DNA of 64,000 nt, from contig JBBDUG010000033.1 of assembly GCA_040904025.1 (NCBI GenBank), positions 365-64,364 on the forward strand, written 5' to 3'. Both the position numbers and the translations under genes were made by a program. Of the stretch, positions 1 to 64,000 are shown piece after piece (positions within the stretch are counted from its first letter, which is position 1; each line of letters begins with the position of its first letter). The notes under the pieces are model-generated. The model made no database searches. It had not been told where the DNA came from and was given only the letters and a program-made list of their open reading frames with translations. Source of the DNA: Minisyncoccota bacterium (GTDB lineage Bacteria > Patescibacteriota > Minisyncoccia > Phycocordibacterales > SW-6-46-9).

Positions 1-210
1 TAGAGATAATATTCCCTGAGCACACCCCAAATCATATATACGTCCACCTTTAGACGTATATATTTTAATAAGGCGGATGAGTTCCGCAGTTGCTCTCTTG
101 CTTGTAGGGAGAGAGTGTCCACGTATAAGTGCCTCTCCCGCATATACAACAAGCCCAACTAGAAAGAGGAGTAACGCAAGTGCTATTAAAATATATACAA
201 CAGAAATCAT
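1..210 (-). CDS. Partial CDS running off the 5' window edge (N-terminus at 210). One N-terminal TM helix, then a DLGCAQG motif resembling motif I of class I SAM methyltransferases. Its ATG overlaps the upstream ATP-grasp stop codon as ATGA.
   Basis: Minus-strand translation from the ATG at 210 gives MISVVYILIALALLLFLVGLVVYAGEALIRGHSLPTSKRATAELIRLIKIYTSKGGRIYDLGCAQGILSL with no stop before position 1. The ATGA overlap with the upstream stop suggests translational coupling. Confidence 0.35.
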   Translation of the reverse strand, partial: MISVVYILIALALLLFLVGLVVYAGEALIRGHSLPTSKRATAELIRLIKIYTSKGGRIYDLGCAQGILSL

Positions 211-1391
211 GAGTAATATTTAAATAAGAGGTCGACAAGTGCTCCTGCAACATCCTGCGATTCACCGGAAGACGGAGTATGATGCATTTCAATACTCGGA
301 AGACTATTAAGCTCAAGAATTGCGCATTCCTGTTTTTTCCAAGAAATTGATATGTCTGGTATACAGATATCAATTCCAACCACACGCATACCGGTATATT
401 CTGCCACATCCTGAAATAGTCTCCTATTATCCCCATGCATCTCTCCTGTCACCTCTTCAAGATCACCTCCGAGTCTCATAAAGGGGTCACGTTGGAGATA
501 GACACGCTCACCATTCTCGGGAACAGAAGAGAGTGTGTATCCCAGCTCTCCAAGTAGCCTCTTTGTTGTCTCATCGACAACCAGAGAATGAAAGAAGTCT
601 CCCCCATCATCTCTCGTTCGATTTTTCTCTACTACTAGATCCCTGATGGATGAAGAACTATCCCCCACTACATGTGCGGGAACCTGCTTCACACATGCCA
701 CAAAATCATAATCAATAACAGTCGCACGATATACGAAAGAATTCTCAACATACCGCTCGACAATAAACCGAGGAGAATATTCTAAAACATGTCGTATTGC
801 CCCAACAAATGAATCCCTTGAACGGATATCGGTTGTTACATGTTGAGCAACAGACCCTCGTCGCGGCTTCACCACAAGCGGATATCCCAGCTTTTCTCCA
901 TATCTCATTGCTCCGTCTCTCTGAAGCAAGGAGAAGGACAGACCTTCAACAACAAGGAACCCGCCATCTTGCAAAAATTCTCTTGTCTCCTGTTTACAAT
1001 CTGGATCAAATAATCGAGAGGATATATGTTCAGCCAACGGAAAACCTTCAAATCGCACAACGATGTCTTCAAACTCTACTCTAAATTGATTTGTATACCC
1101 ATACCTACCACGCAGCCCCACCACTCTCACTCCCCGATTTCGTGCCTCTGTGATAAAAAGAGCAGAACGCTTTTGGATAGAAGAAAGATCAATTTCCTCT
1201 TCTTCTTTCAATATTCCCAGAGAAAGAAAAGCTTTCTCAAAAAGGGTATCTGCAAATGAGAGGAGAGTATGCGGAAGAGGAGTTGAAGGCAGTATCATTG
1301 ACATACATTCATCCAACCATGTTTGGATATGGTAGAAAGATGAGATTCCACAGCTGTCACATTTACCTGGCTTTAGCATAGATACATTCAT
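207..1391 (-). CDS. ATP-grasp superfamily protein (RimK / glutathione-synthetase / peptide-ligase-like) with a Cys-containing N-terminal region.
   Basis: GYPLVVKPRRGSVAQHV matches the ATP-grasp P-loop-like motif. The ORF-track start at 1571 would overlap tRNA-Lys, so a downstream Met (1391, MNVSMLKPG) is used. The start is uncertain. Confidence 0.55.
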   Translation of the reverse strand: MNVSMLKPGKCDSCGISSFYHIQTWLDECMSMILPSTPLPHTLLSFADTLFEKAFLSLGILKEEEEIDLSSIQKRSALFITEARNRGVRVVGLRGRYGYTNQFRVEFEDIVVRFEGFPLAEHISSRLFDPDCKQETREFLQDGGFLVVEGLSFSLLQRDGAMRYGEKLGYPLVVKPRRGSVAQHVTTDIRSRDSFVGAIRHVLEYSPRFIVERYVENSFVYRATVIDYDFVACVKQVPAHVVGDSSSSIRDLVVEKNRTRDDGGDFFHSLVVDETTKRLLGELGYTLSSVPENGERVYLQRDPFMRLGGDLEEVTGEMHGDNRRLFQDVAEYTGMRVVGIDICIPDISISWKKQECAILELNSLPSIEMHHTPSSGESQDVAGALVDLLFKYYS

Positions 1392-1472
1392 ACTATCGCA
1401 GAACGAGACGACAGGATAATAGAGGTATGTATTGAGAAAAAGAGCTAAACAAGGTATAGTATTTCGCGTACT

Positions 1473-1545
1473 CCGCTCGTAGCTCAGCTGGTAGAGCAGC
1501 GGCCTCTTAAGCCGACGGTCGAAGGTTCGAGTCCTTCCGAGCGGA
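1473..1545 (+). tRNA. tRNA-Lys (anticodon CTT)
   Basis: Cloverleaf read by eye. Acceptor stem ccgctcg/cgagcgg, D-arm gctc-agctggta-gagc, anticodon loop cuCUUaa with U33 and A37, T-arm gaagg-ttcgagt-ccttc. 73 nt, CCA not encoded. Confidence 0.75.
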
Positions 1546-1557
1546 CACGGGATACAA

Positions 1558-1584
1558 TAGGGCTTTATCAAGCCCTATTTTTTA
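1558..1584 (+). terminator. Rho-independent terminator downstream of tRNA-Lys
   Basis: Hairpin tagggct-ttatca-agcccta followed by TTTTTTAT. Confidence 0.7.
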
Positions 1585-1598
1585 TATCAATATAGTAC

Positions 1599-1628
1599 TT
1601 GACTATACATACATATATATTGTATAAT
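1599..1628 (+). promoter_or_regulatory. Near-consensus sigma-70-type promoter (TTGACT-N18-TATAAT) for the SPFH operon.
   Basis: TTGACT at 1599-1604, an 18-nt spacer, TATAAT at 1623-1628. GGAGG at 1673-1677 lies 6 nt before the ATG at 1684. Confidence 0.55.
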
Positions 1629-1683
1629 TGTATGCGGAATCACGTAATGAATCTTGAAATTCTTATATACACGGAGGTTTGCC

Positions 1684-2838
1684 ATGGATGACTACACGAT
1701 CGATATGGTGCTCTTAGCACTATCGTTAGCTGGTTACTCAATAGCCGTGGGGGGAATCCTATGGCTACTAGCTCAAAACAAGGTCTTTTTCGGATTTGTC
1801 CGAGAAAAACAAGCCATCAACATCATGCGGTTTGACGGATATAGTCGGACTATAATGGCGGCCGATAACCTGATGCTTCGACAAGAAGCAGAGGATAAAG
1901 GCTATCTTCCCAAAGAGTTATTAGAAGATGCGTGGGAGAAGTTGGAGGAAGAAAAAGGGAAGCTGGAGGAAAAGGAAACCTTTTCCTTTAACAATCCCCT
2001 TCCCCACGATATCGTCTTGGTCAAACCCCAAGAAGGGAGGCGTAGGAGTCTTTATCTCATTGGACTATGGCCTATTCATCAGGCCCATCGGTACAACCTA
2101 ATTGAAACCAAATACAAGCAGCAAGGTGGTGATAGCCTTTCAAGCGTCGTAGAGGAAACACAGACCGTCCAATACGACCACGTACCTTTAAATGAGATGG
2201 TACGGGTCTGCATCGTCGCCGATGTAGAGCTGCCAAGTGGAATTCCTGTTACAGCACACTTCTCTGTAACCTTGCGACTTCTCAACACCTATACCCCCAT
2301 CTTCGACATCAAAGATTCGGAGTGGTTGGGCACAGTGTTCGACCAATTAGGTCCGGTCTTAAGAGGGTTCCTAGGTCATTGCAAGTACGAAGAACTCGCA
2401 ACAGGAAAAACCCAGAATGAAGTCATCATGAAGTTCCTCAGAGGAAAAAAAGTAGTACCTCCAGGAGCAACGGAACTCCTTGCCCCGAAGCAAGATAATC
2501 TATCATACTGGGCCAACCAGTATCGCGTCGGTATCCTTCGAGTCGATCTCCAAACAGTTGATCCGTCAGGGGGGATCAAAGAGGAGATGCGAGAAGCAAC
2601 CACGATCGCCTACCGCATGGAGCAAGAAGGAAAAGCGGAGGCAAGTAAGATCCGACAAGTCGGAGATGCGCACGCACATGCACGAGATGTTGAATATGAA
2701 GCCATCCTCAAGAGAGGTAAAGGGGCGGGACTACATATCCGACGCTCAGAAGCAATTGAAAAAACGAACGCATCTACCCTTGTACTCGGAGACGAAAACG
2801 GTAGCAGAACAGCCATTCCAATCGGAGGGGATAAATAA
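1684..2838 (+). CDS. SPFH / band-7 (stomatin/flotillin/HflKC-like) membrane protein
   Basis: N-terminal TM helix. SPFH-like core (YRVGILRVDLQTVDP), then an Ala/Glu-rich helical region ending in ASTLVLGD. The start at 1684 is preferred over 1654 because of the GGAGG Shine-Dalgarno. Confidence 0.55.
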   Translation: MDDYTIDMVLLALSLAGYSIAVGGILWLLAQNKVFFGFVREKQAINIMRFDGYSRTIMAADNLMLRQEAEDKGYLPKELLEDAWEKLEEEKGKLEEKETFSFNNPLPHDIVLVKPQEGRRRSLYLIGLWPIHQAHRYNLIETKYKQQGGDSLSSVVEETQTVQYDHVPLNEMVRVCIVADVELPSGIPVTAHFSVTLRLLNTYTPIFDIKDSEWLGTVFDQLGPVLRGFLGHCKYEELATGKTQNEVIMKFLRGKKVVPPGATELLAPKQDNLSYWANQYRVGILRVDLQTVDPSGGIKEEMREATTIAYRMEQEGKAEASKIRQVGDAHAHARDVEYEAILKRGKGAGLHIRRSEAIEKTNASTLVLGDENGSRTAIPIGGDK

Positions 2839-3734
2839 TGAAAGAATTTGGATTAGTTCTACTCGCAATCTTTGCAATCTGGGGGCTGTTTGCAACGTGG
2901 AGAAAGTTATACCCACAAAGCCTCAATCGCGTGACGAATGTGAGTAGCCCAGCAACCTGGATTACTCTAGGAATTGGTGGCATCACAGCAGTCATCATGA
3001 TCCTAAACCTGACACCCTTTCAACAGGCGAAGGCAACGGATCAAATGATGTTCACCGGAATCATCATTCTCGCAATCTGCGGAGGATTCCTCGCAACGAA
3101 TAACCACCGTGGTTTTCAGGCAGCGGGGAAAGCAATGAAAGCACTGACGGCCTTTGCGTTCGCGGTGCTCCTCATCGTTACCGTATACGAGACGTGGTGG
3201 CAAGATCCCACCGACGCCTCGATGGACGCAGCGTTTCAGGGTGAAATTGCTGCTGTATCGAGTGAAGCGGAGGCTCAATCTCTCTACGAGAAAGTACTCT
3301 GCAACTCGGACTACAACGACAAGGTGTTAGCGGCATGGATGGACCACGCTCCCCTTGATGTAGCCTATCGCCAGAACCTCCGTGCTCGCGCGCTGGAGAT
3401 GAGGGCAAAAGAATGCCCGTCCGAAGACCGAGTCCAGAGAGTGCGAGTCAATCCGACCTACAACCCCTTTGAGAAAGGGCGGGGTGTACCCCACTTGTGG
3501 GCAACACAAGATACCGTGAAGCACGCATGGTTGATCGGAGAAACTCGTCTCGGCGCAAGCGAGAAGAACAAGGAGTTGATTCAGATCAGCCATTGCGGTG
3601 ATCCGAACAATTTCACCTCGCTCGGGGAATTCATCGAAGAGCGAAAAAAGAAGGACACGGTAACGTGCGCAGTACCTTACTTCTCAGTATATTCTTCCAC
3701 CGGTGACAGCTTGCTGTTTATCGCGGAAGACTGA
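2838..3734 (+). CDS. Polytopic membrane protein (3-4 N-terminal TM helices plus a soluble C-terminal domain) translationally coupled to the SPFH gene. Possibly an NfeD-like partner.
   Basis: TAATG stop/start overlap with the upstream gene. Hydrophobic N-terminal segments. No recognisable catalytic motif. Confidence 0.45.
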   Translation: MKEFGLVLLAIFAIWGLFATWRKLYPQSLNRVTNVSSPATWITLGIGGITAVIMILNLTPFQQAKATDQMMFTGIIILAICGGFLATNNHRGFQAAGKAMKALTAFAFAVLLIVTVYETWWQDPTDASMDAAFQGEIAAVSSEAEAQSLYEKVLCNSDYNDKVLAAWMDHAPLDVAYRQNLRARALEMRAKECPSEDRVQRVRVNPTYNPFEKGRGVPHLWATQDTVKHAWLIGETRLGASEKNKELIQISHCGDPNNFTSLGEFIEERKKKDTVTCAVPYFSVYSSTGDSLLFIAED

Positions 3735-3741
3735 GCAAAAA

Positions 3742-3785
3742 GGCCAGAGAGACTCAGTCGAGTCACTCTGGCCTTCTTTATTTAC
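3742..3785. terminator. Bidirectional intrinsic terminator between convergent genes
   Basis: A 13-14 bp stem (ggccagagagactc / gagtcactctggcc) with one mismatch, flanked by an A-run upstream and a T-rich tract downstream. Confidence 0.65.
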
Positions 3786-3792
3786 CCAAGAA

Positions 3793-4032
3793 TTAACGGA
3801 GTGTATTCTCGAGGATGCGCACTATAGCCCATGCGCTCACCATGATCACCATACCAACAATCCCCCATGTGATATGCTTCCGTCCTGTCTCTCGTGCTTC
3901 CGAACTTCCACCCTTTACAAGTGTCTTTAACACTCCAAACAGGAACAGTACCACCGCAACCGCAAAGAGAAGCAATATGAGCGGCTGTATGATAACGGTA
4001 AAGAGATTGTCGATGATGCGATCAAGTGACAT
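3793..4032 (-). CDS. Small two-TM hairpin protein, TrbC/VirB2-like (T4SS-pilin-like) module only. Paralog 1 of 5.
   Basis: The 79-aa protein has the pattern hydrophobic helix, short charged loop (GGSSEARETGRK), ITWGIVGMVIMVSAWAIV helix. This module is shared with the four upstream genes. Confidence 0.55.
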   Translation of the reverse strand: MSLDRIIDNLFTVIIQPLILLLFAVAVVLFLFGVLKTLVKGGSSEARETGRKHITWGIVGMVIMVSAWAIVRILENTLR

Positions 4033-4044
4033 TAAGAAGTGCTA

Positions 4045-4554
4045 CTAAGGTCGATATCGACAGAAGTCACCGATGTATCGCACATAATCAGTTGCACATT
4101 CATCGAGACAATCACCACGTCGAGGTCCATCTACGTGTCTGACCTCAGATGCATCAGAACATCGTTCTGTCCCCTCTAGATCTTGCCCGAAGTCACCGAG
4201 TGGTAAATCTACGAGATCTTCAATGTTCCCTTCTGGAGCAGCGCTGTCAAGATTGAAGGTGTTAACCAGAATATTCACAATTCCCCAAACGGAAACCATA
4301 ACGAAGATTCCGATAATACCCCAAATCATTGTCTGCTGTGCTTTCTTTCGCTCTTCCGGCTCTCCTGACTTTAGGATGTAGCGAAGTACCCCCCATAGGA
4401 ATAGAAGTACCGCAGCTGCAATAATGATTGGGACAAGCAAGTTAATGATGTCCTGGATCCAGAAGAAGATACCTTCAATCGTGGGTCCCTGCGCAGATGC
4501 AACAGATGGTGCTGCGAATACTGTAAACGCAAGCGTGTATACTAATTTTTTCAT
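4045..4554 (-). CDS. Secreted pilin-like protein: signal peptide, TrbC/VirB2-like two-TM module, and a C-terminal Cys-rich (4 Cys) acidic tail. Paralog 2.
   Basis: MKKLVYTLAFTVFAAPSVASA signal peptide. Module LFLWGVLRYILKSGEPEERKKAQQTMIWGIIGIFVMVSVWGIVNIL. Confidence 0.6.
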   Translation of the reverse strand: MKKLVYTLAFTVFAAPSVASAQGPTIEGIFFWIQDIINLLVPIIIAAAVLLFLWGVLRYILKSGEPEERKKAQQTMIWGIIGIFVMVSVWGIVNILVNTFNLDSAAPEGNIEDLVDLPLGDFGQDLEGTERCSDASEVRHVDGPRRGDCLDECATDYVRYIGDFCRYRP

Positions 4555-4671
4555 TGTAAGTAAATAATCAATGTAATTGTTAATGTAAGATAAGCCTATA
4601 GCATGGGCCGATCAATACTTTACATGATAAAAAAATAGTGGCTACTGAGCAAGGGTACGTGTGGATAAGCT

Positions 4672-5097
4672 CTAATCACATTCGTCTCCAAAGATGTCAC
4701 TTCCCACACCACAATCAATTGCACGGTCTCGAAAATTATCATCAGGTCTTGTCTCAAGTACATTGTCCCGAAGACCATCAGGCGTAGCTCCGAAGAATGT
4801 ATTAGAGAGAAGATTAACTATCCCCCATAAAGATACCATTACAAAAATCGACATAATACCCCAGATCATGAACTTCTTTCCCTCTTCACGTTTCTCGGGA
4901 TTGTTCTGATTTATGAATATAAAATTAAATACTCCCCAGAGGAAGAAGAGGATAGCCAATGCAAAGATGAGAGGAACGGCAAGTTCTATAAGATCAAATA
5001 CGATAAAGACAAGATCGGTTAAATTACACGGAGGTGTAGAACACTCTGCGGCGTGAGCAATATTGGGAAAAATAAGATTGGTTATAAAATCTATCAT
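4672..5097 (-). CDS. Pilin-like protein with the TrbC/VirB2-like two-TM module and Cys-containing N- and C-terminal extensions. Paralog 3.
   Basis: Module LFFLWGVFNFIFINQNNPEKREEGKKFMIWGIMSIFVMVSLWGIVNLL. ATGA overlap with the upstream gene. Confidence 0.6.
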   Translation of the reverse strand: MIDFITNLIFPNIAHAAECSTPPCNLTDLVFIVFDLIELAVPLIFALAILFFLWGVFNFIFINQNNPEKREEGKKFMIWGIMSIFVMVSLWGIVNLLSNTFFGATPDGLRDNVLETRPDDNFRDRAIDCGVGSDIFGDECD

Positions 5098-5774
5098 TGT
5101 CCTAAGTCAGTTATGGTTCCAACAATAACTTTTGCAAGAATATCCGCCCCAATTATCACTGCGGCTCCGATCAATGTCCACATCAATGTCTTCTTTGCCT
5201 TTGAAATCTTCTCTGGATTACCCTGTGCCACTAGGAAGAGGAAGCCGGAATAGATGATAAATATAATAATTATTGGAATGGCAATTTGAACTATTCTGTC
5301 CAATAAAGCCTCCAGGAATTTAGGTATGGTACTTATACTACCAAGTGGGTTTGTGAGTCTCCCCACAATATGTGCGGGTTCATCAGGATCAACAACTATA
5401 GGCTCAGTGTATTCCGCACTCCTTTCAGTGATCCCGTCTGCATTAATTGAAGTCACCGTTAGCGTTACAAGGTATTCTCCTTCTTCTGGAAACCTATATG
5501 TGACTCGTTCTCCTGTGTCTGTATCAGTCCCATTAATACCTGGACCGGTAAAAGTCCACGTCCATCCATTAATTTCTTCTCCACCATCTGGATCTTCAGA
5601 TGCTTCTCCGGTAAATGAAATATTTAATCCATCCTGACTAACAATGCCAATCTTTGCGACAGGATCTGCAGCAAACACAAATGAAAGGCCCGCGAACAAA
5701 ACAAAAATCCCAACAACAAAGGCTGTGGTAAGTTTAGCTACTATTCTATTATCCAAGTATTGTCCAAAAACCAT
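5094..5774 (-). CDS. Surface protein: N-terminal anchor or signal peptide, one PKD domain, and a C-terminal TrbC/VirB2-like two-TM module. Paralog 4.
   Basis: PKD hallmarks WTWTF, GEYLVTLTVT. C-terminal module IPIIIIFIIYSGFLFLVAQGNPEKISKAKKTLMWTLIGAAVII. Confidence 0.6.
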   Translation of the reverse strand: MVFGQYLDNRIVAKLTTAFVVGIFVLFAGLSFVFAADPVAKIGIVSQDGLNISFTGEASEDPDGGEEINGWTWTFTGPGINGTDTDTGERVTYRFPEEGEYLVTLTVTSINADGITERSAEYTEPIVVDPDEPAHIVGRLTNPLGSISTIPKFLEALLDRIVQIAIPIIIIFIIYSGFLFLVAQGNPEKISKAKKTLMWTLIGAAVIIGADILAKVIVGTITDLGQ

Positions 5775-6750
5775 TTTCTGTATCTAGAAGCGATGCTGTT
5801 ATCGTATTCACGATCAACCACGCCAACGCTATTATTATAAGCCCTATTGCCGTTTTCTTAAAAATATTGTGAGCTGTGGATATCTTTTGTGGACTCCCAC
5901 CGGAAGACATATAGAGCCATCCCGCGTAGGCAAACATAACAGTCGCTACTACCGCTGCGGTATAGAATATCCATTCAATAACACGATTTAAGAGCTCTAT
6001 AAAGCTATTAAAGTCACAATCGATCCCGTTGCAAGGTACAAGTCCACCCTTTCCGTAATCAGTATTTACATCATATTTCGGTGTATCGATATCTGTCACA
6101 CCAGCCCCACTGGAGTCAGTACTTTTTGATCCAACAACAATTGTTTTTGTTGTCTCTGCTGCTCTATCGTCTTCCAAACTTGTAACTAAGAGCTTCACCC
6201 CATACTCACCTGGATTCGAAAAAGCATGTTGTTCACTGCGTCCAGATCCATATTGTACAGACCCTTCTGTGTCGAACTGCCACTGGAATCTGAAGTCACT
6301 TGTATCACCAAAATACGAGATATCCTCTTCAAAGGATATAACTTCTCCGGCTTGAGGATTCTCGGGGTCGAAAGTAAAGTCAACATTCAATGCCTGCTGG
6401 ACCTTAATAGCTTGCGTTATGCTATGGGTCTCCCCTTCACTATCAAGAACAATGAGGGTAACAGGATGATTTCCCGGAGAAGAGAATGTGTAGGGAAAAA
6501 TGGAGTACTCTTCATCCCGCCCACCCCACGTATTGTCTTTATCTCCATCGACATACCATGTCCATGCCTCTGGTGATGTTCCTGGATCATATGAAGAAGT
6601 GGAGATGAATTGAACCTCCTCCCCCACTTCTGCAGAAGGAGGGTCTGCATAGAAGTTGGCCTGTGGAGCTGCATATGCAACCATCGCACTTACCCCCACT
6701 AAAGACAAGAGGAGTGAAAGAGACCAAAATGCTGTATATACGTTTTTCAT
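5749..6750 (-). CDS. Surface protein: signal peptide, two PKD domains, a CxxxxC linker, and a C-terminal TrbC/VirB2-like two-TM module. Paralog 5.
   Basis: Signal peptide MKNVYTAFWSLSLLLSLVGVSAMVAYA. PKD motifs WTWYVDGD, FRFQWQFD, GEYGVKLLVT. C-terminal module ...SGGSPQKISTAHNIFKKTAIGLIIIALAWLIVN. Confidence 0.6.
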   Translation of the reverse strand: MKNVYTAFWSLSLLLSLVGVSAMVAYAAPQANFYADPPSAEVGEEVQFISTSSYDPGTSPEAWTWYVDGDKDNTWGGRDEEYSIFPYTFSSPGNHPVTLIVLDSEGETHSITQAIKVQQALNVDFTFDPENPQAGEVISFEEDISYFGDTSDFRFQWQFDTEGSVQYGSGRSEQHAFSNPGEYGVKLLVTSLEDDRAAETTKTIVVGSKSTDSSGAGVTDIDTPKYDVNTDYGKGGLVPCNGIDCDFNSFIELLNRVIEWIFYTAAVVATVMFAYAGWLYMSSGGSPQKISTAHNIFKKTAIGLIIIALAWLIVNTITASLLDTENGFWTILG

Positions 6751-6752
6751 AC

Positions 6753-8027
6753 CTACAAATTATTATGCGCCTTCTCAATTGCATCCGACCCGCGCAACCT
6801 TCCGGATGTCACATCATCAACCAATGTCTCGAATACATCATAACTACGATACAGATTAACATCCGGCCAGCTCACAGATCTCACCGCTGCTCGATAGAAG
6901 AGGTTCATATACGCATCAGACGGCTCGCTCTGCAATAGATCTCGCCGTGCCGGTGGTAGGAGCTGTATAGAGGATATACTCTCCGCAAAAGCCCTGTTTG
7001 AGAGCAATATAGCCCCTCGAACCGCTTCGGATAGCTGCGAAGACCTCTCCAGCACAGCAATTCCCAACACATGTGCATATGTTCTTGGAACTTCATCACG
7101 TATCTGCGGTACTGAAGTGACATCAAAATTTAAATTCGGATTTCGAGAACGAATACGTCTGATCTCAGAGGCAAACCCGATATAAAGTCCAAGATTATTT
7201 GTTGCAAAGATAGATTGAGCTTCAGGAAGCGCAGAGTTCCATGTATACGTTGGAGTATCAGGGTCAGCAAATTCGGTATAGAAACGTACCACTGAGAGCA
7301 CAATGGATGCATTGCGTGAATTTTTTGGTGCTAATACTGATTCAACTCCATTTCCACTCCACTGTGCAATTGGGTTCCCTGACTGCAACAGAAGAAGTGA
7401 AAAGATATCTGCTGCATTGGCAATATTGGAGAATGTACCTAATGCGATAGCGGCACGCTCGATAGATGTCCCATTACGCACTCCCACCTCATCTACAAAA
7501 TCAGGAATATCACCCCAATATGCTGGTGGTGTTGCAATACCTGCGCCAGAAAGCAATGTTCTGTTCCAGTACATCACGAGAGGATCTACAGAGATAGGAA
7601 GAGCATATATTCCATTTGGTGCAGCAAATACTTCTCCTGCCTCTACAAATGAATCGCGAAAATTCCGTAGTGGAAAGCTTTCATATGGAATCGGAAGTAG
7701 ATCTCCTCGAACTCGCAGAAGTGTTGTCTCTGGATACAAAAGAAGATCGGGAGCACCACCATATGCAAGTGCCTCTACTAATATCTCCTCAAGTCTCTCG
7801 GATGAGATCTGTTGATATTGAAACTCAAACGGAGCCTCACTCTCTACAATCAAGGGCTCTACCGCATCTTCAAAATCTTCTCTTTCCATCTCCCCCCACA
7901 CTGAGAGTTGAGTCGATGGAAGTGCTTCACTACGTTTCTGAAGCGCAAATACAATAACAGCAAGGAGTGCAACAACGAGGAGTATGCCGATAACTACATA
8001 TTGAAATATACTTGTTTGTTCGTCCAT
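6753..8027 (-). CDS. Membrane-anchored extracellular solute-binding protein (SBP family 1 / MalE-like fold) with no adjacent ABC permease or ATPase.
   Basis: N-terminal TM helix. SBP_bac_1-like motifs LSVWGEME, GGAPDLLLY, YALPISVDPLVMYWNRTLL. Only a 2-nt gap to the downstream PKD/pilin-like gene. Confidence 0.5.
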   Translation of the reverse strand: MDEQTSIFQYVVIGILLVVALLAVIVFALQKRSEALPSTQLSVWGEMEREDFEDAVEPLIVESEAPFEFQYQQISSERLEEILVEALAYGGAPDLLLYPETTLLRVRGDLLPIPYESFPLRNFRDSFVEAGEVFAAPNGIYALPISVDPLVMYWNRTLLSGAGIATPPAYWGDIPDFVDEVGVRNGTSIERAAIALGTFSNIANAADIFSLLLLQSGNPIAQWSGNGVESVLAPKNSRNASIVLSVVRFYTEFADPDTPTYTWNSALPEAQSIFATNNLGLYIGFASEIRRIRSRNPNLNFDVTSVPQIRDEVPRTYAHVLGIAVLERSSQLSEAVRGAILLSNRAFAESISSIQLLPPARRDLLQSEPSDAYMNLFYRAAVRSVSWPDVNLYRSYDVFETLVDDVTSGRLRGSDAIEKAHNNL

Positions 8028-8036
8028 ATATCAGTA

Positions 8037-8570
8037 TTATCTCTTTTTTCTTGCAATAAAGCCATAATGGTGATCACGGGCGGGAATCTCCTCCCCTATC
8101 TCAAATCCAGCTGATTCAAGTAGCTTCCGAGCATCACCAACAGATATCACATGACCGGGTTGCGGACCTAGCCCCCCAAAAGAATCACTCCAATCTATAA
8201 ATAACATTCGTCCACCCAGCTTGAGAATCCGGGATACTTCAGAAAGAGCCGTTTCTTTATCCTCAACCTGGAAAAGGGTGTTTGAAAGAATGACGGCATT
8301 CATCGAATTGCTTTTCAGAGTACTCCCCTCCTTTGCCTCAAGATCTCCCCACACCACTTCCACATTGTCATACCCGCGTCGCATCGCTTCCTTCTTCAGA
8401 CGCTCCACTAGCTGTTTTTGTATATCGACTGCATATACTTTTCCTCCCGCCCCCACCGCTTCTGCGGCAGCAAGAGTATAATGTCCTGAACCTGCTCCAA
8501 GATCAGCGACAAGATAGCCCGGTTCAAGCTTGAGATGCGTAATATTTCCCTGCGGATTACTGAATGCCAT
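8037..8570 (-). CDS. Class I SAM-dependent methyltransferase
   Basis: LVADLGAGSGHYTLAAA matches the GxGxG SAM-binding motif I, with a typical post-I acidic residue and motif II. Confidence 0.7.
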   Translation of the reverse strand: MAFSNPQGNITHLKLEPGYLVADLGAGSGHYTLAAAEAVGAGGKVYAVDIQKQLVERLKKEAMRRGYDNVEVVWGDLEAKEGSTLKSNSMNAVILSNTLFQVEDKETALSEVSRILKLGGRMLFIDWSDSFGGLGPQPGHVISVGDARKLLESAGFEIGEEIPARDHHYGFIARKKR

Positions 8571-8605
8571 TATATATCTGATTGTAGCATTCTATTCTAC
8601 ACTCG

Positions 8606-11083
8606 TCACAGACAAGCAAGAGATGCTACCTTATCGCTACTACGTAATTTCATAATGCGCACTCCCTGTGTTGCACGTCCAAGAGACGGAATCTCTTCAA
8701 CATCAATACGTATCACCTGACTTTTCTGTGACATTGCGACCATCTCCGCCTCTTCTCCTGAGAGTATCCGTGCAGATACCAGTTCCCCGGTTTTCTTCGT
8801 CACATTTGCGGTTTTTAGTCCGGATCCACCACGATTCTGTGATTTATATTCAGTGAGTTTTGTCTTCTTTCCATATCCGTTCTCACTAAGCACAAAGAGT
8901 GTTCCTTTATCATCCTCGGAATGCACCACATCACCCGATATCACCGCATCACCCTTTCCGAGTTTAATACCCCGTACACCCTGTGCGGTACGTCCCATAG
9001 CCCGAACATCTTCTTCAGAGAATCGGATTGACTTCCCTTTTCGTGTCACGAGTACAACATCCTCTCCCGGATCGGCAAAGTTTGCTGCAACCAAATTATC
9101 ATCATCTTTGAGTGTAATGGCGATAATTCCACCACGGCGCACGTCATGGAATGATGACGCCTCTACTTTCTTCACCGTTCCACTTTCTGTCACAAGTACA
9201 ATATCCAATTCACCGCCATCTTTCTTCACATTCTTTGGCATCGGCAGGATAGTTGTTACTTTTTCATCATCCTCAAGAGAAAGGAAATTCATAATTGACT
9301 TTCCTTTCGTCGCACGACGTCCTTCAGGGAGTTCGTACATCTTTATCTGATACACCTTTCCTTTGTCGGTAAAGAAGAGGAGATCACTGTGTGTAGAGCA
9401 TTGAATAAGATGAGTTACCACATCCTCTTCTTTAGTATTTAGATCAACAACCCCAACACCTCCTCGCTTCTGCCTCTTGTACGAAGATGGATCTGTTCTC
9501 TTCACATATCCACCTGCGGTATAGACGAGCACACTTTCAACCTCAGGAATCATATCTTCCATGGAGATGTTACGTACTCCATGCTCAACAACGGTGGTTC
9601 GACGTGCGTCACCATACTTATCCTTCATATCTTCAAGTTCCTCTTTCACCTGTGCAAGTATGTTCTTTTCACTGGAGAGAAGTTCTTCGAGTTCTTTGAT
9701 GAACTTCTGAATCTCTTTGAGTTCGTCTTCTATCTTCTGCCTCTCGAGTCCAGCCAATCGTTGTAGCTGCATAGCGAGAATGGCATCAGTTTGATCTGAG
9801 GAGAACTTAAACTTCTTCATCAGATTCTCCTTTGCAGCATCGCGATCTTTTGATTCCCTGATGATTTTGATGACCTCATCAATGTGATCAAGTGCTTTCT
9901 TGAGTCCGAGAAGTATATGTTCTCGCGCCTGTGCCTTTTTGAGTTCATATTCAGCGCGACGACGCACAACATTTTGTCGATGCTTCACAAACTCTTGCAA
10001 GACTGCTTTCAGAGAGAGCATTTGTGGGACTCCATCAACAAGTGCCACGAGGTTCATATGGAATTTCTCCTCTAATTGAGTGTATTTATACAATTTATTC
10101 AACGTCTTCTGTGGGTGTGAACCTGTCTTGAGGTCAATGGCAATACGGATGTCTCTTGTGGATTCATCGCGAATATCTCGGATACCCTCCAACTTCTTAT
10201 CCTTCACAAGATCCGCAATCTTCATGACAAGATTCTCTTTATTTACCCGATATGGAATAGAACGGATAATAATCTGAAATGATCCGGCTTTGGGTTCAAC
10301 TATCTCCGCTTCGCCGCGAACCACCATGCCACCGCGCCCTGTGGAGTATGCATGAAGAATATCCTCACGATCGAAGACAACAGCCCCTGTTGGAAAATCG
10401 GGCGCCTTTATATACTCCATGAGATCTTCTGTGGTCGCATCAGGATTATCAATGAGGTGTGTAGTGGCATCGATACATTCTCCCAAGTTATGTGGAGGAA
10501 TATTTGTCGCCATTCCAACGGCAATACCGAGTGTACCGTTCAAAAGTAGTCCGGGCACTGCAGCCGGTAGCACCTCCGGCTCATCGTGTGTCCCGTCATA
10601 GTTAGAGACCATATCAACAGTTTCTTTGTTAATATCTGCAAGAAGCTCTTCAGATATCTTTGTCATCTTCGCTTCGGTATATCGATATGCAGCAGCGGAA
10701 TCACCATCAATGGATCCAAAGTTTCCCTGTCCACTAATCAGTGGGTAGCGGTGATTAAAATCCTGTGCCATTTTCACCATCGTGTCATATACCGCAGCAT
10801 CACCGTGCGGGTGATATTTTGCGATAACATCTCCAACCACAGCAGCTGACTTTTTGAACTTCGCTCCAGAGGTCAACCCCATCTTATTCATTGCAAACAA
10901 AATACGGCGATGGACTGGTTTCAATCCATCACGTACATCAGGGAGAGCACGAGCGGTAATAACTGACATTGCATAGTCGATGTATGCCTCTTTCATTTCG
11001 TCAGTAATAGAGCGAGACACTATTTTGTCAGCCACTACTTTTTCCTCCTCTTTATTGTTGTCGTCCTTTTTCTTACGAGCCAT
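8606..11083 (-). CDS. gyrA: DNA gyrase subunit A
   Basis: An 825-aa protein. N-terminal AAVYDTM(V) region, active-site Tyr context (AAAYRYTEA), and C-terminal beta-pinwheel repeats. Confidence 0.92.
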
Positions 11084-11105
11084 ATCTAAAACAGGTTGGT
11101 CTTAA

Positions 11106-11462
11106 CTACTCAAACGAATAATCTACCTCCGATGCGGAGCTCTCTATATCAGGTCGTACAGTGGGCTCCCGTTCACTCACCACCTCCACTCCATCATCTT
11201 CCCTCTCTAATGTCCCGATAAGTCCTCTAAATCCATCGGAAACACGAGAGAAATCATCTTCAAGAGCTCTTAGTGGACTTGCCACTTGGCTTTTCCTCTC
11301 ATTTTCTACCACAACCGTTCCGGTTGATTCAGTGGGGGTAAAGTCACTCACCGAGATCCAGACACCCGCAATAAGAAGGGTAACTATGGCAGATGTGCCG
11401 ATCGCAGTGTTCTTGCGAACATGATGTGGTTTCTTTTGTAGTTGTTCTACGAAACGAAACAT
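11106..11462 (-). CDS. Small membrane-anchored hypothetical protein
   Basis: One TM helix (AIGTSAIVTLLIAGVWISV) and an acidic C-terminus. Only a 22-nt gap to gyrA. Confidence 0.4.
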   Translation of the reverse strand: MFRFVEQLQKKPHHVRKNTAIGTSAIVTLLIAGVWISVSDFTPTESTGTVVVENERKSQVASPLRALEDDFSRVSDGFRGLIGTLEREDDGVEVVSEREPTVRPDIESSASEVDYSFE

Positions 11463-11464
11463 AA

Positions 11465-12088
11465 TTATGATTGAGAAAGTATAATTATCTCCCCTTCTTT
11501 CCCAGAGACATCAGAAGGTTTGATCGTCAATTTATCTTCTGCCTTTTTCTTCTTTGTCCCCTCTTCTTTGAGAAAGACTCCCAGTTGTGTCTCATTATAA
11601 TGCATAGGGATGATGATATTGGCCTCTAGTTTGACCCCAAACTTATACGCCTCTACCGGGTCCAACACCCCCTCCTCTCCGAGAGGTATGAAGAGCACAT
11701 CCACATTATCAATCACTTCAAGGACTTCAGGATCCAAATTCGTGGATCCAAGTGCACCAAGGAAGAGGATATCCATCCCCTCCATATTGAAATAATAGAT
11801 GGTATTTACCCCCTCATCTCCATCATATTGTGTCTTAGACGAAAGTCCTTTTATGAAAATCTCCTGCACCTCATATTCACCAGGGCCGTAGATGATGAAG
11901 GGGTCCTTGTCACCCGCGGTGAGATTCTCTCTCCCCATGAAATCAGGGTGTCGAACAGAACTCAACACAATATCCGCGCCGAAGCGTGCGGATTTATATT
12001 CTGAATCTGCTGAAGGGGGGTCAAGAGCTAATACTGTATCCCCGTATTGCAGCTTAAAAAATTGATGTCCGTGATAGGTTATAACCAT
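11465..12088 (-). CDS. MBL-fold metal-dependent hydrolase (UPF0173-like)
   Basis: N-terminal MVITYHGHQFFKLQYGDTVLALDP is typical of the Lactamase_B_3 family. Confidence 0.55.
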   Translation of the reverse strand: MVITYHGHQFFKLQYGDTVLALDPPSADSEYKSARFGADIVLSSVRHPDFMGRENLTAGDKDPFIIYGPGEYEVQEIFIKGLSSKTQYDGDEGVNTIYYFNMEGMDILFLGALGSTNLDPEVLEVIDNVDVLFIPLGEEGVLDPVEAYKFGVKLEANIIIPMHYNETQLGVFLKEEGTKKKKAEDKLTIKPSDVSGKEGEIIILSQS

Positions 12089-12153
12089 ATATATTCTGCC
12101 TCTCTTATGGCTTAATAATACTATAAAATGCCACTTATCTCAATGGTGGAAAA

Positions 12154-13221
12154 CTAATCCAAATACCGTGCCTTATTCCACTTGTGCTCCTCGAATGTCT
12201 CGGCAAAATGAGTACGTCCATTAAGATCCGCGAGGTAGAAGAGATACTCTGTCTTAATCGGATTTAGAGCTGCTTCTATAGAGGCTAATCCTGGATTTGA
12301 TATTGGTCCCGGAGGCAATCCAGGGTACCGATACGTATTATACGGAGAATCAACCTTGAGATCCTCTAGAGAGAGCTCAAATGTATTGCGTCCGATAATA
12401 TACGGAAAGACTGCATCAACCTGAAGCGGCATCCCCATTTCAATACGTTTCCAGAGAACACCAGAGATTGTTCGACGAGCCTGCTCATTATTTTCTGACT
12501 CCTTTTCAATTATAGAGGCCATGGTCACAATCTCATGAAGATCATATCCCGAGGTTTCTATTTCATCATCTAACTCAGCAATCTTCTTTTTGAAATTTTC
12601 ATTCATCACCTCTATCGCTCGTCGCTCTGAAGTATTGGGTAGAAAGTGGTATGTATCAGGAAAGAGATACCCCTCTAAAGAAAGTGCGAGGCCGATAAAT
12701 ACATTTTTGTTAAAAGAATCAAGTTTCCCTTCAAGGATATTAGCCATTTCTCGCACAGAAGCACCTTCAGGAATGGTAACGGCAAGAGGATCGAGACCAT
12801 AATCACCAGATGTTATTTTCTCAGCGACAGAGAAAAGTGTGTGTCGTTGTGAGAAGAAGTAATCACCGGCCACTACACTGTCATCTCCATTATATAAATA
12901 CCGAACTGAGGCAACAAAAAGCCCGGTTGAACGTATAACATTACGATCTTCCAGCTGCGCAGCAACTTCCCCAAGAGTTCCTCCTTCTTCTATGTGAACA
13001 ATTGTCCCCACTGGGAAGTGTCGCGGTGGCCCCCACATGAATGTGGCAGCGGCGCCAATTATCATTAAAATAGCAATAAGTGAACTCACCACTAATAGTG
13101 TCATGTCAGAAAATGATCTCTGTATATCCTCTACACCTTCAAAGAGCCGGTTCCGCTCTTCTTTATATCGATCGGTATATATACGCAGCTCATCACGTAA
13201 TTTTTCTTTTCGTGATTTCAT
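12154..13221 (-). CDS. mltG: Endolytic murein transglycosylase MltG (YceG family)
   Basis: N-terminal TM helix and the EGYLFPDTYHF signature. Confidence 0.75.
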   Translation of the reverse strand: MKSRKEKLRDELRIYTDRYKEERNRLFEGVEDIQRSFSDMTLLVVSSLIAILMIIGAAATFMWGPPRHFPVGTIVHIEEGGTLGEVAAQLEDRNVIRSTGLFVASVRYLYNGDDSVVAGDYFFSQRHTLFSVAEKITSGDYGLDPLAVTIPEGASVREMANILEGKLDSFNKNVFIGLALSLEGYLFPDTYHFLPNTSERRAIEVMNENFKKKIAELDDEIETSGYDLHEIVTMASIIEKESENNEQARRTISGVLWKRIEMGMPLQVDAVFPYIIGRNTFELSLEDLKVDSPYNTYRYPGLPPGPISNPGLASIEAALNPIKTEYLFYLADLNGRTHFAETFEEHKWNKARYLD

Positions 13222-13223
13222 AA

Positions 13224-14486
13224 CTATGTTGGAAGATCAGAAGGTGGTTCACCTTTCTTGGCATCAAGGCGCTTGAATGTCGGTGTCTGCGCCACACCTC
13301 CGGGAAAGTGATATATGGTCGCCAACTCTTCTGTGGTGAGAATAAAGGGAGAAGCTTCGTAGTATCGATACGGAGGATAGAAGAAAGAGCGTAGACGGTA
13401 TGCTTCAAAAAACTCCCGTTTCATCTTATCTTTTCGTCTCTCAACATATTTCTCCATTCCAAAAATGGAGTCTACATTCTTCTCAAACTCGCTGACATCC
13501 GTCCAATAGCCCAACTTAAATCCATTAGCGTCATGATAATTATACTGCCGGAGGCTTCCAATTAATCCCACAATACTCACCCCTTCAAAAACATCTTTCT
13601 CAGCAATATATAGTCCACGTATTGCAACTTCAAATGGAATCTTTGCCTGTTGTCGACGCAGTGATTTTATATAGTCATCCTTTCCTGGCTCCAGATATGG
13701 CAACAAGAGTTCTTTCCCCTCCTCTGTCTTCTTTGCCTCTTTAACAACACTATCTATCTCTTTATCCACCTTATCCTTCCACTCTGTTTTCTTTAAGAGT
13801 GTATTTCCTGTCTTCCAATCCCACGCCTTGTGGCCACGAATCAAGATTTGTATCCACACCTGTTCTCCCCTATTGAGATTCCCAAGATACTCCAACATGG
13901 AGGTGATGGGGTTTGTCTGCTCCTCTGGCTTAACCCCCGGCTTGTCTAGGTTGTAGTCAACATACGTCTTTATCGGCTTCACATCCTCGTCTGTCTGTTG
14001 GAAATATGTCCCCCACATGTCAATGTCAGCTGAATCCACATCGACAAAGTTGGTGTAGTCGGGGACTTCATATATCTCAGCTTCAGGATACTGCGCATAT
14101 ATCTGTGCTTTCACAATCCGTGTATGTTTTGAATCGGTACGGATAAAGAAATGTATCTTTCCACCAATAGAAACAAGTTCAAGTGAAAACCACGGTATCA
14201 CTTCACCGTTCACGAATACTTTGTATAACGTGGGGGTACTCTTTAAATACAATGCAGTGTAGATAAGCTCCATTGCCTCAGGAGTCTTGCGAATATCCTC
14301 TGGTAGCTTAATCTCCAAGAGATCAAATTCTCTCTCTTGTAGATATTTTAGGCGTATATACCGCATGTAGAGTGTAGCGGCTACCCATATGAGCAGAATG
14401 GGAAGCCAGATAGGGGCGAGGGTTAGGAGAATATCCAGCCCCATCAACACATATCGCCATCCTTCGAGATTAAAGAAATTTTGCAT
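13224..14486 (-). CDS. Hypothetical membrane protein (two N-terminal TM helices plus a large soluble domain) co-operonic with mltG.
   Basis: A 420-aa ORF with no recognised motif. Only a 2-nt gap to mltG. Confidence 0.4.
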   Translation of the reverse strand: MQNFFNLEGWRYVLMGLDILLTLAPIWLPILLIWVAATLYMRYIRLKYLQEREFDLLEIKLPEDIRKTPEAMELIYTALYLKSTPTLYKVFVNGEVIPWFSLELVSIGGKIHFFIRTDSKHTRIVKAQIYAQYPEAEIYEVPDYTNFVDVDSADIDMWGTYFQQTDEDVKPIKTYVDYNLDKPGVKPEEQTNPITSMLEYLGNLNRGEQVWIQILIRGHKAWDWKTGNTLLKKTEWKDKVDKEIDSVVKEAKKTEEGKELLLPYLEPGKDDYIKSLRRQQAKIPFEVAIRGLYIAEKDVFEGVSIVGLIGSLRQYNYHDANGFKLGYWTDVSEFEKNVDSIFGMEKYVERRKDKMKREFFEAYRLRSFFYPPYRYYEASPFILTTEELATIYHFPGGVAQTPTFKRLDAKKGEPPSDLPT

Positions 14487-14550
14487 AAATAAGTTGTCTC
14501 TATAATACCGTAAATAGGAAAATGTGCAGTCTAAGTTCTCAACACCACCT

Positions 14551-14578
14551 TTGCGAGTACGGTTAATCCTGATATATT
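14551..14578 (+). promoter_or_regulatory. Putative valS promoter (TTGCGA-N16-TATATT) placing the transcription start at or next to the ATG at 14586 (leaderless).
   Basis: -35 at 14551-14556 and -10 at 14573-14578. No Shine-Dalgarno upstream of the start. Confidence 0.35.
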
Positions 14579-14585
14579 GCCATGT

Positions 14586-16784
14586 ATGGATTTACCCAAA
14601 GAATTTCAGTCCGGATATGACCATACTGACACAGAAGAACCTCTCTATTCCCAGTGGGAAGAGAGCGGATATTTCAATCCGGATATATGTATAGACAAGG
14701 GAGTAACAGAGAAAGACAGTGATCCTTTTTCGATGGTACTCCCCCCGCTGAACGTCACTGGTGTGATGCATGTCGGTCATGCAGCAATGACTACAATAGA
14801 GGATATTCTGATTCGCTTTGCCCGTATGCGCGGAAAGCGTACACTCTGGATTCCGGGTACTGACCATGCCGCTATTGCAACACAATCAAAAGTTGAGAAG
14901 ATTCTCTCAAAAGAGGGGGTGCGTCGATCCGACCTCGGGCGAGAAAAGTTTCTTGAGCGTGTAGAAGAGTTTGCACAGAATTCACATAGCACAATTGTCT
15001 CTCAACTTCGCTCAATCGGTGGTTCTCTGGATTGGTCTCGCGAAGCATTTACACTCGATGAGAAGCGAGAGAAGGCAGTTCGAGAAGCATTTAAACGAAT
15101 GTATGATCTTGGACTTATATACCGCAAGGATCGTGTGGTTAATTGGGATCCCAAAGGACAAACCACAGTTTCTGATGATGAGGTGCTCCACGAGGAATCT
15201 ACCGGGACCCTCTACACATTTAGATATTCAAAAGACTTCCCTGTTCCCATTGCCACAACTCGTCCTGAGACAAAAGTGGGAGATACTGCAGTTGCAATAC
15301 ATCCTGATGATAAGAGATATAACGAATATATCGGAACAACGCACGAAGTAGAATTCGCAGGCTCACAACTTTCAATACAAATAATTGCTGATGAATCTAT
15401 TGATCCCGAATATGGAACAGGGGCAGTGGGAATTACACCAGCACATTCGATGACCGACTGGGAAATAGCAGAGAGACATGATCTCCCACTCAAGCAGGTG
15501 ATTAATGAATACGGAAAGATGGAGAATGTAATCGAGGAGCTTGAAGGAATGAAAACAAAAGACGCACGGGAGTGGGTTGTGGAATGGATCAAAGAAAATG
15601 ATCTGATGGAGAATACAGAAGAAGTAAATATCAATGTCTCGAAAGCAGAACGGAGTGGAGGAATCATTGAACCACTACCAAAACTTCAATGGTTCATTGA
15701 TGTGAATAAAGAATTCACATTAGAGCATTCAGAGATTGAAGGTATAGATTCCGGGAGTAAAGTTACACTCAAACAATTAATGGCGAGCGTGGTAAAAAGT
15801 GGAGAAGTAAGTATTATTCCCCCTCGTTTCGAGAAAGTATACTTCAACTGGATTGATAATCTCCACGACTGGTGCATCTCTCGCCAGATCTGGTACGGCC
15901 ACAGAATTCCTGTGTGGTATAAGGGGGATGAAATGCATGTCGGGCACGAAGCTCCGGGAGATGAATGGAAGCAAGATCCCGATACTCTTGATACATGGTT
16001 CTCTTCTGGACTCTGGACTTTTTCAACTCTTGGATGGCCAGAGAAAACAGATGACCTTTTGACATATCACCCTAACAGCCTTCTTGAAACAGGGTATGAC
16101 ATCATTTTCTTCTGGGTTGCCCGCATGATCCTTATGTCCACCTGTCTTCTCGGAGAGATTCCGTTCAAAGATGTATATTTCCACGGACTCGTACGCGACA
16201 AGAAAGGACAAAAGATTTCCAAATCACTTGGGAACAATATTGATCCCGTTGATATCATAGAAGAACATGGTGCAGACGCACTCCGTATGGCACTTATTAT
16301 CGGAACAAGTCCCGGGAATGATGCAAATCTCGACCTTGACGATGTTCGTGGATATCGAAAATTTGCGAATAAGGTCTGGAATATCGCTCGCTTTATATTC
16401 ATGAATATCCCAGATGAATATAATCATTCCGAAAAACCAGATCTCTCTGTGAAATACCAAAACTACCTTACAGAAATCCAAGAAAAAGCAGAAGAGATCA
16501 CCGAACACCTCAACAATTATCGCCTCCACCTTGCTGCAGAAGAAACGTACCACTACATCTGGCACAGACTTGCAGATGAGATCCTTGAAGAAAGCAAGGA
16601 TGACCTCTACAGCGACAATGCGGATATACAACAAGAAGCGATTTGGACTCTCGTAGAGCTCGTTTCAATTTCTCTCAGACTCCTCCATCCGATTATGCCT
16701 TTTGTAACAGAAGCAATCTGGAAACACATGCCGACTAAAGAGCGTGATTTCTTGATGGTGGAAAACTGGCCGATTGAAGAATAG
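14586..16784 (+). CDS. valS: Valyl-tRNA synthetase (short form, about 733 aa, lacking the C-terminal coiled-coil)
   Basis: HIGH-like PPLNVTGVMHVGHA, CP1 editing region (TTRPETKVGDTAVAIHP), KMSKS (KISKSLGN). The ORF-track start at 14577 is a TTG. The ATG at 14586 (MDLPKEF) is preferred. Confidence 0.9.
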   Translation: MDLPKEFQSGYDHTDTEEPLYSQWEESGYFNPDICIDKGVTEKDSDPFSMVLPPLNVTGVMHVGHAAMTTIEDILIRFARMRGKRTLWIPGTDHAAIATQSKVEKILSKEGVRRSDLGREKFLERVEEFAQNSHSTIVSQLRSIGGSLDWSREAFTLDEKREKAVREAFKRMYDLGLIYRKDRVVNWDPKGQTTVSDDEVLHEESTGTLYTFRYSKDFPVPIATTRPETKVGDTAVAIHPDDKRYNEYIGTTHEVEFAGSQLSIQIIADESIDPEYGTGAVGITPAHSMTDWEIAERHDLPLKQVINEYGKMENVIEELEGMKTKDAREWVVEWIKENDLMENTEEVNINVSKAERSGGIIEPLPKLQWFIDVNKEFTLEHSEIEGIDSGSKVTLKQLMASVVKSGEVSIIPPRFEKVYFNWIDNLHDWCISRQIWYGHRIPVWYKGDEMHVGHEAPGDEWKQDPDTLDTWFSSGLWTFSTLGWPEKTDDLLTYHPNSLLETGYDIIFFWVARMILMSTCLLGEIPFKDVYFHGLVRDKKGQKISKSLGNNIDPVDIIEEHGADALRMALIIGTSPGNDANLDLDDVRGYRKFANKVWNIARFIFMNIPDEYNHSEKPDLSVKYQNYLTEIQEKAEEITEHLNNYRLHLAAEETYHYIWHRLADEILEESKDDLYSDNADIQQEAIWTLVELVSISLRLLHPIMPFVTEAIWKHMPTKERDFLMVENWPIEE

Positions 16785-16804
16785 AGGTCTGGTAGAATAT
16801 ACGT

Positions 16805-17494
16805 ATGTTCTCTCCCCTAACTATACTCATTGCCACCCTCGGTGGTATCATCCCTGCCCTCATATGGCTTGCCTTTTGGCTCGGGGAAGACGAAAGGCGT
16901 CCTGAGCCCAGAGGGCGTATATTCATCACATTCCTTGCAGGAATGCTTGCGGTTGTTGTCGTTCTCCCCCTTGAACATCTTGTACAAGAACATATACCAG
17001 GGGGACTCTTTACACTCTTTCTCCTCTGGGCAATCATAGAAGAAACACTCAAGTTTGTATTTGCATACTTTGCCGGACTACATAATAAGGATTGTGACGA
17101 ACCTGTAGATGCCCTTATATACATGATCACAGCTGCACTCGGATTCGCGGCACTTGAAAATACCCTTTTCCTCCTCACTCCCATTGAAGATGGATTGATA
17201 GGTCGGAGTATTGTGACAGGAAATATGCGCTTCATTGGTGCATCTGTACTGCATACACTGGCCTCAGGAGTTGTTGGAGCAGCAATGGCCTTCTCCTTCT
17301 ACCGAGCTCAGCGTATTAAGCGACGGTATGTACTTGGTGGACTTATTCTCGCAATTGCTTTGCACACATACTTCAATTTCTCTATAATTGGGCATACAAA
17401 TGTATTAGTCGTATTTGCATACATCTGGGTTGGTGTTATTCTCCTTCTCATGATCTTTGAGAAGGTGAAGCATATACGCCGATCAAGATCATAA
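16805..17494 (+). CDS. PrsW/CPBP-type intramembrane protease family protein
   Basis: Polytopic membrane protein with EETLK (EExxK), FIGASVLH (FxxxH) and ALHTYFN (HxxxN) motifs. Confidence 0.5.
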   Translation: MFSPLTILIATLGGIIPALIWLAFWLGEDERRPEPRGRIFITFLAGMLAVVVVLPLEHLVQEHIPGGLFTLFLLWAIIEETLKFVFAYFAGLHNKDCDEPVDALIYMITAALGFAALENTLFLLTPIEDGLIGRSIVTGNMRFIGASVLHTLASGVVGAAMAFSFYRAQRIKRRYVLGGLILAIALHTYFNFSIIGHTNVLVVFAYIWVGVILLLMIFEKVKHIRRSRS

Positions 17495-17513
17495 ATTAAT
17501 TAACTTATACCAC

Positions 17514-17978
17514 ATGGCTCGAAAAACATCATTCTTTGAAAAACTCACAGGTGCGGTAAATGTCGATGAAGAGGAAGAGGAATTTGACCCGTACGACGAC
17601 GAGGATGAACATCATGAAGAAGAGGACGTCTCCACTGATATCGAAGAGGAAGCACAGCTGGCAATCGACCTCTACCAAACCTCAACTGAGATAGTAATTC
17701 AAACTATGGTCGCCGGAGTGCGTCCAGATGATTTAGATATCTCGATCAGTCGAGAGGTGGTAACCATCTCAGGACGTCGCGAAGGGCCACGTGGCATTTC
17801 AGATGGAGACTATCTCCAACGTGAACTCTACTGGGGACAGTTCAAAAGAACCGTTATGCTCCCTGATGAAATTGAGGTAGATGAAGCAGAGGCAACAGAA
17901 AACCATGGGCTCCTTATAATCCGTCTTCCAAAACTCAACAAAGATCAGAAAACAAAGCTGAAGGTAAAGTCACAATAA
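17514..17978 (+). CDS. Hsp20 / alpha-crystallin family small heat-shock protein with an acidic N-terminus
   Basis: Alpha-crystallin domain (IVIQTMVAGVRPDDLDISISREVVTISGRRE ... LLIIRLPK). Confidence 0.75.
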   Translation: MARKTSFFEKLTGAVNVDEEEEEFDPYDDEDEHHEEEDVSTDIEEEAQLAIDLYQTSTEIVIQTMVAGVRPDDLDISISREVVTISGRREGPRGISDGDYLQRELYWGQFKRTVMLPDEIEVDEAEATENHGLLIIRLPKLNKDQKTKLKVKSQ

Positions 17979-18185
17979 TCTCTTGACTATATGACATATA
18001 TTCGTAGTATAGATGATGAACTTGAACACTGAGTTCGAGGTGGTATCTCTAGGGAGTTCATATCTTTAAACCTCTGGAGATGAAACAGAGTCTGTGGTAA
18101 GACCTCAGGATCACTTTCTCTGGCCCTCTCGAATGCCCGGTGATGTCTTTCTCGTATGGGGGAAGATGTCACGGGTACTAGGGTT

Positions 18186-18228
18186 CGACCGCTGTAGGGC
18201 ATCACGGCGGTCGAGCTCTTTTTTTTTA
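18186..18228 (+). terminator. Intrinsic terminator ending the Hsp20 3' region. First of two tandem terminators.
   Basis: Stem cgaccgc/gcggtcg with a 14-nt loop, then agctc and T9. Confidence 0.5.
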
Positions 18229-18240
18229 TTTTATACAAAT

Positions 18241-18270
18241 AAAAAACACCCGGTCTCCCGGGTGTTTTTA
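18241..18270. terminator. Bidirectional intrinsic terminator
   Basis: AAAAAA-cacccgg-tctc-ccgggtg-TTTTTA. It is a perfect hairpin with an A-run upstream and a T-run downstream. It serves the minus-strand gene ending at 18283. Confidence 0.75.
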
Positions 18271-18282
18271 GTTTCAATAATA

Positions 18283-19320
18283 TTACCCTTTCACGAGATA
18301 TTTTCCATCATCTCGTTTCTCAAAGAGGTCGGCGTCTTGGAGATTAACCACCACTGTATTTGGCTTCACGTATCGTTCCTTAAGAACACGATCAACAATT
18401 TCATCGCGTGTCATTGGACCTTCCTGCTTAAGAATTTGTCGAATCACATCCTTTACAACTCCCTCCATATACCCCCATGTCTTGAGAGCATAGAGTCCAC
18501 GTCCAACGAGTACGAAGCGGTTATCTTTAATGAGTTCGTTGTGTGTAGTTGCAACATGTGCACTCTTATCAAAGAGTTCTTCTATTTTCTTTGTAACTTC
18601 AGTGAAGTGCATAGGAGATCCGTGTTGACGGATAACAAGGTAGGCATAGTCACGCACACCCTTTACCCGAACATTCGGGCTGTCAGCAAGTCCCCATTCA
18701 CCTAGAGGGTTTCGATCTACAACCTTCGATAGACGGAGCCATCGCTTTACAATTTCATCATCATTTAGATGACGATCAGGAGCTGATTCTCCATTCACTC
18801 GATCGCGGAACCAGTCGATAATCTCTTTTTCTGATACAAGATCTTCAGGTCCAAGCAGGTCATGAATAGTATGAAGGGCTTCTTTAACAGCTTCGTGCAC
18901 AACCTTATCTACAAACCAACGGTGTGTGAAGTGTCGGTCTTCTTTTTCATATTCAAATTGCTCTCCAAGTCGGAGAAGAAGATAGACATGATTCTGTACA
19001 TCGCGCTTCTGTGATATACGTCCAAGAAGTTCTGATTCAGGAACGACAATACCAAGCTCGTGTACAAATTCACGGAGTTCTGTAAGGGAATCATTATGCT
19101 CCTTGAGAGTCTCTGACTCTGCAAGTTTATTAAGTGAATGATTCTCAATCTGACGTACACGCTCACGTGTAATGTCATATATATTTCCAATCGCTTCAAG
19201 TGTCATGATCTCATCGGCTTCAAGTCCAAAGCGCTTAACGATAATATCTTGAGCACGCTCAGGGAGTTCTGAGATCAGACGCTTGGTGATTTGTTTTGGA
19301 TTAAACTTCAAAGCAGTCAT
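18283..19320 (-). CDS. DNA-binding protein combining an N-terminal sigma-70 region-4-like HTH with a C-terminal HARE-HTH (RNAP delta-subunit-like) domain
   Basis: N-terminal DIIVKRFGLEADEIMTLEAIGNIYDITRERVRQIENHSLNKL resembles the sigma region 4.2 consensus. C-terminal PMHFTEVTKKI ... FVLVGRGLYALKTWGY resembles the HARE-HTH of RpoE/delta. Confidence 0.5.
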   Translation of the reverse strand: MTALKFNPKQITKRLISELPERAQDIIVKRFGLEADEIMTLEAIGNIYDITRERVRQIENHSLNKLAESETLKEHNDSLTELREFVHELGIVVPESELLGRISQKRDVQNHVYLLLRLGEQFEYEKEDRHFTHRWFVDKVVHEAVKEALHTIHDLLGPEDLVSEKEIIDWFRDRVNGESAPDRHLNDDEIVKRWLRLSKVVDRNPLGEWGLADSPNVRVKGVRDYAYLVIRQHGSPMHFTEVTKKIEELFDKSAHVATTHNELIKDNRFVLVGRGLYALKTWGYMEGVVKDVIRQILKQEGPMTRDEIVDRVLKERYVKPNTVVVNLQDADLFEKRDDGKYLVKG

Positions 19321-19480
19321 GTGTATGCTGTTTAATAGAAGCCCTTCTGTCTAGAAAAGCAAATTAATAATATATCAGAATTAGATGATTGTCAATCTTT
19401 TATGCTGCAGAAAGTGTCCCGCACCTTTTCTTCTGTGGAAGGCATAGTACCCGAACATACACCTACCGTCAAATACCTGT

Positions 19481-22342
19481 TTACTTTGTTACAAAGTTCA
19501 CAAGACGATCAGGAACAACGATCACTTTTTCAACTTCTCTCCCCTCTAGACGCTGCTGAACTTCCTCTTCGGTGTGTGCTTTTTCTTTTAATTCATCCCT
19601 TGTGAGTCCAGAAGAAATAGAGAAGGAATGTCGAACCTTACCGTCTATTTGAACAACTATTGTAACTTCCTTTTCTTCTAAAAGATGTTGGTCATATTCT
19701 GGCCATGCTTCAAGATGAATTGATCCGTCTCCATCATATGTATGCCACAGCTCTTCTGTGAGATGAGAAGCGAAGGGTGCCAATACACGCAAGAAGGTTT
19801 TTATCTGATCTCTACCTATTTTCTTTTCTTCTTCCACAGCCTTCACAAAGATCATCATTTGAGACACAGCGGTATTAAACTTGAAGGCGATAATATCATT
19901 CCCAACTTTCTTTATCGTTGTGTGTAATTCGATATCAAGAGCTTGATTATCTTCATCCTGAATATAATCAGATAGACCCCAAACCCGCTCAAGGAAACGT
20001 CGCGCCCCCACCATATTATCTGTACTCCAGGCGATAGTGTTTTCAAATGGTCCCATAAACATCTCATATACACGAAGAGTGTCAGCGCCCACTTGTTCCA
20101 CAATATCGTCTGGATTAACAACGTTGCCAAAACGCTTACTCATTTTTCGTCCATCTGCTGCCTGTATCAACCCCACTGAATGAAGTTCTGTAAATGGCTC
20201 GTTTGTACTCACAACACCAATGTCGTACAAAAACTTGTGCCAAAATCGTGCATAGATCAAGTGACGCGTAGCGTGCTCTGCTCCACCGACATATACATCC
20301 ACAGGAGACCAATACTGCTCTTTTGAGGGATCGACAAACTCTGATTCATTACGCGGATCCATATATCGCAGATAATACCAACACGATCCTGCCCACTGAG
20401 GCATAGTATTTGTCTCTCGCTTCCCTTCTCCTCCACATTCCGGACACGTTGTATTCACCCACTCTTTTATATCTGCAAGTGGTGATTCTCCGGTACCTGT
20501 CGGTTCGTACGCTTCTACCTCGGGTAAGGTGACAGGAAGTTCATTCTCCGGTACTGGAACGACCCCACACTCTTCACAATGTATGAGAGGAATAGGTTCT
20601 CCCCAGTATCGCTGCCGAGAAAAAACCCAATCCTGAAGACGATAATTTACATTCTTCTTTCCATATTTTTCTGTAATCTTTTCTGCCGCTTCATCACTTT
20701 TAAGATTAGAGAAGTCCTCAGAGTCTACAAGTCTCCCCTTTTCGGTAACGATCTCCTTACCTAGATACATCCTTAGAATATGCTGCTCATCGATAAATTC
20801 ATCGTCTTCTGCGGTAAGTCTTAAAGCATCCTCAGGAGAATGCCATTCGTATTCAAAGGAAACTTCGTATTCTTCCGGGCTGGGCTCACATTCTTCACAA
20901 TCCTCAAACCACAATTCAAATGCCTTTTTATGTCGTATAAAATCATCCCGAGATGAGTCTTTTGGATTCAATGAACCACTGTGATATGAATATGTATTAG
21001 CTACTTCCGCACCAGCAGAAGCAAATCTATATCCCACCTCTTCTTCTATTTCTCGAATCAGTCCTTCTTCCCATGTCTCACCCTCATCAAGAGTACCTCC
21101 GGGAAGCCGATAGGTCGATGTCCTACTTAAATGTGCAATCTGTAGAAGAATCTTGTTATCTTTCTTTCTGCGAATAATACCATATGAACCACGTACAGGA
21201 ATCAGATCATCTTTATTTCCCGAAAACCACGGCATTTCATATTCCTTAGCAATAACCTGACGTATAGGAAGATTAAATTTCTGCGCAAATTCATGGTCGC
21301 GCTCATCATGAGCAGGTACTGCCATAATTGCACCCGTACCATATCCCCCCAACACATAATCAGCGACCCACACAGGGATCTCTTCGCCCGTAGCGGGATG
21401 AATTGCTTTGATACCAGTATCTACCCCAGTTTTCTCTTTTTCTTCGTTTGCGCGCTCTATTTCACTCTTTGAGAGAGATTTATCAACATACTCCTCTATA
21501 GCAGAATCAGCCTTCCACCCTTTATCAATCCATTCCCGTGCTTTTTCAGGAGAGACAACAAGAAAAGTTACGCCGAAGAATGTATCAGGTCGGGTGGTAA
21601 ATACCTCCACGTTATGCTGGCCATCGATCCCCTTGAGTTCAAATACAAAAGAGGTTCCCTCTTTCTTCCCTATCCAATTCCGTTGCATTTCCTTTATATT
21701 ATCCGGCCATTTAGGAAGCTCTTTCAGGTCCTCAAGAAGTCTGTCCGCATAGTCAGTGATACGCAACATCCACTGACGTATAGGGCGTTTTTCGATCTCG
21801 CTTCCACATCTCTCACACACACCCCCTTCAAGATCCTCATTAGCGAGCCCTGTCCTACAGGAGGGACACCAATTAATCGGTGCATGAGATTCATATGCAA
21901 GCCCTTTTTTAAATAACTGAAGAAAAATCCACTGCGTCCATTTATAATATTCGGGGTCTGTTGTATTAATTTCTCGGTCCCAATCATAATCAAATCCAAT
22001 GTTCTCAAGCTGTTCTTTGTATCGTGCAATATTTTTTTCTACCGCCTTTCGCGGATGAACTTGATTTTTAATAGCATAATTTTCTGCCGGCAAGCCAAAT
22101 GCATCCCACCCCATAGGGTGAAGCACCTGGTGTCCTTTCATACGCATGTGACGCGAATACACATCAGTCGCTATGTACCCTTTCGGATGTCCGACATGAA
22201 GCCCCTTTCCAGATGGATATGGAAACATATCGAGAATATAACTTTTGGGTTTATCTGAATCTTCTTCTGATTTATAGATATCTTCTTTTGCCCAAAATTC
22301 TCGCCACTTCTTCTCTATTTTTTTGTGATCATACTCTGCCAT
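19481..22342 (-). CDS. leuS: Leucyl-tRNA synthetase with a Nudix-hydrolase domain of about 140 aa inserted between the AHDERD/VIA segment and the KVNYRLQDW segment
   Basis: HIGH (HVGHPKGY), AHDERD, KMSKR. The insertion at about aa 375-535 contains a canonical Nudix box GTLDEGETWEEGLIREIEEEVGY (Gx5Ex7REUxEExGU). Confidence 0.9.
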   Translation of the reverse strand: MAEYDHKKIEKKWREFWAKEDIYKSEEDSDKPKSYILDMFPYPSGKGLHVGHPKGYIATDVYSRHMRMKGHQVLHPMGWDAFGLPAENYAIKNQVHPRKAVEKNIARYKEQLENIGFDYDWDREINTTDPEYYKWTQWIFLQLFKKGLAYESHAPINWCPSCRTGLANEDLEGGVCERCGSEIEKRPIRQWMLRITDYADRLLEDLKELPKWPDNIKEMQRNWIGKKEGTSFVFELKGIDGQHNVEVFTTRPDTFFGVTFLVVSPEKAREWIDKGWKADSAIEEYVDKSLSKSEIERANEEKEKTGVDTGIKAIHPATGEEIPVWVADYVLGGYGTGAIMAVPAHDERDHEFAQKFNLPIRQVIAKEYEMPWFSGNKDDLIPVRGSYGIIRRKKDNKILLQIAHLSRTSTYRLPGGTLDEGETWEEGLIREIEEEVGYRFASAGAEVANTYSYHSGSLNPKDSSRDDFIRHKKAFELWFEDCEECEPSPEEYEVSFEYEWHSPEDALRLTAEDDEFIDEQHILRMYLGKEIVTEKGRLVDSEDFSNLKSDEAAEKITEKYGKKNVNYRLQDWVFSRQRYWGEPIPLIHCEECGVVPVPENELPVTLPEVEAYEPTGTGESPLADIKEWVNTTCPECGGEGKRETNTMPQWAGSCWYYLRYMDPRNESEFVDPSKEQYWSPVDVYVGGAEHATRHLIYARFWHKFLYDIGVVSTNEPFTELHSVGLIQAADGRKMSKRFGNVVNPDDIVEQVGADTLRVYEMFMGPFENTIAWSTDNMVGARRFLERVWGLSDYIQDEDNQALDIELHTTIKKVGNDIIAFKFNTAVSQMMIFVKAVEEEKKIGRDQIKTFLRVLAPFASHLTEELWHTYDGDGSIHLEAWPEYDQHLLEEKEVTIVVQIDGKVRHSFSISSGLTRDELKEKAHTEEEVQQRLEGREVEKVIVVPDRLVNFVTK

Positions 22343-22657
22343 GTCTCTCCATCCTATGGGATTTTTGAATAAGGTTCAATACGAAAAAGAATATGATAGG
22401 ATACAAACAGCCCGTCGATGCGTTCCATTAGCTTCAAAAAGGTCATGGGGTAGCACTTCACATATTCGCCACCATTTCTCTCGTTATCTCCATCCGCTAT
22501 ACCATTCTGTTCCAAAGGGTATCTAGTGGGAGATACACAAGCTCTGTTGCAACACATGCACAGGCTCTCTCACTCTTCTGGTGGATATTAACTACAGCCC
22601 TCTTCTTGGGTGTTTTTGCGCACCACCTCACCACATAACGGCTTCGGCCGTTTTTTT

Positions 22658-23185
22658 TTAATCGGAGAATTTTCGTATTCCAACAAATATCAATATAGCA
22701 AGTGCAATTGCAAGAATGAGGAGACGAATAATATCATCCGCTGAACCCCAATAGCGCATTGAAGCAATCACAAGTGAAAGTGCTCCACCGTATGAGAGTC
22801 CGAGAGAAACGACAGCGGGGATGGAGAGGAGTATCCCAAGAAGAAGTGACGCAACACCAAGCAGAAGAAGAGCTATGAAGGCATTACGACTGTGGACATC
22901 CCGTGCATCCTCATATGCCTCGCGACAATAAAAACTGGTATCGCAGTATCCGGACCTCTCTCCTTCAAGTACAACAGGGCGTGGATACTCTCCTGAGGCA
23001 GTCCACTTTCCACCCTCGTCAGTACACATTTCCTCAGTTGAAATATCTTTTGTTGGCATTTCATTACAAAAATCTCCCCATTCTGGTGAAGGATAGAATA
23101 CAGAGAGTCCATAATTAAAGAAGAGATTGAGTACAATTATAATACCTCCTGCAAGTGCCCATTTTAATAGTTTTTTCTCATTCAT
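22658..23185 (-). CDS. Cys-rich membrane protein (N-terminal TM helix, Cys-rich extracytoplasmic segment of about 60 aa, two C-terminal TM helices)
   Basis: Hydropathy pattern and 6 Cys in the central segment. No known motif. Confidence 0.4.
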   Translation of the reverse strand: MNEKKLLKWALAGGIIIVLNLFFNYGLSVFYPSPEWGDFCNEMPTKDISTEEMCTDEGGKWTASGEYPRPVVLEGERSGYCDTSFYCREAYEDARDVHSRNAFIALLLLGVASLLLGILLSIPAVVSLGLSYGGALSLVIASMRYWGSADDIIRLLILAIALAILIFVGIRKFSD

Positions 23186-23187
23186 AT

Positions 23188-24288
23188 TTATATCTTAAAT
23201 TCTATCACGTCTCCATCGATAACAATATACTCTTTTCCCTCTGTTCGTATCCACCCTTTATCACGCGCCGTGGCGCGTGACCCTGCTTCAAGTAATTTTT
23301 CCCACGAGATAACATCGGCACGTATAAATTTATCTTGAAAATCAGAATGAATTGCAACTCCCGCCTCAGGAGCGCTAGAATCCCGTTCTATTGTCCATGC
23401 ACGACTTTCTTTCTCTCCAGTCGTGAAGAATGTTATAAGTCCTAAGAGATCGTAGGCTGCAACAATTAGATGATTGATACCACCATCCCCCTCAAGCCCA
23501 GCATCTTCTCGAAAGGTTTGTTTTTCCTCATGAGACATCTCGCGTATCTCCCCTTCAAAGCCGGCATCAACTACAACAAAGGAACCTTCTGTCTCATCAA
23601 AATATGACATGAGTTTCTCCCACCGCTCGTCTTTTATTTCATCTAAGTTCCGTGCCCCCACTTTCTTGTTCAATACATATAACACCCGCTTTGCGGTGAG
23701 AAGATGGAGGTTTCCAACAATCTCTTCTTCATCTTCCGTGAGATTCATATTCGATACAAGTTTTTCATCTTCAAGCCATTCTTCTACTGATTGCAATACA
23801 TCATCTTCTCGAACCGCACCCTTATCACCACGCTTAAGATCTTTCTCAAGTCCCACGCGATATTTCTTTACCGTCGCAAGATCAGCAAATATGAGTTCAA
23901 GGTTAATTATCTCAATATCATGTAATGGATCGATACGACCATCTACATGTGCAATATCATCATCTTCAAAAATACGTGTAACATGCGCAATGGCATCAAC
24001 TTCGCGAATATTTGAAAGAAATTTATTTCCCAACCCCTCTCCTTCAGCCGCCCCTTTTACAAGTCCGGCAATATCAACAAACTCAACAACAGCAGGAATG
24101 GTTTCTGCTGAACTTGAGAGCTGCGAGAGTTTTCCGAGTCGATCATCGGGAACGGGAACAATCCCCACTGACGGATCGATCGTACAGAAGGGATAGTTTT
24201 CCGCGGATACTGATTTGTTGGTAAGGGCGTTAAAGAGTGTAGATTTACCAACATTTGGTAATCCTACAATGCCGACTGATATATTCAT
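23188..24288 (-). CDS. ychF: Ribosome-binding ATPase YchF (Obg-family GTPase)
   Basis: GIVGLPNVGKSTLFNALT P-loop, a 366-aa protein, C-terminal TGS-like region. Confidence 0.85.
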   Translation of the reverse strand: MNISVGIVGLPNVGKSTLFNALTNKSVSAENYPFCTIDPSVGIVPVPDDRLGKLSQLSSSAETIPAVVEFVDIAGLVKGAAEGEGLGNKFLSNIREVDAIAHVTRIFEDDDIAHVDGRIDPLHDIEIINLELIFADLATVKKYRVGLEKDLKRGDKGAVREDDVLQSVEEWLEDEKLVSNMNLTEDEEEIVGNLHLLTAKRVLYVLNKKVGARNLDEIKDERWEKLMSYFDETEGSFVVVDAGFEGEIREMSHEEKQTFREDAGLEGDGGINHLIVAAYDLLGLITFFTTGEKESRAWTIERDSSAPEAGVAIHSDFQDKFIRADVISWEKLLEAGSRATARDKGWIRTEGKEYIVIDGDVIEFKI

Positions 24289-24293
24289 ATAAT

Positions 24294-24545
24294 CTATTCT
24301 TGAGCAAGCTTCTGTAACTCTGCCTGATATTTCCGCATTACCTCCATCGTAGCTGCCATTTCACCTTTGCCGTCTTTTTGTTTCGCCTTTATCTCCTTTT
24401 GGATTTTTTCAAAAAGCTCAGGGTTCTTCTCCATCATCCCAAGAATCATATCCTTTTGGGATTGAGGTACTCCCTTTTTGTCCATCATTTTCTTCAGAGC
24501 AAATCCCTGTGCTTTTCGTTTGAATTTCTTGAATACCATACGCAC
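24294..24545 (-). CDS. Small Lys-rich hypothetical protein
   Basis: An 83-aa ORF only 6 nt downstream of ychF. No motif. Confidence 0.3.
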   Translation of the reverse strand: MRMVFKKFKRKAQGFALKKMMDKKGVPQSQKDMILGMMEKNPELFEKIQKEIKAKQKDGKGEMAATMEVMRKYQAELQKLAQE

Positions 24546-24592
24546 AACACTCTACCACATCTAGACAAAGAAAAAACACCCTCGAGGGGTGC

Positions 24593-25141
24593 TTATAAAG
24601 AATAGTAGACAAATTTCTCTGACTTGGTGTCATACTGGAACTCAGATGTAACCTTTTTCCTTTTTCCATTTCTCAGGATCTCCTGTGTCCTGATTTGGAT
24701 ACATCCCCTTGCAAGAGCTAGAAATCGAATCTGCCAACCACGCTCGCCACAATCTTCGAATCCAAATCCAAACACAAGCTCAACGTGCTCGGGATGTTCA
24801 TAGAATAGGTTTCGAACTCGTCGTTCGAGTGCTTGCTTCTTTCCTTCCACAAGCTTTTTAACCCTCTCGTTAGAGAAAGTTCCTCGTGAGAGGATGAGTA
24901 TTTTCTCCTGGCTTATCTTCTCTAATGATGAAGATCCATCACAGATACGAGAGCCCGAAGCTATCCACACCCTTGAGATTGTAGCCTGAAAGTGGCTAGG
25001 GGCATTAAAGCAGCGAGCAATTGTCTTCTGCTTTGACCCCGGACTCTCTTGGTAGAGGGGGAAATGCCCCTTTTTGACTAAAATGTTATCTTCTGTGTTT
25101 GTGGGAGAAACAAACCAAGCTTGGTACAGCTGATTGTCCAT
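24593..25141 (-). CDS. Hypothetical protein (182 aa)
   Basis: ORF in operon context between gyrB and ychF. No recognised motif. Confidence 0.35.
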   Translation of the reverse strand: MDNQLYQAWFVSPTNTEDNILVKKGHFPLYQESPGSKQKTIARCFNAPSHFQATISRVWIASGSRICDGSSSLEKISQEKILILSRGTFSNERVKKLVEGKKQALERRVRNLFYEHPEHVELVFGFGFEDCGERGWQIRFLALARGCIQIRTQEILRNGKRKKVTSEFQYDTKSEKFVYYSL

Positions 25142-25205
25142 ACGTCCTCCAATTGCTTTCTACTGTTGAATAACTAAGGCCACAAAAACCCTACCATGTA
25201 CAGCA

Positions 25206-27287
<2,082 letters not shown>

Positions 27288-27439
27288 CTACAGTATAGCA
27301 AAGAAATACCCATTTATTAAGCGAAAATCGTACTTTTTCATGGGGATAAAAATGGTCAATTTCTTGACTCTATATAGTATCTCCTTCTAGTATAGGAGGT
27401 GGACACAGCTTCATCATCTTAAATAGAGACTCGAGTACT

Positions 27440-27769
27440 ATGGAGACAGCTACAGACAGTTCTTTAGGGAGAAGGGTATTTATCGGAACACCAGGATTCA
27501 TCACCCCAATTCTTGCGGCGAAATTCCTGCCGACAGTAGAGGTTGCACTCGCATCAATCTTGGTCATTTGGATTGGAGGTACTCTCCTCTGCGTCTTCTA
27601 CAACGGGATGGCGGGGGAGTCGACCTTTTTCTCTGAATACAACATCAAAGAAAAGAGTGTATTTCACAAGCCTCTAAGACCGGATATTAAGACTGTTATC
27701 TTGAGTCTTTTTATCGGGACATGCTTTGCCCTCCCCACAACCATCTTATTCTTCCCGGGATCATACTAA
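27440..27769 (+). CDS. Small membrane protein (109 aa) with its own terminator
   Basis: Two or three hydrophobic helices. A plus-strand hairpin terminator follows immediately. Confidence 0.4.
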   Translation: METATDSSLGRRVFIGTPGFITPILAAKFLPTVEVALASILVIWIGGTLLCVFYNGMAGESTFFSEYNIKEKSVFHKPLRPDIKTVILSLFIGTCFALPTTILFFPGSY

Positions 27770-27787
27770 TCTTTCTGACTAATATAC

Positions 27788-27813
27788 GGTACACCGAAAG
27801 GTGTACCTTTTTC
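27788..27813 (+). terminator. Intrinsic terminator
   Basis: ggtacacc-gaaa-ggtgtacc followed by TTTTTC. Confidence 0.65.
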
Positions 27814-29681
27814 TATCGTGTCTCCCATCCCTCTTTCTCCTCAAGAGAACCATAGACATCATCCATGATGTCATTCACCTCTTCATCAGAGAGTGTCTTC
27901 TCAGGAGATTGAAAGACAAGATTGAATGCATATGATATTCGTCCGTCTTTTTCATATTCATCAAAGCGGGACAAGCGAACAAGCATCTCTCCCGCCTTCT
28001 CTTCAATCACATCTCGAACCACTTCTTCATCAACATCTACAGGCACCCACACAGCAACGTCACGTAATACAAATGGATACGGTGAGATGGGGGTAAAGGA
28101 AAAAGATTCATCTTCGATTTCAGCAAGATCAGCGTCTTCAGGATCAGGGAGTGTCTCGAATATTTCTTCAAGATCAATCTCCCACACACCACCAGATATC
28201 TCACCATCAACATCAAATCCAGCTTCTTTCAACACAGTGACCGCCTGTTCAACAGGCTCATCATCTGATGCACCAATAGCAAGTGCCGGATACTCTCGAT
28301 CATTTTCAAACACTGTCCCTATCTCAAACATCTTTAAGGAGCCCTCTCCGAGAATTGGCTCCCATCGCATATTATCCTCAAGTGCCTCTCGTATCCCATC
28401 GGAAAGATTTGTACGTAAAAAACCCTTGTCACTAGCAATTTTATTTTTCACTTCAATTTCTCCTTCATTTCTGAAGGTATATAAATATACCTCACTGAAT
28501 CCCGCTTCAACTAAAATGTCTCGTATATGCTCTTTGTAGTAATGAGTCTTTGAAATATTACCTTCTTCTTTTGTTGGCACAACAGATTCAATACGATCAT
28601 ACCCATATATTCGACCAATTTCCTCCATCACATCAGCGGGAAGAGAGATGTCTGTACGCCAGAATGGGGCAGAGACAACAAATCCGTCTCCCATTGAGAG
28701 AACATTGAATTGCAAGCGGGTAAGGATATCTTCTACCTCTTCCTCGGAGATATCTGTCCCGAGAAGTGAGTTGACCTCCTCAATCGAGAAGGAGACAGAG
28801 ATCGGCTCTTGTGGAGAAGGGTACAAATCAACAACAGTGGAAGACTCTCCACCAGCGATATCTTTAACAAGACTACTAAGACGGCCCATAGCCGATGCAG
28901 CTAGAACTGCAGGGACATTATTCTCAAATCGTTTTGATGCATCGGTGCGTAAATTAAGTTTCTGGGATGCCCTACGAATAATGGTGGGGTTAAAACTGCA
29001 GGAAGAAAGGAGAACACGGGTTGTATTCTCATCTATCCCTGATGTTTCTCCCCCTTTTATTCCCGCAACATCAAGCGCCTTCTCATCATCGGCGATAACG
29101 GGGATGGAGGAATCGAGTGTATACTCCTTCTCATCGAGAAGTTTAATTGTCTCTCCATCCTTGGCAAAACGAATCTTAATCTCCTTTGCTCCCTCCCCCG
29201 CTACTTTGTCATAGTCAAAGGCATGCACTGGTTGCCCAGTCTCCAGCATGACAAAGTTGGTAATATCAACAATATTATTAATACTCCGCTGTCCAACAGA
29301 TGCCAACCGCTCGACAAGCCAATCAGGTGAAGCGCCCACAGTTATCCCCGAGATAACACACTTGAGTGCACGACGTGCAATACTTTCATCAACAGAAAGT
29401 GAGACAAGTTCATTATCACCACGTCCATCTACCTCATCTCCCTCTGGGAGAACCATCTTCACATCAACCAAAGTCGCAATCTCTCGTGCTATCCCAATAT
29501 GCGAAAGAGAGTCGGAAGCACGATTAGGAAGTATATCCAGATCAAATATGACATCATCACCCCTCTCTTCGATCCCTTCGACTTCGTATGAATGTCGATT
29601 CAACAAAGAAGCTAGCTCTTGAGGATCAGGTAAAGATTCAGAATCGAGATAGGTTGTAAGCCAATTAAGTGAAACGAGCAT
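27813..29681 (-). CDS. pheT: Phenylalanyl-tRNA synthetase beta subunit (short form)
   Basis: The start at MLVSLNWLTTYLD is typical of PheT. B3/B4, B5 and the C-terminal anticodon-binding-like region are present. The longer ORF-track start would overlap pheS by 131 nt. Confidence 0.8.
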   Translation of the reverse strand: MLVSLNWLTTYLDSESLPDPQELASLLNRHSYEVEGIEERGDDVIFDLDILPNRASDSLSHIGIAREIATLVDVKMVLPEGDEVDGRGDNELVSLSVDESIARRALKCVISGITVGASPDWLVERLASVGQRSINNIVDITNFVMLETGQPVHAFDYDKVAGEGAKEIKIRFAKDGETIKLLDEKEYTLDSSIPVIADDEKALDVAGIKGGETSGIDENTTRVLLSSCSFNPTIIRRASQKLNLRTDASKRFENNVPAVLAASAMGRLSSLVKDIAGGESSTVVDLYPSPQEPISVSFSIEEVNSLLGTDISEEEVEDILTRLQFNVLSMGDGFVVSAPFWRTDISLPADVMEEIGRIYGYDRIESVVPTKEEGNISKTHYYKEHIRDILVEAGFSEVYLYTFRNEGEIEVKNKIASDKGFLRTNLSDGIREALEDNMRWEPILGEGSLKMFEIGTVFENDREYPALAIGASDDEPVEQAVTVLKEAGFDVDGEISGGVWEIDLEEIFETLPDPEDADLAEIEDESFSFTPISPYPFVLRDVAVWVPVDVDEEVVRDVIEEKAGEMLVRLSRFDEYEKDGRISYAFNLVFQSPEKTLSDEEVNDIMDDVYGSLEEKEGWETR

Positions 29682-29682
29682 A

Positions 29683-30378
29683 TTAGAATTGATTATGAAA
29701 ACGAAGATCACCTCGGAAGAGAAGGCGGACATCATCAATACCGTATCGGAGCATTGTAAGTCGGTCGAGTCCCATACCAAATGCAAATCCCTGCCATTTT
29801 TTAGGATCAACACCAGCCGCCTCTAAGACATTCGGATGCACCATTCCTGCCCCGAGGATCTCTGTCCACTCAGATTCTCCTTTTGGACGCATGTCCACCT
29901 CCACCCCCGGCTCTACAAACGGAAAGTAGCTGGGACGTAATCGAACATCCATGTCTTTTCCAAAGAACTCATCAAAGAAATAATTAAGTGTTCCTTTCAG
30001 ATGCCCGAGAGTAACATCGGTTCCGATCATAAGCCCTTCAAGCTGATGGAACTGAACTTCATGAGTTGCATCAGTTGCCTCATATCGATATGTCCTACCA
30101 GGCGCAAGAATACGAAATGGAGGTTGAGCATCTTCCATGAAGCGAATCTGTACCGGCGAAGTGTGTGTGCGCAAAAGATCTCCCAGATTATTCTCTTCAA
30201 GCCAGAAGGTATCCCACAGATCTCGTGCCGGATGATCTTTGGGAACATTTAATGCATCAAAATTATAATGCTCTGTTTCGACTTCGGGACCTTCAGCCAC
30301 CTGAAAACCGAGCGAGCCGAGAATATCGACTGCTCGTCGTACAACGATTGTATTCGGATGATAGTGGCCGTTAGACAT
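29683..30378 (-). CDS. pheS: Phenylalanyl-tRNA synthetase alpha subunit (catalytic core only, 231 aa, no N-terminal coiled-coil)
   Basis: Class II motifs: [16 protein letters not shown], motif 2 ([13 protein letters not shown]), motif 3 ([17 protein letters not shown]). Confidence 0.85.
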
Positions 30379-31507
30379 AGATTCTTTTTATAAGGGGGTT
30401 TATGCGTGTAATAGTCTCATACCAACTGGTATCGTCAAGTGATGCCATCTCATATGCCGTGATCTTCTCATCTCCCTGCTCTCCGATAAGTACAACCTCA
30501 TCTCCCATTGATGTCCCAGGGATATCGGTAACATCAACAGTAATAATATCCATTGAAACCCTTCCAACAACACGAGCTCTTTTACCTCTGATAAGTACAT
30601 GTCCAATTCCTGATAATTTTCGAGAAAATCCATGCCAATATCCAACCGGACAGATAGCAAGTGTCGCGTCATGAGAGAGAACCTCTGTACCATCATACCC
30701 CACCCGTGTTCCCACGGGAACGTTCTTCACCTCCCCCACGATCGTCTTCCAAGAGAGGGCGGGAGTCAGAGTCAAATCTTCCTCAAGATGTGCTTTTGCC
30801 TCTTGAGAAGGCCAGAGCCCATACATACCGATTCCTATACGCACAAGATCGAAATGAGACTCCGGAAATAAAAGTGCTCCTCCCGTTGCTGCTGTGTGGC
30901 AGAGTGGAGAAAAACCCCCATCTTCAAATGCATTTTTCCATTCGGTAAATCGTTCGATTTGAGTATTGGTGAAATGAGGTAGCACCGGATTTTTTGCTGC
31001 AGAGAAATGAGTGAATAATCCTTCAATATGTAACTCCCCTTTATGTTTCTTTAGAGTCTTTAATAATAGATCTCTGTCTTTCTCAAAAAACCCATGACGT
31101 GTCATTCCAGTATCAACTTTGATATGAATCTTGGGAGCTACTCCCCCCTTCTCCATCTCTTGTATTACAGCCTCAAGTAGATCAAAGGTTGAAACGGTAA
31201 TACTTATACCCTTTTCAGCTGCCTGGGAGATACGCTCCGGTAATGTATACCCAAGCACGAGAATAGGAATTGATATCCCTTCTTTTCGCAGAGCAAGTGC
31301 TTCAACGATAGAATCGACAATAAGCCAATCGATTCCACAATTAATAACCTCTTGGGAGAATTGTCGAAAATCATGACCGTATGCATTTGATTTTACAACC
31401 GCTCCTAAGGCTGTACCGGAGTCAATATGGGACCTAAAAATATTGAAATTATCCTGTATTGCTACCTTATCAACCTCTATCCATGTACGGAGTCCATCTG
31501 TCATCAT
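30371..31507 (-). CDS. alr: Alanine racemase
   Basis: PLP-binding [11 protein letters not shown] (Lys of VVKxNAYGHG), C-terminal domain. Overlaps the pheS start by 8 nt. Start chosen at MMTDG. Confidence 0.8.
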
Positions 31508-31540
31508 ACTAAGAATACTAGCGCACAAATACCTGCTTAT

Positions 31541-31572
31541 CAAAAGAAAATCCGCACCTTTTCAGCACGGAT
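31541..31572 (-). terminator. Intrinsic terminator downstream of tRNA-Thr (minus strand)
   Basis: On the minus strand, auccgugc-ugaaaag-gugcggau (8 bp including 2 G.U pairs) followed by UUUCUUUUG. Confidence 0.5.
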
Positions 31573-31591
31573 TAGCTCTATTTTTCAGCTT

Positions 31592-31667
31592 TGGAGCCAC
31601 CTCGGAGACTCGAACTCCGGACCTATCCCTTACAAGGGGATTGCTCTACCAACTGAGCTAAGGTGGC
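31592..31667 (-). tRNA. tRNA-Thr (anticodon TGT), CCA encoded
   Basis: Reverse complement GCCACCUUAGCUCAGUUGGUAGAGCAAUCCCCUUGUAAGGGAUAGGUCCGGAGUUCGAGUCUCCGAGGUGGCUCCA. Full cloverleaf, anticodon loop cuUGUaa. Confidence 0.85.
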
Positions 31668-31702
31668 AACGGAGACTAGTATACCGAATAGAGTATAAAA
31701 TG

Positions 31703-32071
31703 CTAGTCACTATACCGATCGTGCAATTTGCTTATATATTTTCGCACCTTACCCAAAAAGCGAAGAAGGGTAACGATTATGTCGTGAATAACACTAGCAA
31801 TGACTGTAATGGCAAACTTTGCACCACGGCGGAGTGTAGGGTGCTCGCGCAATTCTTGCACTTTTTGTGTAAGACTCTGTCCTCCGCGCTCCAAAAAGGA
31901 AGAGATCTGGGTTTGAATAAAGTTAACGCTTTCTTCAAGCCACTTATTCAACTTCTTTCTTATAACAACCAAAAAGCGAGGAAGTCCCCGCTTCTCTTCA
32001 AACAGACGAGTTCCGAGGAGAATAATAATTCCCGCAAGTGAAAATATGAAGATGTAAAACCATGCGGTCAT
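31703..32071 (-). CDS. Small membrane protein (122 aa)
   Basis: N-terminal TM helix. Only a 3-nt gap to tsf. Confidence 0.35.
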   Translation of the reverse strand: MTAWFYIFIFSLAGIIILLGTRLFEEKRGLPRFLVVIRKKLNKWLEESVNFIQTQISSFLERGGQSLTQKVQELREHPTLRRGAKFAITVIASVIHDIIVTLLRFLGKVRKYISKLHDRYSD

Positions 32072-32074
32072 GGA

Positions 32075-32659
32075 CTATATAGAGAATCGTGCGTAGTCTC
32101 CAATATCAACGCGTTCCCCAAATTTTTGAGTTGCTTCTGCAACGAGATCCTTTATGGCCTTCTCGCCATCTTTGATATACGCCTGCTCCATAAGAACCTT
32201 GTCTTTAAAGTATGAATCCATCTTCCCCTGAAGAATCTTTTCTTGCATATCCTCCGGCTTATCCTGAATCTCTTCAACAAAGACTTCCTTTGCTTTCTCT
32301 CGAGCAGTCTCATCAATATCCTCAGTAGTTTTAAACTGGGGGTTCATTGCTGCAATGTGCATTGCAATTTCATATCCAAACTCTTGAAATTCTTCGTTAC
32401 GCGCAACAAAATCTGTCTCACAGAGAACCTCTACCATAGCACCAACTGTTGCATTGGTGTGGATGTATGCCTGCACGACACCGGCACCAAGGTCACGTCC
32501 CGATTTCTTCTCAGCGGTTGCTTTGCTCTTTTTCTCGAGAATCACAAGTGCCTTCTCCATATCACCACCAGCTTCCTCTAGTGCTTTTTTGCATTGCATA
32601 ATAGAGACACTACTCTTGTCTCGAAGTTCTTTGATTTTCTCTGTGCTAATTTCCCCCAT
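32075..32659 (-). CDS. tsf: Elongation factor Ts (short form, about 195 aa)
   Basis: N-terminal MGEISTEKIKELRDKSSVSIMQCKKALEEAGGDMEKAL (UBA-like EF-Tu-binding motif). Confidence 0.85.
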   Translation of the reverse strand: MGEISTEKIKELRDKSSVSIMQCKKALEEAGGDMEKALVILEKKSKATAEKKSGRDLGAGVVQAYIHTNATVGAMVEVLCETDFVARNEEFQEFGYEIAMHIAAMNPQFKTTEDIDETAREKAKEVFVEEIQDKPEDMQEKILQGKMDSYFKDKVLMEQAYIKDGEKAIKDLVAEATQKFGERVDIGDYARFSI

Positions 32660-33350
32660 CTTTTTGTTTTGTATCGTTAATAACATTGGTAATTTCTCCC
32701 ACAACATACTCAATACTTGAGCGTGATGCATCATTACCGGGAATAGGATAGTCTACAACATTAAAATCACAATCATTGTTGCAAAGTGCAATGATCTCTA
32801 CCCCCTTCATACGCGCCTCTTTGACTGCAAGAGACTCTTCATTTGCATCGATGATGAAAAGTGCCTTAGGAAGACCCTCCATATCGACAATGCCTCCAAA
32901 CTTGTCTTCAAGCTTTCGCACTTCTCGATCAAGGATAAGCTGTTCCTTTTTTGTATACTTATCAAGCTCCCCTTTCTCTCGCTGAGCAATGAGCTTGTGG
33001 TATCGATCGACTCGCTTTTTTATCTGTGAGTAGTTGGTAAGTGTCCCACCAATCCAGCGTCCAACCATATACGGCTGATTTACACGTTCAGCAGCCTCTT
33101 GCACGATACGTGCTGCTTCAGGCTTGCTTGCAACAAAAAGAATGTCCTTGCCTTCAGCAATCACACTCTGTGCATATTCTTTAGCTTCTTCAAGCTTTCG
33201 CTGCGTCTCTTCAAGATTAAAAATCTCCACCCCATCTTTTTTGCCATAGATAAAGGGTTCGCTTGAAGGATGCCGACGCGATTTCTTGTATCCGTAGTGG
33301 ACACCTGCCTCGAACATGCTCTTTATTTTGTTGTCTGCTGTGGTGGGCAT
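32646..33350 (-). CDS. rpsB: 30S ribosomal protein S2
   Basis: GVHYGYKKSRRHP, FIYGKKDGVEIFNLE. 234 aa. Confidence 0.9.
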   Translation of the reverse strand: MPTTADNKIKSMFEAGVHYGYKKSRRHPSSEPFIYGKKDGVEIFNLEETQRKLEEAKEYAQSVIAEGKDILFVASKPEAARIVQEAAERVNQPYMVGRWIGGTLTNYSQIKKRVDRYHKLIAQREKGELDKYTKKEQLILDREVRKLEDKFGGIVDMEGLPKALFIIDANEESLAVKEARMKGVEIIALCNNDCDFNVVDYPIPGNDASRSSIEYVVGEITNVINDTKQKDGGN

Positions 33351-33395
33351 ATAGCGTGGACTAGAATAGCAAAGTGAAGGGGGTTTGACAACTAT

Positions 33396-34382
33396 TTAAA
33401 CCTCTAATTCCTCTTGTGCGGCTAGTAATACATCAATTATGGAATCAATCTCTCCTTCCATAATTGACTCAATATTGTGCCAAGACTCTTTAATTCTGTG
33501 ATCAGTGACACGATCTTGTAGAAAATTATATGTGCGTATCTTCTCACTCCTGTCCCCTGTCCCGATTTGGTTCTTACGCTTTTCAGCATACTTACGAGCC
33601 TCTTCTTCTTCGACTGCCTGTTCGACCTTGGCCTGCAAAATCGCCATAGCTTTCTCGCGATTTTTTAACTGACTCCTCTCTTCGGTCACACGAACATCAA
33701 TCCCGGTTGGTTTGTGTATAACACGCACTGCTGTCTCTACCTTGTTCACATTCTGTCCCCCCTTTCCTCCGGCACGAGAGAACTCCATCTCTATATCCTC
33801 CTGCTTTATCTCAACTTTCGACTTCTTCCGAATTGGCAATATCGCCACAGATGCAGTTGAAGTATGAATACGTCCCGACTTTTCTGTCTCAGGTACTCGT
33901 TGTACACGATGCACACCGGTTTCAAAACGGAGTTTGCGATATACATCCTCTCCTCGTATTTCAAAGTTTGCCTCTTTGTATCCCCCGATCCCTAATGGGG
34001 ATGTAGAAGTGGTGGTAACAGTCCATCCTTGGGATGCGGCATATTTCTGATACATCTCTACTAGATCAGCGGCAAAGATCGCGGCTTCGTCTCCACCAGC
34101 TCCTGCACGAATTTCCAAAACAATATGATTGGGGAATTCTTCTTCCTCCTCTTCGGATTTACGCATCTCAACGATCTGATCCGCCACACCTTCTAATTGC
34201 TTGGAAAGTGTCCCGATCTCCTCCTCGGCAAGTTCGGCAAGTCCTGGATCGGATAGTGCTGTCTTTTTTGTCTCCTCGATTCTCCCCTCGACCCGTTCAA
34301 ACTCCTGCACGAGAAAAGAGTACTTCGAATCGCTGCGAAGTTCGTCAATTTCACTTTTCACCTGTTCAATAGATTCCGACAT
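33396..34382 (-). CDS. prfA: Peptide chain release factor 1-like (GGQ present; tripeptide PET where RF1 has PxT)
   Basis: [25 protein letters not shown] aligns to RF1 RVQRVPATESQGRIHTS. GGQ in [13 protein letters not shown]. Confidence 0.8.
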
Positions 34383-34406
34383 ATCTCTATTCTACATCAC
34401 AAATAC

Positions 34407-34433
34407 GAAAAGCTCGGATACCCGAGCTTTTTC
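34407..34433. terminator. Intrinsic terminator between rpmE and prfA
   Basis: agctcgg-atac-ccgagct, with an A-run on one side and a T-run on the other. Confidence 0.55.
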
Positions 34434-34450
34434 TGTACATAATATCCTCG

Positions 34451-34720
34451 TTACTTCCCCTTCTGCGTCTTCTTAGCACGCTCCTGACGCGCCTTAAACT
34501 TCTCAACCCGTCCTGCGGTATCAACAACTGTTTCTTTGCCTGTGTAGAACGGATGAGAAGCACTGGAGATCTCTACACGGTAGAGGGGGTATTCATCTCC
34601 ATCCTCCCACTTATCCGTCTCTTCCGTTGGCACGGTTGAGGAGATAAGGAAACGCTCCCCACTTGATGTGTCGTGGAATATAACGGGTCGATAATTTTCT
34701 GGGTGTATTTCCTTCTTCAT
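34451..34720 (-). CDS. rpmE: 50S ribosomal protein L31 (type B, no CxxC zinc ribbon)
   Basis: [17 protein letters not shown] ... HPFYTGK. Confidence 0.85.
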
Positions 34721-34930
34721 ACGGGTGAGACTATATCACAATTTCTCTCTGTATCAAATAGTGAATCGTAACAAGGGAGCAGATATTGTGTCTGTATATA
34801 CTAGATAAGTCATTGTTTGTTGTATGTGTCAATACTCTGTTGAGTCCATTGACTTATATAAGTACTTAATGCAGTGTGTATATTAGACGACGATTCTCGA
34901 TAACTAGATGACTATTAGAGAGGTAGCGAC

Positions 34931-36238
34931 ATGAAATACGTTCTTTTCTTTACAGTAACGCTGATGCTCATCGGCGTATCTACTTCACACGCACAGTTTA
35001 TGCCCGCTCAATATGTGGACACGAATCCACCGGAAGTTCGCGGACTCAACCCGTATATAGACAATTTTGTCTGTTCGATCGTTACTCCGGAATTCGAACT
35101 TCCCGACAATGCGGAAGATGATGGGTTCATGTTAACACCGAGCCACATGCGTGAGCTACGCACACTCTGCGCTGAGGAAATTGACCAAAAGGTACACCCA
35201 AGCGTCGGGCATGAGATCCATGTATTTGGGAACGATGACGAGACCCGTTTCGTAACGGTAGGAAATCTCTCGGATCTTCCTAAGTACTCACGCCAGGCAA
35301 ATCACGACTATGAATATGCGGCACAGCCCCGTGCAGTCGTGGTCGCCAGCGCTCTCGTAGATGCATTGGGATATAATCCCCTTAATGTGAAGGTGGTAGG
35401 ATTGCCGGGAGACTTCTTTTGTCGACCGAGTATGTCCGAATCCGAATGCGAGAAGGAGAAACGCGGTGTATACATATACACTCTTCCTTCAACCGTCTCC
35501 AACCGACGTCTAATCGACGATCTTTCAGTAACCCTGGAAAATCACGATGAGCGCATTTCGAATCTCGAGGACGCTCCTCGAGAGCGAGATCGTTCCGACG
35601 AAATAATTGATGTCGTCAGAGCGGAAGGGGATCGGACACGGGAGACCGTTACCGCGGAACATGAAGAGACCAGACGAGCGCTGAACCAGGGCGGTTTCTA
35701 TGCCTTGGGGGAATATCTAACCTTCCCCAAGAACATGGGTAATCATTTTGGCTCCGGAATCGGGTATTCATGGGAAGGCTTCAGTATTGACGCTCGCTAT
35801 CACAAGGCGTCAGACAGCCACACCGAAATGGTCTACCCTCATGTGGGGGACAACGTCCCCGTCCTCTACGAAGGTATCTGGCACGGCGCAATGGGATCAC
35901 TTAATCTCCACCCCCTTTCGATCAGACCACCAGACAGCTGGGGGGCAGGTTGGAGAAGGAATCTAAAGTTCATGCCCTATGTCTCTATTACCGGCGGTAT
36001 CATGGCTCGCTACATGAGCCCTAAAGAAACTCTCCCGGGCTCATGGGACTTCCGCCAAGAATTCCCCATTGTGGGATGGGAGCTGGGTGTAAACCTTCGG
36101 TTTTTGGACCACGTGGAGGGATACATTGGAGGGGGAATAAAGACCTTTTGGCCACCGAAGTTAGATCGCTCGACAGAATACAATGAGCGAGTAGACGATG
36201 GTGGTTCGCTACGCATCGGCGTGCGACTCATTCACTAG
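34931..36238 (+). CDS. Secreted hypothetical protein (signal peptide; C-terminal half rich in amphipathic beta-strand-like segments)
   Basis: MKYVLFFTVTLMLIGVSTSHA signal peptide. C-terminal alternating hydrophobic patterns (GIGYSWEGFSIDARY, WELGVNLRFLD, SLRIGVRLIH). Confidence 0.45.
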   Translation: MKYVLFFTVTLMLIGVSTSHAQFMPAQYVDTNPPEVRGLNPYIDNFVCSIVTPEFELPDNAEDDGFMLTPSHMRELRTLCAEEIDQKVHPSVGHEIHVFGNDDETRFVTVGNLSDLPKYSRQANHDYEYAAQPRAVVVASALVDALGYNPLNVKVVGLPGDFFCRPSMSESECEKEKRGVYIYTLPSTVSNRRLIDDLSVTLENHDERISNLEDAPRERDRSDEIIDVVRAEGDRTRETVTAEHEETRRALNQGGFYALGEYLTFPKNMGNHFGSGIGYSWEGFSIDARYHKASDSHTEMVYPHVGDNVPVLYEGIWHGAMGSLNLHPLSIRPPDSWGAGWRRNLKFMPYVSITGGIMARYMSPKETLPGSWDFRQEFPIVGWELGVNLRFLDHVEGYIGGGIKTFWPPKLDRSTEYNERVDDGGSLRIGVRLIH

Positions 36239-36268
36239 TTCCGAAAAGATTCCGACACAAGACACACA

Positions 36269-36303
36269 GCCACAGTCCCTCACGGGAATGTGGCTCTTTT
36301 TTT
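36269..36303 (+). terminator. Intrinsic terminator
   Basis: gccacagtccc-tcac-gggaatgtggc (one mismatch) followed by TCTTTTTTTC. Confidence 0.65.
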
Positions 36304-36318
36304 CAAAAACTTTAATTC

Positions 36319-37662
36319 TTAGAGATCCTCCAACGGATCAATCATAGTGCGCTGGATATTCTCAGCCTGAGAGAGTACGGAGTCAGCATATCCGAGTCCA
36401 TTTGTCTGCCATCCTCCACCGGCAAAGTATCGCGCCGCAGCCTCACGCTCCGCGCTCCATCCACCATACACTGCACCAAGATCTTGAAGGAAAAGTGCTG
36501 TGGCCATAAAGGCATGGCGTGGTTCCCACGGATTTGCAATGGAAACTCCAAGGGTACTTGCAACACGATCCTTGTACATCATCCATGTAGACGGGATAAA
36601 CTGAGAGGGTCCCATCGCACCACCATATCCAATCCACTGTGGACATGAGACCACTTGGCCATATGGATCAAATCCAAGTTCATCCGCAATTTTAAGAAAT
36701 GGTTCCACATCACGTCCGGGCTTCATAACATTATCAAAATGACGTCCTGTATTCTTTCCGACACCAGCTCCGGTTGCGGGATCGGTCAGATAACATTGTC
36801 CGACATTTGCACCTAAATCAGATTCTTGTTTGAGAATGCCGAGAATAAAGGCAGTACGAACTCCAGTTTTTTGTGATGCAGCACGTGCATACCGAAGCGC
36901 ATCCTCAAACTTGATCGGTCCGGCATCACGAAGTTGGAAAAGTGCATTTCTAATTTCATTCGCCTCACGCTGCTTCTGGGAAATCACTTGTTCATATGTT
37001 TGCTCTTCACTTTTGCTCGCGAACAGCAATACCTGCTTCTCATCTTCCTTTGCTTCAACTTCTTGTTTTTCTTGCTCTATCGCATATCGTGCATCGGCCT
37101 CAGCACGACGACGTGCCTCCAGTGTTGTCGTCTCATTTCTAAGAACTGCTTGTATATCACGAATATTAGAGAGCGAGCTGTGAATTGCCGTCTTTACCGA
37201 CGCCACATTATCCAAATCCTGGAAGAAGGTAGAAAGACTTTCACTCCCCAAAATTATCTCAGCAAGAGAAAAAGAGTCTATTTCATTTCTTCGACGAACC
37301 AGTTGTGCGAGTGACTCTTTCTCTCGTACAATCTTCTCAGAAAGAGATTCGATCGTTTGCTCTTTCTCTTGCATTTCTGTTGTGATATTGCCAATTGCAA
37401 GATTCTTTGCGCGAATAGAAAGTTGCGCCTCTCGTATCTCAGCATTTAAAATAGCAATATCTCTCTCTATAGATTGAGTTTCCTGCCTTTTTACATGTAA
37501 AATCTTTCGTTGTTCAAAAATTTCATTTTCAACTTCAGCAAGCTCATCTTCAAGACGCTCCCGCCTCTCCTCCTCTGTCTCTGCAGAAATAGAGAGGGGT
37601 ATAAGAACTCCTAAAAGAACGATGGTGAGTATACATGCGGTAACACGTTTCATACGCCTCAT
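36319..37662 (-). CDS. Secreted coiled-coil protein with a C-terminal lytic transglycosylase (SLT/MltB-like) domain
   Basis: Signal or TM segment. A coiled coil of about 250 aa. ILKQESDLG (catalytic Glu-Ser) and YGGAMGPSQFIPSTW are typical of SLT_2. Start chosen at the internal Met MRRMKRV. Confidence 0.6.
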   Translation of the reverse strand: MRRMKRVTACILTIVLLGVLIPLSISAETEEERRERLEDELAEVENEIFEQRKILHVKRQETQSIERDIAILNAEIREAQLSIRAKNLAIGNITTEMQEKEQTIESLSEKIVREKESLAQLVRRRNEIDSFSLAEIILGSESLSTFFQDLDNVASVKTAIHSSLSNIRDIQAVLRNETTTLEARRRAEADARYAIEQEKQEVEAKEDEKQVLLFASKSEEQTYEQVISQKQREANEIRNALFQLRDAGPIKFEDALRYARAASQKTGVRTAFILGILKQESDLGANVGQCYLTDPATGAGVGKNTGRHFDNVMKPGRDVEPFLKIADELGFDPYGQVVSCPQWIGYGGAMGPSQFIPSTWMMYKDRVASTLGVSIANPWEPRHAFMATALFLQDLGAVYGGWSAEREAAARYFAGGGWQTNGLGYADSVLSQAENIQRTMIDPLEDL

Positions 37663-37733
37663 TATACAGAAAACTTGAGTTTGAAAGAAATGTCTTTGCA
37701 TTGTAAAGAGAAGACGGTTAATTCCTAACCCCC

Positions 37734-38423
37734 TTACTCCTCTTCTACTTCTCCTGGAGTTCCCGCTTCCGCACCGCCAGCTTCACCCTCAGCACCTTCT
37801 TCAGGTGCTTTTCCGCGCTCTTCTGAGAGTTCAATTGATTCAAGATCAATTTCAGTTGATTCTTCTTCTGGCTCTTCTTCTTCTCGTGGTTCTTGTACAG
37901 AAATTATAATGTCATCCGCATCAAGTTGTGCGACGACTCCTTCGGGGAGAGATATGTCCCCTACAGTAATATGATCACCAATCTCTTCGAGTCCAGAGAG
38001 ATCAACTTCAATATGTTGAGGAAGCTTCTTTGGCTCTGCTTCAACTGGAAGTTCGTGAAGAACCTTCACGACAACACCACCTTTGTCCTCAGCGGGTGCC
38101 TCTCCGATAAATTCAAGGGGGATATCAACTTCAACAGTTTGTCCCTCCTCTACAACATAAAAATCAACGTGGAGTGGTTTTCCAGTGAGAGGATGAACTT
38201 GAACTTCGTGTATCAAAACATCTTTTTCATCTTTCCCCATCTTAAGAGAAATCATGGCTGATTCCCCTGCTTCATGCCATACACGCAGAAAATCACCAAG
38301 AGCAACAGAAACGGGAGTAGAATCTGTTTTTGCCCCATAAAATACAGATGGTACAAACCCCTCTCGACGAATACCATCGTTATCTTGTGTCGTTTCTCTT
38401 TTTTCTGCGGCAAGTGTTAGCAT
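37734..38423 (-). CDS. rplY: 50S ribosomal protein L25 / general stress protein Ctc with an acidic C-terminal tail
   Basis: L25 N-terminal beta-barrel (REGFVPSVFYG ... VQVHPLTGKPLHVDF) and an acidic tail. Confidence 0.8.
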   Translation of the reverse strand: MLTLAAEKRETTQDNDGIRREGFVPSVFYGAKTDSTPVSVALGDFLRVWHEAGESAMISLKMGKDEKDVLIHEVQVHPLTGKPLHVDFYVVEEGQTVEVDIPLEFIGEAPAEDKGGVVVKVLHELPVEAEPKKLPQHIEVDLSGLEEIGDHITVGDISLPEGVVAQLDADDIIISVQEPREEEEPEEESTEIDLESIELSEERGKAPEEGAEGEAGGAEAGTPGEVEEE

Positions 38424-38510
38424 CGGGAGTATTGTACATACATTTCATGGATTCGCAACCGATGTGCACTGAAATAAGATGATTATATTCCACACACTCC
38501 TCTATTAGGA

Positions 38511-39395
38511 TCAAATATTCCAAAAGAGTCGAATGTACTTCCCTACCACCTCTTCCACTGCTTCTGTAACAGGCTTCATGTATCGATATGGAGCCAATTC
38601 TTCTGTATTTTCTTTCAAGGAGTCCTCGAGAGCTGCGCGTACTCCAATACGTATCTCCGTACTAACATGCACAGTCGACATCCCTGCTTCTATCGCCATA
38701 CGAAAATCTTCTTCTGTAACTCCCGATCCCCCATGAAGGACAAGCGGGACACCTGCCGCACGCCGAATGGCGGAGATAAGGTCAATATGTAATCGCGGAT
38801 TTGAACGCCCCTTCAGCTTCCCGTGCAAGTTTCCGATCGCCGGTGCGAAGAGATCAACTCCTGTCTCTTCAACAAACCGAGCCGCTATCTCCGGTGTCAC
38901 AAGCCCTTTTCCGTCCACCTGTGCGTCTTTAGGTATCTCATCAAGAAGCTTCGAAGATGTACCGATATACCCCACCTCTCCTTCCACTAACATTCCATCA
39001 TTATGCACTCGTGCATATTCAACTGCCTCTTTTGTCACCCGAATATTATCCTCCAGATCATCGTCCGCCTCATCGATAATAGCGGCATCAAATCCGGCAT
39101 CCACTGCTTCTTGAAATGTCTCAAGAGAATGAGAATGATCTGCATTTACAAACAAGGGGTAATCATATTCTTCTCGAATACTTTTCACAAGTAGTACCCC
39201 TTGTCGTATTCCAAAAGCGCTCCGTTCTCCTTCAGAGAGACCAACTATGACAGGAATCTTCTCCCCCACTTCACGCGAAATACGTTGCGCAACGCGAAAA
39301 ATCCCCCAGAGCATTTCAATGTTTGCCGCATTAAAATGACCTACCGCCCTATTCTTCTCTTCTGCATCTAAAACATATTCTTTGAGTGTTTTCAT
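38511..39395 (-). CDS. fba: Class II fructose/ketose-bisphosphate aldolase
   Basis: AVGHFNAANIE, VPLVLHGGSG, metal-binding His residues. Confidence 0.8.
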   Translation of the reverse strand: MKTLKEYVLDAEEKNRAVGHFNAANIEMLWGIFRVAQRISREVGEKIPVIVGLSEGERSAFGIRQGVLLVKSIREEYDYPLFVNADHSHSLETFQEAVDAGFDAAIIDEADDDLEDNIRVTKEAVEYARVHNDGMLVEGEVGYIGTSSKLLDEIPKDAQVDGKGLVTPEIAARFVEETGVDLFAPAIGNLHGKLKGRSNPRLHIDLISAIRRAAGVPLVLHGGSGVTEEDFRMAIEAGMSTVHVSTEIRIGVRAALEDSLKENTEELAPYRYMKPVTEAVEEVVGKYIRLFWNI

Positions 39396-39460
39396 ACTTG
39401 TATTGTATCAAATCATATAAATATTGTATTCTGTAGATATAAGAGACTAACGAATAGACT

Positions 39461-39892
39461 ATGGAATTAATACCCCCCGTAAGAAACGAAGAAGGAGTCG
39501 AGGAAGAAGAATATCTAAATGAGCAACAGAAAAAAGATCTCACCAGCTTCACTAAAATACTAAGTGAAGAACAACTACATCGACTCGCAAAGAATATAGA
39601 AAGCGGTGACTTGCCCGCTTCACCCGAGCAGGAGATATCTGATCTTGTATGGGCGGCAACGCGAGATAAGCAGGAAGCACATGAACTGGGCGAGCAGCTC
39701 AAGAAGAAGCTCGGGGAAAAACGATATGAACACTTCAAACCTATGGATCTTCAAGCTGCTCTCGGTGGAAATGATGTCAACACGAATCGCTTCCTGAACG
39801 AACTTCATAACATCATAGCTGCAACTGCTCTGAAACGGGGGATATTTTTCAAGGACTCTTCAGATGACTCTGATACAATAGAAAGTAATTGA
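39461..39892 (+). CDS. Acidic hypothetical protein (143 aa)
   Basis: ORF in a divergent promoter context. No motif. Confidence 0.35.
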   Translation: MELIPPVRNEEGVEEEEYLNEQQKKDLTSFTKILSEEQLHRLAKNIESGDLPASPEQEISDLVWAATRDKQEAHELGEQLKKKLGEKRYEHFKPMDLQAALGGNDVNTNRFLNELHNIIAATALKRGIFFKDSSDDSDTIESN

Positions 39893-39910
39893 CACTAAAT
39901 ATATAACAAC

Positions 39911-40918
39911 ATGACACAAAAGATAGATTTTCTTTCAGTAGGTGATATTACAACAGACGCATTCGTGGACATCGATGATGCTCGAATCGATACAGATAAA
40001 GATGAGGGCGACAAAGGATTCGAAGAAATCTGTTTCAGATTCGGTGATAAGATAGAATACGAAGATTTAACCCTTGTCTCCGCCGTCGGAAATGCACCTA
40101 ACGCAGCAGTCTCTGCACATCGACTCGGACTTAAAACTGGGCTCCTCACAAATCTCGGAGATGATACATATGGACAAAAATGTGTTGAGACACTAAAAGA
40201 GGAAGGTATCTCAGATGAATATATACAAGTGCACGAAGGAAAATCTTCAAATTTCCATATCGTTCTTCGCTTTGGACCTGAGCGTACAATATTGGTAAAG
40301 CATGAGGTATATCCATATTCTCTCCCAGAGGACATGGATCATCCAGAATGGATATATCTTTCTTCTCTTGGGTCCACATCTCTCGAACATCACCACGAGA
40401 TCGCACAATACCTAAAAGAACACGATGAGATAAAATTTGCATTCCAACCGGGGACATTCCAAATGGAGCTCGGGTATGAAAAACTCAAAGATGTATACGA
40501 AGTATCCACTGTCTTCTTTGCAAACAAGGAAGAATATCAGCGTATTCTTGAAACTGACGAGGGAGATATTCCAACTCTTCTTGAGACTATGCATGAACGC
40601 GGACCAAAAATAGCTGTTCTCACTGACGGACCAAATGGTGCATATACATATGACGGTTCCGAAAAATGGTCGATCCCCATGTATCCGGATCCCAAGCCCC
40701 CTGTTGATAGAACAGGAGCAGGAGACTCTTTCTCTTCAACCTTCACCACCGCACTTGCACTCGGGAATGATATCCCAACTGCACTCTCGTGGGGACCGAT
40801 AAATTCAATGTCGGTAGTGCAGTATATTGGAGCACAAGAAGGACTTCTTACCCGAGAAAAACTCGAGGAATATCTCCAAAACGCTCCTGAGGACTACACT
40901 CCACAAAAACTCTCTTAG
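39911..40918 (+). CDS. PfkB-family carbohydrate/nucleoside kinase
   Basis: N-terminal GG-like region (LSVGDITTDAFV), C-terminal TGAGDSF (anion-hole GAGD motif). Confidence 0.7.
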   Translation: MTQKIDFLSVGDITTDAFVDIDDARIDTDKDEGDKGFEEICFRFGDKIEYEDLTLVSAVGNAPNAAVSAHRLGLKTGLLTNLGDDTYGQKCVETLKEEGISDEYIQVHEGKSSNFHIVLRFGPERTILVKHEVYPYSLPEDMDHPEWIYLSSLGSTSLEHHHEIAQYLKEHDEIKFAFQPGTFQMELGYEKLKDVYEVSTVFFANKEEYQRILETDEGDIPTLLETMHERGPKIAVLTDGPNGAYTYDGSEKWSIPMYPDPKPPVDRTGAGDSFSSTFTTALALGNDIPTALSWGPINSMSVVQYIGAQEGLLTREKLEEYLQNAPEDYTPQKLS

Positions 40919-42792
40919 ATATCTAATATCTCTAAATGAGATGGGAGTTCCTTCATCTGACTAATGAAGTTCTTTCTCTCTTCTCCTGTCTCTGGTAATT
41001 CTCCATGTTCGATAAGGTGGTTGGCAAGAAAAAGCCACGATATTACCCCCGCCATGGTAAATACATCACGACGTGCAAATTTCTGAGCAGATGTACTCAT
41101 ACGATCATAGAGGGCCTCATCGGTAAGGAGATCAAGAAGATGTTTCCCTACTGACTCTGTATCCCCTATCTCTTCAACTACAAAACCAGTTACCCCACCC
41201 TTCATCTGAAGAGGGATACCCCCTGCGTTATATGAGATAAGGGGTTTTCCTTTCATAAGAGCTTCTGTCACTTTAACTTCAAAGCCTTCACGATGTGAGA
41301 GTTGCAAGGCAACCTTGCTACCACACATTAATACGTTGAGAAGTTGATCAATATGCGGGAGACGTGCCACCTTCACATCCTCTGCCAATTCTTCATATTC
41401 ACTCTCCAACAACTCCATCACTAAATTGTATATTGGAATACCATCAGGATCATCAACAGATCCATGGCCGACAATAACAAGTTGTGGTTTCTCTCCCTCT
41501 TCGAACTCTCTATACACATCACTAAACGCCTCTAAGACATCTGGGATTCCTTTGGAGGGATCGAAACGGGCAACCTGGATGACATACGGACGAGAATGAT
41601 CAAGTGGTTTTTGATTTGCCTCAATGAGTATTTTGTCAAAAAGCTTGAAGTAATACTCCATATCTTCATCAGAAAGTGGCTTGTTGAGTCCATCGAGAGG
41701 ATCAGTGGTTGGCGGAGTCAGTATCACATCATCTTTCTGGACATTTTCCGGCACAAAATCTGGGATTGGATGAGAAACGAAAAGATCAGCTTGCTGTGCA
41801 AATTTCCAAATGAAATTCCACACACGATTCTGTGGAGTACCGCTTACATCTGTTAACTCAGAGACAATTTGAATATGTGAACGATATATTATTTTCGCAT
41901 CTGGATTCTTTTCCTTAATGAAGGGGATAAGTCCGGAGGGCTGAGGATCATCAACAACAATAACATCTGCATCTGTAATAGTATCCTCAAGTAACTCAGC
42001 ATTCTCTCGCATCCACCCTTGATAGACTTCTATATCTCTTTCTGTTAGCTCTGTTCCATTCTTAGCCACTCCTTGCAGTACATTATGGAATTTAGTTTTT
42101 GTGATCAGAAATGCATCCGCTCGTTCTTCAAGAACGTGCCATGATGCATCTACACCCCATAAATGGAGTAGTCGTATATGAGCATGGCGCATGAGAGCAA
42201 CACCACCTCCCCGTGGAGTTGCTGAGATGAAACGAATCTTCTTTCCTTTAAACTTCTCTGTAAGTGTATCCAACGCCTCTATTTCTTCCGGGGTTGAGAT
42301 AGATTCGTATGCTTCCCGAGAGACTAAATCGTGCACAGATACACAGCAATCTTTTTCCACATCCACAACTAGCGTCTCGTCATCTTTAAAATGTTCTCGT
42401 GCATATACCGCAAGACGTGCACAGTTCTCTTCAGAGATCCCGTTTGGCCGTACAAATGTCACAATGTCATTCTCAAGCCAAAGGAGTGAAGCAAGATTGT
42501 GTAAATCTCCTTCTCCCGAGAGCCCCGCTCCAATATATTTAAATCCTTCGTGACTAGCTCTTTTTTTAAGCCACCTGCTTATATATTCAAAATCATCTTC
42601 ACCTGTCGGAACTTTTACATGCAGAGAAACATCCTCTGCACCTCGTTCGGTAACACGAAACTCACCCTTACTGTATCCAATTCCAAGAAATACAGAAATA
42701 GGTATATTGAGAGCCTCGATACGAGCACGAATATCTGATAGGTCTTGAGAAATAGTATCTGGGTGGTCTGGCATATGGTTCCGTTTCATCAA
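40915..42792 (-). CDS. Glycosyltransferase (GT-B, GT4-like) with an N-terminal extension of about 150 aa of unknown function
   Basis: C-terminal glycos_transf_1-like region (VALQLSHREGFEVKVTEALMKGKPLI, E-x7-E). Confidence 0.55.
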   Translation of the reverse strand: MMKRNHMPDHPDTISQDLSDIRARIEALNIPISVFLGIGYSKGEFRVTERGAEDVSLHVKVPTGEDDFEYISRWLKKRASHEGFKYIGAGLSGEGDLHNLASLLWLENDIVTFVRPNGISEENCARLAVYAREHFKDDETLVVDVEKDCCVSVHDLVSREAYESISTPEEIEALDTLTEKFKGKKIRFISATPRGGGVALMRHAHIRLLHLWGVDASWHVLEERADAFLITKTKFHNVLQGVAKNGTELTERDIEVYQGWMRENAELLEDTITDADVIVVDDPQPSGLIPFIKEKNPDAKIIYRSHIQIVSELTDVSGTPQNRVWNFIWKFAQQADLFVSHPIPDFVPENVQKDDVILTPPTTDPLDGLNKPLSDEDMEYYFKLFDKILIEANQKPLDHSRPYVIQVARFDPSKGIPDVLEAFSDVYREFEEGEKPQLVIVGHGSVDDPDGIPIYNLVMELLESEYEELAEDVKVARLPHIDQLLNVLMCGSKVALQLSHREGFEVKVTEALMKGKPLISYNAGGIPLQMKGGVTGFVVEEIGDTESVGKHLLDLLTDEALYDRMSTSAQKFARRDVFTMAGVISWLFLANHLIEHGELPETGEERKNFISQMKELPSHLEILDI

Positions 42793-42850
42793 CTACTATA
42801 TTTTTATCCTACCACATTCATAAGGATGTCAATGGAGTATATAGGGAAAA

Positions 42851-43303
42851 TCAAACCTTCCTTTCATACATCTCATTGCTCTTAAAACACTTAATTGTTC
42901 CCTTACAAGGTCCCCAGAGACCGTCCGGCATTTCATCCAAATCTCTCCAATGCCACCCTTCTATTTTATGAGGCTCTTTTACTTCAAGTTCACCTGAAAA
43001 GTCTTCGCATAAAAAGTTGACCGTAATCCAATGCTCATGACCTGCTCCATCAAAATCATCAATGAGTCCAATAAAGGAAAGAGAGTTTACTTTAAGACCA
43101 GTCTCTTCATACATCTCTCGTACTGCAGCATCATGGCAGGTCTCCCCATAGTCAACAGCGCCCCCGGGAAATGTCCAGGATTCAGTCTTTTCTTTTCGCG
43201 CCTTTCTATGACCAAGGAGTACAGAGTTTCCTTTTTTTATCATGATTCCTACACCTACTCGAACCTGACCCCCTTTTTGTTTATTCATATTATTTTCTCT
43301 CAA
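42851..43303 (-). CDS. Nudix hydrolase
   Basis: Nudix box GGAVDYGETCHDAAVREMYEETGL. Confidence 0.8.
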   Translation of the reverse strand: MRENNMNKQKGGQVRVGVGIMIKKGNSVLLGHRKARKEKTESWTFPGGAVDYGETCHDAAVREMYEETGLKVNSLSFIGLIDDFDGAGHEHWITVNFLCEDFSGELEVKEPHKIEGWHWRDLDEMPDGLWGPCKGTIKCFKSNEMYERKV

Positions 43304-44279
43304 TTACCCGCTTCACTGCCTTTTTGATATCTTCAACCCCCATTCCATATTTTTCAATGAGTTCGTCTGGTTGTCCCGATTGTCCAAACCTATCCTCAAC
43401 TCCCACAAACTCCTGAGGAACAGGGTTATTCCGTACCAACACTTCTGCAACAGCAGATCCCATACCACCAGCAATCTGATGTTCCTCAACGGTAACAACC
43501 GCACCCGCTCGCTGTGCTTCACGAATCACCGCCCCTTCATCGATTGGCTTAATTGTATGATTATTCAATACGTTCACCTTAATCCCCTCTTCCTCAAGCT
43601 CTTTTGCGGCAACAAGTGAATTGTGTACTAAAATTCCGCAGGCAATAATGGAGGCTTCGGGCTTATCGCTCTCCCAAAGAAGATTTGCCTTCCCAAGTTC
43701 AAGGGGAGAATCTTTCGTAGTTACCATCGGCGTCTTCGACCGCCCCATACGAATATAGACAGGTTCATCAATCTTCACCGCTGCATGTACTATCTTTCGA
43801 ACCTCTTCCATGTCACAACCAACCATCACATTCATATTCGGCTGAACCCGCATAAGGGCGATGTCTTCAAGTGCCTGATGTGTTGCACCGTCTGGACCCA
43901 CTGAGACACCCGCATGACAACCCACAATCTTTACCGGTACTTCATTTAAAGAAATAGTGGTACGAATCTGCTCATTATTTCTCCCCGGAGAAAATGCTGC
44001 ATATGAAGCGATAAAGGGGATTTTGCCGTAGTTGGCCATACCTGAGGCAACTGTTGCCATGTTCTGCTCGGCAACTCCTAATTCAATATATCGATCAGGA
44101 TATTTCTCTTTAAACCAATGAGTCCGTGTTGACTCCGCAAGATCAGCACAGAGCGCAACAACCTGATCATTTTCATCAGCAACTTCAACTAACCCCTTAC
44201 CGTATCCATCACGCGTGTATTCACGCGCAACATCCTCTGAAAATATATCCGGATTTAATTTTTGTGATTCTACAATCAT
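43290..44279 (-). CDS. Transketolase, C-terminal subunit (pyrimidine-binding and C-terminal domains)
   Basis: Transket_pyr-like region (GVAEQNMATVASGMA) and the C-terminal domain. Encoded as a separate gene. Confidence 0.8.
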   Translation of the reverse strand: MIVESQKLNPDIFSEDVAREYTRDGYGKGLVEVADENDQVVALCADLAESTRTHWFKEKYPDRYIELGVAEQNMATVASGMANYGKIPFIASYAAFSPGRNNEQIRTTISLNEVPVKIVGCHAGVSVGPDGATHQALEDIALMRVQPNMNVMVGCDMEEVRKIVHAAVKIDEPVYIRMGRSKTPMVTTKDSPLELGKANLLWESDKPEASIIACGILVHNSLVAAKELEEEGIKVNVLNNHTIKPIDEGAVIREAQRAGAVVTVEEHQIAGGMGSAVAEVLVRNNPVPQEFVGVEDRFGQSGQPDELIEKYGMGVEDIKKAVKRVIERK

Positions 44280-44284
44280 AATTA

Positions 44285-44560
44285 TTACTCTTTATTTTCC
44301 ATCCGCTTTTTTGCCTCTTCGATCACCTCCTTTGCTTTTTCTTCACCAACTGCCTCCTTCAGAGCTTCAATCGCAGACTCAATCTTATCCGCACTTTCCT
44401 TATTCTCAAAAACAAAGTGAATAAAACCAATCTGATCTTCTTTATTCATCTGCTCTAAAAAATTAGATGGTGTGTCTCGAGTATTCTTATCAAAATCTTT
44501 CTGTTTTTCTTCTTCAGACATCTCTTCAGGTTTTGGCCATTGTAGTGCTCCTTCTTTCAT
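44285..44560 (-). CDS. Small acidic hypothetical protein (91 aa) located between the two transketolase subunit genes
   Basis: ORF with tight spacing (5 nt and 17 nt) to the flanking tkt halves. Confidence 0.4.
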   Translation of the reverse strand: MKEGALQWPKPEEMSEEEKQKDFDKNTRDTPSNFLEQMNKEDQIGFIHFVFENKESADKIESAIEALKEAVGEEKAKEVIEEAKKRMENKE

Positions 44561-44577
44561 GATCTTTAAAATTATTG

Positions 44578-45441
44578 TTAATCACTATGCGGCGCCTCAA
44601 TATCACCCTGGAGCGTCCGCAGCTCTTTAAGCCACTTCTGCTCTTCTTCCGTTGACGGCGGCTTGCCGTGCCAATGATAGTCAAACTCAATCTCTTTAAT
44701 TCCCTTTCCGGGAATAGTATGCGCCAAGATTAATGTTGGCTTCTCATACACCGCCTTTACCTCATCAATGGCATCTACAAACTCTTCGATATTGTGTCCA
44801 TTCACCTCCATAACATGCCAATTAAATGCCTCATACTTCTCTCGCATTGGCTCGAGTGGCATGACATTTTCTGTCATTCCATTGATCTGAATATTATTAC
44901 GATCCATTACAGCAGTTAGGTTCGATAACTTATTCGCACCCGCAAACATAGCAGCTTCCCAGGTATTCCCTGCCTGCTGCTCACCATCGGACATCAAACA
45001 ATAGGTACGAAAGTCTCTATCATCCATACGGGCAGCATACGCCATTCCCGCCGCCTGTCCGAGACCGGATCCAAGAGGTCCAGAAGTCGTCTCAACCGCA
45101 GGAAGTCTCATTCGCTCGGGATGCCCCTGTAGTCTTGACCCAAAAGAACGCAGAGTCTTTGTCTCTTCGATGGGGAAATACCCAGCATGTGCCATGGTGG
45201 CATATCGCACAGGAGTGATGTGTCCATTAGAGAGCACTAATCGATCTCGCTCATCCCACATGGGATCATCCGGCTTATGATTGAGTATATGAAAATAGAA
45301 GGCGGTAAATATGTCGGTCATGCCCAAAGGTCCCGCGGTATGTCCGGAACCAGCATCCTCAAGCATATCGATAATAGTCTGGCGAATTTCATTCGCCTTT
45401 TTCTCAAGCTCTTTTACCTTTTCTTCAGAAATTGTTGTCAT
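44578..45441 (-). CDS. Transketolase, N-terminal subunit (TPP-binding domain)
   Basis: GHTAGPLGMTD, SDGEQQAGNTWEA (GDG-like TPP motif). Confidence 0.8.
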   Translation of the reverse strand: MTTISEEKVKELEKKANEIRQTIIDMLEDAGSGHTAGPLGMTDIFTAFYFHILNHKPDDPMWDERDRLVLSNGHITPVRYATMAHAGYFPIEETKTLRSFGSRLQGHPERMRLPAVETTSGPLGSGLGQAAGMAYAARMDDRDFRTYCLMSDGEQQAGNTWEAAMFAGANKLSNLTAVMDRNNIQINGMTENVMPLEPMREKYEAFNWHVMEVNGHNIEEFVDAIDEVKAVYEKPTLILAHTIPGKGIKEIEFDYHWHGKPPSTEEEQKWLKELRTLQGDIEAPHSD

Positions 45442-46131
45442 TTATTCTCCTCTTAGATTACGTATCGCCTCTGACATATCCATACTATCAAAAATATAAG
45501 AACCCGATACCAGCTTATTCACACCAACCTCAATTAGATCGGGAGCTGTATCACCATCAACACCGATATCAACGGCAATATCCATACCCGGATAGTGCTC
45601 TCGTAATGTTTCTGCCCTGTCAAACACTCGTTCATCAAGATCAACTCCATGATATCCAATCTTGTCATTCCCCATTAGCTGAACAAAATCACTCATCTCA
45701 ATCAATGATTCATCAATATCATCGGAAGGACGAAAAGCAACCCCCAATACAACAGCAGATTCCCTGCATTTCTTTTGTATCTCCTCAAACTTCTCAGTGC
45801 TTGCTGCATGAACAATGCAGGAGGTAGCACCTGCTTTTATCCAGTCATCTATATGATGCTCTGGATATGCAGTCATCATATCAATCTCAAAATCAAATGT
45901 ATCCCAATACGGAAATCCTCTCTCTTGAGCTATTATTCGATCGAATTCTGCATCTTGTGCAGAATACGGCCAACTTTTTGTTGGTGCATACGCGCCATCC
46001 ATAACATCAATTTGCACGATAGTAGGAATCCCGAGTGCTTCTCGCACGTCATCTTGCGCCAAACGGGATAAGTGCCCCTCAAGATCATGGAGGTCTTCTG
46101 GAATTATTGCGGGTATGACGTATGTATTCAT
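45442..46131 (-). CDS. rpe: Ribulose-phosphate 3-epimerase-like (divergent)
   Basis: IVQIDVMDGAYAPTKSWP aligns to the Rpe HVDVMDGHFVPN motif. The adjacent pentose-phosphate context (rpiB, tkt) supports the call. Confidence 0.5.
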   Translation of the reverse strand: MNTYVIPAIIPEDLHDLEGHLSRLAQDDVREALGIPTIVQIDVMDGAYAPTKSWPYSAQDAEFDRIIAQERGFPYWDTFDFEIDMMTAYPEHHIDDWIKAGATSCIVHAASTEKFEEIQKKCRESAVVLGVAFRPSDDIDESLIEMSDFVQLMGNDKIGYHGVDLDERVFDRAETLREHYPGMDIAVDIGVDGDTAPDLIEVGVNKLVSGSYIFDSMDMSEAIRNLRGE

Positions 46132-46132
46132 T

Positions 46133-46582
46133 TTAGTTATATTCCTCTATCTTCTTAATCCGCCTCTCATGCCGCTCTTCTTCAGAGAAATCATATTCCA
46201 ACCACTTCAATACAACTTTCTTTGCCTCTTCTTCAGAGACAAAGCCTGCTCCGATTGAAAGCACATTCGCATTATTATCAACTCGCGAAAGCTTCACAAC
46301 CTCATCATCTCCACCATAGAATACAGCTGCCCGTACTCCTCGTACCCGATTAGCTGCCATCGCCTCTCCCTGCCCCGACCGACCGAGAACGATCCCTTGA
46401 TTAGAAAAGGGGTCTTTTGAGACTGCCTCAGCTACAGGAAGGATAAAGTCGGGGTAGTCATCGCTGGGGTCATGTTCATATGCCCCCATGTCTTCAACCT
46501 CAAACCCCTCACTGCCCAAAAACGCAATGAGTTTCTCTTTTAATTCATACCCTCTATGATCTGCTCCGATGTATATGGTCAT
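46133..46582 (-). CDS. rpiB: Ribose-5-phosphate isomerase B
   Basis: MTIYIGADHRGYELKEKLIAFL is the typical RpiB/LacAB N-terminus. Confidence 0.8.
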   Translation of the reverse strand: MTIYIGADHRGYELKEKLIAFLGSEGFEVEDMGAYEHDPSDDYPDFILPVAEAVSKDPFSNQGIVLGRSGQGEAMAANRVRGVRAAVFYGGDDEVVKLSRVDNNANVLSIGAGFVSEEEAKKVVLKWLEYDFSEEERHERRIKKIEEYN

Positions 46583-46594
46583 ATGTATATAATA

Positions 46595-48241
46595 CTACTC
46601 CTTAACAATATGTTCTTGTATGTATTCCACTGATCCCCCCACCTTTTTCCCGGGATTAAATATCCCCTGCGGATCAAATATCTTCTTAACTTCTTTGAAT
46701 AATTCATACATATCCTCTCCAAACATCTTTCGCACATATGGTGTACGGATAATGCCATCATTATGCTCTGCGGTAATAGAGCCATCATATTCTATGACAA
46801 GATCATAGAACATATCAGCTACCTTAGTAATCTTTTCTCGTTCTCGTTTTCGAGAAAGATCCATCAGAGGAATGATGTGGAAGTTACCATTCCCCGCATG
46901 TCCGGTAATATTGGCGCGTATCCCGTGCTCTTGCAGTATTGAGAGTGCTTTTGGTAAGAACTCGGGTATTCGCTCCGGCACTACACAAAAGTCCTCTACA
47001 AACGGTGCTGTGCGCTTCCCGTGTACATGATGTCGGAGAAGGTTAAAAGATTCCCGACGCATAACCCAATATTTTTCCATTTCAGTCTCTTCGCGCAGTA
47101 CACGATATTTAAGATCAAATGATGTAAGTGCGGCTTCAATCTTCTCAGTTTTTTCATCAAGCTTTGCGATACTCTCCTCTTCAAGCTCGACAAGTACCAC
47201 GAGTTTCGGAATACCACCCATAGAGAACCCTATCTTTATCTCCGGCAGAAAGTCCTTGAGAAAAGAGAAGAAATTGCTTCCCGCCGCTTTTGCAATCTCT
47301 GGCATAAAGCGAAGCCCCAATTTCATTGTCGCATCATCAAAGGTCTCAAGTGACATTGGTTCATACGGCAATACCGCATTCACAACATCGGGGAGAGACT
47401 CCCAACTTTTAAAGAAAAGTGCAATGAGACGTTTCTCCGGCAGTTCATTTACAAGACGGATCTTTGCCCCCACAAGCATTCCAAGTGTCCCCTGTGAACC
47501 TACAAACAGAGGTGTAAGATCAAAGGTGCCCTCCTGTGGATCATATATATTCCATAGATCATATCCTGAGGAATTCTTTGAAACAGAGGGGCGGTGTTTT
47601 TTGATAAGGTTCTGATTGTCATATACCAGACGATACATACGGGAATATATCTCTCCTTCAAAGGTGCTCTGTGCCATCTTTTCATTGAGCTCACCCTTGC
47701 TCAATTTGCGGATGGTATATTCTTTCCCATCTGCAAGCACCATCCGAAGCTCTTCTACAAAATCCTTCATCTTTCCATACCGAAGCGTCTTCTCTCCCCC
47801 ACAGTTGTTCATGATCATTCCACCAAATGCCGCGATGTTCTTTGATGCGGGATAGACAGGCAAGGAAATATGATCGGGAAGCACTTCTTTCTCAAAAGTG
47901 CGATAGAAAACACCCGGTTCCACCATTGCTTCCAGATTATCCTCATCCACCTCAAGATTTGTGAAATGGGGGGTAAAGCCGAGAATAATTGATTCATTGA
48001 GTGGTCCGCCAGTCATATCCGTTCCAGCGGAACGACCGGTAATGGAGATATTGCGTCCCCGTACCTTTTCCCGATCAACAAATCGAACGATCTCCTGCAC
48101 ATCTTGGGAATGTTTAGGAAACACCACTACTTCAGGTCTCACTTCAAAGAGAGATGTGTCACGCGAATACTCTGCGAGCGTTTTCTCGTCTGTATTCACC
48201 TCTCCTTCTACAATTTTTTCTAATTCCGCTTTAAGCTCCAC
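46595..48241 (-). CDS. FAD-linked oxidase (GlcD / D-lactate dehydrogenase-like)
   Basis: FAD_binding_4 region (ITGRSAGTDMTGGPL) and a C-terminal FAD-oxidase domain. Confidence 0.7.
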   Translation of the reverse strand: MELKAELEKIVEGEVNTDEKTLAEYSRDTSLFEVRPEVVVFPKHSQDVQEIVRFVDREKVRGRNISITGRSAGTDMTGGPLNESIILGFTPHFTNLEVDEDNLEAMVEPGVFYRTFEKEVLPDHISLPVYPASKNIAAFGGMIMNNCGGEKTLRYGKMKDFVEELRMVLADGKEYTIRKLSKGELNEKMAQSTFEGEIYSRMYRLVYDNQNLIKKHRPSVSKNSSGYDLWNIYDPQEGTFDLTPLFVGSQGTLGMLVGAKIRLVNELPEKRLIALFFKSWESLPDVVNAVLPYEPMSLETFDDATMKLGLRFMPEIAKAAGSNFFSFLKDFLPEIKIGFSMGGIPKLVVLVELEEESIAKLDEKTEKIEAALTSFDLKYRVLREETEMEKYWVMRRESFNLLRHHVHGKRTAPFVEDFCVVPERIPEFLPKALSILQEHGIRANITGHAGNGNFHIIPLMDLSRKREREKITKVADMFYDLVIEYDGSITAEHNDGIIRTPYVRKMFGEDMYELFKEVKKIFDPQGIFNPGKKVGGSVEYIQEHIVKE

Positions 48242-48252
48242 AGCATATGTTG

Positions 48253-49269
48253 TTAAATTGACTGTGATGTCTTTATCACATGCTTCACAAGTGTATTGGT
48301 ATATCCCATCTCGTTGTCATACCAGCTAAGCACCTTTACAAGATTCCCACCAACAACACGCGTCATTTGCAAATCGGCAATAGATGCATATGTATTGCCG
48401 ATTATATCGGTAGAGACAATGTCCTCTTCAGTCACAGAAAAGATTCCCTGCCATCGTTCTTCTTCAGCTGCTTTTCGGAGAATATCATTCACTTCTTCTG
48501 CAGTTGTCTCCTTTGAGGTGAGAAATGTAATATCAACAATTGAGCCAACTACAACCGGCACGCGTAAGGAGATACCGTCAAAGGCATCTACACCCTCAAC
48601 CGCCTTTGTTGTTGCAATTGCCGCACCTGTTGAAGATGGCACAATATTCTGTGCTGCTGCACGACCCCGACGCCGTTTCTCATTGGGAGAATCGATAAGA
48701 TTCTGAGAAGCGGTATATCCATGCACAGTATTCAAGAGCGCTTTCTCTATACCAAGAGAATCTCGGATAATGGCCATGAGTGGTCCCGCTGCATTGGTGG
48801 TACACGATGCATTTGCACTAATTGTGCAGGTGGAAAGCTTTTCTTCATTCACCCCCATAAGCACAGTTGCTCCGGGTATATCATCCTGTGGTGCATCTTT
48901 AACTGGGGCAGAGATCACTACTTTCTTCGCACCAGCTTCAATATGCGGACGTGATTTTTCATATCCATCAAATACGCCAGTGGACTCAATCACAACATCA
49001 ATATCCATATCGCCCCACGGTAATTCTCCCGGTTTCGGTTCCGAGAGATATGGGATGGAGTCTCCCCCAACAACAAGTGCTTCATCAGTATGACTCACCT
49101 CTTCCTCATATCTCCCATATACACTGTCATATGAGAGTAGGTAGGCAATATTATCTATCGGTGCCAGATCGTTAATAGCAACGATCTCAAGCTCTTCTTT
49201 TTTCCGAGCGAGCTTGAAAAATGAACGCCCGATACGTCCAAACCCGTTAATTGCAATGCGTGTAGTCAT
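48253..49269 (-). CDS. gap: Glyceraldehyde-3-phosphate dehydrogenase
   Basis: NGFGRIGR Rossmann motif and ASCTTN active-site Cys. Confidence 0.92.
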   Translation of the reverse strand: MTTRIAINGFGRIGRSFFKLARKKEELEIVAINDLAPIDNIAYLLSYDSVYGRYEEEVSHTDEALVVGGDSIPYLSEPKPGELPWGDMDIDVVIESTGVFDGYEKSRPHIEAGAKKVVISAPVKDAPQDDIPGATVLMGVNEEKLSTCTISANASCTTNAAGPLMAIIRDSLGIEKALLNTVHGYTASQNLIDSPNEKRRRGRAAAQNIVPSSTGAAIATTKAVEGVDAFDGISLRVPVVVGSIVDITFLTSKETTAEEVNDILRKAAEEERWQGIFSVTEEDIVSTDIIGNTYASIADLQMTRVVGGNLVKVLSWYDNEMGYTNTLVKHVIKTSQSI

Positions 49270-49333
49270 AAATAGTCTTTTTTAGCTTATTTCTAATATA
49301 CCTCCAGTATATCAAACTACACTCAAATACCAG

Positions 49334-49984
49334 CTATTCGCGCCCATTTTGTATGAGTTGTCCAAGATACGTCTTTTCAAGCAACCAGTTACGTCCATAT
49401 TTGTTGTATAGAACAACAAAGACAATGATGAGTCCGATTGCAAATCCAATAATATTGATAACCTTATCAGGATTCTGGATGGAGTCTCCAAAGAAATATC
49501 CCAACCCAATTATCATCGCACTCCACAACGGTTGTCCGGCAAGAATTGCAAAATACACCCGCTTCACCTTTATCTTTATCGTCCCTGCCGCAATGATAAG
49601 GGCGGTATCGAGTGTTGGAACAGGCAACACCTTAGCTAAAAATAAACTCTCAAAGAAATGTTTATCGATAAATTTTGCAAGATCAGTCTGCTCTCCACTG
49701 TCATTGCGTAATTTCGTCATGATATTGCGGGCAAATTCAAAACGTTCAAGATAATCTGAGCCCCACCATGCCAAGATCAGTACAAATGTATCTGTAAATA
49801 ACCGTACTCCAACATATACACCAAAAACGACGAAAGGATTGAGAACCCCTACCGAAGAGAGGGCACCAGCAATAAATCCAAAGGTCGTCCCCTCAAAAAG
49901 CATTGTGGGGATGAGGATCCAATATCCATATGTGGAAAGCCACATGGCAGCCGAACTCCCCAATACTGTTTCTGCTCCTGTCAT
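49334..49984 (-). CDS. DedA/TVP38-like polytopic membrane protein
   Basis: Multi-TM hydropathy. The family assignment is tentative. Confidence 0.4.
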   Translation of the reverse strand: MTGAETVLGSSAAMWLSTYGYWILIPTMLFEGTTFGFIAGALSSVGVLNPFVVFGVYVGVRLFTDTFVLILAWWGSDYLERFEFARNIMTKLRNDSGEQTDLAKFIDKHFFESLFLAKVLPVPTLDTALIIAAGTIKIKVKRVYFAILAGQPLWSAMIIGLGYFFGDSIQNPDKVINIIGFAIGLIIVFVVLYNKYGRNWLLEKTYLGQLIQNGRE

Positions 49985-50212
49985 ATAATATATCCAGTAT
50001 TGCTACAAATAGACAAAATGGCAAGAAGAAAAAAGGAGACCTCTCCCTCTGCACAGAGAAAGGTCCCCAAGATGTGTCACATAGATATGCATCTACGTCG
50101 CCGGAGTGACACTGAAGTGAACAACGCGACAAAACCCAGGGCCGCATGAGCTATCTAGATTATAGCACCCCACCCCTCTTATATTATCCACACATATGAT
50201 ACTATCACTGCA

Positions 50213-50923
50213 ATGGAATACCCTATTCGAATAAATAAATATCTAAAGGAGAAAGGATTCTGCTCCCGCAGACAAGCAGATCGATTCATTGAAGAGGGAC
50301 GTGTGGAAATCAACGGAAAACCTGCAGAACTCGGACAGCAGGTTGAAGGGGGAGATGTAGTGGAGGTGGACAAGAAAGTTGCAGAAGCCCCAGAAAACTA
50401 TCAGTACTATCTATTCAACAAACCACAAGATGTGGTAAGTATTAACCCGCAAAGAGGAGAAGTGGGTCCATATACCACAGCACCCGAACTAGAGGGAACA
50501 TCACCTGTCGGAAGATTAGACAAAGACTCACGTGGTCTCATGCTCTTCACCGATGATGGTAGAATTGTAAACAAACTTCTCAACCCCAAGTTTGATCATG
50601 AAAAAGAATATAGAGTGAAGGTAAATAAACCTCTCTCCCCGAATTTCAAAAAACGAATGGAGAATGGGATCGACATAGAAGGATATACTACGAAACCAGC
50701 GACATTGCGAATCTTGGGAGATAAAATATTCTCAATCACACTCACAGAGGGGAAGAAACATCAGATCCGACGTATGGTTACAGCACTCGGATACGAAGTA
50801 GAGGATCTAAAGCGCACACGAATAATGAATCTAAAGATTAACAACCTTAAAGAAGGAGATATTCGCCCTCTCACAGAACAGGAAAAAGAAAAACTTCTCT
50901 CCTCATTAGGAGTTAGTCGATAA
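50213..50923 (+). CDS. Pseudouridine synthase, RsuA/RluB/RluF family
   Basis: S4 domain (IRINKYLKEKGFCSRRQADRFIEEGRVEING) and catalytic GRLDKDSRGLML. Confidence 0.8.
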   Translation: MEYPIRINKYLKEKGFCSRRQADRFIEEGRVEINGKPAELGQQVEGGDVVEVDKKVAEAPENYQYYLFNKPQDVVSINPQRGEVGPYTTAPELEGTSPVGRLDKDSRGLMLFTDDGRIVNKLLNPKFDHEKEYRVKVNKPLSPNFKKRMENGIDIEGYTTKPATLRILGDKIFSITLTEGKKHQIRRMVTALGYEVEDLKRTRIMNLKINNLKEGDIRPLTEQEKEKLLSSLGVSR

Positions 50924-51038
50924 GAACGTTCAAGACTGTCAGGAGTGTAGAGAAAAATCCTGTAATAAGAGCGATACGTGTCGGTCGATCGGATATATAT
51001 CGTTTTAAATATTTATACGCCATCTTCTCTATACTGTA

Positions 51039-51644
51039 TTACCTATTCTTTGATGTCCATAATTCATTCCACCAACTGGATGGGTGTTCATCAAGAATAG
51101 CCTCTGCAAGCTTATTCCCCGATTTCGATTGAATCCGCTCAATATTTTCATTCCGTTTCTTTCCCTTCTCTCCCTTCCCCGAGATCCATTCCTTTGCCTC
51201 TTGATTCCCTTGCCAGATATATTCTTGGAGTAGACAGAGTTGATCAATAATATCCGCATCCTTTGCAATAATAGCCTCTCTACTCTCTCGTTCATCGTAC
51301 TCATCGATAAATTTTTTCAAGTCAGAAAACGGCAAATTACCCAATTGTTCTTTTTTGATTTCTTCCTCAAATATTTTTACATACCGTTTATGTACCCAAT
51401 TATGATCACCACTCCGTACCTCTGGCATATCGTGTAGAAGACACATCATAATCACCTTATACGGATCAACATCCTCCATCTTTGCCAAGTACCACCCGAT
51501 GATCGTCACACGATATGAATGAGTCGCAATATTATCAGACATATCATCGGTAAGAAGTGTCTGACGATGCATACGAATCAACTTCCGCATGGTCCCCACC
51601 TCAAAGAGATGTTGTGCTATTCGTTTGTACTCTTTCTTTTTCAT
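51039..51644 (-). CDS. HD-domain phosphohydrolase (YfbR-like 5'-nucleotidase family)
   Basis: HSYRV ... LLHDMPEVRSGD contains the H..HD motif. Confidence 0.7.
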   Translation of the reverse strand: MKKKEYKRIAQHLFEVGTMRKLIRMHRQTLLTDDMSDNIATHSYRVTIIGWYLAKMEDVDPYKVIMMCLLHDMPEVRSGDHNWVHKRYVKIFEEEIKKEQLGNLPFSDLKKFIDEYDERESREAIIAKDADIIDQLCLLQEYIWQGNQEAKEWISGKGEKGKKRNENIERIQSKSGNKLAEAILDEHPSSWWNELWTSKNR

Positions 51645-51973
51645 TGAAATTTCTTTAACTTATCCTGCAGCTCTTCTGTATCAATATCATCATGATCAGC
51701 ATCAAAGACTGCTTCTTTATCCTCAACGAGGATAACTTGTGGGGTCTCATGCGCAACCCCCAGATCATCAGTGATCATATCAGAAACATCACGAGATTCC
51801 TGTACCACAACCTCATACATCATATCATCAAAATCCGTACTCAATTTAGAGAGCTCTCTTGCGTAAAAACCTGAGAGTGAACAGGTAGCACTCAATTTAG
51901 CGATAAGGAAAGGAGATTTATCAGATTTCTCTAATATATCTTTCCACTCTTCTGTTGTTTTAATCCTTTTCAT
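51641..51973 (-). CDS. Thioredoxin-fold protein, YtxJ/bacilliredoxin-like
   Basis: SATCSLS resembles the TCPIS-type motif. 110 aa. ATGA overlap with the HD gene. Confidence 0.4.
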   Translation of the reverse strand: MKRIKTTEEWKDILEKSDKSPFLIAKLSATCSLSGFYARELSKLSTDFDDMMYEVVVQESRDVSDMITDDLGVAHETPQVILVEDKEAVFDADHDDIDTEELQDKLKKFQ

Positions 51974-51985
51974 ATTTCCACCCTA

Positions 51986-53158
51986 CTATATTTCTCCATT
52001 TTCTCGAACTGCAGTAGCAATCGCGGGTACAACCGATGTGTCTATCACAGACGGCAGTATCTTCTCAGCGGTCGGGGTAGGAACAAGTTCTGCAAGTGCA
52101 TATGCCGCCTTTACCTTCATTGTCCCTGTTATACGCGGTGCACGCATATCAAGTGCGCCCCTAAAGATACCCGGGAATGCAAGCACATTGTTCACTTGAT
52201 TGGAGAAATCACTTCGTCCAGTTGCCACCACTGCTGCCCCCGCATCATATGCGTCATCAGGAAGTATCTCGGGATCAGGATTAGCAAGAGCAAATATGAC
52301 AGGATTATCCGCCATAGAGCGAACCATATCTTTTGACAGAATTCCTGGAACAGAAACTCCCACAAATACATCAGCTTCTCGCAGTGCCTCTTGTAGTCCT
52401 CCTGTCATTCCCCTGCTATTGGTATATGAGGCAAGATCTCGCTTCACATCACTTAGATCACCCCTTTCAGAGGAGATGATACCGGTGGAATCCACAACCA
52501 CAACATCACGAACCGCCTCACATACACCACTCTCATCATCATGGCAGGTGAGGAGCTTTGCTACCGCAACGCCCGCAGCACCAGCGCCGGAGATAACAAC
52601 ACGGAGATCACTAATATCTTTTTTCACAACCTTCGCTGCATTAATAAGACCGGCAAGGAGCACAATAGCTGTTCCGTGCTGGTCGTCGTGAAAGACGGGG
52701 ATACCGAGATCTTGCAGACGTGCTTCAATCTCAAAACATCGCGGTGCGGAAATGTCCTCCAAATTTATTCCTCCAAACCCCGGTGCAATACGTCGAACCG
52801 TCTCCACGATCTCGTCGGTATCCTGTGTATCGAGACAGATAGGATATGCATCGATCCCTGCAAACTCACGAAACAATACTGCCTTACCCTCCATAACAGG
52901 GAGGGCTGCCTCTGGTCCCACATTTCCAAGACCGAGTACTGCCGATCCGTCGGTCACCACCGCCACACTATTCCCCTTTATCGTATATCGATATGCTTCC
53001 TCTGGATCCTCTGCAATACGTCGCACCGGTTCAGCCACCCCGGGAGTATAAGCGCGAGAAAGATCCTCCTGTGTATTCACCGGAACTTTAGAGTGTATTT
53101 CAAGTTTTCCCCGCTTCTCTTCATGCATCTGAAGAGATTCTTTGTTGTAGTCTTTCAT
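51986..53158 (-). CDS. NAD(P)-dependent malic enzyme (short prokaryotic form)
   Basis: Malic_M NAD-binding VISGAGAAGVA, and the N-terminal malic enzyme domain. Confidence 0.85.
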   Translation of the reverse strand: MKDYNKESLQMHEEKRGKLEIHSKVPVNTQEDLSRAYTPGVAEPVRRIAEDPEEAYRYTIKGNSVAVVTDGSAVLGLGNVGPEAALPVMEGKAVLFREFAGIDAYPICLDTQDTDEIVETVRRIAPGFGGINLEDISAPRCFEIEARLQDLGIPVFHDDQHGTAIVLLAGLINAAKVVKKDISDLRVVISGAGAAGVAVAKLLTCHDDESGVCEAVRDVVVVDSTGIISSERGDLSDVKRDLASYTNSRGMTGGLQEALREADVFVGVSVPGILSKDMVRSMADNPVIFALANPDPEILPDDAYDAGAAVVATGRSDFSNQVNNVLAFPGIFRGALDMRAPRITGTMKVKAAYALAELVPTPTAEKILPSVIDTSVVPAIATAVRENGEI

Positions 53159-54405
53159 TAAATTTCTGATAGATCTCTCGGCAAAAAGAGATTAAGTGTC
53201 CACTCAAACATTATACGCAATTTTGCGCGCCACCCGAGTACTTGCGGTAGATATGCCGTTCTGTAAAGAAACCATGCAATACGTCCTGTCAGCTCGATGC
53301 CAAATACACGCGCCACCGCATCTCCCTTTCCAAGAGAGATAAGGAACCCCTTATCTCTCCAATGAAATTCCTCTGGTTCTTCACCGGATATCATGTGCAT
53401 AATGTTACGCGCAGCTGTCTTTCCCTGTCGCACTGCAAACTGTGCCCGCATAGGATATGGCTGTGAGGAGTCCTTTCGCTCAACAAAAGCCTGGTCTCCA
53501 ACAACATATAAATTCCTATACTCAGGAACTTGAAGTGCCTCACTGACATGAATGCGCCTATGCTTTTCTCCCCGCTCTATCCCCCGCACTGCTGTTATAT
53601 CAATATCCCGTGCACGAACCCCTGCGGTCCAAATAGCTGTCCGAGTCAAAGAAAAGTGTTCTCCACTCCACACGCCCTTCTCATCCACACGACTCACCTT
53701 TTGAGATGTTCTCACATCTATTCCCTTTTTCTCCAAAATAGTTTGTATTTTCTCTGAGATCCATTCTGACTCTTGCGGAACAAGGCGAGAGGCACCCTGA
53801 AAAAGAGAGATGGACATATAAGAGGCACACTCAGGATACGCACGAGAGAGTGCTCCATCCTTCATATCAGCAAGCTCTCCGGCAAGTTCGACCCCGGTTG
53901 GACCACCACCAACGATCACAAAATGAAGGAGATCATGTCGCTCCTGTGGATTAGAGACCTCTTCTGCTGCCTCAAAGCGAGAAAGAATTGTATTTTTCAC
54001 ATTTCGCACCTCATCAAGAGAACGGAGAGGAATTGTGTGTTCCTGCGCCCCGTCTACATTGTGATAGTCGGTATCTGCACCGAGGGCAACAATAAGATAA
54101 TCGTATGAAAAAACATCTCCCTCTTCAGAGTGCACCTTCTTTGCATCCGCATCTATGTGCTCTACTGTCCCTTCTCGAAAATTAAACCGTTCATTCTGCG
54201 GCAAATGCCGCAAGGATTGCTTGAGTGCGGAAGGGGTTAGATTCCCAGTGGCCACTTCATGCGCCATGGGAACAAACCAAAAATAATCCTTATCACTCAC
54301 AATCGTTACCCGTACGTCACTCCGTTTCAGATTTCGATACAACGTACGATACACATGTATACCGCCAAATCCAGATCCGAGAATTACAATATGTTTCGTG
54401 TCCAT
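53158..54405 (-). CDS. ndh: Type II NADH dehydrogenase (NDH-2)
   Basis: HIVILGSGFGG FAD-binding motif, and a second dinucleotide fold FVIVGGGPTGVE. Confidence 0.8.
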   Translation of the reverse strand: MDTKHIVILGSGFGGIHVYRTLYRNLKRSDVRVTIVSDKDYFWFVPMAHEVATGNLTPSALKQSLRHLPQNERFNFREGTVEHIDADAKKVHSEEGDVFSYDYLIVALGADTDYHNVDGAQEHTIPLRSLDEVRNVKNTILSRFEAAEEVSNPQERHDLLHFVIVGGGPTGVELAGELADMKDGALSRAYPECASYMSISLFQGASRLVPQESEWISEKIQTILEKKGIDVRTSQKVSRVDEKGVWSGEHFSLTRTAIWTAGVRARDIDITAVRGIERGEKHRRIHVSEALQVPEYRNLYVVGDQAFVERKDSSQPYPMRAQFAVRQGKTAARNIMHMISGEEPEEFHWRDKGFLISLGKGDAVARVFGIELTGRIAWFLYRTAYLPQVLGWRAKLRIMFEWTLNLFLPRDLSEI

Positions 54406-54441
54406 ACATCGATTGTAGCGTAGATTACAGGAGAGATAAAA

Positions 54442-55098
54442 TTAGCGGGACTTTGGCCACTTCTCCGCCGCAGGGGGATATATTTTTGTAAGGGGATGAT
54501 CCTCACATTCATGCGGACGTGCGGGACATATCTCTCGTCCGTAGTAGATAAGATTATTTCCAAAGTCAAACCATTCTTTCTGAGGAAGAAGTTCTATGAG
54601 ATCCTTCTCTATCTTCTTTGGATACGTATAATCTGAAAGATCAAAACGGATCGCAAAACGACGAACATGGGTGTCTACCGCAATCCCCTTACTCTTCCCA
54701 AAGGCATTTCCCAGCACGACATTTGCTGTCTTTCTTCCTACCCCGGGAAGCGTCATAAGATCTTTCATGGTATCAGGCACTTTTCCACCAAACTCTTCTT
54801 TTACCCTTTTTGCTGCTGCTAAAATATTTTTTCCCTTTGTTTTATAAAATCCCGTTGAACGTATATCTTCTTGAAATTCCTTCAGATCAGCACGGATATA
54901 ATTATCCAGCTTTGTATATTTCTTAAAAAGCTTCTTTGTCACTTTGTTCACCCGCTTATCCGTACACTGAGCGGACAACACCACAGCAACAACAAGTTCC
55001 CAATTAGTGGAATGATCAAGCGCTGTTCCCTGTCGATCAGGAAACAACTCCTTGAGTTTTTTTGCCATCTTTTTGGCTCTTTTTGCTCGATCGGTCAT
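54442..55098 (-). CDS. nth: HhH-GPD DNA glycosylase, endonuclease III-like (only 2 Cys in the C-terminal region, so a 4Fe-4S cluster is doubtful)
   Basis: LMTLPGVGRKTANVVL HhH-GPD motif with the catalytic Lys/Asp context. Confidence 0.7.
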   Translation of the reverse strand: MTDRAKRAKKMAKKLKELFPDRQGTALDHSTNWELVVAVVLSAQCTDKRVNKVTKKLFKKYTKLDNYIRADLKEFQEDIRSTGFYKTKGKNILAAAKRVKEEFGGKVPDTMKDLMTLPGVGRKTANVVLGNAFGKSKGIAVDTHVRRFAIRFDLSDYTYPKKIEKDLIELLPQKEWFDFGNNLIYYGREICPARPHECEDHPLTKIYPPAAEKWPKSR

Positions 55099-55131
55099 GC
55101 TTGTACTCTAGCATAACAGATATGCAAGATG

Positions 55132-56322
55132 TTAGTCCCCTGTACTTTCTTTTAGCTTCTCTTCGTAGCATTCCTGGTCAAGCATCATGGCATTTTCATC
55201 ATCAGGAACGGAAACGTAACATTCACTAAGATCAACAGAGGAATCAAACCACATACTCTCGTCTGTATCATCTTCTCCCTCATCCTCAATCAAAGGCGGA
55301 GTTTCTCTCCCGTTATCTTCCTCCTCAATCTGTATCGATCTTTCAGACACCTGGGTCTCTTCTCCCTTCCATGCTCCGCGCTTAAGTTTTAGATCAAGTA
55401 CGCGCGCCTTCTTGTGAATATCGACAAATAGTTTGTGAGCCTGTTCAAATAATCCGTCTTTAAAAAGTTCTTCTGCTTTCTCTGCATCAGCACGTAGTGA
55501 TGCAAGAGGAGTGAGGATGCTCTTTTCAAATGCAGCCACATATTCCTCACCTACATTTAAGCTCTTTTGCCGTTCAAGACGTGCCAGGAGTTCACGTACT
55601 GCTTTTCTCTGTTTTGTCGCAGTCTCTTTATATTCAAGCTCGCTTGACTCATCCGCATCAGATTCAATCATCTCTTCCACATTTTCAATCTTCGGAGCAG
55701 ACATTACACTCATCGAGACAGCAGCATCCGATTCAGCTGACAGTGCCGTATCGGCAGCAATGGATATAGTGCGCCCCTCGCTACTCTCAAGTTCAATTGC
55801 AACATTTGTACGTATATTAGATGCTGCAATATCATCTTCAGCTTCAAGCTTGGTGGCAAGTTCATTAGCTCGATCTGCATGCTCATATATTGTCTCTTCT
55901 ATGCGATCACGTTGCTCTATATCGAGTGCTCCCATCCCTTCAAGGATTGCTATTTCATCAACACGTCGTGCGAGTCGACGCACCTCCCATTCTGCCTTTG
56001 ATTCTTCGGTAAAGGTAAATGTACTCCGTGCATCCTCTAAGACATGCTTTACCGGATACAACACATCCCCCGGCAACGCACTATTCGCCGCTGCAGACAA
56101 TCCTCCCATGACAAAAATAATAGCAAATCCGGCAATGACAGCACCGGTTCGGTGTAATGTGATGATGAGGGGGGTAAACATAGCACGAAGATTCTCTCGA
56201 CTGCGAATCGGTTTAATCTCCATATACCGCTCTAGATGCTCCTTCATCTGTGCATGTTCCTCAGATGAGAGAGAGTACATCTTTTCCGCGCTCTCTTTTA
56301 GTTTTTTCTCAAAATTATTCAT
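55132..56322 (-). CDS. Putative anti-sigma factor (cytoplasmic N-domain, single TM helix, extracytoplasmic coiled/acidic domain)
   Basis: Overlaps the upstream ECF sigma gene by 8 nt. The topology is typical of single-pass anti-sigma factors. Confidence 0.45.
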   Translation of the reverse strand: MNNFEKKLKESAEKMYSLSSEEHAQMKEHLERYMEIKPIRSRENLRAMFTPLIITLHRTGAVIAGFAIIFVMGGLSAAANSALPGDVLYPVKHVLEDARSTFTFTEESKAEWEVRRLARRVDEIAILEGMGALDIEQRDRIEETIYEHADRANELATKLEAEDDIAASNIRTNVAIELESSEGRTISIAADTALSAESDAAVSMSVMSAPKIENVEEMIESDADESSELEYKETATKQRKAVRELLARLERQKSLNVGEEYVAAFEKSILTPLASLRADAEKAEELFKDGLFEQAHKLFVDIHKKARVLDLKLKRGAWKGEETQVSERSIQIEEEDNGRETPPLIEDEGEDDTDESMWFDSSVDLSECYVSVPDDENAMMLDQECYEEKLKESTGD

Positions 56323-56845
56323 ATTCCTGACAAAGCTCTTTTAACTTCTTCATTCCGCGATATATGCGGACAGAAACAACATTCTCACTTTCATCAATCA
56401 TTTTAGCAATCTCCTGAGGTGCAAACCCGTCCACATATCGCATGGTTACAGCTTGTCGATATATCTCCGGAAGTTCTTCGACCTTTGCAAGTACCTTTTC
56501 ACCATCAATAATTTCTGCCCAAGTCTCTGATTCCATACTTTGCAAGTCATCAAAGACCTCGGGAGGTGTCTCATCACCCAACAATCCTTCGAGAGAATAG
56601 TCTTTCTTCTTTCGATAGTGATCAATAATGAGATTATTGAGGACACGGTAGAAGAAGGCGCGGAAATTATCCACATCATTCCCCTTCATAATATACTCCC
56701 ACGTCTTTGTGAATGTATCCTGAACAAGATCAAGAGCAACCTCTCGGTCACTAACTCGGATGATGCAGTGCCGAAACAATGCATCGCTATTCTCATCAAC
56801 GGCATTCAGATATACCTCTTCTTTATTGTTCTGTTTGAGCCTCAT
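56315..56845 (-). CDS. ECF-type sigma-70 family factor
   Basis: Region 2 (LVQDTFTKTWEY) and region 4 (VVSVRIYRGMKKLKE). Confidence 0.8.
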   Translation of the reverse strand: MRLKQNNKEEVYLNAVDENSDALFRHCIIRVSDREVALDLVQDTFTKTWEYIMKGNDVDNFRAFFYRVLNNLIIDHYRKKKDYSLEGLLGDETPPEVFDDLQSMESETWAEIIDGEKVLAKVEELPEIYRQAVTMRYVDGFAPQEIAKMIDESENVVSVRIYRGMKKLKELCQEYE

Positions 56846-57317
56846 TGAGTGAAGACGTTATATTACCCCCCTTCTTACCCCGTATGATAAGAATTCCGCA
56901 AATAAACAAAAGCGTCGAAATGACAGCGGAAATAATGCAGAACTGACACAACGACCCAATCATCCATATCTGTATGTATACAAGGACAAGTGATACAAGA
57001 AAACCGATGATGGTGAGATATGCAACACCACGAATAATATCCCTTCGACGCAATACATATCCAATTGTAGCACCAGCAAATATGCTGAAATAGTATATTC
57101 CCCCTAAAAGCGCAATGGGGATACCGGCAATCGTTGCATATCTACTCTGTAAAACAACATCACACCCCTCAAAAAGAGAGCAGGTCACCGCCGTATCACC
57201 AAAGTGAGAGGCGGTAAGGTATGTTGCGTCTAGAAGGCCGATAAGTCCCAGAAAAATAAGGACGTATACGAGCCATATGTGTTCTATTCTTCTCATATAG
57301 CGTGCGTATTGTAGCAC
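56823..57317 (-). CDS. Vitamin K epoxide reductase (VKOR) family membrane protein
   Basis: TCSLFEGCD plus a downstream CQFC (CxxC) within TM helices. Confidence 0.55.
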   Translation of the reverse strand: MLQYARYMRRIEHIWLVYVLIFLGLIGLLDATYLTASHFGDTAVTCSLFEGCDVVLQSRYATIAGIPIALLGGIYYFSIFAGATIGYVLRRRDIIRGVAYLTIIGFLVSLVLVYIQIWMIGSLCQFCIISAVISTLLFICGILIIRGKKGGNITSSLNEAQTEQ

Positions 57318-57390
57318 AAAAGAAGATATATTTTACACACTTAAACCCCATAAAAACCGCGTAGATTCTATGGGATTAGATATATCAACT

Positions 57391-58236
57391 CTATGGCTGC
57401 AACGCCTCTTCTACATTCCCCTCAACTGATATCACAACATCATCCACTGTGGAAAATTGCATTAGAGTATTTTCTATCTGCGCCCGTATAGCAGTGACGC
57501 GACATGAACCACCAACTTGATTGAGTTCTTCGCTGAAATCAACAAAGGCGGTACCGTCATCGATACGAATTGAGTTCAACCTAACTCCATCAGGAATATT
57601 GGTGACAACTCGATCCCCCTGCGCCTCTTGAGCAGTTGGTCCCGCAAGTAGCTCTTCTATCGCTGCCCGCGCTACTGACTGTGTCTGCGGTATTGTTCGT
57701 GTAATCTCAACAACAACATCACATTCAACTGGTTCAGCACCAAAAGACTGGCTTGAATAGTACACACTGACTGTCTGAGTCTCTTCAGACTCTGCAGAGA
57801 AGCGTACTGGAATCCTCACTTCCGCAGCATTCTCGGACAATCCGGATGGATTTGCTTTCTCGAGAATAACAAATCCCGCATCCGCCTCTCCTGTCCAGCT
57901 GATCTCTCGTTCGAACGAAACGAAGTTTTCTGTCATCCATTCACCATCTGCCTGTACGGGCACTTCTGCAAGTACACGTCCATCATTGCTCTCAACACGA
58001 GCGGAAAAATTTGCCTCAAAATACCATGTACCACGTGCCTCTCCACGAAGCACGAAGGAACGAGAAAGTGTATCTCCCGCCTCTGGCGTCTCCACACGAA
58101 CATCTGAGTGTGTGACTTCCTCCCCAAGTATATCCTGATCTCCATTTATCTCATCCCCTCCATTGCCACCGATAAAGAGAATAGCTAGTGCAGCTGCAAC
58201 AACAACTAGTAACCCGATTATTATTTTCTTTTCCAT
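57391..58236 (-). CDS. Secreted protein with a GerMN/Gmad2-like C-terminal domain
   Basis: Signal peptide. The C-terminal VDDVVISVEGNVEE resembles GerMN. Weak call. Confidence 0.35.
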   Translation of the reverse strand: MEKKIIIGLLVVVAAALAILFIGGNGGDEINGDQDILGEEVTHSDVRVETPEAGDTLSRSFVLRGEARGTWYFEANFSARVESNDGRVLAEVPVQADGEWMTENFVSFEREISWTGEADAGFVILEKANPSGLSENAAEVRIPVRFSAESEETQTVSVYYSSQSFGAEPVECDVVVEITRTIPQTQSVARAAIEELLAGPTAQEAQGDRVVTNIPDGVRLNSIRIDDGTAFVDFSEELNQVGGSCRVTAIRAQIENTLMQFSTVDDVVISVEGNVEEALQP

Positions 58237-58253
58237 CTTCTGTAAATATTATT

Positions 58254-58805
58254 CTAATAATTCGCACCACTTTTCATCGGCTCTGTGTTGAGAAGCTTGC
58301 GAAACTTCTTGAGCCCCCGATGTATACGCACCGATACTGTATTGGTCCGCTCTCCGAGCTTCTCACCGATCTCCTTAGGAGACATACCTTCGAAGATCCG
58401 CATACGAATTACCTCGGCATATTTCTCTCCTAATTCATATAATCGCGCTCGTACTCGCTTCACTTCAGCTCGATCTATAATATACGTATGAAAGGAATCT
58501 GACGAGAGATCCTTCTCATCAAAGTCTCCCATATTCGCCATAGGAATACTTTTCTTCTTTTTGTAGTAGTCCTTTATTCGATTCGAGGTCACTTGGTAGA
58601 TAAAGGAGTTTAAATACTTAATCTCCTTCCCGCGGTTAATGTAATCCCAAGTACGAGTAAAGATATCTTGGGTGAGGTCCTTTGCGACTTCTTTCGAAGA
58701 AGTTTTTGAGTAACAACGTCGGAAGACTTTATCATAGAGTTCTTCCAGCTTCTCAATAAAACGTTCTTTTGTTGAGCGCTCCGTTGTAGCGGTTTTCTTG
58801 TTCAT
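58254..58805 (-). CDS. ECF-type sigma-70 family factor
   Basis: Region 2 (LTQDIFTRTWDYI) and region 4 (NTVSVRIHRGLKKFRK). Confidence 0.8.
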   Translation of the reverse strand: MNKKTATTERSTKERFIEKLEELYDKVFRRCYSKTSSKEVAKDLTQDIFTRTWDYINRGKEIKYLNSFIYQVTSNRIKDYYKKKKSIPMANMGDFDEKDLSSDSFHTYIIDRAEVKRVRARLYELGEKYAEVIRMRIFEGMSPKEIGEKLGERTNTVSVRIHRGLKKFRKLLNTEPMKSGANY

Positions 58806-58983
58806 ATGTATATATGATTAGAAATAGGAGTAATGAGGAGCTTCTCTCTTTCAAATAGAGTGCCGATGTACATACAGAATATCACCTCGACACGTTAGAA
58901 AAAGACAACGACTGCTTTAATACTGTACAAACGAGCACAGAAGCCTCCTCTTACACAGCGAAGACGAAAACCTCCCCTCTCTC

Positions 58984-60126
58984 TTACCGCATTTTCATCT
59001 TAAAGGCCATTCTAAACAACAAAGGTGAAAGGAAGGTGGTCACAATAGTTAAGATAACAAGGGCGGCAGAAAGCTTGGCGTCCAGAAAGCCAAACTCAAC
59101 ACCGGAGAATACAATTGCAAGAGTGGTCGAGAGCTGTGGAATTGATGTTACCGAAATAAGCCATGTATCGCGCGTGTTAAATCGCAACAGAACCCCACCG
59201 ATCCATCCACTCACAATCTTAGAAATAATCAGTCCAACGACAACTACAAGAACAAGAAATCCCGCTGTACTATCAAAGAGTATTGAGACGTTAGTGGTAA
59301 TACCAGTGGTGATGAAAAATACGGGAATAAAGAGGCCATAACTAAGAGCACGTAACTTTCCCTTCAAGGTTGAAGAGGTAATGGATTCAGAAAGAACTAA
59401 TCCGGCAAAGAACCCTGCAATTATCGGATGGAGTCCAAGAAGCTCAAAGAGGATGACGGTACCAATGAGGATGGCAAACACACTACGCAACTCCTGTTGA
59501 AAGAGATCTCTTTCGGGATGATGAAAAAACCACTGAAGACGCGGTAGTGCCCAACGAAGAAAGAGGAGGACACCAACAGAGAGAATATAGAAAATGGGAA
59601 GCGGAAGAGAGGTTGTCGGACTTGTCGCCTGAAATACAATAGAGAGCAAGACCAGACTCGCAATATCCTGCAACATGGTGGAGGAGACGATAACATGTCC
59701 AATTTTTCGCTGAAGTATTCCTGTCTGCTCTAATGCCGGAATAACAACGGCAATCGAGGAAGAAATGAATGTAATACCGAGCAAAAGAGAGGTTGTGATT
59801 GAATAATCAAACCACGCCCCAATACCCACACCAACAATGAATGGAATGACTCCCCCCAATAGTGCAATGACCCATACATGCTTGATTGATTTTGAAAAAC
59901 TCGAAAGTCTCGTTTCAAGCCCCGCCATAAACATCAAGAAAACAAGTCCGACCTCAGAGAAAAACTGCAAGATAGGATCAACCTCTACAAAATCAAGTCC
60001 AAACGGACCAATGAGAATACCACCAAGGATAAGAGCGGTGACCCACGGCAAATGAAGCCTATTAAAAGCCTCGGAGAAAAAGAGGCCGGCAAAAAGGACA
60101 ACAAAGAACGGTAAGAGTTGTGTCAT
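58984..60126 (-). CDS. Cation:proton antiporter (CPA family Na+/H+ exchanger)
   Basis: About 11 TM helices, with GLE/ALL motif regions typical of Na_H_Exchanger. Confidence 0.7.
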   Translation of the reverse strand: MTQLLPFFVVLFAGLFFSEAFNRLHLPWVTALILGGILIGPFGLDFVEVDPILQFFSEVGLVFLMFMAGLETRLSSFSKSIKHVWVIALLGGVIPFIVGVGIGAWFDYSITTSLLLGITFISSSIAVVIPALEQTGILQRKIGHVIVSSTMLQDIASLVLLSIVFQATSPTTSLPLPIFYILSVGVLLFLRWALPRLQWFFHHPERDLFQQELRSVFAILIGTVILFELLGLHPIIAGFFAGLVLSESITSSTLKGKLRALSYGLFIPVFFITTGITTNVSILFDSTAGFLVLVVVVGLIISKIVSGWIGGVLLRFNTRDTWLISVTSIPQLSTTLAIVFSGVEFGFLDAKLSAALVILTIVTTFLSPLLFRMAFKMKMR

Positions 60127-60175
60127 ATCATTAGTATAACGTATTCAAAAAAGAAAAGGATATCTCTTGAGGGTA

Positions 60176-61012
60176 TCATTCCTCCCTCTGATATACATCT
60201 GCAACCTCCGCTCCGATAAAGAGGATTTGAAGACCGTAGTATATCCATAACAATATCGCAATCACAAACGCCGAAGCGCTAAAGATAGAGGTAAAGAGTT
60301 GTAGTTGTAGATAAAATGCAAAGATTCCATTGAGAACAAGGAAGAAAAATGATGCAACCAACCCACCAATAAATGCATGTTTCCAACTAAGGCGAAATTG
60401 CGATCCGATTCGATAGAGAGATGCATACAACCCACCAACAACAAAAAGTGTAATGAGGGTGTTGAGTATATGGAAGAAAGTGGTGGAAAACATCCCGCCA
60501 ACAACTTTCTCGAGATGACTCAAAGAAGCGGCGATGAAGACATTTATAACAATGAAGATGATTGCAAGGAAAAACGATATGACAAGATAGACCAAACTCC
60601 ATCCCCGATCCCACATAACCCTTTTCATCATCGAACTTTTCTCAACCCCCTCGATAAGAAAGATGTCCTGAAGTGCATGTCTAAGGTGTAAAAAGAGACG
60701 AGAAGCACCATAAAGGAGAAGCACTATACCGAGCACAGAATAGAGTGCGTTTGAGGTGACCTCTTCGACCCCGGAGAGAACTCTCTCAAAGAAGAGCACT
60801 GCTTCTGCACCAAAAACTGCTCCCCCAAAGGAAAGAACCTGTGTCTCAATCACCTCTCTCCCCAACACCACAGATGCAAATGCAATACCCAAAACCGCCA
60901 AAGGAACCAGAGAGATAATGCTGTAGTATGAAAGAGCAGCCGCTCTTTCAGAGATACGATCACTTTTCCACGCACTATATATTGCTTTAATTGTCTGTAT
61001 CTTTTTCTCCAT
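60176..61012 (-). CDS. YihY/BrkB (ribonuclease BN-like) family membrane protein
   Basis: AAALSYYSIISLVPL near the N-terminus. The start at the internal Met MEKKIQ is preferred over the ORF-track start at 61330. Confidence 0.6.
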   Translation of the reverse strand: MEKKIQTIKAIYSAWKSDRISERAAALSYYSIISLVPLAVLGIAFASVVLGREVIETQVLSFGGAVFGAEAVLFFERVLSGVEEVTSNALYSVLGIVLLLYGASRLFLHLRHALQDIFLIEGVEKSSMMKRVMWDRGWSLVYLVISFFLAIIFIVINVFIAASLSHLEKVVGGMFSTTFFHILNTLITLFVVGGLYASLYRIGSQFRLSWKHAFIGGLVASFFFLVLNGIFAFYLQLQLFTSIFSASAFVIAILLWIYYGLQILFIGAEVADVYQREE

Positions 61013-61343
61013 TGTGTAGGTATATAGTATCACGCCCCTCTTCATACTCCGCCTCTCGTGCTGTTGATCGTCGATATGCATCCTCAAACTTTTGTGTGTA
61101 CGTATGAACCTTTCGCAAAAGAAGCCAAAGAGCAAGTGAGACGATAACCATAAACACACAAGCAACATAAAAGAGTACACGTGCCGCTTGATGCGGACCA
61201 CCGAGAATGCTCCCAAATCCCAAAAGTGCCAATCCACCGAGTACAATAATAGCAACGAGAGCCGCACTGGTAATATACCCCACGATGAGATCATGAACAT
61301 ACCCCCGCGCTTCTCCCGCTGGATCCTCAAGCCATTTTTTCAT
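60987..61343 (-). CDS. Small two-TM membrane protein
   Basis: Distinct frame overlapping the long ORF-track ORF. Two hydrophobic helices. Start chosen at MKKWLEDPAGE. Confidence 0.35.
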   Translation of the reverse strand: MKKWLEDPAGEARGYVHDLIVGYITSAALVAIIVLGGLALLGFGSILGGPHQAARVLFYVACVFMVIVSLALWLLLRKVHTYTQKFEDAYRRSTAREAEYEEGRDTIYLHNGEKDTDN

Positions 61344-61448
61344 AACTTCACCGCGACTGTGTAAAGAAAAAAGTTTAAATAAAATCATATCTTTATCATA
61401 TTATTCTCTGTTGTCTCTATAATCATACGCTGCATATCTAACCAGGGA

Positions 61449-62288
61449 TCAATAATCAAACTCAGAAAATCCGAAGTCAAGAATACGATTATCACGATTT
61501 ATCTCATCGATCTGCTCTATATCCTCCGCTTCAAGATTCCAAGAGAGCGTCTCCCAATTATCACGTATATGCTCTCTTTTGTTCGAGCGTGGAATTGCCA
61601 CCGCCCCTTTTGCAAGTATCCAATTCAATACAACCTGAGCTGTACTTACATCATATTTTTCTGCAATCTCTTTAATAACCGGCTCTTTTAAATCCGCCCC
61701 TTGTGCAAGAGGAGAATACGCAGTCAAAACAATATCTTCATTCTTGCAATATTCTAAAAGCTCCTTTTGATAGAAGGTGGGATGAAATTCAACCTGATTA
61801 CACACAATATCTCCCCCGAGCTCTTTTTCATCCTCAAGATGATGGATGGTAAAGTTGGAGACACCAATGTAGCGCACTTTACCCTCGTCCCGTATCTCAT
61901 GAAGTGCTTTTAGTGTATCTTCAAGAGGAATATTCCGATTCGGCCAATGAATGAGGTAGAGATCAACATAATCCGTATTGAGTAGATTGAGAGTCTGTTC
62001 TATTTCAGTCTTTACCCCTTCATAATGAAGGTTGGTATGCCACACCTTTGAGGTGATAAATATGTCCTCACGATCAACGCTACTTTTCTCTACCGCCTCC
62101 CCTATTGCATCCTGATTCTTGTACACCGAGGCGGTATCAATATGCCGATATCCAATATCTAAAGCTGCAGAAACCATATCAACCGCCCCCTGATCAGTTA
62201 ATCTATACGTCCCCAAGCCAAGTGCGGGAATTTTAAAATCCTTTTTTCCGTGAACGTATTTCATACCCCCATTATACACTCTACCCAT
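61449..62288 (-). CDS. Aldo/keto reductase
   Basis: LGLGTYRL, IGYRHIDTA, GVSNF motifs. The alternative start at 62264 avoids overlap with the upstream gene. Confidence 0.8.
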   Translation of the reverse strand: MGRVYNGGMKYVHGKKDFKIPALGLGTYRLTDQGAVDMVSAALDIGYRHIDTASVYKNQDAIGEAVEKSSVDREDIFITSKVWHTNLHYEGVKTEIEQTLNLLNTDYVDLYLIHWPNRNIPLEDTLKALHEIRDEGKVRYIGVSNFTIHHLEDEKELGGDIVCNQVEFHPTFYQKELLEYCKNEDIVLTAYSPLAQGADLKEPVIKEIAEKYDVSTAQVVLNWILAKGAVAIPRSNKREHIRDNWETLSWNLEAEDIEQIDEINRDNRILDFGFSEFDY

Positions 62289-63159
62289 TCACACACGCAT
62301 TATACGCACGTACATTCTTATTATATTCTTCAATATCACGCTCCGTCTCTTCAACCAGATCATTAAAGTCATCAACAAGTGAGTTATACGCCTCCACGTT
62401 CTCCTGATTACGGTCTTCTTCGACATCTTGCCTCAGAGCGAGTAATTGTTCTTCCCAGATCTCAAGCTGTACTTGATTCCCCCCTATTTCTTGAGAGAGT
62501 CTGCCATTAACCTGAGGACAAGCACTCTTCGGCAATCCAAACTCCTGGACAGCAACCCATACCTCACGCCCATCATATACTCCGCGCGCAACTCCAACAC
62601 CTATCTCACTAAATTTCTCATGCAGAATGTTCGCTCGATGCCCCGGAGAATTCATCCACGCCTCAACAAGATCTCGATCATTTTCAAATACACCCATTGC
62701 TAAATTCTCTCCAACGAGAATATAGTCATATCCTACTGCTTCCACCACATCAGAAGGACCTCTCCCATCCGGACTCACATGTGCAAAATATCGCTCGTCA
62801 AGAATATCTCGCGCTTTGTTGTATGCAGCCTGTGAGAGAGTGGGGTTTTCTTTCAAAGAAAGTTGTGCATTTAATGCACGCTCTATATTTGATTCTATGA
62901 TAATACCAGAGACGGTAAGTTCTGTTCCCGATATGTCTCCATCCGAGGAGACAAAAAGTGGTTCCTTGGGAACCAAAACTCTCTCTATCCTCTCTATTGT
63001 TGCGTCACGCGCCTCACCTATATTATCTGAGATACGTATATCTGTGAGAACATGTGGTGCACCGATAAAAATACGGGCCACATCTCCAAACACACCAAAT
63101 TGCACCTGTATGAAGACAAGCGCTGCTGCAATTAGTATGTAAATACTATATCGCTTCAT
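62281..63159 (-). CDS. Membrane-anchored CAP/SCP (YkwD-like) domain protein with a C-terminal coiled-coil
   Basis: NSPGHRANIL and GVGVARG are typical of the CAP domain. N-terminal TM helix. Confidence 0.6.
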   Translation of the reverse strand: MKRYSIYILIAAALVFIQVQFGVFGDVARIFIGAPHVLTDIRISDNIGEARDATIERIERVLVPKEPLFVSSDGDISGTELTVSGIIIESNIERALNAQLSLKENPTLSQAAYNKARDILDERYFAHVSPDGRGPSDVVEAVGYDYILVGENLAMGVFENDRDLVEAWMNSPGHRANILHEKFSEIGVGVARGVYDGREVWVAVQEFGLPKSACPQVNGRLSQEIGGNQVQLEIWEEQLLALRQDVEEDRNQENVEAYNSLVDDFNDLVEETERDIEEYNKNVRAYNACVNG

Positions 63160-63281
63160 TGAAGAACATTATTAATTCTGTTCTCCATAATAGTATCAGA
63201 AGATACTGTATTACAGTACTTCACTTCTTTTATATATACTGTCATATATACTGTACGTATTAGGAACCTAACACAACCACT

Positions 63282-63473
63282 ATGCTTCCAAACACAACAT
63301 ATGACCTTGCCGAACAACTCTCACAAGAAAGCAAGAGTCTCTGGCGGATTGAAAATGAATATATTCAAAATGCCGAGGGAAACGGAGAACTTACCACATT
63401 CTGGAAGGAGATGAAGAAAGATAAGGAACAACACATTACGCGCATCACAGAGCTTCTTAAGAAAGAGCTTTAA
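63282..63473 (+). CDS. Small hypothetical protein (63 aa)
   Basis: ORF only. No motif. Confidence 0.25.
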   Translation: MLPNTTYDLAEQLSQESKSLWRIENEYIQNAEGNGELTTFWKEMKKDKEQHITRITELLKKEL

Positions 63474-64000
63474 CTACGACTCTATTTGAGTACCAAGGTA
63501 CTCATAGCAATACCAATAATCATCATAGCTAGTGATGTATGCATTGCATTCACTTGAATCAATTTCCCGCTTTTGATACCACAGTAAGTATGCACCAGAA
63601 GGACCCCCAGATACTCCATTGTGATTGGAATGAAAAAGGTATTCATTTGTTGCAAAGTTATCACCTGATATATCTGGTCGAGGTAATTCGGTGAAATATT
63701 CAAGCAAGGCGTTGGTTAACGTGGCACTACTTGAATATGCACCCTTCCAACATGTCTCGCCCGCTGGGGCAAGGCACCTCCACGTCCCTCCGGTAAAGGG
63801 ATATGCCCCTGTCTCCTGTCGTATTGAAGAAAGTGCAATTTTAATCTGATTGCGATCAGCTAACCGTCGAGCATCTGCCGCCTTAGTACGTGCAAAATTA
63901 AGTGAAGCCAAAACAACGGAAGCAAGAACACCAATGATTGCAATCACAACCAGAAGCTCTATGAGTGTAAAACCTCTCCTTTTGAAATGTTCTGTTACTG
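63474..64000 (-). CDS. Type IV pilin / pseudopilin (prepilin-type N-terminal cleavage/methylation domain). The N-terminus runs off the 3' window edge.
   Basis: Reading upstream of the annotated Met gives ...KRRGFTLIELLVVIAIIGVLASVVLASL, the canonical G|FTLIELL prepilin motif. The start codon lies beyond position 64000. Confidence 0.8.
   Translation of the reverse strand, partial: VTEHFKRRGFTLIELLVVIAIIGVLASVVLASLNFARTKAADARRLADRNQIKIALSSIRQETGAYPFTGGTWRCLAPAGETCWKGAYSSSATLTNALLEYFTELPRPDISGDNFATNEYLFHSNHNGVSGGPSGAYLLWYQKREIDSSECNAYITSYDDYWYCYEYLGTQIES

Follow-up and report, generated by a model that had tools for sequence, protein, structure and literature searches.

The locus occupies positions 3793–8570 on the minus strand of a 64,000-nucleotide stretch of DNA (the window) from an ultrasmall, probably host-dependent Paceibacteria bacterium. 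In the order of transcription it encodes a SAM methyltransferase (8037–8570, 177 aa), a membrane-anchored MalE-like substrate-binding protein (SBP; 6753–8027, 424 aa), which is the first gene of a conserved SBP-pilin unit, and five pilin paralogs designated P5 (5749–6750, 333 aa), P4 (5094–5774, 226 aa), P3 (4672–5097, 141 aa), P2 (4045–4554, 169 aa) and P1 (3793–4032, 79 aa). The SBP and P5 genes are separated by 2 nt, P5 and P4 overlap by 26 nt, P4 and P3 overlap by 4 nt, a 117-nt gap (4555–4671) separates P3 from P2, and 12 nt separate P2 from P1; the coordinates and junctions of the five genes given in a preliminary description of this DNA were all reproduced in the sequence. Directly upstream, as that description also placed it, is gyrA (8606–11083, minus strand, 825 aa; DNA_topoisoIV and DNA_gyraseA_C in precomputed Pfam annotation), which ends 35 nt before the methyltransferase gene and is possibly on the same transcript as the methyltransferase and the array. 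The operon is closed by an intrinsic terminator (3737–3773, minus strand; GGCCAGAG...CTCTGGCC followed by UUUUU) with a folding energy of −30.2 kcal/mol (z = −6.95 relative to shuffled sequences), which is shared with a convergent gene at 2838–3734. The locus sits among housekeeping genes, including gyrA, YceG, IF-2 and tRNA synthetases; Pfam scans covered part of the window ORFs, and the remaining ORFs were called housekeeping from their first 60 residues.

Each of the five paralogs matches the T4SS_pilin family PF18895 above its gathering score of 26.6 bits (39–51 bits, E 8e-10 to 2e-13). P2 gave the best score (50.8 bits, E 1.8e-13), followed by P5 (44.3 bits, E 2e-11; match at aa 252–317), P3 (40.5 bits, E 2.9e-10), P4 (39.8 bits, E 4.8e-10) and P1 (39.0 bits, E 8.4e-10). 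The gathering score of the TrbC family PF04956 (27.9 bits) was not reached by P4 (22.2 bits, E 1.6e-4) or P2 (16.8 bits), nor by orthologs in four related loci (L046, L062, L070 and L161; 19.6–22.3 bits), which align over the same module residues; sub-threshold TrbC/VirB2 matches thus recur in P4, P2 and independent orthologs with E values of 1e-4 to 1e-3. The NCBIfam Mycoplasma ICE pilin-like family also gives a match (E 4e-9), and no holin family was matched in the Pfam search of the array proteins. The earlier proposal that the shared module is TrbC/VirB2-like is supported by the PF18895 scores and by the sub-threshold TrbC matches on the same residues. Alignment of the five modules reveals a G(N/S/E)PE..K charged loop linking two hydrophobic helices, and an AF2 model of P2 is a helical hairpin (H26-61/H66-103, pLDDT 82–87) with a disordered tail, in agreement with the two-helix topology originally suggested. 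The fold search was non-specific.

The paralogs differ in what is joined to the module. P5 has a signal peptide (aa 1–27) and two PKD domains (~aa 27–205, nt 6136–6672; PKD_4 60.3 bits, E 1.9e-16, in two stretches; PKD 48.9 bits), followed by a Cx4C loop and a P5-type pilin module (conserved block aa 235–333, nt 5752–6048), with the CNGIDC pair (residues 240 and 245) immediately N-terminal to the module. P4 has a signal peptide, one PKD domain (aa 36–114, nt 5433–5669; PKD_4 40.2 bits, E 3.5e-10; PKD 27.7 bits) and a module at aa 149–217 (nt 5124–5330). All of these PKD scores are above threshold, confirming that the two largest paralogs carry PKD domains N-terminal to the module. P3 consists of a short N-terminal leader with the motif CSTPPC, a module (aa 37–97, nt 4807–4989) and a C-terminal tail; Cys19 and Cys24 before the module and Cys129 and Cys140 in the tail are all kept in its ortholog at the related locus L004. 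In P2, a signal peptide (aa 1–22) and module (aa 29–96, nt 4267–4470) are followed by a conserved proximal tail and a variable distal tail (aa 132–169, nt 4048–4161) with four cysteines (residues 132, 149, 153 and 165). Cysteine-bearing termini had been described for two paralogs, which are P2 (four) and P3 (two plus two), and VKOR and DsbA-like genes for extracytoplasmic disulfide formation are present. P1 (79 aa), encoded by the last gene of the array, is little more than the pilin module itself and lacks a signal peptide.

Comparison with the L004 orthologs separates conserved modules from divergent appended parts. In P5, identity is 28% over the PKD part and 93% over the module; the corresponding values are 33% and 83% in P4, and in P2 the module is 81% identical and the Cys tail, with its four cysteines kept, 31%. 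P1 is 85% identical, and modules overall are 73–93% identical between orthologs, with GyrA at 87%. The PKD fusion was found only in this organism and one relative and is a lineage-specific elaboration. Elsewhere the first gene of the array has acquired other β-sandwich or glycan-associated domains independently (CHB_HEX_C_1/Fn3_assoc in L062 and an FN3-like region in L070). Rapid divergence of the parts predicted to lie on the outer face would be expected if they touch a host surface that itself varies.

The SBP scores above threshold against SBP_bac_1 (36.8 bits, cut-off 26) and SBP_bac_8, and belongs to a family of at least 1,006 clusters of ~427 aa proteins. Its N-terminal transmembrane helix (aa 7–33, nt 7929–8009) has an invariant Phe at the cytoplasmic end. 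The PDB profile match is 4r9f (E 3.6e-17), and the AF2 model is a confident two-lobe fold (pLDDT 89.3) whose best Foldseek matches are sucrose/maltotriose-, cyclomaltodextrin- and manno-oligosaccharide-binding proteins (E 5e-22 to Atu4361; TM 0.73 to the cyclomaltodextrin-binding protein). The protein thus resembles MalE/CUT1 binding proteins (Atu4361, the cyclomaltodextrin-binding protein and CpMnBP1) in its SBP_bac_1/8 assignment and in superposing on them with TM 0.65–0.73. Unlike them, it is anchored by a transmembrane helix with conserved residues, is translationally coupled to pilin genes, and in one genome (L016) forms a single reading frame with the P5-type module, taking the place that the PKD domains have in this organism. 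It also differs in having no adjacent permease or ATPase genes: Pfam scans of window ORFs detected no ABC-transporter family, and no BPD_transp or ABC_tran genes are present in the annotated loci L001 and L004–L007, in line with the earlier view of an SBP lacking an ABC partner, although such partners may be encoded elsewhere in the genome.

Pairing of the SBP with the array is conserved in both search directions. All 76 informative genomes chosen by SBP (at least 700 nt downstream of the SBP) have the SBP directly upstream of 4–8 pilin genes; the same arrangement was found in 29 of 32 metagenome loci chosen by pilin alone, and the SBP also directly precedes pilin genes in 3/3 distant relatives. 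The comparative genomics called for in the preliminary description thus yields a conserved SBP-pilin operon in more than 100 related loci, and synteny of the locus is retained across more than 100 species-level genomes. Gene order is fixed as P5-type, P4-type, one to four P3/P2-type and P1-type genes. Positional orthology extends to 58 further complete arrays (59 including that of this organism): the P5-type gene is the first array gene in related loci, the P4-type gene is second in most, and the P1-type gene is last in 47 of the other 58. The five genes are therefore not a recent tandem amplification; they represent five ancient types in fixed order. Double-module fusions occur in L006, L015, L023, L053 and L055.

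The flanking genes are less tightly associated. Of 80 related loci, 71 have gyrA upstream in the same orientation, within a gyrA-to-infB neighbourhood that is broadly syntenic in the clade, and is context, not a functional part of the array. The methyltransferase (Methyltransf_31, E 6e-20) has only generic matches, to class I SAM-methyltransferase families. In 68/80 related loci a homolog separates gyrA from the SBP; it is missing in 12/80 (one uninformative), which retain the SBP and 6–8 pilins. It is a conserved neighbour that is dispensable for the array. From the PKD/SBP/methyltransferase association originally proposed, the SBP pairing holds, the methyltransferase is not obligate and the PKD domains are lineage-specific.

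The P3/P2 spacer (4555–4671, minus strand) is conserved and contains a candidate promoter, internal to the operon, that would drive P2 and P1. An exact match to the DnaA-box consensus 9-mer, TTATCCACA, lies upstream of this promoter-like site, at 4660–4668, and by reading, a −35-like TTGCTC (4647–4652) and a −10-like TATCAT (4624–4629) are separated by 17 nt; the promoter scanner did not list these hexamers. Ahead of the penultimate gene the median intergenic distance is 105 nt, versus 0–16 nt at all other junctions (59 arrays, and 47 independent metagenome arrays). The 9-mer with up to one mismatch is present in 32/49 equivalent spacers (2.0 expected) and, in the independent metagenome set, in 17/29 (1.1 expected), an enrichment of at least 16-fold in two independent locus sets. 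Of 35 exact copies within 1.35 Mb, 16 fall in the spacer before the penultimate gene. The element is a predicted DnaA-box-like site, with another regulator recognizing a similar site as a possible alternative.

Tandem arrays of this kind are known from Patescibacteria. An array has been defined as 2–11 PF18895/PF04956 genes in tandem or with one non-pilin gene between them (PMC12102498), a definition that includes the five consecutive genes described here, and 441 Patescibacteria VirB2-like arrays 'near virB4' were counted in that study. In S. epibionticum, PF18895 arrays belong to the essential T4SS locus (PMC10633639, PMC12857230). Since tandem VirB2-like arrays have been described and are essential in one cultured species, the kind is already known, and the cluster is not peculiar to this genome (PMC12102498, PMC10633639, PMC12857230). 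The published arrays (S. epibionticum ML1 SEML1_0006-0019 and the 'Sec secreted array' of N. lyticus TM7x) share with this one the PF18895 family, 2–11 divergent tandem paralogs (~25% identity), a monoderm ultrasmall host and the lack of a relaxase; a pilus is their predicted product, and epibiotic growth requires them in the single species in which this was tested. Those arrays are in or near a virB4 cluster, whereas no T4SS ATPase was found within 10 kb of the SBP-led array in any locus, and this array differs further in its SBP lead, its fixed order of orthologous types, its internal spacer with a DnaA-box-like site and, in this lineage, its PKD-fused members. The publications searched contain no report of an SBP partner, fixed order, internal control site or PKD fusion. 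The configuration of SBP lead, fixed order and internal control site thus looks new; pilin arrays themselves are known.

In Pfam scans of window ORFs, neither a T4SS ATPase nor a T4SS channel family scored above threshold; a sub-threshold T4SS-DNA_transf stretch within P5 (E 0.078; 12.2 bits, cut-off 20.1) was the sole hint of one. No T4SS genes were found in the flanks, covering ~5 kb before the window start (L001) and 10 kb past its end (L171), so that no VirB3, VirB4, VirD4 or VirB6 gene, and no complete T4SS adjoining on the contig, was found in the window and its ~15 kb of flanks, as had been noted for the immediate vicinity. Nor was a VirB4/VirD4-like ATPase found within 10 kb of the array in 83 loci selected by SBP and 80 selected by pilin, as judged by clustering of Walker-A ORFs over the ~160 loci and by precomputed Pfam annotation for L001 and L004–L007. 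The locus is the local copy of a Paceibacteria-wide operon located away from virB4. The further suggestion that the cluster is free-standing and separate from a T4SS is not shown: six of six related assemblies carrying the SBP-led array encode VirB4 elsewhere in the genome (PMC12102498 Table S1), a proportion not significantly different from the base rate of ~80% (2,417/3,035 Patescibacteria assemblies; PMC12102498).

Among other known systems, the archaeal Ced/Ted DNA-import pili (Aeropyrum pernix pilin, PDB 8dfu) are among the closest. TrbC/VirB2/TraA pilins (PF04956) are alike in having a signal peptide, two hydrophobic helices, a short basic loop and outside termini, and in a weak profile similarity, below the family threshold, over the same residues. 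In contrast to them, the present locus has no adjacent virB/trb operon and no TraF/TraX processing or cyclase gene, encodes five distinct paralogs in place of one major pilin plus VirB5, and has globular domains fused to some of these. The Bartonella and Anaplasma VirB2 arrays, associated with antigenic or host-range variation, are likewise tandem paralogs, an analogy invoked in PMC12102498. However, the paralogs here are ancient, each is orthologous across species and their order is fixed, and variation resides in appended domains instead of in interchangeable whole genes.

We favor, with a probability of about one half, a reading in which the paralogs are ordered pilin subunits for a host-contact structure and the oligosaccharide-type SBP is its receptor. 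Each paralog would insert into the membrane like VirB2/TraA, its two helices forming a hairpin whose ends face outward and whose short basic loop faces inward. P2 and P1, separately driven, would be the abundant structural subunits, and P5, P4 and P3, translated together with the SBP, would serve as adaptors present in few copies. Positional orthology supports distinct roles for the paralogs, and the conserved spacer with its DnaA-box motif and −10-like hexamers, together with the terminator, supports two expression units. This division into major and minor subunits is based on promoter position alone. The subunits would assemble into a surface filament or contact structure, probably by a VirB4/VirB6 machine encoded elsewhere in the genome, with the PKD domains of P5 and P4 and the disulfide-bonded tails of P2 and P3 on the outer face. 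In F- and T-pilus structures both pilin termini are on the pilus exterior, and N- and C-terminal additions are therefore sterically possible. The P5-type subunit may carry or dock the binding head, which in most species would be the separate SBP, and the SBP may be an adhesin or sensor that recognizes a glycan of the host, or may trap oligosaccharide from the host where the cells meet. Several points count against this reading: T4SS genes are missing within 10 kb in all of the ~160 loci, and lone PF18895 proteins occur in housekeeping contexts. To our knowledge, a filament of this kind has never been observed in any Patescibacterium, and the SBP's own transmembrane helix is easier to reconcile with a membrane complex than with a position at a pilus tip.

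An origin as a routine conjugative pilin set of an integrated mobile element, or as a phage holin set, might be read into the sub-threshold TrbC and Mycoplasma ICE pilin-like matches and the small, two-TM proteins. It is very improbable given the housekeeping setting, the absence of any relaxase, integrase, coupling protein or phage gene across ~80 kb around the locus, the broad synteny, a GC content matching that of the surroundings and the lack of a holin match, which together effectively refute it. The PF18895 module could instead be a generic C-terminal two-TM anchor for five independent surface proteins, with no joint function and with SBP clustering reflecting inherited gyrA synteny. With 63,276 representatives of 50%-identity clusters, this is a very large family in which many proteins have N-terminal domains of unrelated kinds (CHAP, SLT). 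The gyrA-to-infB region is broadly syntenic, and solitary PF18895 proteins with extended N-terminal domains turn up here and there among housekeeping genes; the module may therefore also serve as a plain membrane anchor. As an account of this locus, however, we consider the anchor doubtful. P1–P3 and most array genes elsewhere scarcely exceed the module and have nothing substantial to anchor, and where the flanking genes differ, the short junctions (0–16 nt), the order of the genes and the internal regulatory spacer are retained. The modules are also the most conserved parts (83–93%, near GyrA at 87%), which is unexpected for a passive anchor, and the SBP-module fusion in L016 argues for joint function.

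The near-obligate pairing of SBP and array might also point to a T4SS-independent conduit, in which the SBP passes host oligosaccharide to a hetero-oligomeric pore of the five two-TM paralogs with no ABC transporter. Distinct subunits in fixed order would fit a defined hetero-oligomer, the double-module fusions show that adjacent hairpins can be joined in one polypeptide, the SBP carries a transmembrane helix of its own with an invariant Phe, and neither an ABC permease/ATPase nor a T4SS ATPase is nearby. Such a pore would, however, have no energy source or known transporter fold, and its module is homologous to pilins, not permeases; the displayed PKD/Fn3-type domains and fast-evolving outer parts suggest adhesion over transport, and a separate promoter for two subunits suggests unequal stoichiometry. 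On balance we regard a conduit as unlikely. A bolder version of the host-contact reading, in which an SBP docked on (and in one genome fused to) a five-type VirB2-like scaffold forms an unrecognized apparatus that taps host glycans, is tied to DnaA and is maybe independent of VirB4, is more speculative still, and we would put it among the less likely outcomes. If it were true, Paceibacteria would recognize and tap host surface glycans, with output of the apparatus coupled to the replication cycle via DnaA.

The window carries a single run of minus-strand genes at positions 3793-11083, headed by gyrA (8606-11083). Downstream are a 177-aa methyltransferase that matches generic class I families only (8037-8570), a membrane-anchored, MalE-like solute-binding protein of 424 aa that passes SBP_bac_1/8 (SBP; 6753-8027), and five VirB2-like pilin paralogs, named in transcription order P5 (5749-6750), P4 (5094-5774), P3 (4672-5097), P2 (4045-4554) and P1 (3793-4032). 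P5 contains two PKD stretches and P4 contains one. The junctions from the SBP through P1 are a 2-nt gap, a 26-nt overlap, a 4-nt overlap, a 117-nt gap and a 12-nt gap. ORF coordinates and Pfam matches confirm the preliminary description of a five-paralog cluster with an SBP, a methyltransferase and PKD fusions at 3793-8570, and the overlaps, short gaps and 117-nt gap that it reported match the gene coordinates.

The shared module had also been taken for a T4SS-type pilin module, and this assignment is borne out by Pfam profile searches, in which all five paralogs lie above the PF18895 gathering score. P4 and P2 have sub-threshold TrbC/VirB2 matches on the same residues as PF18895, and NCBIfam gives a sub-threshold match to a Mycoplasma ICE 'pilin-like conjugal transfer protein'. 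About 80 residues are alignable across the five modules. In the AlphaFold model of P2, a signal-peptide helix precedes a hairpin formed by helices 26-61 and 66-103 (pLDDT 82-87), and the tail is disordered. When the PDB was searched with a sequence profile of the module, no pilin came up and all matches were unspecific transmembrane hairpins (cytochrome oxidase subunit 2, rhodopsin). At the level of sequence families, membership of the paralogs in the pilin family is established; fold-based searching is non-specific here.

Proteins of ~427 residues make up the uniform family of the SBP; the protein database contains at least 1,006 clusters of it, almost all of which bear the label Parcubacteria or Paceibacterota. 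In all three members examined at 36-44% identity, the gene order is GyrA, usually the methyltransferase, the SBP and then five to seven PF18895 genes, with differing outer flanks. Among GTDB species representatives, at least 590 genomes have an SBP relative; 80 loci were kept from these, and pilin genes in related loci were detected with an HMM built from the window modules. A same-strand pilin gene follows the SBP in 76/76 loci with at least 700 nt downstream; the distance from the SBP to the pilin start is at most ~560 nt and in most cases no more than 25 nt. Between four and eight pilin genes are present in 59 of 60 SBP-selected loci with more than 4 kb downstream, a count drawn from the 80 GTDB loci together with five annotated loci (L001 and L004-L007). 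Six of six cross-checked records belong to the class Paceibacteria; the titles of many of the 80 loci read 'Saccharibacteria'. In the reverse test, JGI metagenomes were scanned with P2-type modules alone, and the SBP lies directly upstream in 29 of the 32 pilin-selected loci with enough upstream DNA. Upstream, gyrA is found in 71/80 loci, and a methyltransferase homolog separates it from the SBP in 68/80. No homolog is present in the 12 others; one of these has too little upstream DNA to judge, and the remaining loci keep the SBP with six to eight pilins, so the methyltransferase is dispensable. Of the two genes noted earlier beside the cluster, the SBP is thus a conserved partner, whereas the methyltransferase is not an obligate one. 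The SBP-pilin pairing is a conserved operon.

The SBP model (pLDDT 89.3, pTM 0.84) combines an N-terminal transmembrane helix (residues 7-33) with a MalE-type body, whose nearest solved structures bind sucrose/maltotriose, cyclomaltodextrin, manno-oligosaccharide or beta-1,2-gluco-oligosaccharide. Residue F8, adjoining the transmembrane helix, is invariant in 25 members at 35-44% identity, which hints at a specific membrane contact. One Tayloriibacteriota MAG (JBPOID010000005.1; locus L016, 9998-11680) contains a 560-aa ORF in which the SBP and a P5-type module are continuous, no signal peptide separating them. This ORF, seen in one MAG only, has the look of a Rosetta-stone fusion: either the genes are truly fused, which would support physical coupling, or a stop codon was lost through an assembly error.

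The modules of 58 other complete arrays were compared with the five modules of the window, and each was assigned to an orthologous class named after them. Arrays nearly always open with a P5-type gene followed by a P4-type gene, then continue with one to four genes of P3- or P2-type, and a P1-type gene occupies the last place in 47/58 arrays. Consensus sequences differ between the classes. This fixed order of old paralogs argues against recent amplification or cassette-style variation. Some middle genes encode two modules in one chain. Many of the best module-profile matches (P0143-P0290) have 2-16 modules per polypeptide, in chains of up to 1,775 aa, which may be genuine multi-hairpin fusions or may stem from gene calling that ran neighboring genes together, as could happen in lineages with an alternative genetic code.

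Divergence along the array was assessed against the syntenic relative L004. Synonymous sites are saturated between the two available orthologous arrays (pS 0.6-0.8), making dN/dS unusable, and amino-acid identity by region was used instead. GyrA is 87% identical, the SBP 70%, P1 85%, and the modules of P5, P4, P2 and P3 are 93%, 83%, 81% and 73% identical, respectively. The PKD parts of P5 and P4 share 28% and 33%, both with indels, and the distal Cys tail of P2 shares 31% with all four cysteines kept. The first two genes of other arrays encode only 130-150 aa, pointing to the PKD domains as a lineage-specific insertion between signal peptide and module. The first gene has been enlarged independently elsewhere, by CHB_HEX_C_1/Fn3_assoc domains in locus L062 and an FN3-like region in L070; several further first-gene extensions in other lineages have no Pfam match. 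VKOR and DsbA/thioredoxin-like genes are located at 56823-57317 (minus strand) and at 1850-2575 of L171, the DNA continuing beyond the window end; their presence fits extracytoplasmic disulfide formation and bears on the Cys pairs of P2, P3 and P5.

The median junction length inside arrays is 0-16 nt, except for the spacer preceding the penultimate gene, which has a median of 105 nt (104 nt in the metagenome set) and is at least 80 nt long in 85% of arrays. In the window this spacer is the 117-nt P3/P2 gap (4555-4671, minus strand), as seen from its sequence and from cross-array comparison. It contains an exact match to the DnaA-box consensus 9-mer, TTATCCACA (4660-4668, minus strand), followed after 7 nt by a promoter-like site made up of TTGCTC and, after a further 17 nt, TATCAT. 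Allowing up to one mismatch, the 9-mer is present in 32/49 spacers, where 2.0 are expected, and in 17/29 spacers of the second, metagenome set, where 1.1 are expected; it is mostly in coding orientation, with a TATAAT-like hexamer 32-39 nt downstream of it. The 1.35 Mb of loci contain 35 exact copies, of which 16 fall within the single pre-penultimate spacer, and the DnaA-box-like motif is kept in position and orientation in most related arrays (spacers of L004-L087 and L091-L170). A promoter scanner did not flag an internal promoter in the window, because the -35 element matches at only 3/6 positions; the promoter assignment rests on the cross-species spacer alignment. A hairpin of -30.2 kcal/mol followed by a U-run lies directly after P1. 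From these features we infer two expression units, one comprising the SBP with P5, P4 and P3 and a separately regulated one comprising P2 and P1. The motif suggests that DnaA, or a regulator that recognizes a similar site, controls the last two pilin genes. A second motif, consisting of an A-rich run, GGTCGTT and a T-rich run, occurs ~25 nt past the -10-like hexamer in ~22/49 spacers (including L006, L007, L015, L020, L024, L029-L031, L040, L047, L051, L053, L062, L069, L073, L075 and L077) and is missing from the window and L004 spacers. In the leader RNA it could fold into a small A-U hairpin whose loop is GGTCG; alternatively, it could be an operator.

The surroundings were surveyed over ~80 kb, comprising the window, ~5 kb before its start and 10 kb past its end. 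The Pfam-scanned window ORFs are housekeeping genes (gyrB, LeuRS, PheT, alanine racemase, malic enzyme, sigma factors, Na+/H+ exchanger and others). Across the ~80 kb there was no above-threshold match to a VirB4, VirD4 or VirB6 family and no gene for a relaxase, integrase or ABC transporter; window ORFs outside the Pfam scan were judged from their first 60 residues only. The absence of VirB4/VirD4/VirB6 noted earlier near the cluster therefore extends, for above-threshold families, across this region. GC content is even throughout; PADLOC gave a generic methyltransferase-domain match only and Rfam two tRNAs only. MAG GCA_040879565.1, annotated 'Candidatus Paceibacterota bacterium', encodes proteins identical to P5 and the SBP. 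Two Logan assemblies also contain this organism, and the 4.8-kb locus is identical across the three samples in which it occurs, with no microdiversity signal.

Several neighboring genes were also considered. Two membrane-protein genes without family match (1654-2838 and 2838-3734, plus strand) are convergent with the array; they share 21-24% identity with the same-position genes of the syntenic relative, where GyrA shares 87%, and are either very fast-evolving or replaced. Relative L005 has a Band_7 protein at this position, and the pair was set aside since it is not conserved in relatives. A 420-aa protein with two N-terminal transmembrane helices and a faint precomputed DUF8128 match (13224-14486, minus strand) is 76% identical in L004; it was rejected as a hidden T4SS part because Pfam, NCBIfam and PDB searches gave no other match and only six related loci have it. 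LeuRS (953 aa; 19481-22342, minus strand) has a NUDIX hydrolase domain inserted at residues 386-518, an architecture shared with L005. At 34931-36238 (plus strand), 28 kb from the array, a secreted 435-aa protein without family match adjoins a 460-aa SLT_2 lytic transglycosylase with a coiled-coil N-terminus (36319-37701, minus strand). A 178-aa type IV pilus-type pilin with an N_methyl motif occupies 63474-63947 (minus strand) at the end of the window and is completed at 9150-9686 of L171, so the organism also has an unrelated type IV pilus system. GyrA of locus L047 (4496-8137) is 1,213 aa long, compared with ~825 aa elsewhere, possibly reflecting an intein or other insertion.

VirB2-like pilin arrays of this kind have been published. 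Among 3,035 Patescibacteria genomes searched with PF18895 and PF04956, VirB4 was found in 2,417 assemblies; VirB2-like pilins occurred in 1,948 of the VirB4-positive assemblies and were adjacent to virB4 in 1,135 of them, arrays being scored 'near virB4' according to the Fig. S9 legend (PMC12102498). In S. epibionticum, six VirB2-like pilins inside the T4SS locus are essential (PMC10633639, PMC12857230). The window array belongs to this published kind but differs from the published arrays in being SBP-led, distant from virB4, ordered and internally regulated, with PKD- and Cys-bearing outer parts added in its lineage. The survey does not mention PKD, and its tables do not include the source assembly accession (PMC12102498); no SBP-pilin link was found in the open-access literature searched. 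The kind of array is thus already published, and the SBP-led, ordered configuration was not found described in that literature. Walker A ORFs of at least 450 aa in 83 SBP-selected and 80 pilin-selected loci were all IF-2, GyrA, ClpB, UvrA, SMC, ABC-F or Mfd-like, with no T4SS ATPase among them. Six of six related array-carrying assemblies are listed as VirB4-positive, which proves little because it matches the base rate of ~80%. By homology and by analogy with the Saccharimonadia data, a T4SS would assemble the array.

We propose, with a probability of about one half, that the operon encodes a filament or complex for host contact, of which P2 and P1 would be the bulk subunits, while P5, P4 and P3 would act as adaptor subunits and the SBP would serve as a glycan receptor. 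One of the two main rivals is an SBP-dependent membrane conduit. The other is that the five paralogs are a set of plain membrane anchors, a reading favored by PF18895 singletons with large N-terminal domains that stand alone among housekeeping genes; the fixed order of types within arrays argues for a distinct structural role of each type. Genomic context led us to reject mobile-element and holin readings of the cluster.

Paceibacteria rank with the most abundant uncultured bacteria of groundwater and sediments. Published reviews call the role of Patescibacteria T4SS and pilin arrays 'completely unknown', and a virB4-centred search for such arrays misses the main Paceibacteria arrangement. Patescibacteria pilin arrays are essential in the only species tested. 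The operon offers concrete handles on their role: a soluble binding protein with a screenable ligand, five subunit types whose roles can be predicted, fast-evolving outer domains that are expected to track the host, and a defined cis-element through which expression may be tied to DnaA.

Follow-up and report, generated by a model that had tools for sequence, protein, structure and literature searches.

The 64-kb window (the whole stretch of DNA that we analyzed) carries on its minus strand a leuS gene, at 19481..22342, whose 953-amino-acid product is a bacterial-type leucyl-tRNA synthetase (LeuRS) with a complete Nudix domain inserted into its CP1 editing domain. The reading frame contains no internal stop codon, and both the synthetic and the editing motifs of the synthetase are intact. 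Taking the evidence as a whole, we think it probable, although by no means secure, that the protein is a housekeeping LeuRS that tethers an autonomous Nudix enzyme, predicted to be active as a nucleotide or dinucleoside-polyphosphate pyrophosphatase. Few enzymes are as conserved as the aminoacyl-tRNA synthetases, and the bacterial ones seldom gain whole new catalytic domains. In this LeuRS a second enzyme is nested within the editing domain, whose family (PF13603) reportedly never acts as a host according to a 2026 survey of such insertions (PMC13114784). Our literature search found no description of a LeuRS–Nudix protein, and the architecture is apparently undescribed so far.

A Nudix domain nested in the LeuRS editing domain

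The leuS product belongs to the bacterial LeuRS family, scoring 1028 bits against the NCBIfam model TIGR00396 (leuS_bact; cut-off 548.4), and its AF2 model (pLDDT 91) had E. coli LeuRS (5omw/4aq7) as the top Foldseek match, with a TMt of 0.83. In its fold, its HIGH and KMSKS motifs and its CP1 editing residues it resembles the canonical bacterial enzymes of E. coli (4AQ7/5OMW) and T. thermophilus (1H3N/2BYT). The HIGH motif of the synthetic site reads HVGH (amino acids 49–52, 22187..22198; this and all other features described here lie on the minus strand), with H49, V50, G51 and H52 invariant in an alignment of 109 sequences, and the KMSKS-type motif reads KMSKR (amino acids 733–737, 20132..20146), with K733 and K736 invariant in the same alignment and M734, S735 and R737 conserved in at least 90% of the sequences. 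An anticodon-binding domain (Pfam PF08264, 74 bits) follows at amino acids 805–914 (19601..19930).

The editing domain is present in two pieces. Its N-terminal part, before the insertion point, spans amino acids 221–367 (21242..21682) and was recognized by PF13603 with 201.8 bits (amino acids 221–368, profile positions 1–144 of 185). It contains the threonine-rich motif TTRPDT (amino acids 249–254, 21581..21598), presumably the equivalent of T247–T252 of E. coli LeuRS, as well as AHDERD (amino acids 344–349, 21296..21313), which we take to correspond to E. coli D342/D345 and to include the conserved aspartate that holds the mischarged residue by its amino group. T249, T250, R251, D253 and T254 of the former and H345, D346, R348 and D349 of the latter are invariant among the 109 aligned sequences. 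The C-terminal remainder of CP1 lies past the insertion, at amino acids 533–565 (20648..20746), and includes G536 and S541, which are conserved among homologues. HIGH, KMSKS, TTRPDT and the editing aspartate are invariant in LeuRSs with and without the Nudix insert alike.

A sequence-only reading of the window had placed a complete Nudix domain, in frame and with an intact box, between the AHDERD and NYRLQDW segments of this protein, and had counted about 200 residues where about 60 are usual. Both statements held up: RQVIA ends at amino acid 365 and NVNYRLQDW starts at amino acid 564. The alignment with a reference LeuRS that the same reading had called for delimited the insertion, with residues 2–367 of the query aligning to residues 2–365 of the T. 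thermophilus enzyme (1H3N) and residues 533–728 to residues 378–579, so that the extra segment comprises amino acids 368–532 (20747..21241). Unlike T. thermophilus LeuRS, which has a CP1 loop of ~12 residues at this place (366–377), the window protein thus has 165 amino acids, made up of the Nudix domain and its linkers. The window protein lacks any equivalent of T. thermophilus residues 580–627, presumably the leucine-specific domain. Because CP1 is already an insertion in the Rossmann fold, the Nudix domain is doubly nested.

The Nudix fold proper, at amino acids 386–518 (20789..21187), matched Pfam PF00293 with 49.8 bits (cut-off 21.1, E 4.4e-13) over profile positions 5–132 of 134. A Nudix fold accounts for the whole insert; it is of the alpha/beta/alpha type and bears the box on a loop–helix–loop. 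The Nudix box, GTLDEGETWEEGLIREIEEEVGY (amino acids 416–438, 21029..21097), fits the consensus G-x5-E-x7-R-E-U-x-E-E-x-G-U, with G416, E422, R430, E431, E434, E435 and G437 in place and tyrosine at the last U position, as in most homologues. This pattern occurred in none of 20,000 shuffled versions of the LeuRS protein. In composition the insert resembles the rest of leuS (GC 0.406 vs 0.431). Within the Nudix domain there is also a subtype-specific CxxC, CEEC (amino acids 482–485, 20888..20899), which among the 83 inserts described below is shared only with that of one other protein (P0128, CVEC).

Conservation, spread and loss of the insert

A survey of LeuRS relatives, likewise proposed by the sequence-only reading, showed that 83 of the 120 best homologues have a Nudix domain in the same position. 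These 83 inserts have diverged much further than their hosts, with a mean pairwise identity of 31% vs 65% for the LeuRS core. Nonetheless, G416, E431 and E435 are kept in all 83 and E434 in 82, and the retention of the metal-binding glutamates despite such low identity argues for selection on the predicted catalytic activity. W500 is conserved in 82 of 83 inserts, and residues 422 and 430 co-vary, the commonest pairs being E–R (65 inserts), Q–A (9) and M–K (4).

Judged from these sequences, the Nudix–LeuRS architecture is widespread and patchy in Patescibacteria, extending beyond the genome that contributed the window. In neighbor-joining trees the insert subtrees largely mirror those of the LeuRS core. 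The trees are star-like at depth, and we therefore limit our claim to the patchy pattern and at least one unambiguous recent deletion. The species counts from a scan of GTDB genomes, made with a narrower insert alignment (A3), are to be read as 'at least'. Owing to the rapid divergence of the insert, a single-sequence search of a library of 50%-identity representatives recovered few LeuRS hosts and is unsuited to counting.

Presence and absence can be compared at a single locus. The window and the contig of its closest relative (P0122/L074) share a gene order of YchF, a ~175-amino-acid protein, LeuRS and a Sigma70_r4/HARE-HTH gene, and the two LeuRSs are 78% identical, with the insert absent from the relative. 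The two leuS loci, one fused and one not, are orthologous. The unfused LeuRS of the relative has a 10-residue loop, VEEGEIRERG, which is suggestive of a Nudix-box remnant and too short to judge. A closer pair consists of P0153 (972 amino acids) and P0175 (809 amino acids), which are 95% identical outside a clean, in-frame 420-bp indel, the shorter protein retaining both linkers. As read from these two sequences, the indel represents at least one unambiguous, recent and clean deletion and indicates that the Nudix domain is dispensable.

Relatives of the Nudix domain

When we compared 36 inserts with the NCBIfam Nudix equivalogs, none reached a family cut-off, and every family score fell far short of it. 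The most frequent sub-threshold family was RppH/NudH, an RNA pyrophosphohydrolase that also acts as a Nudix Ap4A/Ap5A hydrolase (31 of the 36, best E 3.6e-12), and the window insert scored 22.5–23.7 bits against the PRK00714 models, whose cut-offs are 116–139; because its scores fall so far below (for example, 23.7 vs 116 bits), we did not place it in this family. It likewise scored below the cut-off for the MutT 8-oxo-dGTPase (TIGR00586; 30 vs 97.9 bits). Together with RppH/NudH, the ApnA hydrolases of Aquifex (3I7U), lupin (1F3Y) and M. tuberculosis (Rv2985) recurred among the profile and fold matches, which also included DIPP, and the best structural neighbor, 2AZW, is itself uncharacterized. 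Ap4A-type substrates are compatible with these weak similarities. Nudix ApnA hydrolases carry an aromatic residue ~16–18 residues past the box. Among the 83 inserts, F (47) and Y (28) predominate at position 450 and F (36) and Y (33) at position 451, ~17 residues past the box, and the window protein has Y451 with an offset that differs in its subtype; we regard this resemblance as a lead only.

Relatives of the domain also exist as independent proteins. Against the insert profile, free-standing orthologues of 160–181 amino acids gave E values of 1e-36 to 1e-42, and their existence points to a Nudix module that may be autonomous. In none of the four neighborhoods that we inspected did such a gene lie beside leuS; one of them lay in an island with four Nudix genes, two HIT genes and a cytidine deaminase. 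Proteins of the 2AZW type (the E. faecalis structural-genomics protein and its metagenomic and MAG orthologues P0392, P0394 and the L010 ORF) are similarly independent, with 146–181 amino acids, whereas the LeuRS copy is spliced into an enzyme. Weaker relatives (E ~1e-4) included a Nudix–Nudix–GrpE fusion and a protein with four Nudix matches.

Homologous Nudix domains occupy at least three different CP1 loops of LeuRS, with up to three domains per protein, and no synthetase other than LeuRS was a host among those long matches to the insert search that had recognizable Pfam domains. The use of several CP1 loops by a family with a single synthetase host could mean that association with LeuRS is selected rather than a result of neutral hitch-hiking. 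Searches with short queries returned only short proteins or fragments and are therefore uninformative about other full-length hosts. At other loops, the LeuRSs of other Patescibacteria contain Ham1/ITPase, HAD or alpha/beta-hydrolase domains, guests that share a house-cleaning theme.

The window contains a second, stand-alone Nudix gene at 42851..43303, as had been reported earlier. Its 150-amino-acid product matched PF00293 with 88.2 bits and belongs to another subfamily than the insert, its closest named family being MutT at a sub-cut-off score (54.6 vs 97.9 bits). Duplication of this gene was considered as the source of the insert and rejected on the basis of the different subfamily and an identity of 38% across 69 residues around the box.

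Possible roles of the tethered domain

We infer that the Nudix domain is catalytically active, that it acts on small nucleotides and that it works independently of LeuRS function. The host would be the organism's ordinary housekeeping LeuRS (judged within the 64-kb window), with its synthetic and editing sites intact, and one surface loop of its CP1 domain would house a complete, small Nudix pyrophosphohydrolase that is predicted to be catalytically competent and is most likely an autonomous module. This module would bind Mg2+ or Mn2+ through the invariant Glu431, Glu434 and Glu435 of the Nudix helix and cleave the nucleoside-diphosphate–X bond of a small nucleotide substrate, for which our best guess would be either dinucleoside polyphosphates or (d)NTPs that are non-canonical or surplus, in a form of nucleotide house-cleaning. 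We do not expect the domain to contribute to leucylation or proofreading. Instead, LeuRS would serve as a constitutively expressed carrier, with insertions tolerated in its CP1 loops, and the module would have a long history in Patescibacteria, passed on with leuS in a largely vertical manner and cleanly deleted at least once. The sequence-only reading had offered Ap4A-like compounds or aminoacyl-adenylates as speculative substrates. Hydrolysis of aminoacyl-adenylates is not classical Nudix chemistry because that substrate lacks a diphosphate linkage.

A functional coupling to the synthetase is a possibility that we take seriously while considering it unlikely. The Nudix domain would then clear the Ap4A/Np4N by-products that arise from Leu-AMP and an NTP at the LeuRS synthetic site, or act in the manner of RppH on LeuRS-bound RNA ends or caps, and its tether in CP1 would allow local clearance or nucleotide salvage under a minimal nucleotide metabolism. 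The prominence of RppH/NudH among the sub-threshold similarities, the ApnA hydrolases, DIPP and Rv2985 among the other matches and the repeated occupation of loops in the same LeuRS domain all speak for such a role, with the aromatic residue past the box as a mere lead, and there is a precedent in the NMNAT–Nudix fusions, in which an adenylyltransferase of the HIGH superfamily is joined to a Nudix domain that degrades its product (PMC7824862). Against it stand the clean loss of the domain between the near-identical P0153 and P0175, the location of free-standing copies away from leuS at all four loci inspected, the presence of unrelated hydrolases in LeuRS and the failure of the inserts to reach any NCBIfam cut-off. 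Moreover, LeuRS is to our knowledge not among the strongest producers of Ap4A, which counts against coupling. Broader still, and in our view rather doubtful, is the idea that LeuRS CP1 in Patescibacteria is a docking platform for cleaning hydrolases, with the Nudix domain coupled to the synthetase through Ap4A/Np4N or an RppH-like activity as a selected device for translation-linked metabolite repair or signaling.

The Nudix fold might alternatively have no catalytic role, sensing a ligand instead or providing a structural or interaction module, for example in nucleotide-responsive regulation of LeuRS or in partner docking. We consider this quite improbable given that the three glutamates of the Nudix helix persist in nearly every insert, that the box of the window protein itself matches the consensus perfectly and that the changes at E422 and R430 are correlated, which fits a conserved fold better than decay. 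The remaining explanation, that the insert is an assembly chimera, a frameshifted pseudogene, an intein or a mobile insertion that is removed before the protein acts, draws on a presence/absence pattern among close relatives that superficially resembles that of a mobile element, and we give it hardly any credence. The frame is uninterrupted, an identical 953-amino-acid protein is present in NCBI (from a Paceibacterota MAG), which gives two sources and two contigs, up to 102 kb long, and the 83 homologues with the insert at the same site have insert and core subtrees that are largely congruent; in addition, the insert resembles the rest of leuS in composition and the catalytic residues appear to be under selection. 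Hint, intein and homing-endonuclease families were absent from the Pfam matches on LeuRS at E values up to 0.01. Intein, pseudogene and chimera were each rejected on these grounds, in agreement with the earlier view that the protein is a true fusion.

The housekeeping LeuRS with its putatively autonomous guest has partial parallels. In NF040702 (isoleucine--tRNA ligase, N-acetyltransferase domain-containing), an essential adenylate-forming enzyme likewise carries a second catalytic domain, although both this family and the NMNAT–Nudix fusions differ from the LeuRS protein, whose guest is nested within CP1, in host, guest or topology. If the domain is autonomous, it would exemplify the packing of house-cleaning enzymes into essential genes by streamlined genomes, and if dinucleoside polyphosphates are its substrate, the turnover of an alarmone or by-product would be physically tied to a synthetase. 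Patescibacteria, in which the architecture is common, form a large uncultured radiation of organisms with minimal genomes, and natural pairs with and without the domain at 95% identity constitute a ready-made experiment. Annotation pipelines label these proteins plain 'leucine--tRNA ligase', which masks the predicted second activity. Some LeuRS genes with the same architecture come from MAGs that bear Bacilli or Bacillales in their record titles.

A Nudix domain nested in leucyl-tRNA synthetase

The leuS ORF (19481..22342, minus strand) encodes 953 amino acids without an internal stop, and its sequence identifies the product as a bacterial-type leucyl-tRNA synthetase (LeuRS): it scored 1028 bits against NCBIfam TIGR00396 (cut-off 548) and contains the Pfam class I catalytic, editing (PF13603; aa 221–368, profile positions 1–144 of 185) and anticodon-binding domains. 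Pfam also recognized a PF00293-type NUDIX domain (aa 386–518; 49.8 bits, gathering score 21.1, E = 4.4e-13), whose Nudix box, GTLDEGETWEEGLIREIEEEVGY (aa 416–438; 21029..21097, minus strand), matched the full signature, a pattern that did not arise once when the LeuRS protein was shuffled 20,000 times. LeuRS and Nudix hydrolases are textbook families, and membership tests placed the protein in both. Alignment to Thermus thermophilus LeuRS (1H3N) paired query residues 2–367 with 2–365 and 533–728 with 378–579, which delimited the extra segment to aa 368–532 (165 residues; 20747..21241, minus strand), compared with ~12 residues in the Thermus enzyme. This position (site A) is in the C-terminal portion of CP1, the editing domain, past the AHDERD segment, which makes the nesting double: the Nudix domain interrupts CP1, and CP1 in turn interrupts the Rossmann fold. 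The sequence-only reading had described an in-frame, stop-free insertion with an intact Nudix box, and both features were borne out. Separately, Thermus residues 580–627, presumably its leucine-specific domain, had no counterpart in the window LeuRS (around aa 724–730, where the alignment jumps from 579 to 628).

The motifs HVGH (aa 49–52), KMSKR (aa 733–737), AHDERD (aa 344–349) and the threonine-rich editing motif TTRPDT (aa 249–254) were all present, and each was invariant or nearly so in an alignment of 109 homologues with (fused) or without (unfused) the Nudix insert. An AlphaFold model of the whole protein had a mean pLDDT of 91 (78 to 97 in the insert region), and its best structural match was the aminoacylation conformation of E. 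coli LeuRS (TMt 0.83). GC content was 0.406 in the insert versus 0.431 in the remainder of the gene and the skew profile was continuous across it; neither measure pointed to recent acquisition from a foreign source.

The closest relative's LeuRS (P0122, at locus L074; 799 aa, 78% identical to the window LeuRS over aligned residues) has a 10-residue loop at site A in place of the Nudix domain. In both loci leuS is preceded by a YchF GTPase gene and a gene for a ~175-aa protein that has no Pfam match, and a protein of 345–348 aa with an N-terminal Sigma70 region 4 and a HARE-HTH domain is encoded directly downstream in all three related loci (window 18283..19320, minus strand; L074 8566..9603; L076 4066..5112), so that leuS sits in the orthologous housekeeping locus. 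The P0122 loop, VEEGEIRERG (L074 around 7080..7130, aa 360–385), faintly echoes the Nudix box (EGE...IRE...G), either by chance or as what a deletion left behind.

Distribution and inheritance of the insert

A 953-aa protein identical to the window LeuRS occurs in public data on two contigs, the longer reaching 102 kb, which come from two sources, and is listed under the NCBI title 'MAG: leucine--tRNA ligase [Candidatus Paceibacterota bacterium]', and ~150 extra residues were found at the same position in 83 of the 120 best full-length LeuRS homologues, the other 37 being without them. Both observations argue against the insert being an artefact, which we regard as very improbable, and the survey upholds the earlier claim of a true fusion. 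The source names of the homologues, as given in the records, were Patescibacteria, Kaiserbacteria and Paceibacterota. Scanning GTDB species genomes with a sequence pattern returned, among the matches listed and thus as a lower bound, LeuRS-embedded copies in Saccharibacteria-, Parcubacteria- and Patescibacteria-titled contigs, and one Gracilibacteria LeuRS (genetic code 25) also had a Nudix domain. Two Nudix-LeuRS genes with the insert exactly at site A were on MAG contigs titled Bacillales/Bacilli (L014 1831..4698; L015 698..3514), whose binning we take as titled; their inserts resembled those of the Patescibacteria loci L016 and L007, a hint that either the module or leuS may have moved from one phylum to another.

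Proteins with and without the insert were interleaved when the LeuRS core was used to build a neighbor-joining tree. The insert tree recovered mostly the same subclades, which indicates that the insert has been co-inherited vertically within clades; the trees were star-like at deep nodes. One loss is unambiguous: P0153 (972 aa) and P0175 (809 aa) are 95% identical and differ by a clean 420-bp in-frame indel, and because P0175 keeps the two linkers that normally flank the insert in fused proteins, its short form arose by deletion. Many unfused relatives instead have at site A the short loop GG(D/N)I...AYT.xG, canonical for bacterial LeuRS. The window insert belongs to a divergent subtype, 71% identical to that of P0128 and at most 40% identical to all others, with an extra six-residue loop (aa 455–460; 20963..20980, minus strand), where the predicted structure had its lowest confidence within the Nudix domain, and a CxxC motif (CEEC, aa 482–485; 20888..20899, minus strand), both shared only with P0128.

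Catalytic residues and relationship to the host enzyme

Although mean pairwise identity among the 83 fused proteins was only 31% for the insert versus 65% for the LeuRS core, G416, E431 and E435 were kept in all 83, E434 and W500 in 82 and G437 in 78; position 491 was E in 74 and D in 9, and residues 422 and 430 changed together (E-R in 65, Q-A in 9, M-K in 4). Against this pattern of residues, we consider a non-catalytic Nudix domain improbable. The nearest neighbour of the insert by both sequence profile and structure was 2AZW, an uncharacterised structural-genomics protein from E. faecalis, followed by a mixture of NudG, MutT1, the Aquifex and lupin Ap4A hydrolases and the Rv2985 diadenosine polyphosphatase, with YmfB, DIPP, RppH and ADP-ribose pyrophosphatases also among the neighbours. 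None of 36 diverse inserts reached a curated cut-off in an NCBIfam scan; RppH/NudH was the most frequent match below it (31 of 36, best E 3.6e-12), ahead of NudB, YtkD, NudE and MutT. The mixed neighbours and the unreached cut-offs place the domain among Nudix enzymes of the small (d)NTP, ApnA or RNA-5'-end type, but in no named subfamily.

In addition to the Nudix domain, some Patescibacteria LeuRSs of 1128–1278 aa (P0134, P0164, P0186, P0197, P0200, P0216, P0234, P0243 and that of L011, about 1270..4720, genetic code 25) had other enzyme domains nested in different loops. Near aa 240, where CP1 begins, this was an alpha/beta 'Ser_hydrolase' or a Ham1/ITPase domain; the others were a serine hydrolase (near aa 592) and a HAD phosphatase (near aa 638). 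Placement of the Nudix domain also varied, with two copies in the L007 LeuRS (1282..4644; site A and ~25 aa downstream, before KVNYKIRDW), one near aa 256 and none at site A in that of L008 (2233..5253), and three stretches in P0280, which shares with L008 the site near aa 250. Weak relatives of the insert (P0318, P0364 and many hits of 270–340 aa; E around 1e-4) were often two-domain tandems.

We lean towards the Nudix domain being an autonomous house-cleaning module. Free-standing proteins of 160–181 aa matched the insert profile at E 1e-36 to 1e-42 and had motifs in common with it, and in none of the four neighbourhoods examined was the free-standing gene next to leuS. One of them, P0394, is encoded within an island (L078 3554..8880) in the order HIT, cytidine/dCMP deaminase, Nudix, Nudix, Nudix, HIT, Nudix, which looks like a nucleotide-hydrolase cluster. 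These orthologues away from leuS favour autonomy over a Nudix domain coupled to LeuRS chemistry or bound RNA, as do the unrelated hydrolases nested in other LeuRSs and, among the weak matches, a Nudix-Nudix-GrpE fusion and a protein with four Nudix matches. Such coupling, which we hold to be possible but clearly less probable than an autonomous module, is favoured by the presence of homologous Nudix domains at no fewer than three different CP1 loops and by LeuRS being the sole synthetase host among the long insert-search hits with recognisable Pfam domains. It also has a parallel in the known NMNAT-Nudix design, in which a HIGH-superfamily adenylyltransferase is fused to a Nudix domain that degrades its product (PMC7824862). 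The rest of our weighing goes to other explanations.

Precedents and the separate Nudix gene

Full-text literature searches turned up no account of a LeuRS with a Nudix domain. Synthetases with added enzyme domains are known, for example an IleRS with a GNAT domain, for which NCBIfam has a model. Nudix-LeuRS proteins are already public, and the databases list their Pfam domain as a precomputed match, so the novelty lies in recognition and interpretation rather than in new sequence. A 2026 survey of domain insertions reported that PF13603 is always the inserted partner, not once the host, across its data (PMC13114784); the Nudix-LeuRS family is a counter-example.

The window's other Nudix gene, a free-standing MutT-like one (42851..43303), shares 14 nt with the end of a split transketolase (N-terminal half, 44578..45441; pyrimidine-binding/C-terminal half, 43290..44279) and is followed by a gene for a 625-aa TreT-like trehalose synthase/GT1 (40915..42792), all on the minus strand.
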